Source of the DNA: Anthoceros angustus
Lineage: Eukaryota; Plantae; Anthocerotophyta
DNA: 64,000 nt
Assembly (NCBI GenBank): GCA_010909165.1
Contig: VJWM01000007.1
Span: forward strand, 1 to 64,000
Direction: 5' to 3'
Shown here piece by piece: positions 1 through 64,000 of the stretch (positions are counted from its first letter, which is position 1; each line of letters begins with the position of its first letter). Below the pieces are notes generated by a model, which saw nothing but the letters and a program-made list of their open reading frames with translations, was not told the DNA's origin and did no database searches. The translations under genes were made by a program, and so were the position numbers.

Positions 1-3000
1 GGGGTCCCAACTCTCCCAGGGATTCGGGATTACTACTACATTCCCGGGCTGTCTGGTCCAGTACCCTTCCAAGTCCTGGGACCCCAGCCTACTCTCTCCC
101 GTGGGAATTCAGGTCCTGTGACCGGCTCCAACTCTATATTTCCGGATCGGTTGGTTTCCTCCTTCCTCCACACTCCTTGCTACCTTTCAATCACTCCATG
201 ATTGGTTCTGTTGTCTTACTCTCCAAACCGGTTGTGTTGGCGCGTCCAGCTCCTCCACCGGGAGGCTCTTTCCCACTTGTTGCTAAACCGCCAGGGGCCA
301 TCCAAGGCTTTTATCAACTGCCCTTCCGTCATGTCTCGGATTCATCCGGGATTCGATGAAGCCGGGAAGCTTCAATGCCTCACTGATTTCTGGGCTGCGG
401 CCCATTTGCCGGACTGGGGCTACCGAGATCCCTTCCGATTCTTTGGATTACCTTTTCCATGCTTTGCCCCGCCACAAATACTCCTCGCCATGGGTGCTCT
501 ACAGGCTCTTCTCCGCTTGCCGGTCCCGTCCCGGTTGAGTCTCATTTGGGCAGGCGGTCTTCGCGAGGCCACGAGGGAGCCTCTTTCTTCTCTTGAGCAA
601 TAACCTTCCTGATACTCACACTCCGAGCTCCGTCGTTTCGCTGATTGCCGACACACGCCATGGCACAGGAGCTCTTACGCCTTTCCAAATGCCTTTGGAC
701 GATGGCTTCTTCCTTTTCGCTTGACTCCATGGCAGAACCACTGCTCCATTTTGTTCGGATTCCTTTTTGATACCATCATGCGCTTCGGATGTACCCGTGA
801 TTTCACTTCAGCGCTTCATCGAGTTCTTTCTGGCCATCTACGGCGTCTGCCCTTGTTTCATCGAAGCCTTACCTCCCGGTCCGCCCTTTCTCGCTCTATC
901 ACGGTTGAGTGCTGATCGCGATCCGCCACCCTGGAAAGAATTCTTTGCCTGGGTCCTAATTCTTGCACCGGCTCAAGGTTCTCTTGGCCGGAAATCAGCC
1001 TTCCATATCCACAGCGCTCTTCCGCTTTACGGGCAAATGAGTCGGAGATCCTCCATCTCACTTACTTGCTGGCCCATCCTCGCCTCCCACTCGGACCCTA
1101 GCACCTTTCACGATATTTCGCACCGAGGCTAGCATGGCCGGTCTTGCACCTCACCGCTTCCCACAGGTTCGGTCGCAGTGCAGTCAGTCGGTTTTAGCTC
1201 CACCATGACTCCCCTTCCCAATCAGAGGGTCATGGTCATGCAAGGTGCCCGCCTTCACAGGTGGCCGTGTTCCGCCTTCAACCGCCTATGCTGAAATGAC
1301 GCCCTCTCCTGCCCTCCACGGCCTCCTGCACCTTGCTTCAGACCCGCGCTGCCTCATACTGGGAGATGTGACTCATGACGTGCCTGTCGGTTCTCGGCAC
1401 AAAGGGGAGATGGTGGGGACTTCACTCCTGGCAAGGTGGACCCCTGGACCTCAGATTGCCTCCGGCGCTTTCCCTCTCAATTGAGCCCAGCGAGGGTCGC
1501 CCTTCGGGCTTCTTTGCCTCTGGGCACGCTTCCTGCCACTCGCCTGCAGAAATGATTCTCAGGCACCATCGCAACTTCCTGTTGCCTCCGAACCTTCTCT
1601 CTCACAGGTCCGCCAAGACCCCGAGCATTACCCGTCCATGGTCTCGACCTCAAAACTCCCGCCCGTGTCTCTTCCCCAATGCGCCCAGGCACCGGTCCCG
1701 TCGTGGGTGCAGGCATCTCCCGGAGTCATGGACCGCCATACACATGATCGGGCCTATCCGGTTGAACTCTCCGATTAAGCATCTTCAAGGGACCCACTTA
1801 GGCTTGAGGAGTCCCGAGCTCACCTTCCTGGCCTCTTGGCCTTACCTTCTCCGCCTCTTTCTCCGGGCTCGAGGTGAGGGAGTTGAGCTAGCACGCTTCC
1901 TCTCCCACGTCGGAGAGCAGGAGCTCCGATGGTCGGCCGCCATGGGCCCCTTGGGCCGCGCCCTCTCTCGGGACGCCTCCTCTTCACTCCGTTGCAAGAG
2001 TGCAGGCAGCCTCGGGGCGCCTGCTTGGTGGGAGCCACCTTCCGCCTGATCACCGCTCGCTGAATCAGCGTGGCTCCGCCGAGTTGTGGCGGGCTGCCGG
2101 GCAGCGCGCCGCCAGCCCTCCCTTCCCGCAGTGCACCCGCCGCTCGCCCGGCCTCCCGAACTGTATGAGGAGGCGGAATATCCTCCCATACCTCGGGGCG
2201 AGCGTCTACCGAATGGAGTCCGAATCCTCCCAATCATCTTCTCCTGACCTGCTTGGCCTTGGGCCGGGCTCGCCTGCGCCTCACCTTCCCGCCTCCGCCT
2301 CCCAGTGCCGCCCTTCCAAGCGCCGCCTCCTCTCCCTCCTTCAGGAGGTTGAGGTGGCCCCACACATGGATGAGGAAGGGGGACAACGCTGAAGGAGGCG
2401 GCTTCTCACTCCGTAGCTTCCTGGCTTCCTGACTGATCCAAGCGAGGATGATTCTTCCCCAATCGGCCCGTTTGCCTCGCTAGAGGGCGTGCAGGAAAAC
2501 CAACAGATTGTCACCAAGGTGATCCACCTTGGTGAGCATGTTCCAATGGACAATGACCTTAGCCACTGCCCTCACGCGCCTATCGGTGGGTCCGACATCA
2601 TGACCATTGGACGACCGGGTCCTCCAAGCCTCGGCAGCCTTCTTCACCTTCCTCTCACCTTGAGGGGCTCTGGAACTACACCCCAATCTCCTCCAGGCGG
2701 TTGTATACCTCCCTCGGGACCTCCACGGTCCACCTCACAGGTCCTCCTTAGGCTCTTGGCGTACCTCCTTATTAGCTGCCGGCATCTTCTGGCGTATTCA
2801 CACAGGCGTGATCTTGTCAAGCGTCCAAGCGCTCGAAGATGTCAGGTGCCACTTCTCCACGAGTCCCTGCCTCCAGCAGGTCAAAGTAGGATATCTCGGG
2901 TGGCGATGTTGCGCTCCACGAGCGAGCTCCCACACTTCCGCCAGCCTTCTTGGGTCCCATTGCCGCCTTCTTTCTCCCGTAGGCGATTATGCCGCGATAA

Positions 3001-3399
3001 GGCGCTCCCTCTTCGCGTTCTGCTCCAACCACGAAGGTGAGCCGGGTGCACTGGGTGCGAGATAAGCGCGGGCGGGGGCGGGCCAGAGGTGCGAAAATCG
3101 TCGCGAGGTCACAAGAAATGGTCTACCCTCCGAGCGCGGCCGGGAGTAGTCGCGGAGGCGGAGTGTCCCGCCGCTGCCGTGGAGGTGCGCATGGCCTACT
3201 CCGCCTTATGCTTCCGCTTACTCACCTGCATGCGTACTCTAACCTTACGCGCGTACTCTAACCTTCGCCAGGCTGTACTCGGGCCAGGACACCTATAGCA
3301 GCCCTTTGGCAAACCTGCAGTCACAGTACTGCGCATGCCGTCCTCCTCTAGTACCGTCCTGTCTAACTTCCGCTCCAACTTCTAAGTTACTTTACTTGG

Positions 3400-3649
3400 C
3401 GTACTTATCCCGTTTTGACCCGGAGTGGGGTCCGAACTTATCCCGATACTCCGGTGCGTAGTCCGGAGGTCCTCCGGAGTGGGCTCCAGGGTCCGTTACC
3501 TACCCGGGAGTCCGGAGTGCAGTCCGGAGTACAATCCGGAGTACCGTCCGTGCTTCTTCCTCCCTTTCTGCCTTATTTTACACTCCATACCTACGAAAAA
3601 AAACAAACCCAGCTTATTTCCTAACCCCAAGGAGAGTCCGTTGTGCACA
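3400..3649 (-). mobile_element. Inverted fragment homologous to the first ~250 bp of the Athila-like LTR
   Basis: Reverse complement begins tgtgcacaacggactctccttggggttaggaaataagctggg...gtaggtatggagtgtaaaataagg, matching the LTR starts at 7689, 14276 and 15277 (tgtgggctacggacttcccttggggttaggaaataagtgggg...). Similarity is lost below ~3400. Confidence 0.7.
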
Positions 3650-5849
3650 CTAGGCGTCATCGGTGGCCTTGTCGGATCGGGAAGAAATGGGTGACATCGG
3701 AGCTAGCATGCTCTGCATTGCTAGTGTCCGCCTCATGTGTGGACACGGGTGGGCGAGTTTTCGATCTTTGGGAGGGTGAGCTTCGAGCAAGGTAGCGGAA
3801 GAGGGGAAATCAAAGCGTGGGGGCGGATCTGAGCCGGTGCGGGATCAAATTTGATGATAAAGCCAATGCATGCGACCAATTGGAGAGTTTTCGGGCATGC
3901 CTCGAAGCGGTGAAAGGATTATCTTGTCTGCGGAGAAAGTGATTCAAAGGCGAGTTGACCGTGGCGGCATGGCGTGGATAGCGAAGGCCAAGAAGTTGAA
4001 TGTCATCCGACACATTTTGCTGAGGTGCAATTCATTTGAAGTTGAGCGAGAACGGGCACTCAACACGGAAGATATAGCGAAATTTCAACGGTGTTTGATC
4101 ACATTGTAAGTACATTATTTGTCCCACAGTTAGCAAGTCGCAAACTAGTTTGCGCACTTTCGTCTTCATGTTGCACTATGAGCGTCTCCATCTGTCGGAC
4201 GAAAGCGGTGAAGAGTACAAAGAGAAGATGATACCCGATAGCTTCAAAGAGCACATCAATGCGGCAAGAAATTGGAAGAGGGTGGAAGATTTGCGAGAGG
4301 TGGGAGGAAGACAACGCAAACTAGACATTTTCCATGTTCGAAAAAGCAAGCAAAGGTCCGTTACCGGTAATAAGCGGTGATATTCGTGAAATGGCTGCCT
4401 ACTTGGGAAAAGAGAATACAAAATTTGTTGGTCGTCGATTTACCAAGGGGCAATTTATCGGAGACATGGGATAAGGAGATGACATGTGAGGATATGGAGA
4501 AGATAATGGATGGATTCATGACAATCACCAATGATAAGACTTTCCGTGATATTCATGCATGGACGGACCGGATCACGGGATGTCAAAATGCCGAAAATGG
4601 TGTGAAAAGGGGGTTTATACAATGGCAGGAGAAAGACAATTTGGTCTCGGACGAGGACTTTCTGAGGCTAAGTACATGGCATGGGGTATGGTGTTCACCC
4701 AACTGTTGAAGATATGAGGAAGTGCGGTGCATTGTCCAATAGTCGGCGAGATTGGAGCAATGCTGCGTTTATTCGACATAAGCGCGATCGTGAAGAAACT
4801 TTTGAATGTGTCCAACGATGGCCATGTTGTTTCTCCTTACCAAAAGCCAATAGGGTTGATGGTCACGCTATCGACCTATTCACGAGAAGAGGGAATGGGT
4901 TATAGATGGATGCTCGGGAAGCGGGGGGAATACTTGCGGCATTCTTTGGAAGGAGGCTGTATTGCTGTTGACCAAACGAGAGCACAATATTCATCGAGCA
5001 GTATTACAGGCCATGAAGTGTTTCCTAGACGAGGAAGAGTTGACCACCAAACCACACTGGTGGACATCCGGTTTTGCCAAGAGATGGCGGCGGGGGTCAG
5101 TTAAGCCCGGGGCACGCACTTGGTTCAAGGAACATGCGCACCCATCGACCTTCAAGACTTGAGTCAATCACGGGGCCCCGGAAGAAGGAAAGATGGCAAA
5201 AGGTCGGAAAACCCTAAGAACCCGAGAGGAAAGAAGTGCGAGACCGAGAAGCGACCCTACTTGGGACAACCAACATCTGAGCGTTTGGGTTTGGCGTCCC
5301 AAGGTGGAGAAAGCCATATCTTCCTCTTGCTATTTACGATCCATAGCAGGCTGCGGAGGCTATGACATCATCGTCCTTGGGGTCCGATGCCCAAGGAACT
5401 CTCGGCGAGGGTAGACTATAGGAAAGACTCCTGGGTTCTCTGTTTGGTGTCAAACTCATAACAATATCCCAAGGAAGAACTTGCACAGCTTGTAGGCGGA
5501 CCCCAAAGCGATTGTACGTGGCGGCGGATCGATGACTTGAGTGAGTTAGAGTAGGAGGATGATGGATTAAGTTGAAGGCGTTGAGGAGGATGATGAGTGG
5601 AATGATGAGTAGAGGATTAGAGTGTAGGTAATAGTGGAAGGCCTGGCGGAGCCTAAGGGGCCAGATCTGATGCGCAGCAAGCCTCTCCCATCGTTGGAGG
5701 AGCTAGTCTTGAGGTGGGGACAAAATCGCCCGGGCGTGGGTCGGGGGTCTTTGGGCCTTGGTGGTGGACTCCTTTGAGGGCATGACTACCCTGGGTTGTG
5801 TGTTGTGTGTTGTAGGTCGGGAGTTGGTGATTCGGGCGGTGTCGTGCCG

Positions 5850-6398
5850 TGTGATACTAATCTCTGCACTTGGGTTTAGTGTTTGATTAGCATTAATTAA
5901 TCTAATTACTTATCTTTAAGTAAGTAATTAGTGTTAATTAATCTAAGATGCTTATGTTAATTAAGCATTGATTAGTGTTAATTAATCTAAGGTGATTATG
6001 TTAATTAAGCATTGATTAGTGTTAATTAAACATGGTTAGCAATAGCTAAGTGGATAAGCTCAAGTATGCTTGGCATATTCCTTGCATATTATAGTGCATT
6101 CTTAGAATACAATAGCTAAGCTCAAGTAATATGCTTTGGCATATTCCTCGCATATTATAGTGTATTCTTAGGATATTTCCGCATATGATGCCAATATATC
6201 TTAGAATATGCCATGCTGTGGTCTAGTATATATAGACCCTTCCATTGAGGACAGTTCGCATCATAGCTTGTCCTCAGATATGCAATGCAAGAGTGCCAGT
6301 GAGGAGGCCAAAGCTATGACTCCGAGAGCGGCGTGAGAGGCGTCTCTGTGGGAGAGTGTGTTTGTGCCACGACGTGCCAGCTACCCTCCGTTGTTACA
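5850..6398 (+). repeat. Putative 5' LTR of the outer gypsy element
   Basis: Starts tgtgatac and ends tgttaca; AT-rich with internal subrepeats (gattagtgttaattaatctaa); clearly similar to 22355-22912. No canonical PBS seen after it. Confidence 0.7.
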
Positions 6399-6814
6399 AG
6401 CTATGATCTCGTGTGTGTACATTAGATAGGGCTGCATAGGCGGCTTAGGCGATGCTGCTAGGCTATGCGGCTAGCCTAGCCCAGGCGAGGCTAGGCGAGG
6501 CGACGCCTAGCTCTTTAAGCAAGCCAAGTCCAAGGCCAAGGAGAGGAGGCGGGAAGCCCAAGTCCAAGGCCAAGGAGAGGAGGCAAGCCCAAGTCCAAGG
6601 CCAAGGAGAGGAGGCGAAGGAGCCCAAGTCCAAGGCCAAGGAGGAGGAGGCGGAAGCCCCACCAAGGAGAGGAATGACCTCCAAGGGAGGTGGCCTTTTA
6701 AGGCCAACCAACCAAGGGAGAAACAAGAGTATTTTACTCTTGGGCCTGATTCCAAGGGATAAGGAGAAGTGGATAGCATGGGTATGTCATCACCCATTTG
6801 ATTTCACTTTCTAA

Positions 6815-6882
6815 AAGTCCTCCTGGTTGGCACCCCATCCAGTATCGATCCACCCCACGGTGCTTAACTTTGAGTTCTTATC
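6815..6882 (-). other. 5S rRNA-derived segment (Pol III box A/box C-like), resembling a Cassandra/TRIM LTR
   Basis: Reverse complement gataagaactcaaagttaagcaccgtggggtggatcgatactggatggggtgccaaccaggaggact aligns by eye to the plant 5S core ATCAGAACTCCGAAGTTAAGC...GTACTAGGATGGGTGACCTCCTGGGAAGTCC. It lies within a TG...CA bounded stretch, 6785-6909. Confidence 0.65.
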
Positions 6883-7289
6883 TTTGCTATCCAACTCACC
6901 CAACTCACAGACTATGTAGCCGCAGAGTATTTGTATGCAATTTAACATGCATAGATACTTAGAGGTTTCACTAATCACGATCTAAGATAGCGGGTGTGTT
7001 AACCTTGATTAAGGGTTTGACCTAGCCACTAACCGCCTGCATGCTGGACACACTCGATCCGGAGATACCAACCAGCAAGTCCATCGAGGCGAATTGAGTC
7101 CCGACCAGAGAGAAGTCTCGAACACCTCGATTTTGGTACCAATGAAGGACACGGAGGAACCCAGCCACAATCAACAATCTTTGAAGGATGCATGGTGGCA
7201 ACACACAAGACACGTTAGTCTGCGGGACAACTCGGTGGCGGCAGGAGGACTTGTCTTTGGAGTCGTCAAGATGGGAGAGACAAGGATCG

Positions 7290-7688
7290 AATGGAGTTGT
7301 TCACAGGAGCGGGCACCTTGCCCTTTGGAGGACTTCATCGAAATGCAGTTTGTGTGCGGAGATGGAATTGAAGGCCGGATACAGGCGATCTGGCTTCATC
7401 CAAATGCAGTACTTGGGGATGAAGCATTGGCGTGCTATGAGCGAGCGAGGTTGTTGGCGGCACGGAGGACCAGTGAGTGGCAGTTCAAGCTCGTAGGAAC
7501 CAATCGAATGACGGTGGCACCAAGTGGGCACGATCCCATCAGAGATGTTTGACATCTTTGGAGTTTCCTGCAACACGGATGAGAAGATCTCGGTGACACA
7601 CTTCAAAATGAAGTCGGTGAGGCTACGAAGATGGCTTACCGAAGATCGACCCAGGTTGATGTACGGACACCAAGATCATGGTAATGAG
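7290..7688 (+). pseudogene. gag N-terminal part of the outer element (frameshifted), cut by the nested insertion
   Basis: Gag-like pieces LEDFIE, LGDEALACYE and W-x-FK; gag resumes after 16456. Confidence 0.55.
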
Positions 7689-8888
7689 TGTGGGCTACGT
7701 GGACTTCCCTTGGGGTTAGAGGAGTACAAGTGGGGTTTTGTTTTTTTTGTAGGTTGGAATAGTAAAATAAGAGGCGGAAAAGGAGGAATAAGCACGGATG
7801 GCGCTTGGGAGACTTGAGTAAAGCAGACCACTCCGGACTAAAGCGGACACTCGGAGTAAAAGCAGGAGCAAGTCCGGACTACCTCGAGAAGGAAGACGGA
7901 CCACGAGGTCCGGACCCCGAGACAAGGTCGGACCTAGCCGGCGGACTCGGGGAAATAAGCGGACTCACGAAGTTCGGGGTCGAGGCGGCTCGGTCAGGCT
8001 GCGGCGATGAGGAGGGCCGACTTCGCTAGGGAAGCGAATGGCCGGTGGCCCCCGTGCGAGGACCGAGGAGGCGAGGGAGGATGGCGTCGTAATAGCAGCG
8101 GTTGTCGCCGCCGGTAGCCAACAGCGGGATTAGGGAGAGAGGAGGCCCGCCTCACGGATCATCGATTGGGGCGCCTGGCTATCGGGACGGAGATTGGACC
8201 ACCATCCGGCGGAACCCGAATCTTTCCACCGAGCGAAGGAGATAGGGAGGAAATAGGATGGTAGGCGGCCGATTAGGGCATCTTGGCTAATCGCTCGAAT
8301 AGGGGTGTAATAAAGGCCGACCTTGGGCGTAGTATAAGAGGGGCCGCTCTAGTAAAGTATCTTTCTCTTGGTGTTGATGCTGCGTTCTTGCGGACCCTTG
8401 GGCGTCTTCTTGCTACGAGTCTGAGTCTGACGGCACGGCGACTCGGGATCAAGGTCTGGTGACGGACTTAAGCGTGTGGTGGTGTGTGCGGGGAAGGGGC
8501 GAGGACCCTTGTTCGTCAGGCGGTCCAACGTCGGCGGGGAGCGTGTGAGCCGGAGGTACTCGGGAGGGTGTCTGCGAGCCGGACGGAGGCAGCGGAGCAA
8601 CGTAGGAGGTCTGTGTAGCCACTTGCGTTCTTTTCAAGGTTGATAAGTGTAGAGAGGCGATGAGGCAGATGAAAAGCAGTGACGAGCGGGCGCAGCGGGT
8701 CCTTAAGCGTTTTGGCCACACTGTCGGTGAAGCGTTATAAATAGGCTGGGTGTGATTGAGTGTGTTAAGGTGAAGTGGACCCAAGAAAGGTGAGAATCGG
8801 TGACGCAAGCAGCTATTCTCTTGGAGCGGACTCCATACCACAACGACAGGATTGTGCGCGCCCGGTGTCCATCGGAAGTCGCGCCACA
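7689..8888 (+). repeat. 5' LTR of the Athila-like element
   Basis: tgtgggctac...gtcgcgccaca; colinear with 15277-16456. Confidence 0.88.
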
Positions 8889-8891
8889 TTT

Positions 8892-8903
8892 TGGCGCCGT
8901 TGC
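8892..8903 (+). promoter_or_regulatory. Primer-binding site, tRNA-Asp type
   Basis: tggcgccgttgc 3 nt after the LTR end; matches the first 12 nt of the Athila PBS TGGCGCCGTTGCCGGGGA. Confidence 0.8.
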
Positions 8904-9259
8904 GGAATGAAATCGTTCGTAGCAAGCGTGGATGCGTGGGGCGTGAGGTAGTTAAGACGGTGCTAAGAGAGCCGGACGTTGATGCCGGGCGCTCCGGCGC
9001 GAGCACGTGAAAGACGACGAGCTCGGCGAGGACACCCACGGGTAAGCGGTGGACTTGTCGGATCGTGAGGAAGAAGTAGCACCACGCCGGGAAGTAAGGG
9101 GCGGTTCCTCAAACTTTGCGGTGACGATGGCAACAACGTCGACCAAACAATACTCCTCTTTGGAGGTAAGAAGGAGAGAGAAACCTTGTGGAGGATTTCG
9201 TGTCGCGAACTTCAATGGGAGGATCGGATGCACGACTCATCCAATTTGTTCCAAGGGGT

Positions 9260-12200
9260 CCTTCAGCGGGGGCGGCTCGGTGGAAGAAGTATAACCCAGA
9301 ATGCTCGCAACCTTGAGCGTTGAAGGATGCCTTCTTGGAACGATTCCGTGGAATTGACCAAGAAGGCTTATCAAACTCGAGAACAGCGAGGCAAGAGGAG
9401 AAGTTGGGATCGTACATCGAGCGGTTCTACGCGAGATCGACACCACCCACACCACCATGCAAAGGTGGTCGTTGGTTCGCTGGCTTACCTAAGCCAATGG
9501 CTAAACACGTCTTTGTTGGCGAAAGATGTGAGCAAGGCGGTCCGGCGGAGAATTACGAAGAATCGATGCACCAAGCGGCGGGCGCCTCTGAGGAAAGAAG
9601 AAGAAGAAGCGGGGTCGGACTCAAGATGAAGAGTCCTCGGAGGATGATGAGGCGAGGTGGCATCGGAGGAGGAGGAAGAGGACTCGAGGAAGAATCAGGA
9701 TGCCATGGAAGAAGAAGAACCTCGTCGAAGAAATAAGAAGAAAAAGCCCGTGGTGAAGCGGAGGGTGGAAAGAAGGAGGTTATGATACCGGTGCGAGAGG
9801 TTCCGACCCAACTCCGTTAAGAAGTAGCGGTGAGGAAGATTTGGAGCGGTGATGAAGAGGGTGGAGGAGTTGACGATCAACCAAGTGAAGGACAAAAGCG
9901 GCGGAAGGCGGCCACCAGTTCGAACCCATGTGGTGTGCGGTATGCCACCGATGGGCACTCAAAGTGCCCCTCCGGACCCGTGAACCGGGTGAAACGATTA
10001 TGGGAGGAGTCGAGGAATGGGAGGATGCTTACCAAGTGCAAGAAGCACCCGGGCGCTATCCCGATGTATCCAGGCGGAGGTCCATCCATACACCGCCTCC
10101 GCAACCCCGAATGGGAGGACCACCGAATCCTTGAGTGATGGTCTCTGGGCTGGGAACCCGGGCACTACTCCAACGCCGCCCATATCCCACCGCAAGGTAA
10201 TGGAGATTTTGAGCGTTGTGTGGGGATTATGGCGGTGGGCACATGGCGGGCGGTACCTTGTGTCCTCGTTCAAACGGTGCGCTCGCCACTCCCAGGGGGC
10301 CACCACGCCTCCCCCTAAGGCTGCGCCCGGCTACAAATTGAGGATGGCAGTGGCGGAGTGGGAAGAGGCGCCAAGGGACTTGGAACGGAGTGGTACGGCG
10401 AGGAGGAGAAGGCGGATCAGGAGTCTTGGAAGTGTCAAGCGCCGGAAGGAGGAGAGGAGGCGGTTTAAGAGGAAGAAAAATGAAAAGACGGATACGGAGG
10501 GCGGGACACACCAAGGAGGCAACTCCAGCTAAGGAAGGAGAGTTAAATCGACAGCTCGCGGAGGCCGCGGTCGAAGCCTCCGGAAGCGTTGGGAGCGGAC
10601 CCACCCAAAGCAACCTCGGTTTCCACCGGATGTGGCCCGAAGTGGCGGAGATGCTTGAGGAAGAGATCCGACAGACCGGAGTGGTCCGACCACCACAGTC
10701 TTGGCGAGGCTGGAGGACTCGAGGCGGCCGTGCCAAGGAGCCACACCTTTCAAGGTGGCCACGATGATGGATCAACAACATTTTGGTAACACGAGGCGTT
10801 GTTAAAGACAACCCGGTATCGGAGGCCATCAGGAGACACAACCACGAAACCCCTTGAGTCGAAAGGACAAGAATGTGGAGGTAAGGGTAGTGTCTCATAC
10901 GGACCGGCGCCCGATGGTTCGAGAAATTGCGGGGTGTGATCAAGAAGCACCTCTGGATACGGGGTCGAGTGAACCTCATCACGGAAGCCACCGCCGAGGC
11001 GGTTGGGGTTCACGCTTTGAGCCATCCACCAAAACCCTTCCGGATGGCGGATATGTCACGCGCGCCCGGTAGAGTTGTCCGAGTCCAAGCCACCATAGCG
11101 GAGCCCCTATACATTGGACTTGTGGTCATCAGACCGCGGACCTGCAGGGTGAGTGCTGTTGGGGCGTCCGTGGCTCGGGCTTGCTGACAAAGTTACACTT
11201 GGAAGGAAATCCACTTCAAATGGATTGGGATCCGAAGGTCGAGAGGAAGGGTGGCGCTCACTTGGAGTAAGGATACATACTGTGGGGAAACTGTGAGCAC
11301 CACAGAGGGGTACACCTCTGCCGAGGATAGTACGGATGATGAAAGGGAAGACACAGACGACGCCTACCCTTTCCCCAAAATCACATGGTCAGAGGAGGAG
11401 ATGGATTACCGGAGGGATGCCTTTGGAGCGGAGGTGGACGAGGAGGTCGTCGATTGCTTCCGGGTGGGCGCGACAGCAGAACAAGAGACGGGGGGCGGCA
11501 GTGAAGAAGAGGGTCCAGCAAAAGATGAAGAGGTGGGGACCGGGGAAGTAACCCGCTTCACCTCGGACGAACTCTTCAGAGAATGGGGGATGCGAGAGGA
11601 CGATCCCGAGTGGAGGAGGGGCGAGGTTTGGGCGGCGAGGCGCAGGAGCAGGGGCGGTGAGAACGGACGTGGAAGAAGTGGAGGTCGGCCAGGCAAATTC
11701 AAGTTTAAAAAGGTATGCCTCCGGACTGAAGGAAGGACTAAAGCACTTGGGGAGTTTTAGGTGTTCGCCTTCAAGGTCACGGACATGAAGGGCATTAGAA
11801 GAAGTGGGAGAGCATAAGATCGATTTGAAGCCGGGCGGTGCCGGTCCGAATCCGACAAGCTCAACCCCAAGTATTCGATCAAGGTGAAGGAGGTCCTTGA
11901 TAAGTACACAGGCGGACATCATTTTTCGTCCACAGAGTGGGTGGTGGTCCCAAGCAGCCGGGACAAATTCGGGTATGCCAAGATTGGAGGAAGCTCAACG
12001 CCGCAGCGGAGAAGGACCACTTCCGATGCCATTCGTGAGCGACATTTTGGACAAGGTGGTGGACGGACTACTTACTCCTTCCGATGGCTACTCGGATACA
12101 ACCAATTGCACCTAAGAGTCGGGGACAAGACGACCTTCACTACAGTGAGCGTTTGCCTACAAGAGAAGTGCCTTTGGGATGGCCGGAGCGCCGGGTCGTT

Positions 12201-14240
12201 CATGCGTGTATGGTGACCTCTTAGTGACTTCGAGGGACTTCATGGAGATATTCTGGATGATTTTTGTGCATGGGGGCGGACAAACACCTTGGACATCTAA
12301 GAAAGTGCTTGGGCCTGGGAGACTCAATTGAGCCTACACCGGAGAAATGCTACTTTGGAATACGGAGGGAATCTTGCTGGGACATGGTGTCGGTAGCGGG
12401 GAATCGAGGTGGACGGGACAAGGTCCGGGTCATCCGATCTCTCCGCCGGACGAACCTAAAGGAGGTGAGAGGTTTCACAGGAATGGTGGGATACTACCGC
12501 GGTTTATTAAGGACTTTGCGAAGAGGGCTAAGTTGAGAACTCTGCGGAAGGAGGAGGTTTGGACTGGTCTCGGGGAGGCGAGAGAGGCCTTTTGATTCTG
12601 AACACCTTGGTAAGCCGGTTCTAAGAGGACGGATGGAGCAAGAAATTTCATGTGTATGTAGGCGTCCGCTTTTGCTATCGGAGTAGTCTTGAGCGGAAGA
12701 CGACAAGCGAAGGGATTATCCGTATACTACGATGACTCACCCACGAACGAAATACACAACTACTGAGGCGCGAAGCCTGGGTATGGTATATCTTGTCGAA
12801 ATTCCCACTACACTGCGGTGAGTTTGTGTTCTATAGACCACTTCTTTGAAGCATCTGAATAAGGCGGACTGTCCGGCGGATAGCAAGGTGGATATTGTTG
12901 CTGCAGGAGTTCACGTTTGAAGTGGAAACAAGACAAAGGGCGACAATCACATTCTCACGATTGAAAACAGGTGTTGAGAGATCGGAAGATGCGTTCCGGA
13001 TGAGACATTGGTTGCGCGGTAAAAGTACAACCGGAGGAGCCCAGCCGAACCCCAAGCTACGAGGCGGCAGCGAGCGGAGAAGGGAGGGTCCGCGTCCGAC
13101 CCTCGAAGAAATGGAGCGGTACCTCGGGAATGGAGCTTCCGAAAATCGACTCGTGGACGGAGGCATTCGTGCACTATGCTCGACCCTTGAGAATGTACAA
13201 CGGTGTGTGTTCAAATTAGGGACGGAGTAGAGCGAAGGTACTTACCGGCGAGAGGAGGCGGTCGTCGGGAATGCACGAAGGATTGGGGGGAGGACACTAC
13301 GCAGCACAGGTCACCACCAAAAAGATTTTGGAAGCGGGATACTGGTGGCCAACAATGTATGGGGACACCCACCAGTTGGTGAAGAAGTGTGATGCGTGTC
13401 AGCGGATCGGGAAGCCGACTCCCACAACACAATGGCTGTTGGTGCCCATACTGGCACTAGCGCCTTTTGAGAAGTGGGGCATCGACTTCGTCGGACCTAT
13501 CGATAGCAATGAGGCACACACAAAAGCGGTACATTTTGGTGGCGGACTCACGGTGGGTAGAGGCGGTCGCGAGCGGACTCTGCAAACACGGTGGCCAAGT
13601 TCCTTTATGAGAACATCATCACGCGGTATGGGTGTCCGCTGCAGCTGGTGAGCGATAGGGGAACTCATTTCCTCAATGATGTGATCACCGCAATGACGGA
13701 CTATTTTGGCATCACACATGAAGATAGCCCTACAACCCAAGGCTAATGGGTTGTGAGAAGACCAATGGACTCATCTGCCGATCTCGAATAAACTTACGGT
13801 TAACTATGCACACGATCGATACCAAGTTGCCATCAAGATCTGGGCTTTGGGGGCGGAGAAGGTAACCACGCAACGAACTCCGTGACCTAACCTATGGGCA
13901 TTCGTTATGCGGTGGAGTTTGCGGTACCAACGCCACGGATTATGATGGAGGCCGGTTAGCGGATGAGAGAGCCAAGCGCGCTTGCTGGTTTGTCCAACAC
14001 ACGGAGGGTCGGGAAGAGGCACAACGGATGCAACATGCAGAATCAACGCGTGGCATGGCGCCTTGAATCAGTATGTGAAGGCGGAGATTTGGCCCTCCTT
14101 TATGATACGGCATATGCACTTTCCGGGCAAACTTCACTTGAGGTGGATGGGTCCTTACCGTGTGGTGCGGTGTCACCAAATGGGTCCGTTCAACTCAAGC
14201 GGTTGGATGGGGGTGAGCAGGTGGCGTGTAAGTACCATGC
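9260..14240 (+). pseudogene. gag-pol of the Athila-like element (many frameshifts)
   Basis: Gag LKDAFLERFRG; RT LPMPFVSDILDKV, DKTTFTT and I-L-D-D-F (~12250); RNase H LLQEFTFEV; integrase HEGLGGGHYAAQ...YWWPTMY...CDACQR and WGIDFVGP. Confidence 0.85.
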
Positions 14241-15542
14241 CTAGTGTTGGGCGTAGCAGATGAGAAGAAGGAGTATGTGGGCTACGGACTTCCCTTGGGG
14301 TTAGGAAATAAGTGGGGTTTTGTTTTTTGTAGGTTGGAATAGTAAAATAAGGCGGAAAAGGAGGAATAAGCACGGATGGCGCTTGGACGGGACTTGAGCA
14401 ACGGACCACTCGGAGTAACAAGCGGACCACTCCGGGTAAACACGGACCTGAGGTCCGGACCTCGGAGCCGGACCCACGAGTCCGGACCCGAGACAAGGTC
14501 GGACCTGGCCGGACTCGGAAATAAGCGGACTCACATGGGTGGGCGGTGCGAGACCTGCAAGCCGCGGTGGCAAAGTTCCTTTATGAGAACATCATCACGC
14601 GGTATGGGTGTCCTGCGGTGGTGAGCGATAGAGGACTCATTTCCTCAATGATGTGATCACTGCAATGACGGACTATTTTGGCATCACACATCGCAAGACA
14701 GCGCCCTACAACCCGAAGGCTAATGGGTTGATGGAGAAGACCAATGGACTCATCTGCCGTATCCTGAATAAACTTACGGTTAACTATGCACACGACTGGG
14801 ATACCAAGTTGCCATCAGCACTCTGGGCTTTCAGGACGGCAGAGAAGGTAACCACGCAACGAACTCCGTATTACCTAACCTATGGGCATTCGCCCGTTAT
14901 GCCGGTGGAGTTTGCGGTACCAACGCTCCGGATTATGATGGAGAGCCGGTTGATGAGGAGGAGAGCCTGAGCGCTTCTTGGGGTTTTGTCCAACACACGG
15001 AGGGTCGGGAAGAGGCACACAGCGGATGCAACTTGCAGAATCAACGCATGGCGTCAGCGCCGAATCGGGGGTATGTGAAGGCGGAGATTTGGCCCTCCTT
15101 TATGATGACGGCATATGCACTTTCCGGGCAAACTTCACTTGAGGTGGATGGGTCCTTACCGTGGTGCAGTATGCGCAAATGGGTCCGTTCAACTCGGCGT
15201 TGGATGGGGCTGCCGGGTGAGCAGGTGGCGTGTAAAGTACCATGCCTAGTGTTGGCGAGCAGATGAGAAGGGAGTATGTGGGCTACGGACTTCCCTTGGG
15301 GTTAGGAAATAAGTGGGGTTTTGTTTTTTGTAGGTTGGAATAGTAAAATAAGGCGGAAAAGGAGGAATAAGCACGGATGATGGCGCAGGACGGGACTTGG
15401 AGTAACCGGACCACTCCGGACTAAGCAACGGACCACTCCGGGAAACAGCGGACCACGAGGTCCGGACCTCGGAGGCCGGACCACGAGGTCAGGACCCGAG
15501 ACAAGGTCGGACCTGGCCGGACTCGGAAATAAGCGGACTCAC
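13542..15542 (+). repeat. ~1-kb tandem duplication of integrase core + PPT + first ~260 bp of LTR
   Basis: 13542-14524 is repeated at 14525-15532; extra partial LTR at 14276-14534; gcggactcac present at 13542, 14525 and 15533. Confidence 0.85.
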
Positions 15543-16456
15543 GAAGTTGAGTGACGAGACCAGGTCCGACTGCGGCGATGAGGAGCCCGCCGACTTACGC
15601 TAGAAGCGAATGGCCGGTGGCCCCACCGGAGGACGAGGCGAGGGGAGGATGGTCGTAGTAGCCGGCGGTTGTCGAGACCATGCCCGTGCAGCGAGTTAGG
15701 GAGAGGAGGGCCCGCCTCACGGATCATCCGATTGGGGCGCACAAGCTGTCGGACGGAGATTGGACCACCATCCGGCGGAACCGAGTCTTCTTGGCAGAGA
15801 TAGGGGAGGAAATAGGATGGTAAGGCGGCGATTAGGGCATCTTGAGCCATCGGCTCGAGAATAGGGGTGTAATAAAGGCCGGACCTTGGGCGTATTATAA
15901 GAGGCTGAGGCCTCTAGTAAAATATCTTTCTCTTGGTGTTGATGCGCGTTCTTGGACCCTTGGGCGTCTTCTTGCTAACACGGTCCCGAGTCACCGGCGC
16001 GACTCGATGATCAAGGTGGACTTAACGTGTGGTGGCGTGTGTGGGGAAGGACGGCCGAGGACCCTTGTTCGTCAGGCGGCGGTCAACGTCGGCCGGCCGG
16101 AGCGTGTGGCGGAGGTACCGGGAGGTGTCGCGAGCCGGGCGGAGGGCGGAGCAGCTAGGAGGTCTGACGTGCCACTTGCGTTCTTTTCCAAGGTTGATAA
16201 GTGTAGAGGCGATGGAGGCATTTGAAGAAGCGGTGTGAGCAGGCGGAGCAGGTCCTTAAGCGTTTGGCCACCGGGCTGTTCGGTGAGAGCGTTATAAATA
16301 GCTAGGTGTAAGCGAAGATTGAGTGTGTTAAGGTGAAGTGGACCCGAAGAAAGGTGAGAATCGGGCGGCGCCAGACTATCATTCTCTTGGAGCGGACTCC
16401 ATACCACAACGACACGGATTGTGGCGCCCGGTCATCATGTTGAAAGTCGCGCCACA
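15277..16456 (+). repeat. 3' LTR of the Athila-like element
   Basis: Preceded by purine tract agatgagaagggagta (15261-15276); ends gtcgcgccaca. Confidence 0.88.
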
Positions 16457-16459
16457 GGC

Positions 16460-17100
16460 AGCAGGTTAAGAAATGCTGCAGGCATTGCCATATCGCATGA
16501 AGGTGCAACAAAGCGGTGCACGGCCGCGAAGGCAACACTACACCCTCAAGGAAGTGTATGAGATGGGCGACAAGATAGGGCCGTGACACTTTCTCTCGTC
16601 TTTGTTGCAAGTGATTACTCCGGCACAAGTAGGAGTGGTGGACGACATGACCGCGGAGGTCAGTGGAGGAGCTCGGCGAGACAAGCCGCCCAAGTGGCGA
16701 GCCCTGCGTGAGGTGCCGAGGGGCGGACCATTCCCCTCATGAGTGCGAGCATGCATTCGGAGGAGTCAAGGGTGAGGAGCCATGCCCTAGGTGTGGAGAG
16801 TATGGGCACAATGAAGCGGCATGTTGGGAGAAGCATCCGATTGCGGCCTACGGGTTGTCGAGCGGCAACCCGGGCATCTGCGTCAACCTCATCCACAAAA
16901 TCGCGAAGAGCAAAGGCGCGTGGAGGAGGCCGCGAAGTCCGTGGACAAAAGCGGGAAGCATCAAAGAAGGCGATGGGACATTGGCACGCCTTGCAAAGCT
17001 GGAGAAGTTGGTGCGAAGGCGAAGATCAAGGAGCGGTTCATCATCGAGGACGAAGAAGATGAGCACAAGCTTGGATACATGGCGGTGACCGGATCAAGGG
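16460..17100 (+). pseudogene. gag C-terminal part of the outer element with two zinc knuckles
   Basis: CVRCRGADHSPHEC and CPRCGEYGHNEAAC (two C-X2-C-X4-H-X4-C motifs) in ORF 16663-17088. Confidence 0.85.
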
Positions 17101-17539
17101 CAGGGAAGAAACCTCTGCGCTACGAGAGAAGATAGCTCGGAGGAAGAAGAGGATGTCTTGACACACGGTCACGGAAGACACGGAAGGAAGCTTGGGATCC
17201 TCTTCCGAACCTATGCCAAGATGCCAAAGTCGTTTGAGCCATTGCCAGCAGCAAGCTGTGGGAGCAACATCAAAGTCAGTGGGCGATGTGGAGAAACCCA
17301 TGCAGATTCTTGTGAGCGATGGCACAAAAGCTTGGAGATGCCATGTTTCACCTACAAGACATGGGGTTGGCGTGAAGGAAGTCGGGGTTTGACTCGGCGG
17401 ATGTTGACAACCCTTGAAGGCGAAGCAAGTGTCCAATGTGCCACACGGTGCAATGATGTCATTCGACCTCAGCCAAGCATCTCGTGGAAGCGGAATCTTT
17501 GCAGTGGGAGTGGCTTTGGTCAACAATCGGGAGAGGCAC

Positions 17540-17760
17540 ATTGAAATCAATGGATTCGCACCAAGGAGGTGTTGATTGACACCGAGCACGGCCGGTGATC
17601 GTTGGAAGAAGAGTGAAGGAAGCGTTGGGTCTCCACCAAGAAAGGTTGAAGGAAACCAAGTGGAAGATCCGGACCTGGGACCACGGAGCATGTGTTGGGG
17701 TGACAAGGTACAAGCTGAAGGTTTCATTCAAACCAAGAACAGCAGACTTCACCTTTGTAC
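17540..17760 (+). pseudogene. Retroviral-type aspartic protease
   Basis: KEVLIDT(G)ARPVIVGRRVKEALGL, catalytic Asp codon at 17578-17580, with a 1-nt gap in the Gly codon. Confidence 0.75.
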
Positions 17761-18268
17761 CTTTGCTTGGTCATGCGGACATTTGATGTCTTCTTTGAGG
17801 CGGACGCTTTGTACAAACCAGTCATGGTGGATTTGTGGACGGAGACAGTCTACTATCGACCGGTGGAGAAGCTGGAGCAAAACCGATGAGCGGATTGCCC
17901 GCATCCCTCTGCTGCATGGCAAGGATCATGAGAACCTCATTGCCAGCGTCTACCCAGTGTTTGGCGCCGTGGTGAAGGACACGCCATACGTGCTTGAACC
18001 TCTTGGCGTGTGTCTAACAACCGCAATGACCCGGGATGGAGGATTTGACGAGGAGGAGGAAGACAAGCTAGGGTTGCAACCACCCTCGGAGGAGGTTCTT
18101 CAAGTCACCGACGGAGCTGGTGATGCGGCAATGAGCCGTGCAAAAGGCTGTGGAGGATGGTGCAAGAGGACCGTGTCCTATGAGGAGAACTAGTAAGTTC
18201 TTGCCTAGGGTTGAGCCTGTTTGTGACCTAAACACCCGGTCATCACATGGCGACCTCGGGAAGGCGGC

Positions 18269-19170
18269 ATAGTGCTCGTGGAACTCTTTGGAGGCATCGA
18301 TCGGCTTGGGCAGTGCTAAAGTGTGGCATCAAAGTGCGAAGATCGTGCATTGTGACCCGGATCCAAAAGCAAGGATTGTGTCACGAGCGCGTAAGAGACT
18401 TGATGGGGAGTACCTAACCTCCGGCGTGGGAGTCGGTGAAGGGTTACCAGGCGCCGATGGATGTTCGCATGATAGGGTTGTCCCATTTGAGTTGTCTTGG
18501 GCAACCGGTGGACCTTGTCATCGCAGTTGGGAGTGTCAAGGACTATCCTCTGCAGCAAGGGTCAAGGTCTCAAGGATCCACGAGCATTGTTCTATGACTG
18601 ATGAGGATCTTGCGCTTGATCCGAGAAAGGGCAAGAAAGGCCTTGTGGATACATGTTGGAGAATGTGCCCGGCATGCATGAGCGTGAAGAAGCAAGTTCG
18701 GAGGACTTTGCCACGATCCGAGGAGTGTTGGGTCGAGCTTCTATTGGATGCAACTCAATTTGGTTCGAGGGCTCATAGGTTGAGGTCCATGTGGACTAAC
18801 CTTGCTCCCTTGGAACATTTGAAGTGTGCGAGGTCGTTCAGCGACCTAATCATGTTGTCAAGGATGTGCTAGCATCGGAAGGCATGCCCAACAAGTCATC
18901 AAGGACAATGCCGCACTTCCCACGCTGGACACCCCATGGCGGCTTGGCCAACCTTTGTGTCTAAGTCCAAGTCTTACGCCTTGGAACCATGGCCCGTTGT
19001 GGTGGGAGGACATGGCGAGGCCTTGGGAGAGCCAACAGCCACAGAGAGGGAGTTGGCCATGGGATTTGCTGCCGGAGCCACGAAGACACCGGGAGTGACC
19101 GAGAAGGAACGGTGTCGATTGCTTGGGCAAGCATTTGACATGAACATGATGACCTGGTTGTTTAGCGCTG
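18269..19170 (+). pseudogene. DNMT3-like DNA (cytosine-5)-methyltransferase domain embedded in pol (frameshifted as assembled)
   Basis: Motif I IVLVELFGGI (18269-18298); II/III-like KCGIKV...IVHCDPDP; IV DLVIA(G)WECQGLS (Cys codon 18534-18536); VI GYMLENVP (ENV 18659-18667); VIII LDATQFGSRAHRLRSMWTNL (18744-18803); IX EPTATERELAMGF (19029-19067); X RCRLLGQAFDMNMMTWLF (19110-19163). All are in canonical order. Confidence 0.9.
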
Positions 19171-19399
19171 GAGTCGCTTACCAACTTCGAAACCAGAAGA
19201 AGGCGGGGTTGAAGCAGCGGGTTCGGTGGGTGAAGGACATTCCAGCACTCGCATCTCAACGGAGAAGGCGAGTTTGGAGGGCAAGGAGAGCGAGCACGTA
19301 GAGGCGTGCAAGCCATCGAGCCACAGCCACATGAGTGGTTAAGGCGTCGAGTTGAAGAGCAATCAGCGTCGGCTAAAGGAGTTGTTGGAGGCATCGCGA

Positions 19400-20600
19400 C
19401 ATGTGTTTGCTTTCACGCTTGCGGAGATGGGGAAGTACACCAAAGGGAAGTTCCACATAGAACGACCACGGATGAACCGGTGTTCAGAGGCACTCGGCAA
19501 GGTGAGTGGGATTTGGTTGAGAATCGATGCCAAGAGCTTCTCAAGCTAGGGCTGATTCGACGATCTAACTCGCGATGCAATGCGGCAGCTTCCGAAAAGA
19601 AGGATGAGAATGGATTGTGGACGGAGAGGAGAATGTGTGGTGACTATCGGCCGTTGAACGAGCGAATCCCACATGACCACTATCCCATGCCGAAGAGATC
19701 TTCGACACCATTGGGTCCGCCAAGTTCTTCTCAACATTGGACTTGAGGCTAGGGTTTCACCAAGTAGAGATCGCCAAGAAGACAAGAAGAAAACGGTTCG
19801 GGCGTAGATTGCTTGTACGAGTGGAATTACATGCCATTTGGGTTGAAGACATCGCCAACGCAGTTCAAAGGTACATGGACAATGAGCTCAAGGACTTGCA
19901 TTTCGCCAAGTGCTACATTGATGATGTCATCATCTTCAGCAATACCTTTGAGGAGCATCTACAACATCTTGATCTTTGCTAGGCTGCTTGTGGGTTGAAG
20001 GCCCATCCAGGAAGTGTCGATTTGGAGAGGATAAGGTGTTGTACTTGGGTCATTGGATCACGCTGGATCTCGCCGCATGCCACCAAGGTGGAGGCAATCG
20101 CGCATTCGCCAAACGACATCTCAAGTTGAGGGCATTCTTGGGTTTGGCGTTACTACGGAAGTTCATTCCGCGGATGAGCGGATTGCGCGCCATTGAATGA
20201 CTTGTTGAAGAAGTTGGTGACTTGGCGTTGGACTCAAGAGGAGGAGTCGCTTTCATGGAGTTGAAGGGTAGACTCATGAGCTCGCCAATTCTTGGTCATC
20301 CAAACTTGATGGCCGTTCGTACTTTACGATTGGAGCAAGTACGGGCATAGGCGATCTTGGCGATCAATGACAAGGAAGAGGAACATGTCATTGCCTATGC
20401 CGTCGGAGCAACAACCGGAGTCCAACTACTCGCCTATGAAGGAGAATGTCTTGCGGTGTGGGCGTCGGACACTTTCGTCCGTACTTGTTTGGACATCAAT
20501 TTTAATCACGACCATCAACCCTTGCATTGGTTGATGACGAACGCCAAGCTTACGGAAAGGCGGCGGTGGGCTCTCATTCTCCGAGTATGACTTTGTCATC
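19400..20600 (+). pseudogene. Reverse transcriptase and RNase H of the outer element
   Basis: RRMCGDYRPLN, DLRLGFHQ, YEWNYMPFGLKT, CYIDDVIIFSNTFEEHLQHL (YIDD 19914-19925); RNase H YEGECLA and DHQPLHWL. Confidence 0.9.
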
Positions 20601-20899
20601 GAACACCGAGCGGTAGAGTTCACTCTAATCGATGGGTTGTCAAGGAATCCTCTACCTCGTGAAGACACTACGGGGCGGGCAAGATTCGGATGACGAGCAA
20701 CCCGGGTGGGGGAGTAGTCCAGATACCATGTTGGCCATCGCATGAGGATCAAGACGCCCTCCACTCATCGCTTTGTATGCGAGTCCGTCAGGACATCGGG
20801 CGGATGCAATAGCGGTGACCTTCCTAAGGTCGGGAATTGCCACAAGGGCTTTCATCTCGAGCGGGCCAAGCTACGCGAGAAGGTGGCTCGGTACTATTG

Positions 20900-22182
20900 G
20901 AAGGAGGACATAATGTATGTCCGTGATTCTCGGGAGATAGAATTGTACCCAAGCCGGAGGACGGGTGAGACTCATCACCAGTGCATGAAGGCTTAGGGCA
21001 TTTTGGTGCTAAGCGCACCTACAGATGCTCGAGCCCACACACTTTTGGGCAAGGATGTATGGAGATGTGGAAAGGTCGAATGTAGAGTGTGCGATCGAGT
21101 GAAGGCAAGGTTCACACCAATGATGTTGTGCTTCACTCTCTGCCGATCCGAGGACTCTTCTACATTGGAGTGTGGATCTCATGCCGACATGCGAGACAGC
21201 GTCGAAACAAGCATGTCATGCTAATGGTGGAGCATTTCAAGTGGTGCGAGGTTGCCATCTTACCCAAGCGTGACTCTCGGCTTACCGATGGGCGTTCTTG
21301 GCTTCCGTTCTTAGTCGATATGGAGCATGTGCGAGGTTCTCACCGGGGCAAAGAATTCGTGGGGAATTTCAAGACTTGCTTGACAGAGCTTGATTGATCA
21401 TCGACGTCGTCGAGATCATCCTCAAGCCGATGGACTTCGAGCGCTTGGTGCAGACCTTCAAGCGGGCCTTGCGCAAATATTGTCTCACAAATGACCAAGA
21501 CATGGGATGAAGGGATGCCATACCTAGTGCTAGGTGCAGGTGAGCAATCAAGCACCTTGAGCAATTTTTCACCATACTACTTGTTGTATGGGCGACAACC
21601 ATTTTGCCAAACGTGAGGCAAGCAAGGCTACAAGCACCCGTGGATTGGCGCAATGCGGATGATTGCCTACGAGACACGGAAAGGCGGGCGAGCTTTTCAA
21701 CGGATCATGCCCATGGCAATGGAGAACCTTGCCATAGCGCAACACAGGGATCAACTGCGCTATGCTTACACACGAGGAGGGACATGGAAACCCAAGGTGC
21801 GCAAGTTCGAAGTTGGAGATTATGTCTACCTGCATCGGAAGCCAGGCAACACCTTGGAGGTATCCACCAGCAGAGTCATCTTGCGGTCGTGCGAGTAGGC
21901 AAAGATGGAGTGCTTGAGCTCGAAGGATCCGATGGCCGAAGATGGAAGGATCACCTCAAGAACTGCGCACCATGCCACTTACCCAATCTGGACCCTCAAC
22001 TACGGCCTACAATGTGGCGTCCACCCAAAGACTTGGAGTGTCAGGTTTGTGGACGTACTGATGATGATGATGTAATGCTTCTTTGTGATCGGTGCAATAG
22101 GGGATACCACATGTTTTGTGTTCAACCACCTCTTGACGACATTCCCGAGGAAGATTGGTTTTGTGCACAATGCACTACATGA
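20900..22182 (+). pseudogene. Integrase with C-terminal PHD finger
   Basis: HHCC zinc-finger remnants (CRVCDR), core MLMVEHFKWCE and DGLRALGA, C-terminal YAYTRGG...FEVGDYVYL; then in frame CQVCGRTDDDDVMLLCDRCNRGYHMFCVQPPLDDIPEEDWFCAQC (22039-22179), stop at 22180-22182. Confidence 0.9.
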
Positions 22183-22354
22183 GGTGCGTACGTATGTAGT
22201 CCTACTAATGATAATGTTTTGACTTGGAGTCTCACATTATCAGGGGGGATTGGTTTGCACCTATATATCTGCGTATTAGATTTGTTTGCTTGGTTGTTGG
22301 TCGAGGAAGTGCTTATATGAATTCAAGTGCTTACCTCGTTCATTATCATCTTAG

Positions 22355-22912
22355 TGTGATACTAATCTACGCACTTGGGTTTAGTGTTTGATTAGCATTA
22401 ATTAATCTAATTACTTATCTTTAAGTAAGTAATTAGTGTTAATTAATCTAAGTGCTTATGTTAATTAAGCGTTGATTAGTGTTAATTAATCTAATGTGCT
22501 TATGTTAATTAAGCATTGATTAGTGTTAATTAAACATGGTTAGCAATAGCTAAGTGGATAAGCTCAAGTAATATGCTTTGGCATATTCCTTGCATATTAT
22601 AGTGTATTCTTAGGATACAATAGCTAAGTGGATAAGCTCAAGTAATGCTTTGGCATATTTGCATATTATAGTGTATTCTTAGGATATTTCGGCATATCTT
22701 GACAATAGGATATCTTAGGAATATGCCGATGCGGTCTAGTATATATAGACCCTTCCATTGAGGACAAGCTCGGATCATAGCTTGTCCTCTAGATATCTCT
22801 GAGGCGTTGTGAGGAGGCCAAAGCTATGACTCAGGAGGCGATGTGTGAGGAATTTGCGTGTTGTTCTCGTGGGGAGTGTGTTTGTGCCACGGCGCTACTC
22901 TCTCTGTTGTTA
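22355..22912 (+). repeat. Putative 3' LTR of the outer gypsy element
   Basis: Direct repeat of 5850-6398; flanked on both sides by an 85-bp duplicated segment. Confidence 0.7.
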
Positions 22913-23179
22913 TTGGTTTGCACCTATATACTGCGTATTAGATTTGTTTGCTTGGTTGTTGGTCGAGGAAGTGCTTATATGAATTCAAATTGCTTACTGA
23001 TCGGCCGATGCAAGTGGTGCTATGAGGGAGAGTTAGAGGGCGCCTTGCTTGTTGAGGGGGCTAAGGTTGTGAGTGGGTGTAGGCAACGATTGATCTCTCA
23101 GAATTCGGCTGTCCACACAACTCTTATGAGATGAAACCCAACGTGCTAAGCGACAGTGGGATAAGTGTGGCCACTAGAG

Positions 23180-24835
23180 GATGAATCTCGGAAGCCCCGA
23201 GATTTTCCTCCCACACTTTGTCACTTGGCACTCTGAGGTGGAGACTCAACTTGGCAGCAAGCTTAAGATCCTTAGGAGCGACAGTGGGGGGGAGTTTGAC
23301 TCTACTGTATTTGGCGACCATTGTCGATAACACGGTATTATCCGCCAAACCACCGTGCCTTACACTCCTGAGCAGAACGAGGTTGCTGAGCGCGGCCACC
23401 GAACTCAAGTGGAGATGGGCCGATCTATGTTGCACCATGCTTCCCTCGCTAACCGCTTTTGGGTTGAGGCTTTGAACACAGCTAATTACCTTCTTAATTG
23501 CCTCCCCACTAAGGCGGTCGACGGCAAAACTCCTTATGAAGCATGGACCGGCCGCAAGCCAGACCTCAGCCATCTCCACATCTTCGGCTGCCCGGCCTTT
23601 GTTCACGTTCCTAAGGCCATGCGGCGGAAGCTTGATTCGAAGTCCCAAAAAGGCCTCCTCCTTGGCTACGGCAAAACCGTCAAGGCCTATAGGATTTATT
23701 TGAAGGACTCTCGGCGCCTTGTCTTCGCCCGTGATGTCATCTTCAACGAGGACCCCCTTCTTCTCTCTCCCGATGCTGGGGTAGACGTTGACGTCCTTGA
23801 CCTGGATGTTTCCACTGACGTTGGCGCAGGGGGGGAGGATGAATGGGAGCCCGCACCACCGCCAGCAACACACACTCCCCATGCTTCTCAAGCTGCAATC
23901 CGCCCACCGGTGATTGCGCTCGTGCCTGTAGCACCGGCGCCAGCTCCTCCCGCCTCTCCTGCTACTCCTACAACTCCATCCACGTCTCGAGCTCCCTTCT
24001 CTCCCCTACCCTCCAGCAGCAGTGACTCGGACCTCGACCTTGGTGGCTTCCCCCTTGTCCCTGCAGGCGAGGTATCTCACCCCCTTGACTTACCTCCTCA
24101 TGCAGATGGACCTCAAGCACTTTGGCGCTCGACAAGGGAGCGGACCCTCAGCAGGAAGGCACTCGAGAACCTTGAGCAAACTCAACGAACCTCAAATACA
24201 CAGGCCACCAGCATGGCCACATCTACTCCCGTTCAAGTTTCGCTCTCCACCTCAGATGTATTAATTGGAGCCTACCACACTCGCCGCCGCCTTGTCTGGG
24301 CCACAAGTGGCAGAGTGGAAGAAGGCTGTTGACGACGAGTTTCAATCATTGCACGATAACACCACATGGCGCCTTTGTGATCTACCACCTGGCAGGTCCG
24401 CAGTCGGCAGCAAGTGGACTTTCAAGATCAAGTACACTGGTGCCGGTGCCATTAACCGCTACAAGGCAAGGCTCATGGCACAAGGTTAAACTCAATGTGC
24501 AGGGGATGACTACGATGCATATTATCTTTTCTCCCCTATCATCCAGACTAGTTCGTTGCGCGTTATCCTTGCCTGTGCTACCTTTCATGATTGGGAGACG
24601 GTACAGCTCGATGTTAAGACAACATTTCTTTTATGGAATGTTGCAAGAGGAGATATACATGCGTCAATATGAAGGTTACGAAGAGAAAGGCCGCGAACAT
24701 CTTGTGTGTTTGCTGCAGCGTAGCATATACAGCCTTAAGCAATCTGCTAAGAATTGGAACGTTTATATGGACGACTTCCTCTTGGCATGCGGATTCACTA
24801 AGTGCCCATCGGACGGTAACGTTTACATCCTCCGG
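23180..24835 (+). mobile_element. Ty1/copia pol fragment (integrase core + partial RT), truncated and with stops
   Basis: LKILRSDSGGEF, PYTPEQNEVAER, KTPYEAWTGRKPDLSHL; RT WRLCDLPPGRSAVGSKWTFKIK, YKARLMAQG, QLDVKT, SIYSLKQS; INT precedes RT. Confidence 0.92.
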
Positions 24836-26207
24836 TCAGGAATTATGGAGTTTTGTAGAGCCTGAATTTCTAATAATGGAGCTTGTGTGAACAAGTCGTG
24901 TTGCCTACAGATTGTATCTAGGTGAGTAAGGACCTTATCTTTGATGTGTTGGGACGAGATAGGTAAAGGGACATCAAACGATGATAAAAATTTCTTGATC
25001 ATCGTGGGTTTTGTGATTGTTCTTGTGTAAATAAGAATGAAAATTGAATGTAGGTCCAAGCATATTCTTGGGGGTCAAGACACCCTCGCAGTGATAGCTC
25101 CTCTCCTATGAGGAGCAAGACTGAGCATGTTCGTATCCAACCATAAACCCTTAGGTTCTCATTGGCTTCTTTGAGATAAGTGGTTTCTCTACAATCTCTT
25201 TGCCGTTGCAACTAGTGATCAATTCTATTTGCTCTTCTTAGTAGGCTCTATTGCCGTTGGCTTTGCAATGTGCAGGTCATGATTGTTTATGTCGAGTCGG
25301 TGGCTAGTGGCTCTCATACCATGACAATTTTATATATTAGTTGGTTACGGATTAAGCCTCATGCTTGGATTCATCGGAATAGTTTATGTGTTATAGGCAA
25401 AGCGTTCTTAAGCAGTAAAGGTGAAACGATACCTAGTTGTAACGTTTGCTATGTGCCTATTGATAGCTAAAGTGAAACGTGCCCTAATTAGTGCCCTAGC
25501 TCACTATAATTGTAACAATATCAGGAAAAACGGTGTGCTGACTGCAGTGATAAGCATTGGTCGCCACAATAGTCATATGCTTGACGTAATTGAAGGGCTG
25601 TCTATGATTTCTTCCTCAATTCAATTCAATAAAAGTGGTCTCACACACACAACCTCCCGAGCGGAGTCAAGCATGCCCTAACTCAGTGACGACACAATAG
25701 GCCATAGCCATTACATCTTCCTACTCATTAATATTTATCCACGATGTCATGTTCAATATGGTGGGTTCCATGGCTGGTTAGTGTTGAGTTGGTGGACAAG
25801 GCTAGTGTTCGTATGAAATGAGGCATTGACAGGGTTGTGCTTTACCTGGTGCTTGGAGAATTCTCCTTGAGCCCTGGTTCCTAAAGTCTGTCTTCATGCT
25901 CCCCTACATTAGAGGTTTGTGCATGCGTTAGGGACCCTAATGTACTAGTGTTTTGCAAGAACCAAGAGGAATATGAGGGGTAGTGTCCAACAAATTGCCA
26001 ATATGATGCAAAGTATGAGTATGTGGTAAAGGGTTGAGGTAAAATGATCACTTGTCACGATCTCAACATGTCTCTTTATCTCTTTTAGGTCTGAGTTTCA
26101 ATTGCTAACCTTTATCGAGGGTGGGCTGGAAGTTGAATTGATCAAGCTTACTTTGTAACTTGAACACAGATATCCAACTCGATGCGGCTTTCACAACGCC
26201 CACCTTG

Positions 26208-26306
26208 ATCAATACTAGGAAGTAATCTCCAAGGAACTGCCTTGCAATATTCCACCCAACCCTCTTTGTATTTGGCTCTGCATTTTTCGTCAATCTCCCC
26301 TATCCA
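26208..26306 (-). pseudogene. Diverged duplicate of the last exon of the sterol reductase gene
   Basis: WIGEIDEKCRAKYKEGWVEYCKAVPWRLLPSID versus the gene's WRERRDEERCRAKYKEVWVEYCKAVPWRIFPGIY. Confidence 0.8.
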
Positions 26307-26857
26307 AAATAATGTGGATCCCAAACAAGGATAACGAACAAGGATCCCAAACAAAGATTCTAATATCGGTTCGCCAAGGTACGGGGTGGCCAACCGAGAC
26401 CTATTTTTTTAGGGCACAAGGATCCCAAGCTCCCCATCATCAGCTGGAGATCGGGATTCGGGACCCGCTCTTTGTGCAGCGGGTTACCGATCCTGGGACC
26501 AGGCGGTCAACCGGTTTCCGAACAGCCCTCCCTGGCCGTAGTTTTTTTAAATATAAACGTTCCACTTACGGGTTAGCGCGAAACAGCGGAGTTGCTACAG
26601 TCAAGGGAGTGACAGTTGGGTCCGTGGCCGGCGAAGGCTTCAGCTGTAAACTTGCTTCACCGGAGAGCAGCTCGCTGGTTTGTTGAATATCGGCCCTGGT
26701 CGGGATTTCTGATCCAAGTACGGGATCCTGTGTAGCTCCAAAGTCCTTAAGGACAAGTATTTTCATGACATGCGTGAAGTTTTCAACAGGCTAACACAAA
26801 AGAGCACACAGTTCGGTCGGCCTGCCCCCTCCCCTGGGATGGGGTTCAAGGCCTGTC

Positions 26858-29220
26858 TTAATAAATGCCAGGAAATATTCTCCAAGGGACTGCCTTGCAG
26901 TACTCCACCCAAACCTCCTTGTATTTAGCCCTGCACCTTTCCTCATCTCTCCGCTCTCTCCAGATGAGCAGGATGAGCAGGTAAATTGGGTAGAAGTACG
27001 GTATCACGGAGCTGTCCAGTAGTGGGAATGTCATATCAGAGACTCAGGATACGAAACTGTAAGGAAAGCACATTGACAGTTGTGAGTGGCGTGGAAAGCT
27101 CGATATTAGAAGTGATACCTTGTGCCGCACATCAAACTTAGGGAGACGGCCACCAACAGGTCTCCAAGGTAGTTGCAATGTCTTGCAATGCCCCTTCAGA
27201 ATGACAACTCACACAAGCCTTAGAAATTCTTCTAAAGATAGGAACCAAGAGCAGAAGTTTGTGTTTTACATACCAGTACCCTGAAACAAGAAGCTTCCCT
27301 CCTATAACTTTAGGCGGCTGACCCCAGATCAGGGCGCTAGCATTGTGCTTGAAAACGTGCTTCTGTTTGTTTGCACCTCTGAAAATTATGTACCTGCATG
27401 TGAGACATAAAAAGTGGAGTTACTGCAGCAATGTCCAGAAGGAACATGGATCCCAAACAAGAAGGAAGGGAGCGTTTCTATTCTGCCTATCTATCAGCAG
27501 ACATACCCAGCCACGAAAACTACGATATTGAAAATCGCTAAAGGATTTGACAACTCCACTTTGTGACTTAATAACCACCAACCCTGCAATAACAGGCAGT
27601 GCTTGATACAGTAAGAGCAGCATGCAATGAGCGGAATAGATATTTGGTGGCTGACAATCTGTTGATAGGTCTAGACTTCCATCAAAGGGGCACACCTGGA
27701 TGGAGAAACCGAAGGGGATCCAAACCATGTCCCCAAAAACCAACATGAACCCGAAATTCTCGGCAATGATATCCCACCTGCAGAGAAAGCCGCTAACAAA
27801 GTAACTCAAAACCAAAACTCTAGCAGGAACGTGAAGTCATCATTGAGCCAGAGCGTGCAATTTTGATCCACATTTGAGCGTGAGTGATGGAAACATACGT
27901 GGAGGTCATGTAGGCTTCATACCAAAGAAAGTCAATCACGTAAATCTGCAAAAACCACCATCTCAGTACCTCAAATCTGTAGCTGCCGATCTTATATCAC
28001 AAGTTCGGAGAGCTCTTTTAGAACTTACAGCCGAGAACGTTTGGAACAAAGTCATGGACGGTGATAAGGCACCATCTTCAAGCTTTTGCTTGGCAGCAAT
28101 TGATAGATTGATTAGGAGCCATGCAATCATTCCAGCTCGGATCCAGAAGAATCTACATATTCAAAGTTTGAGTTCAGAACATCTCGTACATTTGCTGGTG
28201 TGTCAAACAAATGAAAGTGGACCTTACTTCAGATCCAGCCCAAGCACTTGAGGATTCAGCTGCACGCCAAACCACCTGACTAAGCCAGAGAGACAAGGGT
28301 AAGGTTCAACACCTGTCAACAACAATAAGGAGGATAGAAAATGAACAGCATCAGCAGACTCCACTCTATGGGACATCGGTCTAGTCCAGACTGTGACAGC
28401 TGTGGCATCCACTCACCAGTCGTGAAGCAGGTTTCCAGTTACTCGGGGCCTCAAAGATGCACTTTTGCTTGTGGACTTTGACCCCGTGATGTAAAGAATC
28501 CAAGTAGCCTATCAAGAGCACCCATCAATTGGTTAGGGTTACATCTGGAAGCACACAGTTGGACAAATCTACGAAGTCCAGGACGGAATTCATGCGTAAA
28601 CAAGACTCACCAACAGGCAAAGAATATTTGCAGCGGCAAACAGTTGTCCGCCTTTCTCAGCAGCTATCTGACAGTACCCAGGCTCGGGGTCAGATCTGTA
28701 CAGCACTGACAGGTGATGCATCTCTGCTTCCAGCAAAATGTGACAGTACCGTAGAACGAAGAACTCCTGCCCTAACAGCGACGCCAAGGGCAACCAGCAG
28801 AAAAACAAGCACATTGAACCCTGCAGAAAAAAATGCATCAGCTTGTAACGAAGCCAGACCTACATCCCACCTACATCCAGCTCGGATCCAGACCTGCATC
28901 CCACCTACAGATAGAGGCTCACCATTAGCCTTGTAGTAAATCCTGGTCTTATCCTCCAGCAATGCACCTGCGATGGTTCTTCCAGGAAGCACCGATCCCA
29001 ACACAGCCACAGCCACTAGAAAGCCCAGCAGCAATCCAACCTGACCACCAAACTCCGTCAGAGTCAAGAAAAAGAAAAGAAAATTAAAAAACAGAGAAAG
29101 CAAGAGCAGCATCAGCTAACAGACCATCGAGAGGGACGGGTAATCCAGCAACGGACACCTCTCCAGGACATCCTTGAGGACCATGATTGATCCCTGGCTT
29201 TGTTTCTCCAACTCCACCAT
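26858..29220 (-). CDS. FK: Delta(14)-sterol reductase (FACKEL/HYDRA2/ERG24 family), multi-exon
   Basis: GT-AG spliced exons give [86 protein letters not shown] and PYFYPIYLLILLIWRERRDE...VPWRIFPGIY*. Start is 29220 or 29184. Confidence 0.93.
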
Positions 29221-31561
29221 CGCGCATCTGGAATACCACAATGGCAGGCAAACGGGGAGTGTGCGGTAAAAACATGTTTCATACGTATCCGGTACGTAGT
29301 TTTTGCATTTAACGTTTAACAAACGCTTCATGTACGTATAGACATGTGTACATGCGTCGTTATTTCGTGACGCGTGACGGAGGCCGTTTTGGGGGCGCAA
29401 GGCGCCGTCAGTTGGGCGGAGCAGAAACGCCACGGAACACAACACGGGCTGTTTCCCAAGACAGATTCCGTTCCCTTACAACGGCAGCTCGCGTGCCGAC
29501 TTTGTCGTAGCCTGTAGGCGAGATGCAGCTTTGGGACCAGTGGAAGTCTGTCAAAGTTGCCCCCAACAAGACGCGAAAGCAATCCAGTGTCCAGGCTTCA
29601 GCAATGAGCACATGCATCCCTGCAAGGTTGCTTGATTACGCATGGAGCCAATCTTAAACGGGGATCGGAACCCGATGTCCGCTGAACACGGTTCACTCGC
29701 AGGCTTTGGATAAAGAGTGTGATCTTGAAAGCTCCAAGGCCCAAAGCCCAAAGCCCAAAGCCCAAAGCCCGGGGCGATGCAGCAATTGCAACGCGGACAC
29801 ACCTTGCATTCCTCAATTGGTGATTGCTTGCCCTAGGGCGAGGCATATTGCTCGAGGCTCATCTTCCCAAAGGTTTGATTCCCTCAAATTCCTCATCAGC
29901 TGCCTAAGCATTGCGGATGTGGTATGCATGTTGCATGGCTACGGCTATGTTGCATGTGGAGTATGGAGTAGTAAAGGTGAGACCTAGTCATGCGGAAATT
30001 GGAATCCTGCTCTGGAGACTGACCTGGCTCCAGGGACGTTGCTTTTGCAGGGCGTGCTTGTCAGATTTGTTTTACTATTGATTTCAGACTCTGGCTGCGT
30101 ATTACGCTGGGATAGGATATCTCCGGGGCTGGACGCAGATCTGGATCCGGGAGGCAGAGTGGAAGGAGAACCTCTCATCTCAAGGTGCAGAGAAGGACAA
30201 GGAGGCCGCGGCAGGATGGAGGAATATTACAGGCAAGGTGATTGCTTCCGTCACCCGGGCCACCTTGGGGTGGCCATGTGCCGGGCTCCACAGGCCACAT
30301 GGCTGCCCGAGGATGTCAGAGGGGTCATGAGCAAACCCTAGCGTGCCATCATCCATGCCTCCTGCAGCTGCCTGCCTGCCTGCTTGTGTTGCCACAAGGG
30401 CAGCATGTGAGCGAGACAAGGTAGGCACGATGACCACGGCGGCCTGGGACGGGCCTAGAGTGGCAGCAGCAGGCTTTTGGACCCCACTACTGTTGGAGCA
30501 TGTCTGGATATCTGTGACCACTGCAGGCCACTGCTACGGCTGCCCTAAGCTTCCATCACCGTTTTGTCCATTCCTGACTGGGAAGTTGGAACTGCTCCAT
30601 CTTCCCCGGCTCCCATTGTACAATTGGAAGTGGCAGTACATTTTGGCAACACGTTGGCAATCATGCTGGGCTGCAACTGCTGCTCTACTAGATCGACGGA
30701 CGGGCTTGGCATGGCATGGGCAGTGATACTTAAAATTATGTTACATTTTGTGTGGCCGCCTCCGCCGCTAACAAATGTGTTCAACAGCAACTGCACAATG
30801 CTGTTATAGGCATTCATGACTGGAGCTCCGCAGTTGCAACGTCTCGGGTATTCCATGGCCTCCTTGTTGTGTGAGAGCAGCGATGGAGCGGGCGGTTGGA
30901 CCCCTGGTCAAGGCAGCGTCAAGGAGTACAACTCCGTTGGCGAAGGGACTAGAGTCTGGCACTGGCTGCTGGCTGCTGGCTGCTGGCTGTGGCTGCTTGC
31001 TGCTGGCAGAGGGGTGGTTGCCGATTTAGGAGGAGCACCCATTTCCGGGCCCCGGCAGAGGCATGTCAGGGCTCGAGAAATGTGCACGGCCCGATTCGGG
31101 CGTGCCGGTCAGACATCGGGGAGAGTTGGAGCTTTGGTTGGTTAGGCGACTTGTAAGTCGCTACAGTCCAGGCGCGGGACCCCGACGGGAATCCGAATCC
31201 CCAGATTTCGGCTGGGTAGAAAGTGGCAGCGAGTTTATTACCCGCCTTGTTCGCAGCGCTCGCGATATGCTTTACCAGTCTGGCGCCCGGAAGGTAGTGC
31301 CCATCACGTCCGACTCCGGACCCCAGCTCATGACCCAGCCTGTATGTCCATGGACATGGGCATGTACAAATTACAATACAATCTGTATGTATGGAGTGGG
31401 CAGCCCCTCGGTGGATGTCCCAGTGCAGCTCTGCCTAGCTGTTTTATGAGAGACTTTATCACCGTATTCATGGCCGCCTTGGCTTCTACGCCCAAGACAT
31501 AAAAAAGAACGCACCATGGGTAGGCTCCCGACGCTCACATGAAGTTCCTTTCACATGCCTT

Positions 31562-31562
<1 letters not shown>

Positions 31563-31596
<34 letters not shown>
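31563..31596. repeat. (GCT)n microsatellite
   Basis: About 11 perfect GCT units. Confidence 0.95.
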
Positions 31597-31600
<4 letters not shown>

Positions 31601-34180
31601 TTGGCGTTGCTCTGGTGATGAGAGGCTAATCAGCTTGTGCTGCTCGTCACGCGTTTTTGAAATGTGAGGTTACCAGGAGGATGATGTTCAAGCAACCACA
31701 CCTTGATGATCTACTCCATCAGATGGTGGCATAGGCTACACATCTGGAGGTGGAGTTGTGGATGTTGTATGTATGTATTTATGTATGTGCATGAAACGGG
31801 AACATTCCGGGTATGAGTGGAGCTAGCTATATTTAGCAGGTGCTGTGGGTGGCTTGTGTCGGATTGGCCATCAATGATTGATCAGTTGAGAAGTCACAGG
31901 TTTTTTTACCACTTTGACTCTGGCAAGCTCATTAAGTGGGGCCATGTGGGAAGTCCCACGTTGGAGAAGCCCCAAGCAGCCGTTGAATGTTCAACGTCCA
32001 TGCAACAATCCTCTCCAGGCTCCCTCACGTGCCTCGCCCATGCCTCTCGGCATTCTTGAAGCAAACGTCCAGACTCTGCATCGAGCACTCTTCACCGATT
32101 TGAGTTCAATTAGTTGGGAACTGGGCTACGAGACTCGAGAGCAGGCCATGATGGATGATGGAGCAGAGAGCGAGCGATGGAGTCTGGATGGCATCATGAT
32201 GCACACAGCGGAAGCCCCTCACCGGATTCATTCATGAAATGCGTTTGCGCCCCCTGCCTTCATCAGCTTCGCTCCTGGGCAGCCATGTACTGGCCATGGA
32301 GGATGATGGGTGGGTGGCAGGGTACATGAAAGTGCAGTACTGGATGCACCATTGCAGGCAGCAGGCATTCATGGGCAGCGCTCGCACTTACAGCGGCGGT
32401 CTTCATCATGCAGCCCAGAGCCTGCAGTCTGAACCGAGATTGAAGAAGGTGGGTTTTGCATGACGTGGGTCACAGATGTGGCATGATCCACATCAACAGG
32501 CAGGCTGTGAGAGGCCCTGCGAAGGCAGCATCATCATCACATGAGTCAGGTACACACGCCGTAGGGGACCGACGAGGGCAGACGGCGACGGAGACGCAGA
32601 CCGAGAAGACATTCTGCTGGGAGGCAAGTCTTCCTTGGTCACTCAGGAGCACCAACCCGTGACCCATGATCCGTGTCTCCACGGCAAGGGGTCCTTCTGC
32701 TTTTCATTTTGGCCCCAGCGATGGCATTGCACCCCGCAATTGGAACTGGAACAACAGACAGGAGATCCCTTCATTTGCTCGCCCTTGTCCTCGGCCCTGA
32801 AGTTGGGTGGCATGGCATCTGTGAGTGCCATCACAGAAGGTGGCCTGCCTACCAGCCTCTCGGCCAGCAGCCCCACACATGCGGGAAAAGCAACTTGGTG
32901 AGAGGCCATTGGTACAGCTGCCGCGGGCCCACTGTGCGCACTGCGCTGCGGTTCCACTGTTCAACGGAGTCCATCGCCCGGCCTTCTGCACCATCATTTT
33001 TTACAGCCCAGGATTTGCGGTTTTACTGGCACACCACCCACAGCTCCTCTTTCTATGTCACAGTCCCTGTACCTCATAGGTGAAGAGCTGCTGTGCTGCT
33101 CCTCTCTCCAGAAGCACCAGCTGCTAGCTCTCCCATCCCCGAGACAGCAGGGAGGAGCTGATGAGCTGCCGGAGCTGCAGCTGCTACTGCTGAGCTTCCG
33201 ACGTGGGTGCTCCTTCTGATGATGAAGGGTCTCTCCTCCTTTGCTCTCTCTCCAGGGCCGGGCTCTGGGTCATGATGGGCGCACTCGCAGCTGATCTACC
33301 CGTTGCTCCGCCCGCGCCTGCGGCTGCTGCGCAGCAGTGATGCATCCGTGCCTGTGGCAGGCCCAGTGCGCGTCCAGTTGGGGGACACAGCATCGGCCTC
33401 TCTGCCACCTTCCGCGGCGTGCATTGCGTGTGCTGTCGCTGTCGCGTGGCCTGGCCCAGCATTGCGTGCTCGGAGGGCTGTGGGGTCTCGGGAGGTAGGA
33501 GGAATTGGAGCCCGAGGCAAGGGAAGCGGGTGGCAGATCAGGCGGGCTGTGGGCTGGACGGACAGCGGAATTTTGCGTGCTGAGAATGAGCGCCTTGTCA
33601 ACCCAGCCGGAGACTTGGAGGAGGAAGGTCCTGATCAACATGTGCAGGTGGATACCCAGGAGAGCTCACAGGACGGACTTCGACTTCGGTTTGTCGACAC
33701 AGCTTGCCTGAGGACGCTGTGGGTTGAGGCCTGTCGTGCGGGAGGAACTGGTGTTTGAGCCCTGCAAGGGCGTCCATCACGGCCCTTTCTTTCTGGGAGG
33801 AAGAGTAGGGGATCTGTCGTCAATGCCGGCGCCTTTGAGCATGTGTTCTGCTGCAACTTGTTGAGCTGCAGCGGCTGTGGTGAGGCCCAGCTACTTGCAT
33901 TACCTCGCCTGCCCAATTTTGCCTCTGCGCGTAGCTTTCCTTGAACTTTTCTGAGTCCGTCACGGTGGTAGATCGGGTTGGGATGTCCCTCTTCGGCCAG
34001 CCGGCGTTTGCGTTTGGTTAGTCATAGATCGGAACCGTGTGAGACAAGCGCGTGATGGCCTGGGGCTCGGCTGTGTAGTCCGTGACAACTGTGCAGCTCG
34101 TGGAGCTCTTCTTAGTGACCCAGATCTTGAACGGATCTGTCGTTTCTTACTGTATGCGTTGTGTTCGTGGGCCTTGACAG

Positions 34181-37100
34181 CTACGAACAACATCGCCACA
34201 GCGGAATTGCTCGGACTTCCTTCGGAGCGAGATCTGCCGACTGGCTGTATGGGAGGAATGTTGCAATTTTTCGATTTGAACCAGGCGCTGGCTGCTAAGC
34301 ACAAGCTTCTCGCGGATCGAAGATATGGAGATGGTGGGCTTTGTGCCTTGCATGGCAGTGGCTTTTTCAATGATGGCTCTCCTCGTTTGGGTGCTAATTC
34401 TCTGAGTCTTATGTTGTGCAGCCTTGCCAGCTTCTCAAGCAGACTTCTTCTCTGCCTCGGGCATGGAGGCTCCGAGGAACAGTGTGGACTATTCAGTTGC
34501 TGAGACACCGCGAACCAGCACTGCCCAACTTGATTTCTTTTCAGGGTTGGAAGCTCCAAGAAATAGCCATGCTAACCAGGAGGACATTCCTGTGGCTTCG
34601 TTTATTCCCACGAAGCTAAATTTTCCTGGAAACGTAGCTCATGCCGACTTCCTCTCAGGGTTAGAAGCTCCCAGAAACAGCCATGCCCATCAGGATGATA
34701 TCCCCGTGGCTACTTTCATCCCTAACAAGTTAGAATTTCCACGAAGTACAGCTCAAGCGGATTTCTTGTCAGGTCTGGAAGCTCCAAGAAACAGTCATGC
34801 TAACCAGGAGGACGTTGCTGCGGCGTCCTTCATCCCCTCGAGGTTGAATTTCCAAGGAAGCATCCCTCAAGCTGATTTCTTCTCGGGACTAGAGGCTCCA
34901 AGAAATAGTGTGGACTACTCAGTGTGTGACACGCCACGGACCAGTCATGCCAGGCAGGATGACGTACCTGTACGTTCTCGAACATGACTGACCCATGCTA
35001 TGGTGCAGCATTTTGTTCATGTGTGGTGCAGACTTTTGGTTCTAAATAGTCTGTTTCTACATGTGCAGTTTGGCTATGAGTTTCCCAAGAATCCCCTTGT
35101 CTCACCCCCACCAGGGAAGTTCTTCAATCCTGGAATGTCGAGGAGAGATGGTGCGGTCGAAAAAGATTCCAGGCGGAATGCTGCTGTACCAGCCCCGAAG
35201 ATTCCTGTTCCTGGTGATCCTGTTGCAGAGTTTGAGTCACGACGCAGGGCTCCGGGTGTGGTTGCCCGCCTCATGGGTCTGGAAGCGTTGCCTGAGGCTA
35301 AGCAGTTGAGGAAAGACCCCATCATGGCTGAGTCAGAAATGCAGCCACCAAGGAAGTCATCTGCTGAGGCCAGTGCTCCCCAACGTCTGAAGAAAAGTGT
35401 GAAGGATTCTGTACAGCACAGGAGAGGCCCTGATCTGGCACCCTCACAACAGGCCTTGAAGTCACAGCCACCTTCACCGAAGGTACCCAGTGAGACATCA
35501 TATTCCCTGAAGAAACCACAGGAGATCCGGATTTTGTATCCTAAGCAGTTGCCCTCTCCTGAAGGATCGCCCTTAAGGGAGTCTCCCCGTCTTCGAAGTC
35601 TCGAAATTCCAGAGAGTGTCCATGACAAAACAAGGTTTGAGCAACTTGCATTTCGGGACCACCCACAGGAGAAGCAGCTGCAGGAGTTTAAGAAGCAATT
35701 TGAGGCTAAGCTTCAGCCCAAGGATAAGACCCGTGCAAACCAGCTGGAAGGTTCAGATAAGGAGTTTGAGGACAAGAAGATCCTTGTTCGTGAGAGACTG
35801 AATGAAGCAAAGAAGACATTGGGACGGGAGAAGCTGAGTGAAGCGAAACGTCGGGCTGCAAGGCAGAAACTGAAGGAGTCTAAGGAGTTTCTGGAGGCCT
35901 TGGAGTTTTTGCAATCTAACAGGGAGTTCTTCCTTAGGTTTCTGCAAGAGCCATTGTCCTCCTTGGCCAAGCAGATGCAAGAGCCGGAATCACCACAGAA
36001 GTTGTATAAATCGGATAGAAAGCAGCCTCGCAATTCAAGCCTCCATGGTGAATCGAAAAGAGAAGGGCTTAACGCCAGGGCACCTGTGTCAGTGTTTGAT
36101 GATGAAAGGAAGAACAGGGAAGCCAAGTTATTATTTCAGAGGCAGCAGGGGCCTAAATCTCCAGCGGATCTGGCTATGTTCTCGAGAATGAAAGCTTCTT
36201 CTGATGGGGAGCTTGGTCAGCACCATGGCAGGCGGGGTTCCCCAGGTGCAACAGATGTTGAAAGTGGGCTGACAAGAATCGTAATCCTCAAGCCAACACT
36301 GGGAAAAGGCAGCCCTCTGAGGTCGATATCTCCAGCTTGTTCGCCTCGGCCATACCGGTCTGGCATTGATCGGAAAGATAATACCAGGCAGGGAGCTAAG
36401 GACATTCTGCGAGATGCGAGGAATGGGGGAGGGCAGAACTTTCATGATGGAGGTGGTGCATTGTCTGGGGACGAGTCTCGGTTCAGGGGAACACAAAAAG
36501 ATCCCAGAGTCATTGCAAGGGAGATTGTTAGGAAAGCACAGGAGACTGCCAGTAAGAAACTAGGCAGGGAGGCTCCTCGGGCTGGCAGCCCCTCTGTCAC
36601 AAAGTATGGAAGTACAGGGAAAAGAGTTTCAGTTTCTCGTGCTGGAACTGATAGTGGGGAGATCACTGCGAGCAGTGATGGAGATGGATCCATGACCCCA
36701 TCTAGGTTGAAGCCTTACCGAGATTCCCCTGGAAGGTCTGCAAGTAGCTCTCCTCGGATGCGGTCATTGGATGTAGCAGCAAATAGTGCCAGCAGGGATG
36801 TGAAGAAACGAGTACCAGAAAGAATCAAGATTTTACAGCCAGAAAAGGCTTTAGAGGAGCCACAGCCAAAGGCAATGTCTCCCTTGGGTAGAAATGCTGC
36901 TTTGGTGAACATGAGTAAGCCAGGCTCTCCTCAGCCTGCTAGTCCTGTGAAAGCCCGGGAACTGAGCAGGCATGTGGCAGAAAGCCTCATTGAAAACCAG
37001 AGCTTCTCGGTATCTGATGCATATGTCAGTGCAGATGAGAAAAGGTCTGGAAAGCCATCAAGGTCTGAGAAGGTGTTCAAGATGGACAAGATGTCAAATC

Positions 37101-38822
37101 CACCCCAGAAGAGTACCGAGGAGGGCAAAGATGGGTCGCTCAGAGTGCTAACACGAAGTAGGTCCCTGCCCAACTCAGTGTCAACCGACTGGACTCATGC
37201 TGATACAAAGGTTAGGAAGCCTGGAAGTATGTCCGTGGGCCAGACCAGTGATGTCCCAGAGAGATCCAGACCTGTGAAACCAAGTGACTCACCAAGGATT
37301 CGACCCTTGGCTAGTAAAGCAGATGGCATAGTTGGCCACTCGCAGGAGAGCGGTGGTGAAGGAACACCAACCAGTTCTGAAGTCTCATCTCAAAAGTTAA
37401 ACCTACAGGAAGCTGCAAATCAGATGGAAGGTGCAAAAGACCACGCCCAGCGAAGGGAAGAGGTGGTCTCGGATGCTGTCCCTCTAGTGAATCCCAGCAC
37501 GTGTGAGGTCCGGACCTCTGAGATGTCCGATGCTTCACAGGCATGTGTCAATTCTGTCAGCGACGCCCATGGACCTGAGCCAACAGGTCAAGTCCAATTC
37601 CAGGAGCCCAGCCAGAAGGTCGTCGAGACGAGCAATGACTGTGAGGCAAAGGTGAATGTCCTGTTGTGGTTCTGCTTCGTTCTCCTTCGTTTGTGTGACT
37701 TGGTAGACACGGCTTTTCTCACTTTACTTTCTCCAGCAGGTGGTACAGGAAGCCCGGGAACTCTGGCCCCTTTCATCAGATGGTTTGGACAATGCAGACG
37801 GCGCTTCGGAAGCCAGTGTTGAAAAGGGTGGTCAACCCAGTCCTGTCTCAATTCTCGATTCTCCGTTTGAGCAGGAGAGTCCACAGAGCCCTCCAGCTGA
37901 TTTCCAGGAAGTTGCATCCGACCTTCAAGGTGAGTTTGCATGATGATTCTACTTGTGAAATCTGGCTCGTGGCTGTGCAATCCTTGGACTCCATCTTTGA
38001 CACGTCGGTTGTACAGAGTTGCGCCTGAGGCTCCAGCTGTTGAAGCTAGACGGCATCGAAAGGCCAAGAGACGATCTAGGAGATCAGGAGCAGAGTGCAC
38101 CAAGCTTGGGAGTGCTGAACACGAGATTAGCCACAGAGGAGGCTGATCGTATAAGCGCTGAAGCTGCTGCCATCTCCTCCCAGCTGTCTAGACTGGATGA
38201 GGATGCCTACAACATCTCAAGTCTGAAGTGTCCAAAAGGCAGAGAAGCTGATATGGCATACGTCCGAGACCTGCTTGTGGTCTCAGGTTTTGCTGTGGGC
38301 ACAGCTGCAGCCTTGTGCCGGTGGTTTTCACCCTCCCGGCCCTTGGACATCTGTCTTTTCGACAAGTTGGAAGACTTCTATTGCAGTTCTCAGGCAACGA
38401 AGAGAAGTGCAAGGAAGACGAGCACTTTACCAGAAGAGGAGCAACAGCAGATTGACACAATGAACAGGCGTATCTTGTTCGAAGTCGTCAACGAGGTTCT
38501 GCTGAAGAAGCTGGGGCCTTATCTCAACCAGCTTCCTTGGGTCAAGTCGCCGAAACTCGCCCTGCGCCCCACCCCGACGGAGAAGCAGCTGGTCCAGGAG
38601 ACATGGGACGAGATATGCACTTGTCACATGCCCATAGAGGGTCCGAACTATACGTTAGAGAACATGGTGGAGAGGGATCTGAAGAGGGGAAGGCAATGGA
38701 TGGCATTCCAGGAGGAGGCTGAGCAGGTTGGCATCGAGCTGGAGGGCCAAATTCTGGGCGACCTGATTGAAGAGGCAATTCACGATCTGCTATCGCGCCA
38801 GAGCCCAATCAAACGGATCTGA
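34181..38822 (+). CDS. TRM: TON1-recruiting motif (TRM)/LONGIFOLIA-family protein with DUF4378 C-terminus; start codon not determined
   Basis: Exons 34181-34333 (GCMGGMLQFFD), 34422-34969, 35069-37651 (GVVARLMGLEALP, IVILKP), 37740-37929 (QPSPVSILD) and 38017-38822 (RRILFEVVNEVL, GIELEGQILGDLIEE); splice phases are consistent. Confidence 0.9.
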
Positions 38823-38944
38823 GAAGTCTGGGACACGGATCGTCCGCACAAAGCAGCTGATGTGTGCTAACCATGTGGACCTTAAAAAGCTTAACGCTGA
38901 CTGCACCTTTTGCTGTATATGTGTTGCAACTTGTGTATAACCTT

Positions 38945-38990
38945 AGCCACAGCCACAGCCACAGCCTAGCCTAGCCTAGCCTAGCCTAGC
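38945..38990. repeat. Compound microsatellite (AGCCAC)3(AGCCT)5
   Basis: Read directly from the sequence, just downstream of the TRM stop. Confidence 0.9.
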
Positions 38991-39779
38991 CACCGAGCCC
39001 TCCATCTGTACTGTAGCGCAAATGTCTCAACCAAGGCAGTCGTCACTCTGCTTGACCACACTCCAGTTGAGAAGTTTTGCTAGTGTACTAGACAGAATTT
39101 GATATCCCCTTGTATTCTATGGCAAGGACTGTAGCAGAGGATAGGAGACTGCATCTCCAGCTCCACTGCGCCCGGCTCTATACCAAGCAGTAAAGCCAGC
39201 CTTCAGTTTCTTCCTTCCTTCCTTCCTTCTGCAACGACCCAGGCGAAATGGAAAGCGTAGAAAACAAATTTGTTTCTCCGCATGAAAAAGCGGATTACCC
39301 CTCCTTTTTCTGGGGGACAGAATTATACAACACATACTTAGGAAGCAAAGATGAACTTTGATCTGATAAGGAGGCGCACAGTGAGCTCGGGGGAAATGGG
39401 AACACTCTTGTTCGGGGGACAAGGGGAAAGGGAAGAGGAGCCTGCAGCAAAACCCCGAGATCCGTGAGAGAGCCCACCAAAATTCCAAGCCACCGTCACA
39501 GCACGATGCACGTGAGCCATAGAGATAATCTGATCATTGAGCCACTCAAGATCAGAGACGAGCGCGTCAACCACGCACTTGTCAAGGAGCATCGGAGAGA
39601 CAGGCCTTCCAATTGTGCATTATCCTCTTGTTATCATGAACATGGCACGAATGAGGGGAGGACGTGGCGCCCAACTGCTAGCAGAGGCTCCTGTTTCAGT
39701 TCTCCAGCTCCCTGCATGCATCCGTGGTCACTGCGTGACGAGGCTGGAGACTGGAGGGGCATTCTGGAAGCAGCAGTTG

Positions 39780-40000
39780 GACCTGTGAGTCCACCCGCAA
39801 CGTCCACCCACCTTTCTGCCTGGCTGCAACCTTTGCCAAACCAGTCGGATGTTGCCATTTCGTGTTTGCCGAGGATTCTGAGAGGTTGTGTCAGGCACAC
39901 CTGTATCCGCCTGTCTGAGCATTCTAGGTCACCACATCCTTTGTGTTTGTTCATGCTTTCAAAAACCTGCCGTGCTTCTTTCACTTCACCACATTTTGCC
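39780..40000 (-). pseudogene. PPR repeat remnant
   Basis: KCGEVKEARQVFESM followed by KDVVT*NA (Trp codon changed to stop) across a frameshift. Confidence 0.55.
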
Positions 40001-41712
40001 CCTTTGCTTGCACATTTTTGGCCTTGGCCTGCGAGGTTGCCGAGACTATGGGGTACCTGTCAAAGAGCATGCGTCATTTGCTTGCTTGCTGCAGGGCTGC
40101 AGGTAGAGCCTTGTTGATACCTGTTGCTTCATGTCGACAGGGTGATCTCGCTGATCTTGATTGCTGCAGCACAGAAGTTGCATCAGGCTCAAATGACTAC
40201 ACATGTATACGAGTGGTAAGGCTTCTTTGTTTTCACGCTTGGCTAAATCCCATATGTCTGCTTGACGTGGTTGCTCATAGTGTGATGTTGGTTTGTACTC
40301 TACAGTGGCCTCCCTGATGGGTAGATACGCTGTTTGTGTGCTGCGCGTTCATCAAAAGCCTGTGACACAATTTCAATTTAGCCCACAGCAGAAGAACCAC
40401 CTGCTCTCGTCAGTGCTTCTCGTCAGCAGAAGAATCATCTGATGGGTACCCTGTTTTTGTGCTGCGCGCTCCTCAAGATGTGCAAGGTTCCAACTTTGCA
40501 TGAAAATTGTCGTCTCTGGAATGTGGCCATCTACAACGGCTTCACGCCAGCATATGCTTCGTCCTGACAAAGACGCCGGTATGTCAAGCACAAGGTGTCA
40601 AAGCTAAGTGCCCCGGCCATTCCTTATTTCTAGAAGCTTTAAGCTGTGCAACGCTTGACAAGCAACCGTGCTTCAGGTGTGAAGATGGTTAGCTTACGTA
40701 GGCAAGTGTAAGTGTCTTTGTGGTTAGGGTAGCATTTGTGATAAGATTTCAGAGGATTGTTTCGTCGTTTTATAATGTGTTGTTATCCCTGCAGATGAAA
40801 GGCAGGAAAAAGTCCAGGAAAAGAAAGGATGTGAAGCTTTGAAAGAAGACGTATCATTTGAGAGTCCCAAACCCATCACTGCCTCTCAACCGTCTAGAGG
40901 TGGAGGGGCCCGCCCGGAGGGTGTCAACTTCTGGCGGAGTCAATTTGATCGTATGGAGATATCCGCTTTGTGCTTGCATTCATGGCTAAGATATGCCTTC
41001 TGCTGTCCGAGTATCTGGGCAGAACTGGCTTGTGGCATTAGGGGAGTCTGAGTGGCGTCTGTTTGGCTTGCAGACTGCCGGATATATGGCTGGAATCCTG
41101 TTAATAATGGCATGCTCGTCCACTGCTTGACAGGCCACACATAAGCGGTGGTGAGCCTATCTATCATTTCCAGAGATGGTTATTTTTCAAACCGATGTTG
41201 TGTGAAAGGGATGCAGAGTTGATCAAACTTGATTGTGAATCCGTACAGACTTTTGTGTTGGATGTCTACCCTTTTGATCCAAGGATAGCGAGGATTGCTG
41301 GATATGCCGGCCGTGTAATGATCTGAGATGTAAGTTGCTCTACCAAACTGTGCTACCTGGACAGAAGCATGCATTCAATCAAACTATTTATGATTACATG
41401 TCGTTCCACACCGTTTTGAGTTGTTTCAAGCGTAATGGAGTTGGTAGCCCTGTCAATGGGCTGGTGATGGAACTGTCATTTCTTTTGTTGTAATTTGGTC
41501 AGATTTGTTTCTGACACGTGCTTTGAACTCGGTACTCAGATCTGGAAAGGTCCTTGCATTGCACAATTTGAGACTGGAGACTTTGAATTGGTTGATGGCA
41601 ATTCCTTTCCGTGTGTGTTCTAACCGGATTAGTTGAAACCAGATCGACATGAGTATCCTGCCACAGATTTTCATGGCGCAGGTGGTCAACATCTCAAAGG
41701 TGGGAATGGCCG

Positions 41713-42203
41713 CTACTCTCCGAACACCTCCCCTCCTTGAAACGTGAGATGCGTCCTCGTCCCCTCCGTCTCCGAGACCGGATGCTGGACCGGCACCTCG
41801 CCCCACCCAGGCATGGTCTTGCTCACCTGCATCAAGCATGCACCACACGCCATTGATTTCAGCCTCAGCCAGGCTAGGCTGCAGCCACAAGAATCGAGCA
41901 CCACTACTCACTGACGTTCACCTGGAAATCAGTAGGCTCCTCCTGCGCTCGGGCTGCCTTGTCCTTGGTCACCTCCTTGGGCTCTGCGGCGTGGAACTCC
42001 TCGCCCGACCTGCGATCGTCGGGGATGGAGCTTCGTGTCAGGGGATCGTTCTCGGGTGACCTCACAGGGCTGACACCGTAGGTTGGCTCCACTGCTTGCC
42101 GCTGGCTGTTGCTGTGCAGAAACCGCAGCTGCTGAACTCCACGAATAGCCTGCCGAACAGGCTGACAACATTTCGAAGACGATGAAATCAGGTGAAGGTA
42201 CAT
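41713..42203 (-). CDS. Putative small two-exon gene (~131 aa), unknown function, possibly organelle-targeted
   Basis: Exon 42203-41922 (MYLHLISSSSKCCQPVRQAIRGVQQLRFLHS...EEPTDFQ), GT-AG intron 41921-41827, in-frame exon 41826-41713 (VSKTMPGWGEVPVQHP...GGEVFGE*). Confidence 0.5.
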
Positions 42204-42399
42204 CGTGATCAATCCGCCACAAGCTGCACCCACCACGAGACTTGAGCCCAACTCGTTGGAACCCACGAACGCTCCGACGGCATGGCCATTTCCGCTTCCA
42301 ACGTGTCCTTGGAAAGGGCCGCCATTTGTCGCCGACTCCAATATTTCAAGGTCCGCTGCGTTTATTTCCGAGCACACAGAGTTTGTTCTTATTCCAAAA

Positions 42400-44411
42400 T
42401 CAAGAACTAAAGTTTTCTATGAAGTTGATAACCTCTTGGTTAACATCCGAATCTAAACTATTGCTGTATAGGAAGTCTGCATGTCCATAGTTGGGGATTT
42501 GCCGACTTTGCGGTGGAACAGGGAGCTGTGTAAAGAGGAAGGTCACATCCGCTGGTGTTGCGAATTGATCATTTCCTCCATAAAATATTAGGATGGGGAG
42601 AGTTGGGTTCACATTGCCTAGGAGATAAGTTGGTGGAATATAGGATTCATAGATCTCCATGTTCCGATTTGGTGTCCCATAATCATATGCTTGAAAGTTC
42701 TCCAAATTCATGCCTGCAATTGGGATTAACCACAATACAATTTATTAGTAATCTTTTTCATGTAATTGCTCTTATGATACTTGAAGTATCTATAATACAA
42801 CACTTACTTTGAGTAAGATGAGCAATAGCTTTTGTGGAAGTACAAGCATGAGATCCACTATAAAGGTCGAAGACTTTATCATTGTCAATACAACAATTAG
42901 GACCTGCATAAAAATAATACAATATATGAATATAAATTAAAAATAAATTTATTTTATATAATACAACAATGAGGTTAAAATGAAAACCAGTTAACGTCTC
43001 CAAAGCTAACTTCTTCACGTTTGTGGAGTTGGGAAGACTGCCAAATGATTGACCAAAACTGCACGAATATTTGAAAACTAAGAATAAGGAGAAATATTAA
43101 AATAAATCATAAAATAAATTTACTAACTAAAAAAGAATCAAATATATTATCCACTTACCAACTCAAACAAATACTTGGGATCCTTGAGTTATAAGCTATC
43201 TGTTATTCAAGAATATAATTATTTGGGTAAGATAAATATTTTATAGTGGATTTTAATAATTACATATAATCAAGCAAGTATTCAAAATATAATTATTTGG
43301 GTAAGATAAATATTTTTGTTATGGATTTTAAAAATTACACATAATCAAGCAAGTATTCAAAGAAACTTACACCCCCCAAGTTAGATGCTCGAATTGCTAA
43401 AAGAAGAGGAGCACTAGCTTTAGCCACAAAAATAACGGGTGCCAACAATATCATGGAAGCAAAATAATCATTGCCTTGATAGCTTACAGCTCCAAGTCCA
43501 ACTCTAGCTCCCTGTGTATCAAAAATAAGAATAAAAAATTTATATATATATATATAATTATTTAATTATTTTAAATATATGTCATAGATTACCTGTGAGT
43601 AGCCTACAAAGTGCATTTTGCGCCCTCCTGTGTATTGATAGATATAGCTTGTTAAAGCAGGCCAATCGTAGTTTGCAAGTTCATCTCCATCCCAATCCCA
43701 AAATTCCTGCTCATGCCATGTTCGGTTCGTCTCAAATTCTTGACTAATTTAACATAAAGTACATAAGTTCTGAATTTGAGAATACAACTTACAAATTGAT
43801 TGGGGTTAAGAGTTTGATGCCCAAATGTCCATTTGCTAGATCTCTCATTACCAATCCATATACTATAACCCTTTGCAGCAAGTGCAAATGGCGTAGGATT
43901 TGTGGAGACAAACCAAGAATCCCCACCAACAAATGTACTATGTAGAAACAAGACATGGCCAAGTGGTGAAATAGTGCCATCCGAATTAACTTGCTTATTC
44001 AGATCATTTCTCACAATATTTTGCAGAGTGAGAAGAAAACCATTTGAGAACACCTGCACCACCAGCAGCATCCGACAAAGAGTGTGAACAAACTATTAGA
44101 TCATCTTGTATTGATAACAAGAGCAAAGAAGAGAGTGAAATATCTCATCCGACAAAGAGTGTGAACAAACTATTAGATCATCTTGTATTGATAACAAGAG
44201 CAAAGAAGAGAGTGAAATATCTCACCGTATGTTCGGTACAATTATATTGAGGTCCAAATGGTGCTATAATTGATTCACAAAACCCAGTTCCAACCCACTG
44301 TGGAGATTGAGGAGCTCCATATTGCACAACTGGACTAGAGAAGGCTTTAGGAAAGTCCACAAGAGCACCAATCCATGCTAAGGAAAGGGCTAGAAATATG
44401 ATTGCCCTCAT
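42400..44411 (-). CDS. Secreted alpha/beta-hydrolase lipase (LIP1/acid-lipase-like), multi-exon
   Basis: Signal-peptide-like N-terminus; WIGNERSSKWTFGH, FWDWDGDELANYDWPA, nucleophile motif GYSQG split by an intron, YGGNDQ and YGHADF. Confidence 0.85.
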
Positions 44412-45454
44412 GCTTATAGGGACGAGGTAACTTCACAAAATATCTCTCACTGGGTGTGTAGGTATGGATTGGTAGACCTCCCTAGACAAATGCATCCAGC
44501 TTTAGTCGGTACATCGCGAGGAAAGGAGGATGAGAAGATGCAGGCAGTCCAAGGAAAGTGTGAAGAGAGCACAAGCTCAGCTAGTCGTTTCAAAGGACTC
44601 TAAGTAGGAGAAGCTTGTGGACGGACAACTGCCCCAACCGCTGTTATGTGGAACGGAGTAGGTGTTCCAAGACAGGCAAATCAAGGGGTATTTTTTGTAT
44701 CTCAGAAATCGTGGATAAGTTCATTTATATTAGAAATTGGTTCAGTAATATCCGCGTCGCACCTTTTGGCCGGGAGAGGCGTTTCAAGAGGCACACAGGC
44801 GATCGTCCTCGCTCCACCTTTTGGCTTCCAACTGCCGTGCTTCACGTGACAGTGGCAGTTAGTTGCAAGGCACCTTTCACCTGGACGTCCCTTTGCTCGC
44901 TGGTGCCGGCCGGAGCCTGAGGATTTGGCTGCGTGGAGATGGACAGACGGCGCGCGAAGCTTTGTTCACGACCGAACCACTTCCGGCCTCAGAACCGGCA
45001 TGCTTTCCTGTGGATGTGTGTGGCGGGGCTGGCAGCGCTGGCGTCTGAGAGGAGGGAGGAGGAGGAAGAGGAGCACTAGGGTTTGGTCCCGGACGAGCAT
45101 GGCTATGAGGATGCGTGTGCCGTGGGATTGCGCTGGTAGCCAGGTGCAGCAGGAGTGATTCTGCTAAATTCATGGGGACGTTGGAGATACAGTTCAATCT
45201 CAGCGAGGAGGAGGACGATCATTAGGGTTTGGTGTGGGGATGGGATGCAGGTACTGGAGAAGTGCGAGGTTGCAGCTTTGTGCAGGAGGTGTGACGCTGC
45301 TGCATCCGCGGGGACGTAGAGATGGAGTTGCGTCTCAGCAAGGAGGAGGAGGAGTAAGGGTGCTAGGGTTCGGTGTGGGGGGGGATGAGGATGTGTGGGA
45401 GGATGAGAATTGTGCCGCAGTTGTAGCCAGTGCAGCATCCATGGGGACGTAGAG

Positions 45455-46702
45455 ATGGAGTTCAACTTCAGCGACCGGCTGATGCTGTTTGTGGAAGGGC
45501 CGGGCGTTCCACCGCAGCCGAGTTGCAGCAAGATGGAGGCGGAGCTCTGGGGACGGCTCCCGGACGAGCTGATGCTGAAGGTGTTCGCGAGGCTGCCGCT
45601 GTCGGACGCGGTGCGGCTGCAGGTGATGAACAAGGGGTGGAGGAGCATGCTGAGCTCGGACAGATTCTTGGAGCTGCGGGGGGAAGCGCCATCTTCCGTC
45701 TTCTGCTTCTTCATGTTCGGGTTCAAGAAGACGTGCACATGGCCGGGCCCCAACATCTACAACTTCGTCTCCAGCAAGTGGTACCGGCTCACCCTGAGTC
45801 TGGACCCGAGCGCAGCCACAGCGGCGGAGAACGTGGTCCCGGACACCATCTACCCCATCGCCTCCGCGGGGGGGCTCATCTGCTGCTCGGTGCTGAGGGG
45901 GCAGGACCTGCTCTTCGCGGATCTGCAGTGCCTGTTGGTCTACAACCCGCTCACCAGGAAGTCGAAGCAGCTGCCGGAGATGCCCGACGCGCCGTCCTGC
46001 TACCCCATGGTCACCATGGTGTTCGACAACAGCTCCGACTCGTACAAGGTGATCGTGGCCGGCACCACCATCATCACTTACGGCCCCTTCGAGGACCATC
46101 TCCGCACCACCAAGGTCTACGACTCCGCCACAGGGGAGTGGAAGGTGACGGGCCAGGTCCCCGAGCACACCTGCCTCAACAGCGGCAGCAGCGTCTTTTG
46201 CAACGGCTTGCTCTACTGCCTTAGTTGCCGCGACAACGACGTGGACCTGCTCACCTACAGCTTCAGCGAGGAGGTGTGGCGGAAGCTGCCCATCAAGTTC
46301 CCCAACCAGTGGTACCAGTCGGGGCTCATGGAGCACCAGGGCTCCGTCTTCATCGTCGGCGCCTCCCACAACGGCGTGGATCCCGAGAACTTCTGGGTGT
46401 GGGAGCTCCAGGAGAAGGGCATGGTGTGGCGCGACATCGGCCAGCACCACCCCCGCCTGTGCAGGGACGAGTACAAGGTCCTGCAGCGCGGCATCGGCTC
46501 CCACTACCGAGCTGTCAAGCAAGGCGACTGGATCTGCTTCTACATCTTCGACGACATCAGCTGGCCGCCCAAGCTCCTCATCTATGACTTCCGCCTCAAG
46601 ACATGGCACTGGCTCCCTTGCTGCCCCTTCGACGCCGACTTCCACGTCAAAGACTTCAGCCTCCTCCTCCCCTTCGAGCCCAGGATTGACAGCATGGTCT
46701 GA
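45455..46702 (+). CDS. F-box protein with kelch-like/F-box-associated C-terminus, intronless
   Basis: F-box LWGRLPDELMLKVFARLPLSDAVRLQVMNKGW; ASAGGLICC, VYNPLTRKSKQLP, TKVYDSATGEW and SVFCNGLLY; high GC at third codon positions. Confidence 0.92.
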   Translation: MEFNFSDRLMLFVEGPGVPPQPSCSKMEAELWGRLPDELMLKVFARLPLSDAVRLQVMNKGWRSMLSSDRFLELRGEAPSSVFCFFMFGFKKTCTWPGPNIYNFVSSKWYRLTLSLDPSAATAAENVVPDTIYPIASAGGLICCSVLRGQDLLFADLQCLLVYNPLTRKSKQLPEMPDAPSCYPMVTMVFDNSSDSYKVIVAGTTIITYGPFEDHLRTTKVYDSATGEWKVTGQVPEHTCLNSGSSVFCNGLLYCLSCRDNDVDLLTYSFSEEVWRKLPIKFPNQWYQSGLMEHQGSVFIVGASHNGVDPENFWVWELQEKGMVWRDIGQHHPRLCRDEYKVLQRGIGSHYRAVKQGDWICFYIFDDISWPPKLLIYDFRLKTWHWLPCCPFDADFHVKDFSLLLPFEPRIDSMV

Positions 46703-47308
46703 CCCGCCGCCTGCCACCATCGCCCCATTTCTCCCATGCTTTCCCCTCTCATCTCCTTCCTCCTTCTTTCTCCTGTACTCACATCGCCGAGGCTCCAGTC
46801 TCTCTTCTGAACAGTATCCTTGCACTCCATATAGAACCCTAATGTAACCATCCAGCTGCCGGTTCGAACTTGACTTGGGAGTTGAGTCCAGGGCCGGGGA
46901 CTGTGTCGCGCGCCAAACTTGGCCTCCGCTTTCAAAAATGACGACGCTTGCAACCATTCGCCCGCCCGGGCTTCTCTTCTGCCACTAATCTTTGTGGGTG
47001 CTGCATACCTGAATGCGGTTGCCGGCTTGATATGCGTGCCGTGCTGCTGGGTTTGTTGGGTTTGTCAGATGATTGTGCCTGCGTCGGGAATGCGAATGCG
47101 GTGATGGCCTGCACTGCTGCGCTGAGCTTCAGCTGTGGGGTCCGGCAGCGTCTGGGAGGCGGGATCTTGCCTTCGGCTTTTTCTTCTTGGAGGGATTTGG
47201 CGAGTGGCGCGTTGTGGAATGTGAGAGCCGGCTTGGGCGGGAGGTTTCGAGGTTTGGGCTTGGAATTGTGAGGGACATGTGCAGCAGGCTTCACAGCGCT
47301 AGGCACTG

Positions 47309-49463
47309 ATGACAGACGATGCGGAGTCTGACGCACAGAGCTCAGCTTCGGCTTTGCGGGAGGCTCCTTGGATTACGTATAAGCGGCGGAGGCGGTTTGC
47401 TGACGTGAAGAGGTGAGATTCGGCGGGTGCGATTGATGCTGGTAATGCTGGTTTTGCAGGGGGAGAGGAATTCTGGCCTGAATTACGCCGCCTTGTCCTT
47501 GACACAGAAGCTTTGCAATCTGTGCGGAGACCGACTCGGAGGGCTGCGAATCTGCGGAGGTTGGGCTCGGTGGGGAGGATGAGGAAGCAAGGTCGCCGAA
47601 CCACTACGCTTCTTGTCCGAAGAAACAGGCATTGCTGAGGGATGACGACGTGTCGGACATCTACTCTCTTCTGAAATGCCCCTCGGTCATGCATACCTGG
47701 AAGGCTCTTCTGGGCACACGAAGGACTTACCCGCCCAGGAGACGCGTGTGCGGGCAGTATTTCCTGGATTTGGGGCAGAAAGATTTTTCTCGCAGCCAAT
47801 GCTCTGTCTGTGGACTTCTGTATGCTAAAGGCGAAGAGAATGATGAAAAACTGCACAAGGCGTTTCACAGGAGCCAGACTCAGGGGATCCTTTTTAAGGT
47901 ATACTGATGTTGATGGTGATGGTTTTTGGCGGGACATGTCTTTGATTGGCCGGAAAAGTGATTGCAAAGTGGTGGTACTCTGCAGGGATGGAAAACGGAG
48001 AGAGTTGTTGGCAAGCTTGACTGTAAGGGTACGCGAGTGATATGTGTGTTGCCTGATGATCGCTTTCAGCATCAAATCAAGGTGCGTTTGCTGCTGCACG
48101 ATTCATCTTGCACTTATTGCTGGGAGCGTACCCCGTCTTCACGATTGCCCTGTGTTACAGACATTGCATTGCCTAACCTTGATGGTGTTCGTTGATGCGT
48201 GCTTTGTGGATAGGTGAAGGAGGTAGCTGCTGTGGTGGAAGCTGAAATGGGGCTCCTTCCCGGTTGGTTGCTTGAAACTCAATGCAAGGCAAGCAGTTCT
48301 GATATTTGTGCTGCAACTGATGCTGAGGGTCTCACTTATCCCTGTAGCGTACTGAGACCGATCTTGGGCCTTCAGGTGTACCTCTACATCTCTGCAGGGA
48401 AGAAAATTGTGGGCTGCATCATGGCGGAGCCCATACAGGAGGCCTTTGAGGTTGTGCCTCAGAGAGAAGAATGTGGTGACGAGCAAGAGTATGACGGATC
48501 AAACGTCACAGTTGAAAAACGGGATCAGCATTTCAGGGTACAGGATTTCGGGAAAGGGGTCGAGCCATGGTTGCGGAATGTTGCAGTGAAGCCTGAGGTA
48601 CCCGATCCATCCAGATGCGCGGTCTCCTTACTGGGTCCTTGCACAAGAGAAAATCTTGAGGATGTGCAGATTCAGGAACTAGCTCCTGCTCGAGTTGTCT
48701 TGAAGAACACCAAGGTGACAGACTACTTTCTCAAGGCTGGACGGCAGAAGCAGCTGGGAACGCAGAAGCTGATTCCATCAAAAAGGGGCCCTTTTGCAGA
48801 ATCCGGTGCACGCATGACAAGCTCTAGGTTGGATGATTCCCAGCATATCCACAGCTCTAGGCTGGATTACCGCACTGGACATGACCATCCGAGTACAACA
48901 TGTGTGTCCCACATGCTTTCCTCAGGTAACAACTGCGCTGCTAGCAGGAGCAGTTCAGAGCCTGAAAAAGCCTCCCATTCCGAGAGCGAGCCTGCGGATA
49001 CACCCGATGCTTCCACTCCCCAAAATGCCCTCCAAAGACATGCAGCTCAGAAGGATATTTTGCTCTTTGGCAACGTCAAGTTCAATCGGGAAGTGGTAAA
49101 GCGACCTAGCTGCAAGGAGGGCAGAGAGCAAAAGGATTCCGGCAGACCAATAATGTGCAGCAAGGTGCCAGTAGCGGCCGTGTGTGGCGTGCGATGCATG
49201 TGGGTATCCCAGTCGGAGAGGAGGAAGGGTATTGCTTCACGACTACTTGATGTCATGAGGTGAGTTCGCATGCATGGTGTCTTGATTTGCTGTACTTTGA
49301 GCGTCGCGGTTTCCAACGGGACCTTCTGCTCCTGGACAGGAAGACATTCACGATGGGATTCGTCTTACAGCCGCACCAGGTTGCTTTTTCTCAGCCTACT
49401 CCAGATGGTCGAGCGTTTGCACTCAGATACTGTAGGACAGACAAGTTCTTGGTGTATGGTTAA
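47309..49463 (+). CDS. ECO1: Cohesin N-acetyltransferase ECO1/CTF7
   Basis: Exons 47309-47412, 47508-47898 (QYFLDLGQKDF, CSVCGLLY...DEKLHKAFH zinc finger), ~47986-48081, ~48214-48288, 48376-49259 (VYLYIS...GCIMAEP, AVCGVRCMWVSQSERRKGIASRLLD) and 49340-49463 (AFSQPTPDG...FLVYG*). Confidence 0.92.
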
Positions 49464-49749
49464 GTTGGTAGTCCCCCTTCAGCTACCCAGACCCTCTCTT
49501 CAAGACTGTACAAAATTATTTGAGGACAAAAATGTTCCTCTCATTAAAAATTGGTCAACAGAAATATCAGATCAAACTCCGTCCTTTGCAGAAGTCCAAT
49601 ATACCTTTGAAAAACACTTTTTGGAATCCTCTGATAGGAGCAAAGCGCATGCAAATGGACATTCGAGATCAACAAGAAGAAAAAGAATTTTGTGCTTCAT
49701 TATAAGATGAAGAGAGGATATTAAACTCTATTCATTTTCTCTAATACAC

Positions 49750-51340
49750 ATGTATGCAATGTGTGGCAGCCTAGAAGATGCCCACAAAGTGTCTTGACGG
49801 ACTTGGTAAAAAAGATGTGGTGTCTTGGAATGCCATGATCTGAGGATATCCCCAGCAAGGCATGGGTCAGGAAGCCCTTCATCTTTCCAGTGTCATGCAA
49901 GAAGATGGGATGGGTGTACTTGATTCCGCGACACTCCTGTGCCTCCTGCAGGCATGTGAAAGTGTGGGTAGCCCAGCACTGGAGAAGGGAAAGGAGATTC
50001 ATACACAAATCAGAAAATAGGAGAGGAAGCCGATGTGCGTTTAGCCAACGGTTTGTTGAACATGTATACTAACTGTGGGAGCTTGGAAGATGCTGAAAGA
50101 GTGTTTGACGGACTTGGTCAAAAAGATATCGCCACGTGGAATGCAATGATAGCACGGTTTTCCCATCACGGCATGAGCCAGGAAGCCCTTCGTCTACATA
50201 GTGCTATGCAAAAAGTGTCGAACGTCCTACTTCATTCCGTGAACTTTTTTCGCCTCTTGCAGGCGTGTGCAAGCGTGGGCACCCAAGCTCTGGAGAACGG
50301 GATGCAGCTCCATCAGCAAATTATAGATGAAGGGCTTCAAGGCCATGTTTTTGTAGCCAGCAGTTTGGTGAACATGTACACAGAATGTGGCAACTTATAG
50401 GATGCCGGGGGTGTGTTTGATGGACTTGGTGACAAAAATGTTGTGATATGGAGAGCCATGATAGCAGGATAGTCTCAGCAGGGCATGGGGCAAGAAGCTC
50501 TTGATCTTTACAGCACAATGCAACAAGATGGCATCGTTGCACCCAACTCTGTGACATTTGTGTGCCTCCGGCAGGCACATGCAAGTGTCGGCACCCTAGT
50601 CTTCGGAAAGGGGAAGGAACGTCATAATCAAATCAGAGAAGCTGGATATGAAGGGGATGTCTTTGTAGCCAACAGTTTGGTCAACATTTATGCAAAATGT
50701 GGCAGCCTGGAAGATGCTCACAGAGTGTTTGATGGGTTGTTGAAAAGGACGTGGTTGCGTGGAATGCCATGACTTCGGGGTACTCTCAGCAGGGCATGGG
50801 CCTGGAAGAAGTGGGAGACAGTGAAGAGGTCTTCCACCTGGTGCTCAGAATGATACAAGACGGCAAACATCCAGATGGCCAAATTTTCGCTGCTCTGCTG
50901 ACGGTGTGCAGTCGTACGCGGTTACTGAGTCAAGGGCTCGAGTACTTCGAGGCTATGGGCAGAAATTTCGGCATCACACCCACGGTGGCGCATTACCCAA
51001 GCATGGTGGACCTTATGTGCCGTGCAGGCCGACTGGATGAAGCACTAGCTTTGGTGAAAACAATGCCAGGAGTACCTGATCCTGCCCACTCTTGGGTGCG
51101 AGTCGGAAGTGGAACAACGTGGAGGTGGGACGCTATGCTTTTGAGCAAGCAGTGAAGCTAGACAAGCAAGATGCCTCAGCATATGTGTTGATGTGCAACT
51201 TACACACCGGTGTCCACATGTGAGAGCAGGCACAGGAGTTACAGGCAAGGAGAAAGGGATGAGGGCCTGGAAGCAGCCGGGTCAGAGCTGGTGAGCAGAC
51301 AGGGACGGACCTGTGCATAGCTTGAAATTCAGATTGGGAA
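49750..51340 (+). pseudogene. PLS-class PPR pseudogene with E-domain remnant
   Basis: Repeated NMY-x-KCGSLEDA-x-RVFDGL...W-x-AMI motifs, GITPTVAHYPSMVDLMCRAGRLDEA, E-region PG-x-SW; multiple stops and frameshifts; no DYW seen. Confidence 0.88.
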
Positions 51341-52159
51341 TGACAGCACCCCAAAAGTCAAGCATGGTGAAACAGTACTTCCAATGGCCTGTATCAATCG
51401 GCCACATGGCCTGCATCAATCGGTGCTGGATCGCGTGAGCTGGAGATGCTCCGCCGTGCGCCCAGCTGCAAGCGATTCTGTGGCATAGATCTGAAAGTAT
51501 CGGCTACGTGGTTGAGACACTCTGCACCTTGCACCTCTTGGGAATCGGTCTCCACAGTAGTAGTTGCCCCAACAAGAGCTCTGGGCGAAGGTCCTCGTTG
51601 GCACCAGAAGCCGCGTTTGGATCAGAAGCCGGACAGATAGGTTATCCTTCCCTCGGATCACGCACCCGTGGAAGATGCAAAAGGATGGGTGATTAGGATT
51701 CCTTGATCAGGCACTCGCGGGAGATGGAAAAGGATGGGTGAATAGGATTCCTTGTGGTACTCACAGCTGGATAGCCCGCTTGACTTATGCCTCTCGTCTT
51801 TTTCTCACCGCTATCTTTGAACTTTTCAGACCAACTGTGAATGCCTTGTGGGCGACTTTTAGCATGATCTCTTTGAGCGTTTTGACTGTTGCATTCTGCA
51901 GTTCTTACATGAACCGCCCTAGCAACATAAACCCGAATAGCAATACACTCTTGGATAATCTACCTTCATTAAAATAAACAGACCTGCAATCAAACTCCAT
52001 TTACATTTACAGATGCAGTTCAGAAGCACCGGTGGCCAACGGCATTGCGTGGATGCTATCCAAGCCAGATAAGCATGAGAGCATCCAGGCAAGATAGGCA
52101 TGAAATAACACAATCTGGAAGCCGCATGTTAGAAATGCGAATAATGGGTCTCTAACGCA

Positions 52160-53533
52160 TTAGGTGTCCATATCTGAGAACGACATCCGAGCAGATTGCA
52201 AAGTCTTCAACTGGTGATTTATGTGATCCGCTTTCATCTGCATTAGCTCACTAGGAGTTAGCAGACCTTGAAGACTCTTCATTTGTCCTTCAAAGAGAGT
52301 GTCTCCAGAGTCGGCAACCAACCTACCGAATATCTTGCGTCTCTTTGCTACTGGGACATCAGTATCATCTAACCCAGTAGCATATGTCCCAGTAGCATCA
52401 ACACGGCCAGCCAGAACATCCTCTATGAAACTTACAGCCATTTCTCTTGACATGAAAGCGTGGCCATAAATAGTGGCGTCGTCCAACCAAAACAGATGCC
52501 ACTCATCACAAAAATCTGTAAGAACCTGCAAGCATTCCAGAACCCAATCAATCTGAAACTCCCTAGACCTTGATGAACAATACAATATAGTTCAGACTAA
52601 ACCTCAAACTCACCGTAATTGGCTTTAATTCTGGGGAATGTAGTTTTGCCTGCTTGATGTGGGAATCTTGAATTTTCTTCTTGAGCTTCAATAGAACCTG
52701 CAACCCCAGCTCTGGTAGCCAATTCCTGATTGCTGAGCCATTAGCTACAAGGACATCAGTACTGAAGTTGCAACCAAGGGTCTCAAATCCATTCTAGTTC
52801 AATACTTGTGGATGCTGATTTGCTGCATCTACCCAGTCTATGTTAACGCTCCCAAGGCTGATGGTTTGCCTCAGATAGGGCATATATCTGTTAATGCACA
52901 ATATATAAATCACCTTGTGCATGAATTGTTAGCACAAGACTGAAGAAAAATGGAACTAACAACTGTCGCGAGCTCCTCAACAACACGGATAGCTAGCTTG
53001 CAACGCTTTGCACTGCAGTCCATGTGTCAATCTTCAAGCTGTTCATGCTGACGGCTTCCTTTGCCTTTTTCTTCTCTTGCATAGGATCAAAGAGAATGCT
53101 GCTTATGCAAAAAGGCTTCCTTTGCCTTTTTCTTGTCTTTCATAGGATCAAAGAGAGTTTGAAGCTCCTCTCCTTTCTTTCGGTTTCAAGACATCACCTG
53201 CATCAAGCAAAGAATATCTCAACTCTAATTATAGGTATATCTGCAATTCAAATACTATCAAGTCTATAAATATACCATTCTGTGATGCAGTAGACATGCT
53301 GTAGCAGAATGCAACTCCCCTGGACCGGGCAGCTTAGCCATTAGGGCCTTCCTTCTTTTCAAGAGGAACTCTTCTCTCTTCAAAGCCTCCCGCCAGACCT
53401 CCTTCAGATCAGCTTTTTGCTGCGGGTCTTGACCGGGGGCGTTGAGCCAGGGCTCCAGGGCAGCCTTCACCTCTGCATTTTGGGCCGCAATCTCCTTGTT
53501 TAGCTGCTCCCGGTCCCGAGCCAAAATACCCAT
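52160..53533 (-). pseudogene. Crinkler (CRN)-like gene with PD-(D/E)xK nuclease-fold C-terminus, disrupted
   Basis: Coiled-coil N-terminal exon (EQLNKEIAAQNAEVKAALE...ALKREEFLLKRRKAL); middle exon YMPYLRQTI...FSTDVLV...GLQVLLKLKKK...QA; last exon VLTDFCDEWHLFWLD...MAVSFIEDVL. In-frame TAG at 52794-52796. Confidence 0.68.
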
Positions 53534-54699
53534 CGCGTACGAGCAGCAAGTAGTCTCTTGTATTCCGGAAATGAATGGTCAGAAAGCATTGCTTGAAGCT
53601 GCTCTCCAGTAGCAAATCAGCAGCAAGCAGGGCAGAAGACATTCTTTTCAATCTGAGAGACAGCTTGAAGCCACACACACACTTGCAGAACAGTAATCAA
53701 CAGCTTGGTTTGGAAAAAATAAACATCACGCGACCTGAGCAATCAGACTTCAGAGAACATCTAGTTGACGTCCCAATGTGACTCCAAAATCCCTATGCCC
53801 AGGACTTTTTGCCCATCCTTGGCCCTAAGCCCAGGATTTTGTGCTCATCCTTGATTGCCTGCCACGGCTCCTCTTGCACCGGCAAAAACAAGTTTACAAA
53901 TCAGACACTGAACCGATACCTTGAAACAGCAATCAGGCAACTGCTCGCAAGGCAGATGCCAAGAGCCCAAGCTGTTCGTGTGAGTAAAATGGTGGCCGCT
54001 CAGGGCCATTGTGTGTTGTTCCAATCGGTTGTAGGTACATCCAGCAGCTGCCACGCAAAATTCAATCCGGACTTGCAGCTCTGACGATGACAAAGCCTAA
54101 GCACATGAATTTCAGATCTTCTGCGAAGCAAGGGAAAGAAGCATGTCCGTGAGCAATTCACGTACAGCCTGAGCGGATTTCTTCAATCCATGTTTTCCCA
54201 ATCCCATTCCCATTCCCGCTCGCTTAATCTACTTAGTCTGATCACCGGAGGACTCGGAGACGCTGAAGAAAAGATCGAACCAGCAAGGAATTGTACCTGG
54301 AGCTGTTAAACCCTCACAAAGGGTTTTGGAAGGGAATTTCACCGCGTGTCCTGCAAGCCATGGCTGTCTAGAGCATGATAATGGATCCACGGGAAGGACC
54401 AGAGGACACCTTGGGGGGACAGTGTTGGTGGAGCCGGCAAATTGGTGTTCCAGGAACAGCTCCCGCTCGCCTGGCGTCAAGGGACCGATCGTTGGCGAAC
54501 AAGGAGGCAGCAAGTGTCAGCACCTTTACAAGAAAGCAAGATCGTCAAGGAGGATGTCTGCCTGGGCAGGGACCTGTCGCCGGGGATCCTCGCTCGGAGC
54601 TACTGTTTTCTGTGAAAGGGCGATGAGGAATCTGACTGAAACCTGGAGGGCGATGCCAGGCCCGCGGGACACGAAAGGGACGTCACGGCTGAAACTGTG

Positions 54700-54845
54700 A
54701 GCGCGTAGCCATCTCACCGAGGCTGTGGAGGCTTTGGGAATTTTGGTTGGGACTGTTGCGATTACACATCTGTTTCTTTGTACTGTCCTGAATAAATGTG
54801 TGGTGAAGAAAGATTTTGCTCTGGGTCGGCGGGTCCATGCACTCA
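54700..54845 (+). pseudogene. N-terminal PLS-PPR remnant
   Basis: EAVEALG...LFLCTVLNKCVVKKDFALGRRVHAL resembles the first L-type motif of PLS PPRs. Confidence 0.5.
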
Positions 54846-55129
54846 AGGTTCCCACGGTATCTGTGCAACCATATCCTGCGAATGTACGTTTCCCATGCGG
54901 ACCACGGTGCCAGCCTGACACTACTCAAACAAGCTTCAATTGCAAAGATTGCTTCAATTGCAAAGATTGGATTCGAGCCTTGAAAACAACCACGTCAAAG
55001 TGTGAGCCGAGTCAATAGAGGGTGCTGAGCCTAGGAAGGTAACCTAGGCAAATGTCTATACGCCTTGTCCAAATGGCTTAGGCCAAATGGACATACATTA
55101 ATAAGAACGTGCATATTAAGCATCCTGCG

Positions 55130-55287
55130 GATCAGTACTTAGATGGGGTGCTTAAAGGGAGTGGCGCTTAGATCAGTACTTCGATGGGGTGCTTAAAGGG
55201 AGTGGCGCTTAGATCAGTACTTCGATGGGGTGCTTAAAGGGAGTGGCGCTTAGATCAGTACTTCGATGGGTTGCCTAAAGGGAGTGG
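55130..55287. repeat. 41-bp tandem repeat, ~3.8 copies
   Basis: gatcagtacttagatggggtgcttaaagggagtggcgctta at 55130, 55171, 55212 and 55253. Confidence 0.92.
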
Positions 55288-55452
55288 ATGCCCTTGGTGC
55301 ATGTAGCTTAGGCACACCATGGTACAAGTTGTTAAGTACCAAGTCCCATGACGAAAATCCGTCCTTAGTGGACTTCAATAAAATTCTTCTTCTTCTTCTT
55401 GTAAGTCATGACTAGAATAGCCTAGGGGGCTCGAGAGGAGTGAACGGTTAGC

Positions 55453-55940
55453 CTATGTTCTATACGGGTATAAGTTCACCGGGTCCAAATGGCTTAGGCC
55501 AAATGGACACACATTTATTAAGCATCATAAGCTTACCTATGTTCTTTACGCGTATAAGTTCACCGGGTCCCAATGGCTTAGGCCAAATGGACACACATTT
55601 ATTAAGCATCATAAGCTTACCTATGTTCTTTACGCGTATAAGTTCACCGGGTCCAAATGGCTTAGGCCAAATGGACACATTTATTAAGCATCATAAGCTT
55701 ACCTATGTTCTTTACGTATAAGTTCACCGGTCCAAATGGCTTAGGCCAAATGGACACATTTATTAAGCATCATAAGCTTACCTATGTTCTTTACGCGTAT
55801 AAGTTCACCGGGTCCAAATGGCTTAGGCCAAATGGACACACATTTATTAAGCATCATAAGCTTACCTATGTTCTTTACGCGTATAAGTTCACCGGTTCCA
55901 AATGGCTTAGGCCAAATGGACACACATTTATTAAGCATCA
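55453..55940. repeat. 84-bp minisatellite, ~6 copies
   Basis: Units start at 55457, 55541, 55625, 55707, 55786 and 55870; core ccgggtccaaatggcttaggccaaatggacacacatttattaagcatc. Confidence 0.95.
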
Positions 55941-56729
55941 TGTGCTTAGATCGGTACTTAGATGGTGACCCTAATCCAAATGGCTCAGGCCAAATGGACA
56001 CACATTTCTAAGAACGTCGTTATTAAGCATTCTACGCATAGATCGGTACTTAGATAGGGTCCCTAAAGAGAGTGGATATCCTTGGTGCACGGTACTTAGA
56101 TGGGGTCCTTTAGCCTAAAGGGAGTGGATAGCCATTCCCTAAAGGGAGTGGATACCCGTTATTAAGCATCTTGCGCTTAGATCGATACTTAGATGGCGTC
56201 CCTAAAGGGAGTGGATACCCTTTGTGCAAGTAGCTTGGGCACACCATGGTACAAGAATTTTCTTGTCCAAGTGGACTATAATATATTCTTCTTCTGCTTC
56301 TTCTTCTTCTTCTATAGCATAGTCTTAGAATCAGCATAAGTTTAATGTTATGAATGCAACATGATAAGCCCACATCTTTCCACATGGAGGTGCACTCATA
56401 AAAGGCACATGACAAGATGTGGGTAAAAGAAGCTTCAAGAAACTAAGGCTGAACTGTTGTAGCTCATATGGGGTCACGTAGCCGGCATTGAAAGGGGTTG
56501 CAAGACACGACGGATGTGTTCACCCTGGTGACCAAAGCACATGCTTTCATGTGGCCTTCCATACTTTGTGCCCATGTTAAGTACAGGCAAGACAAGCAAG
56601 CCATACAACTGTATTGTTGGATGCGAGGGCCAGGTGTAAAGCCAGATGGTCGTGTGTTTGTGTAGCTCTTCAGGCTAGTGGAAAGGGAGCAAATTTGAAA
56701 TCTGGGCAAAAGGTACATTGGCCACCCCG

Positions 56730-57470
56730 CATGATTCGTTTGTCTGTAACTGGGTGGTGGACAGTACGCAAAGAGTGACAGCTTGGAAGACGCTCACAAA
56801 GGGTTTGACGGTCCTGGGAAGAAAGATGTGGAGTCATGCATTGCTCTAATTACATGGTATTCCCAGCTAGGTATGGGCTAGGAAGCCCTTCGCTTGTACA
56901 AGGGGTATGCAAGAAGACAACATCTCTGTACTCAATTATGTGACTTTTGTGTGCCTCCTACAAGCATGTGCAAGTGTTGGGTGCCCCACCTCTTGAGCAT
57001 GGTAAACAGCTTCATACGCAGATAAAAGAGCAAGGATCCCAAGCTGACATATTTGTCACCAATAATTTGGTAAAAATGTATGCAAAGTGAGGCAGCCTAG
57101 AAGTTGCCCACAAAGGGTTTAATAGACTTGGTCAAAAAGATATGGTGACTTGGAATCCCATGATCTCAGGATATGCCCAACAAAGCATAAGATAGGAAGC
57201 CTTGGGATGGTTGTATCTGATTCCGTGACACTTGTGTGCCTCCTGTAGAAATGTGCAAGTGTGGATAGCCCAGCATTTGAAAAGGGGAAGCAGATTCATA
57301 CACAAATAAGAAAAAATCATATTCAGACACAAATCAAAAAAATCAGATTCATATGCGTTTAGCCAACGGTGAGAGGTAGCTAATATGCGTTTAGCCAATG
57401 GTTTGTTGAACATGTATACGCAACGTAGAAGGCAATTAGCACAACATGGCAAGAGTTAGGAAGCCATTAA
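56730..57470 (+). pseudogene. Degraded PLS-PPR repeats
   Basis: SLEDAHKGFDG, VTFVCLLQACASVG, ADIFVTNNLVKMYAK*GSLEVAHK and similar motifs with stops. Confidence 0.78.
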
Positions 57471-57599
57471 TCTATATTTATAGCTTGAAGTCCAATGTAT
57501 CCTTGAAAAACACACTTTGGAGTCCTTTGACAAGGGTTATTCATATTCAAGGTGCATTCAAATCAAAAATAGTGTTATACTTAATTATTGGATAAGGAA

Positions 57600-60500
57600 A
57601 AGAATGCCCAATTCTATTTTCACTATTTTAAGCTTTTTATTATTTCAAGGAAGTTTCATCGTTTATCACGAAGAATAATTATAATTTTAAAAGATACTAT
57701 TTTTATGCTCTTTTGATGCATGCGTTAACTTGTTTACCAACGAACACGTTGAATGAATGAACGATAACACCATACCCATAAAATCATTGTATTCACGGTA
57801 CATAACATATGCTATTATTAAATATGAAATTGGAACAAAATGGATGGGTTCACATATTGACATATATTCAATGGTAAAAAAAATATCTCAACAAGGAATT
57901 GTAGTAGAACCCATTTAGGTTTTCAAAGTAAATTTAAGCAATAATTTTTACTTACTACTGGAGTTATATATGAGTACATTCATTTTTCCTGTCATCTTCT
58001 CATTTGATTTGTTTGGACTAGTACGGAAGATGTTCATATTGAAGAACAAAGCACAGTATAATTGGATAATATTTTGGACAATTATATATTTGTATATGAT
58101 TTTATCTTCCACCTATTGTACCATTGCTTATGCATGTGAATCCATGTCAGAACAAAATGTGCTATATCGATTTGATCAAATATGTGGGTCCATTTCTAGT
58201 GTCGAGTTTGAGCAAAATATGTGTTGTTGGAGGGTGAATAATGTTATTCAAGAAAAGACTAACTATATTTGTGATTTATGTGCATCCTTTTATACACTGA
58301 GCAAAAAAATTTGTCCAGCTTTTTGTATAGGAAGGTAATTAATAGAGGGAAAATAATAACATCAAGTTAACTCATTGCATAAAATTATATACGCACTATT
58401 TATTCTTTCATCTCAGTAGCCTCTTATACAGCAATATGCCTTTCATAAGTATGATAGCAAAGACATTCATTTTTCGAGCACTATGAAGTTTTCTAAATGA
58501 GAAATTGCAGCTTTTATGATATGTAAGTTGTTCAACAAGAATGCAAATCATTGAGAAAATCTTACAAATTTACAAGAAGCTGCAGCTTTCGTACTTCATA
58601 TGTAGGTTCTTTAAAAGTAATGAAAAATATTTGAATACAAATTTATATATACTACACATTAGAAAGTTTGTGTACTAGGAGTAAAACTCACAATATATTT
58701 GTAGCCTCTACATGTACTACCTAAATCATTTTGTGTGTTTTTTCCTAATACATACATATAGATTAGCCTACATCCGATGAAAGAAAGATGTTTAAACTTG
58801 TTGATGCATGCAATCATTTTACAATAGTACATTGGGTGATGACTTTGTGACAAAATTTGGGATCTTTATGTCTTATCAAGCCTCAAGTGAGCATCCACGT
58901 TGGCTGAGATCTTCTCTAGCCGACGTAAAAAGGTTTCCTTCATGCCAATTAGCTCAACCACGAGGAGAGCAGATGCTCCAATCAATCACACTTTTGAACT
59001 CACTCGCATGCGAAAAAAAGAACAGATGCTCCAGCCAATCATGCTTTTAAACTCACTTGCTAGAGTCTTGCGTACCAAAAAAAGGGTTTCTTCCACAACG
59101 CCTTTGAACTCACTTGATAGAGTGTCGTGTGCCAAAAAATGGTTTCCTCCTCAGCGACAGCCAGCTCAACCACAAAGGAGAGCTCGTGTTTAAGTCCAAT
59201 CATGCTTTTAAACTCACTTGCTGAAGTCTTGCGTACCAAAAAAAAGGGTTTCTTCCACAACGCCTTTGAACTCACTTGATAGAGTGTCGTGCCAAGAAAT
59301 GTTTTCCTCCTCATCTTCTCATTTGATTTGTTTGGACTAGTACGGAAGATGTTCATATTGAAGAACAAAGCATGATAATTGGATAATATTTTGGACAATT
59401 ATATATTTGTATATGATTTTATCTTCCACCTATTGTACCATTGCTTATGCATGTGAATCCATGTCGAACAAAATGTGCTATATCGATTTGATCAAATATG
59501 TGGGTCCATTTCTAGTGTCGAGTTTGAGCAAAATATGTGTTGTTGGAGGGTGAATAATGTTATTCAAGAAAAGACTAACTATATTTGTGATTTATGTGCA
59601 TCCTTTTATACACTGAGCAAAAAAATTTGTCCAGCTTTTTGTATAGGAAGGTAATTAATAGAGGGAAAATAATAACATCAAGTTAACTCATTGCATAAAA
59701 TTATATACGCACTATTTATTCTTTCATCTCAGTAGCCTCTTATACAGCAATATGCCTTTCATAAGTATGATAGCAAAGACATTCATTTTTCGAGCACTAT
59801 GAAGTTTTCTAAATGAGAAATTGCAGTTTATGATATGTAAGTTGTTCAACAAGAATGCAAATCATTGAGAAAATCTTACAAATTTACAAGAAGCTGCAGC
59901 TTTCGTACTTCATATGTAGGTTCTTTAAAAGTAATGAAAAATATTTGAATACAAATTTATATATACTACACATTAGAAAGTTTGTGTACTAGGAGTAAAA
60001 CTCACAATATATTTGTAGCCTCTACATGTACTACCTAAATCATTTTGTGTGTTTTTTCCTAATACATACATATAGATTAGCCTACATCCGATGAAAGAAA
60101 GATGTTTAAACTTGTTGATGCATGCAATCATTTTACAATAGTACATTGGGTGATGACTTTGTGACAAAATTTGGGATCTTTATGTCTTATCAAGCCTCAA
60201 GTGAGCATCCACGTTGGCTGAGATCTTCTCTAGCGTCGACGTAAAAAAAAGGTTTCCTTCACAGTGCCAATTAGCTCAACCACGTAGGAGAGCAGATGCT
60301 CCAATCAATCACACTTTTGAACTCACTCGCATGCGAAAAAAAGAACAGATGCTCCAGCCAATCATGCTTTTAAACTCACTTGCTAGAGTCTTGCGTACCA
60401 AAAAAAGGGTTTCTTCCACAACGCCTTTGAACTCACTTGATAGAGTGTCGTGTGCCAAAAAATGGTTTCCTCCTCAGCGACAGCCAGCTCAACCACAAAG

Positions 60501-61640
60501 GAGAGCTCGTGTTTAAGTCCAATCATGCTTTTAAACTCACTTGCTGAAGTCTTGCGTACCAAAAAAAAGGGTTTCTTCCACAACGCCTTTGAACTCACTT
60601 GATAGAGTGTCGTGTGCCAAGAAATGTTTTCCTCCTCATCGGCAGCCAGCTCAACCACAAAGGAAAGCTCATGTTTAAGTCAGTCACGCTTTTGAACTCA
60701 CGTGATGGAGTCTCAGCTGCAAAGATCCTGGGCCGATAGTCCTTGGAAATATTCAAGATAAAAATATAAAATATTAATCTAGATAATATCTACAATTTTT
60801 ATAGAGTAAGAATAATGTAAAGAATTTTTTTAACTCAATGACAAACCATTTTAAAGGCTAATAAAGGATCATCCAATCGATGAAAAGAGTCACAAAAATA
60901 TATACTATAATAAAGTAGTATATTGATAATACTAGTATTGTGGGAAATGTGTAATAAGGCATGGTTGGTTATTATCAAATATTCCTTGCAATTCAGAAAC
61001 CAAGCGTCTTACTTTATTTAGTTTATGCGTATGCATCATGTTTAATCTTCAATTAATAAGCGGCACGTTGTACACGATAATCTAGTTGGTTTTCTTGTTG
61101 GTTTTTCATTGAATTTGAACTATGAATAAGAAACTCTACATAACCACTTATTACATACATCAGCGTGTTTAATAGCGGAATGTCATTGGTTTGCAAACAT
61201 ACAAGTGCTTTATGGTTATTAAAATCCTTATTTCAAGACTTTAGCTCTCTTTGTCCCGAGGTCAATATCACTATTATCCATAAATTAGCATGTAATCCCG
61301 ATGTAGACATAGATGTACCACCTCAATTGTACAACCTAGATGGTGAATTTTGTTGTGACTCAATGGACATCATTTTACGAGACCAAAATACAAATGTATT
61401 ATGTCATCTATGCAATATATTTCTGAATTCAGTAGAACTTCATAATTGTCAAAAAAATTGTGGAGTAGACTTTGCGTCACCAGTGCTGCATATGTGATCA
61501 TTGAAGTATGTCGAAATTTTTGTGCAGAAGACTATGCGCCACCAGTAGTGCATAGGTGTTCATCAATGTATGTATGATATGATTAGTGATTGTACAATAC
61601 TATAATAGCCTTCTACGTCCTTAGCTGAACCTTTTACTTT
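57600..61640 (-). mobile_element. Probable Helitron/PIF1-type helicase remnant, AT-rich and highly decayed
   Basis: Ordered degenerate motifs on the minus strand: GSA (~61630), TGGA..AQ..T..AAL (~61550-61470), IDDI (~61410), ILLKL..R and ISNGTIG (~58200-58110, duplicated at ~59500-59430). Confidence 0.45.
57992..60640. repeat. Near-identical 1.3-kb tandem duplication
   Basis: 57992-59310 is repeated at 59311-60640 with only scattered small indels; each copy ends in ~161-bp subrepeats (ccaatcatgcttttaaactcacttgc). Confidence 0.92.
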
Positions 61641-62889
61641 CCAAATTTATTGGACATACATTGAGAATTTTATTACTTAGCTCTAAATCTCATTAGTTCC
61701 AAAAAGCATATATTATTATAGGATCACCATGAACATGAATCCTTTGTATGTTGCTTATACGTTAAGCCAGCTCACTTATATGAAATGAAACTCATAAGAT
61801 ATCCCTTTGTCCTGTATAATAAAAATAATTAAATATGAAACTTGCTTTCAATGAAAATCCTATTACATAGAATGATAGATTAGGGTCTCATGTACATCCT
61901 TAATTAACAAACTCCCACAATAAGGCTATCATGAAACCCATATGATGATACCCCATACTAGGTCATTTTAGTTAGTGAGCCCAGGTCCTATGTACATCCT
62001 TAATTAACAAACTCTCACAATAAGGCCATCATGAAAGCCCCATCAATATCTTCATGACCCTCGTACTATGTCATCTTAGTTAGTGAACCCCACATTCGGG
62101 ACAATATATAGATTCATTGTTAGTGAGCCCCCACACAAACATGGAGATTCATTGTTAATGAGTCCTCATACTAACATTACCATGACAACGCACTAAACTA
62201 TCGCCATCTATATTCAATTCAACACTTAGATTACCTTAGTTAACAAACCAGCATACTAAGGTCAGCATGAAGCCCCCACACTAAGATCATCATAAAGATA
62301 GCCAAAATAAAATCACCATTAATACTCTCATTATTACGCGAAATATGACATTGAGATAAAGAGAAAAAGATTTCTTTATCGAACGACCTATATGATAGTG
62401 CTTTAGTGATTAGCCCCGTACTTCGTTGACAGGACTCCAACACGGGTAACTTAGGTGAGAACCAAATATCTTAACAACAATTAACAATAATTTATTTTAA
62501 GTCCACTAAGGACGGACATGCAGCCATGGGACTCAGTACTCCGAGCAACTTGTTCCATGGAGTAAACCAGGCTACTAGCACAAAAGGCATTCCTCTCTAG
62601 GTACCCCATCCAAATCTCACTTGTAGTGTAGGACGCTTAACTTTGACATTCTTAAGTGTGTGTCCATTTGGCTTAAGCCATTTGGACTAATGTCTAGGCT
62701 ATAATGGATAATGGATAACATAAATGATCAACATTGTTATACTAAATCTAGAGCAACGCACTCCCTCCTTCACAAGAGGCCATGCATCCTAACTACACAT
62801 TTCTTTCTCTATGAAAAATCTTCAATTCATATCTAACATAGATGCTAAACCCTACACCCTATACTCTGCTCAACGAGTTCCATACACTG

Positions 62890-63455
62890 TGCTCAACGGC
62901 GTTTCTCTCGAGGCTGATTTGTTTTTGACTTAGAGGGACCAGTTTTTTTTGTTGCTGATGTGGTTGTAACAGACCCTGCACGGGACAATATCTGCGAGCA
63001 TGTTATCCTTAACCCCTCAGGATGGGCGAAGGAAAGATGGGCAGCGAAGATCCGCAAGTACTCTTACATGCAGGATGGCTACGCCTTCATTCCCTTGCCA
63101 TCGAGACTTACAAAACCATGAGCAAGGATTTTTCCAGATTCGTCAAGGCCTGTACCAAAGCTGACCACTCTCGCAAAAATGGGGTTGGTCTTCCCCTTTC
63201 AGCAGGTACCCATTGCCTTGCAGAGGACGTTGGCGAACGCGCTGTGCAAGATGACAGGAAGCGCAGGGAATGCTGTGTCGAAGGGTGGTAGGTAGGCACA
63301 AAATCCCGGACCACAAAATTATGGGAGCAGTCGGTAAGTTCAAGAGGAGCGATTGCGGGGCTAGTCCCCTAGTTGCTCCCCTTTTCCTCGGGCAGAATCT
63401 CTCTTTTCTCGGAAAGTCTCCAGGACGCCTTTCCTTATTCATATGCTTCAGGGGA
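62890..63455 (+). mobile_element. 3' fragment of a non-LTR retrotransposon with a restriction-like endonuclease (CRE/R2-like)
   Basis: ADLFL...VADVVVTDP, then AAKIRKYSYMQDGYAFIP(L)AIETYKTMSKDFSRFVKAC, matching the REL-endonuclease pattern D...DV...K..KY...FxPLAxETxG. Confidence 0.55.
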
Positions 63456-63623
63456 CAGCGTTATTTCGTTATTTTGCCGGTGTCAGCGTTATTTCGTTAT
63501 TTTGCCGGTGTCAGCGTTATTTCGTTATTTTGCCGGTGTCAGCGTTATTTCGTTATTTTGCCGGTGTCAGCGTTATTTCGTTATTTTGCCGGTGTCAGCG
63601 TTATTTTGATATTTTGCCGGCGT
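63456..63623. repeat. 28-bp tandem repeat, 6 copies
   Basis: cagcgttatttcgttattttgccggtgt at 63456, 63484, 63512, 63540 and 63568, plus a variant at 63596. Confidence 0.95.
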
Positions 63624-64000
63624 CGGACTCCCACTCAAGGTTACCAGTAATACCTCATTAAGTTGCCTGCTAAGGAAACGCTTAGTTTGCATTGGATGAT
63701 ACAGTTCTCTGCGAAGTCTTTCAGAAAGTGGAGATGCGCAACCGACTCACAGCACCAGACCCCAGGAGGGCGAGGAACCGATAGGAATCGCCCACTATAT
63801 GCAATCATTTCTCATATAAATATGTGAGTTGGGATCGTACTGCTACCTCCACCAACATGGAAAGGTTTTTTCAGGATTCCTAGGAGCGGATGTTTGGTGG
63901 GTTGCACCTGAGCAAGTCACCAACAATGCCACTTCAAAACTCGCTGGAAGAAGACGATCAAGGTGGACACCACTGCCCAGAAGTAAATGTGTAGAAAAAC

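Follow-up and report, generated by a model that had tools for sequence, protein, structure and literature searches.

Cytosine methyltransferases (DNMTs) carried by retrotransposons are, in the literature that we found, known only from dinoflagellates, a charophyte alga, Cymbomonas and Euglena. The cases reported in 2018 were repeated in PMC12344493, and a 2026 preprint mentions TE-borne DNMTs only from Symbiodiniaceae, "streptophytes (Gypsy-DNMT3)", Cymbomonas and Euglena. According to the available text of PMC5890265, KnitGypsy-Dnmt3 of the streptophyte Klebsormidium nitens combines Ty3/gypsy domains with a non-rearranged DNMT3-type domain in its Pol ORF and has terminal repeats arranged as A-coding-B-A-B. 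In the same portion of that report, the SymbioDIRS-Dnmt3 and SymbioLINE-Dnmt elements of Symbiodinium are likewise retrotransposons with a cytosine methyltransferase, and the former has a DNMT3-type domain inside Pol together with A-coding-B-A-B repeats. Some retrotransposon DNMT3s were described there as able to methylate CG de novo in yeast, which was shown for SymbioDIRS-Dnmt3, and self-methylation of such elements was proposed. For the KnitGypsy-Dnmt3 domain, no methylation could be detected in yeast, a result that the authors considered inconclusive. The EpiLTRs of Cymbomonas and Euglena, as outlined in the available part of bioRxiv 10.64898/2026.05.21.726589, are LTR retrotransposons that carry both a chromatin reader and a cytosine DNMT; the latter groups as sister to DNMT4 and is accompanied by a Dam-like MTase and a chromodomain.

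Transposons of this type have been stated to be absent from land plants such as tracheophytes (PMC6338049). The 2018 survey was, from the portion of PMC5890265 at hand, a PF00145 scan of annotated proteomes, and a scan of this kind would miss a masked and divergent TE domain. Our literature search, which was thin on subscription journals, found no land-plant DNMT retrotransposon, in line with the original prediction, which had been made from the sequence without knowledge of an embryophyte case.

The window analysed here is a stretch of 64,000 nucleotides from Anthoceros angustus (Anthocerotophyta; assembly GCA_010909165.1, contig VJWM01000007.1, positions 1 to 64,000 of the forward strand). 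It contains a decayed retrotransposon, designated E2, which occupies 5849-7688 and 16457 to approximately 22997, is split by a nested element designated E1 (7689-16456), and has the order gag, protease (PR), DNMT, reverse transcriptase (RT), RNase H (RH), integrase (INT) and PHD finger. The features of the two elements are as follows.

5849-6396, forward strand: repeat A1, the AT-rich 5' terminal repeat of E2, which includes a TATA-like tract and shares 86% identity with 22354-22912 (577 columns)
6397-7688, forward strand: 5' internal part of E2, which by its position and orientation would hold the leader and the probable N-terminal part of gag
7689-16456, forward strand: E1, a separate LTR retrotransposon nested in E2, recognized by its LTRs and an Integrase_H2C2 domain
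16651-17088, forward strand: C-terminal part of the E2 gag, with two CCHC zinc knuckles (16705-16746 and 16783-16824) whose Pfam zinc-finger matches are weak
17569-17586, forward strand: protease active-site relic VLIDTE in three-frame translation, with DTE for the usual DTG/DSG and a stop soon after
18254-19223, forward strand: relic of a DNMT3-like C5 cytosine methyltransferase domain, from a family HMM and tblastn of L001, P0002 and P0005 (see below)
19423-20249, forward strand: reverse transcriptase over three frames (PF00078, E 3.1e-7 on 19677-19982; tblastn of six algal polyproteins)
19914-19925, forward strand: YIDD of the reverse transcriptase in three-frame translation
20351-20675, forward strand: RNase H (PF17917, E 1.1e-5; tblastn)
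20933-21916, forward strand: zinc-binding and core parts of the integrase in two frames (tblastn of P0001-P0003 and algal polyproteins)
22039-22173, forward strand: PHD finger that closes pol (PF00628, E 3.4e-14), with the stop TGA at 22180-22182
22249-22334, forward strand: repeat B1, 96.5% identical to 22912-22997
22354-22912, forward strand: repeat A2, 86% identical to A1
22912-22997, forward strand: repeat B2, the 3' end of E2, 96.5% identical to B1

The Pol order PR-RT-RH-INT and the DDE integrase of E2 are those of Ty3/gypsy elements. In its gypsy domains, its Pol-embedded DNMT3-type domain and its A-coding-B-A-B repeats, E2 appears to be of the same kind as KnitGypsy-Dnmt3, also from a streptophyte, although in an unexpected host range; this likeness is drawn from the published description of KnitGypsy-Dnmt3. 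Compared to E2, with its DDE integrase and gypsy order, the Symbiodinium elements are of the DIRS (tyrosine recombinase) or LINE type and reside in dinoflagellates. E2 also differs from the EpiLTRs in having a DNMT3-like DNMT and a PHD finger as the putative reader, without a Dam domain.

The terminal repeats of E2 seem to be arranged as A-coding-B-A-B in this one copy, and no homology to B was found upstream of 5849, so that no B precedes A1. Since the pattern comes from a single copy, B1-A2-B2 could also represent an ordinary LTR with a partial extra LTR. None of the four E2 5' ORFs of at least 104 aa (6449-6811 and 7013-7549 on the forward strand, 6466-6786 and 7304-7675 on the reverse strand) had a Pfam match at E<=0.001, nor did the protease relic have a Pfam protease match. 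The two parts of E2 would be continuous across E1 judging from their order and orientation, and none of the contig joints listed bridges 7688 to 16457. The nested E1 is bounded by LTRs at 7689-8888 and 15277-16456, which are 81% alike and of the TG...CA form; a PBS-like TGGCGCC follows 8888, a purine tract precedes 15277, and Integrase_H2C2 lies at 13220-13648 (Pfam). Its 5-bp flanks do not match each other. E1 was considered as a DNMT-less relative of E2 and rejected in that role, the similarity being too weak and limited to single short HSPs.

Elsewhere in the window, Pfam identified a DUF3741/VARLMGL/DUF4378 protein, an ESCO acetyltransferase, PPR repeats and an ERG4/ERG24 exon, and there is an F-box protein with an At3g26010-like/KIB1-4 propeller that falls among Streptophyta clusters in the Atlas. 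The F-box gene has a GC3 of 0.93, compared with 0.49 for the DUF3741 gene. KIB1-4/DUF295 F-box proteins are known as angiosperm families, and grasses typically show bimodal GC3; taken by themselves, gene content and GC3 would suggest a flowering plant, probably a grass.

The original prediction had described six C5-MTase motifs in canonical order between the protease and the RT of a gypsy pol. Three-frame translation of 18150-19420 and a motif map bear out both the motifs and their order, and the stretch does lie between VLIDTE (17569-17586) and YIDD (19914-19925). The motifs are distributed over the reading phases in the following way.

18281-18298, forward strand: motif I, ELFGGI, phase 2
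18528-18548, forward strand: motif IV, WECQGLS, phase 0
18659-18667, forward strand: motif VI, ENV, phase 2
18747-18803, forward strand: motif VIII, DATQFGSRAHRLRSMWTNL, phase 0
19044-19067, forward strand: motif IX, ERELAMGF, phase 0
19116-19163, forward strand: motif X, RLLGQAFDMNMMTWLF, phase 0

Across 18281-18747 the phase order is 2, 0, 1, 0, 2, 0, that is, five changes that had gone without mention in the original prediction, and an in-frame TAG is present at 18870-18872. The catalytic Cys (WECQGLS), the Glu of ENV and the Arg-x-Arg of AHRLR are all readable, and the residue preceding the catalytic Cys is E in place of the usual P. As the motifs are spread over three reading phases and interrupted by an in-frame stop, this copy of the DNMT is dead, and no enzyme can come from it because the catalytic residues sit in different phases. 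Further breaks are found in the same copy of E2, where RT and INT each extend over several frames and gag is interrupted by the nested element. What the window holds is a decayed DNMT3-like cytosine-5 methyltransferase domain that is non-functional throughout, and the suggestion that this element may methylate its own cDNA or new copies is therefore excluded for the window copy.

When motifs are gathered from several frames, it has to be considered whether the resemblance arose by chance. Three frames leave more room for finding short motifs, and Pfam is silent at this locus: none of the three single-frame DNMT pieces matched PF00145 at E<=1, a whole-domain score being precluded by the broken frame, and no window ORF of at least 104 aa matched it at E<=0.001. 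A family HMM was then built from 115 domains spanning motifs I-X, cut from the listed relatives of the DNMT of an algal-type polyprotein (P0002, see below), and was run on all six-frame pieces of the window. In the 64 kb, E values below 1 were obtained solely at the DNMT stretch, where the matches are colinear.

18254-18298, forward strand: family HMM match of 9.2 bits
18632-18739, forward strand: family HMM match of 13.5 bits, in another phase
18738-18830, forward strand: family HMM match of about 33.5-36.9 bits
18906-19205, forward strand: family HMM match of about 81.3-81.6 bits (E 8e-24)

Similarity of comparable strength was detected by tblastn, both with the intact ORF of a metagenomic locus (L001) against 18339-19187 (E 1.3e-26) and with the DNMT region of P0002 against 18741-19223 (E 1.4e-25), and the nearest named cluster to the window DNMT in the Atlas is a PF00145 fragment family (0.95). 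Family HMM values of E 8e-24 and 3e-10, with all other window pieces above E 1, and tblastn values of E 1e-25 to 1e-26 leave practically no room for a chance assembly of short motifs. On the basis of sequence similarity, the stretch can be firmly considered homologous to the C5-MTase domains of retroelement Pols.

Several searches contributed to the identification of these relatives. A phmmer search with 18273-18869 against 1.84 billion representatives returned two proteins at E<=0.001. One of them, P0004, was rejected as a spurious repeat protein; the other, P0005, is a 163-aa fragment that is 43% identical to the window, carries GWECQGLS and scores 32 bits with PF00145, whose curated cut-off is 22 bits. 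A homologue search with 18873-19301 yielded none among 1140 candidates. P0002, a 1463-aa polyprotein with the order RH, DNMT-like region, INT and PHD, was obtained with the ORF at 21544-22179, which closes pol and bears the PHD finger. When 8000 candidates were scored against the DNMT region of P0002, at least 199 polyproteins matched it at E<=0.001, 120 of which were taken up. PF00145 gave 16.9 bits on P0002, which is under the cut-off, and 32.6 bits on L001; among six algal polyproteins, four scored 27.4-39.2 bits and two had no match at E<=0.01. For the frame-broken window domain, the intact relatives above the cut-off serve as a proxy.

Resemblance to DNMT3 had been claimed from motifs VIII and X. 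The decay of the window copy rules out a fold or whole-domain score for it, and DNMT3-type tests were run on its relatives, which match DNMT3A/B/C best by profile, by single sequence and by predicted fold, in support of that claim. In a search of all PDB sequences, a profile built from ten relatives (alignment A1) matched DNMT3A (2.8e-13), DNMT3C (1.3e-10) and DNMT3B (2.1e-10), followed by tobacco DRM (2.3e-7), M.HaeIII (1.2e-5), M.HhaI (2.7e-5), DRM2 (3.7e-5) and DNMT2 (2e-3), and DNMT1 was absent among the best 60 matches listed. DNMT3A was also the top PDB match of the P0002 domain alone and, for the L001 ORF alone, was placed ahead of M.HhaI (1.3e-5 vs 3.8e-4). An AlphaFold2 model of the domain of P0041, another algal-type polyprotein (pLDDT 80, pTM 0.83), retrieved exclusively DNMT3A/B/C among the Foldseek matches listed up to rank 50, the best being 6w89_A (E 5.8e-16, TM 0.79 on the target). 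The E2 DNMT would share the catalytic-domain fold and motifs of host DNMT3A/B/C and plant DRM, which are the best solved matches; it differs from these host enzymes in lacking PWWP and ADD domains, in having the canonical and not the rearranged DRM motif order, and in its location inside a retroelement polyprotein.

Among the 115 relatives, the Cys of motif IV and the E-N of motif VI are present in all, the two Arg of motif VIII in 113 and 115, respectively, and the motif I glycines show little or no variation. At the level of these alignments, the DNMT domain is shown to be strongly constrained in the relatives. The residue before the Cys is more variable (E in 82, P in 22, S in 8 and A in 2), and P0005 has E there, as does the window. 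The E that the window, P0005 and 82 of the 115 relatives have instead of the canonical P, the marginal PF00145 scores, and the inactivity of KnitGypsy-Dnmt3 in yeast (called inconclusive by its authors in the available text of PMC5890265) would fit a domain kept as a non-catalytic module, such as a DNMT3L-like protein or a DNA- or chromatin-binding scaffold. We consider this unlikely, given the invariant or nearly invariant Cys, motif VI E-N, motif VIII R-x-R and motif I glycines of the 115 relatives, the canonical PCQ, ENV and GN motifs of L001, and the retention of P-C in 22 of the 115; a catalytic domain in intact members is the preferred reading.

The original prediction regarded the DNMT as captured inside this copy. 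Capture is a frequent source of Pol accessory domains, and E1, a distant gypsy element in the same window, is without a DNMT, both of which would be compatible with a piece of a host DNMT3/DRM gene, or of a different element, having been acquired between PR and RT by this copy alone. Public sequencing data speak for a different history. Parts of 18200-19300 were found in seven public runs with three organism labels, one of which (X1) is perhaps the source of the window itself. Contigs were counted at >=80% likeness over 17400-20100, divided into 30 bins, and depth figures were not taken as copy numbers: run X1 gave 981 contigs covering 30 of 30 bins, X2 gave 3016 contigs covering 30 of 30, and X5 gave 1751 contigs covering 28 of 30. 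The DNMT bins were covered in run X3 as well, and X4, guessed to be RNA, contributed 6 contigs, with a fraction of 0.9 of the matching ones continuing unlike the window. Every identity class from 99+% to under 90% is populated by the contigs on 17400-20100. Contigs of X1, X2, X3 and X5 also lie on bins 5700-8023, which hold the 5' part of E2, and the interior bins of E1 (8024-16157) had little or no contig cover in X2, X3 and X5, which was not counted as evidence. Because the contigs are short, they show cover and not intactness. Many one-base length variants are seen among the copies, some of them coinciding with or adjoining the phase changes of the window copy.

Since the DNMT part is wholly covered by contigs of three organisms, it represents a domain of a repeated family and not a one-off capture, and the notion of capture by this copy gives way to a family feature. 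The contigs of the three organisms cover the whole segment and both junction regions, a DNMT-then-RT junction is common to three metagenomic loci (L001, L002 and L003), the motif order in the window is not the rearranged DRM order, and the closest sequences are retroelement DNMTs, the window domain being homologous to the DNMTs that green-algal and metagenomic retroelements carry in Pol. A private gain by the window copy is accordingly highly improbable.

The metagenomic relatives provide some insight into the domain order of the family. L001 has a single 476-aa open frame that carries WWPCQGLS, ENV and GNAMD; after one stop, a typical RT leader follows in the same frame as the DNMT. L002 and L003 are AT-rich and decayed and have a DNMT end followed by RT, RH, INT and PHD; the window RT/INT is 33-67% identical to them (tblastx segments), compared to 25-44% for the algal family (tblastn pieces), with 48% for a short PHD piece of P0041. 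The order PR-DNMT-RT-RH-INT-PHD of the window is, as far as these loci indicate, not private to this copy. None of four ORFs in the flank of L003 contained a Pfam family, and direct repeats were not found there. The L001 ORF, used as a query in genome contigs and viral contigs, detected no relative. A fourth locus of the metagenome scan, L004, was dropped as a bacterial contig with ArgRS, peptidase M50 and a GC content of 71%.

The chlorophycean family (P0002 and P0006-P0124), whose named hosts are Haematococcus lacustris, Hariotina reticulata and Tetradesmus deserticola, shares with the window the signatures GW[EP]CQ, DA..FGS.AHR.RN.WTN, ERE.A.GY and G...D, and with E2 a PHD finger ending the integrase and homologous RT and INT. 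It differs from E2 in having the DNMT between RNase H and integrase, where E2 has a gap of about 260 bases, and its identity to the window is 27-40%. Of the algal-type proteins listed, 121 have a DNMT match, and in none of them does the DNMT precede RT. In all 99 that retain RT or RH it follows RNase H, and in 74 the order is RT-RH-DNMT-INT-PHD.

In a quick DNMT tree, the C-terminal half of the window domain fell inside the chlorophycean clade (SH-aLRT 96-98), while a constrained tree that held the window, L001 and P0005 together was better by 11.6 log-likelihood units (p-AU 0.79). The two trees disagree on the placement of the window DNMT. The quick tree and a distribution that is patchy so far would suit a horizontal acquisition of the element by the plant lineage, with an alga or bryophyte as donor, as opposed to vertical descent from a streptophyte-alga Gypsy-DNMT3. 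The likelihood gain of the constrained tree, the identity of only 27-40% to the algal proteins, and a domain order unlike that of all 99 listed algal-type proteins that keep RT or RH argue against such a transfer, which we regard as rather improbable.

Taken as a whole, E2 is best explained as a dead copy of a repeated Ty3/gypsy family whose intact members would probably make a DNMT in Gag-Pol and methylate CG de novo. Enzyme activity, substrate and PHD-finger function in the family are what we infer from these comparisons. In intact members, the DNMT would be synthesized within Gag-Pol, from which it would be released or within which it would act, in the particle or the pre-integration complex. 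There it may carry out de novo CG methylation of the new DNA copy of the element or of the surroundings of its insertion, by analogy to what is described in the available part of PMC5890265. The best solved relatives of the E2 PHD finger are the PHD of ATXR5 (2.1e-13) and those of KDM5A, KMT2D, BAZ2A and UHRF1/2. Several of these fingers read the unmodified H3 tail. The PHD finger on the integrase is likely to be a reader of the histone H3 tail, and it might bias integration or enzyme action toward a chromatin state. Self-methylation of new copies as the actual role of the DNMT is a tentative proposal, somewhat short of an even chance. Host DNMT3 has reportedly been lost in flowering plants.

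The presence in a land-plant genome of a repeated gypsy family that encodes both a DNMT3-like domain and a PHD finger would overturn the statement that such transposons are absent from land plants (PMC6338049). It would also show that the DNMT domain in plant repeat libraries is overlooked by standard domain scans, and the large chlorophycean family, where the DNMT and the PHD finger occur in a different arrangement, bears on the movement of modules within Pol. In addition, the plant family would offer a direct way to ask whether plant transposons can set their own methylation. A more speculative scenario, to which we give little weight at present, is that a high-copy plant gypsy lineage brings its own DNMT3-type enzyme and an H3-reading PHD finger, such that recently active copies write part of the CG methylation of the repeats. 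If this were true, element-encoded methylation would be a hidden layer of the plant epigenome, missed since Pfam-based proteome scans do not see the domain.

The nested LTR retrotransposon E1, which splits the decayed Ty3/gypsy element E2, shares the window with further repeats and several host genes, as follows.

7689-16456, E1, a complete-looking LTR retrotransposon inside E2, with 1.2-kb LTRs, a PBS-like site and a purine tract
23331-24862, copia-type fragment immediately 3' of the E2 end
27423-27836, minus strand, ERG4/ERG24 exon, host gene
35000-38819, DUF3741/VARLMGL/DUF4378 protein, host gene
45455-46702, F-box protein with a KIB1-4-type propeller, host gene
47503-49260, ESCO-type acetyltransferase, host gene
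49972-51152, PPR repeats, host gene
55448-56007, short tandem array
57984-60640, 1.3-kb tandem duplication, copies 98.6% identical

The two LTRs of E1 are 81% alike and more diverged than the A repeats of E2 (86%), despite E1 being the inner element, and comparison of the 5-bp flanks of E1 revealed no match between them. E1 also contains an internal tandem duplication (13542-14534 and 14525-15542, 88%). Approximately 96 bases of its LTR start were found again, inverted, outside both elements, where 3547-3641 (plus strand) is 81-86% identical to 7701-7798, 14284-14376 and 15285-15377 (minus strand). The copia-type fragment matches the retroviral SH3-like domain PF25597 (E 3.6e-29) and RVT_2 (E 2.9e-10) and is devoid of gag and the protease part. 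Among the host genes, GC3 differs between the F-box gene (0.93) and the DUF3741 gene (0.49), a contrast that resembles the pattern of grasses. Both the tandem array and the tandem duplication lie towards the right end, where the window is AT-rich.

Relatives of the DNMT region of E2 form a large gypsy family (P0002, P0006-P0124) with the domain order RT-RH-DNMT3-like-INT-PHD; of 8000 candidates that were scored, 199 proteins reached E<=0.001. Members with a named host belong to Haematococcus lacustris, Hariotina reticulata and Tetradesmus deserticola, and those of Tetradesmus derive from a transcriptome. No description of this algal family was found in the accessible parts of the literature on transposon-borne DNMTs. 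In one member, P0008, residues 1833-1865 behind the PHD finger weakly match the D12 N6-adenine methyltransferase family (PF02086), with 17.5 bits against a cut-off of 22, which brings to mind the dual-methyltransferase EpiLTRs of Cymbomonas and Euglena.
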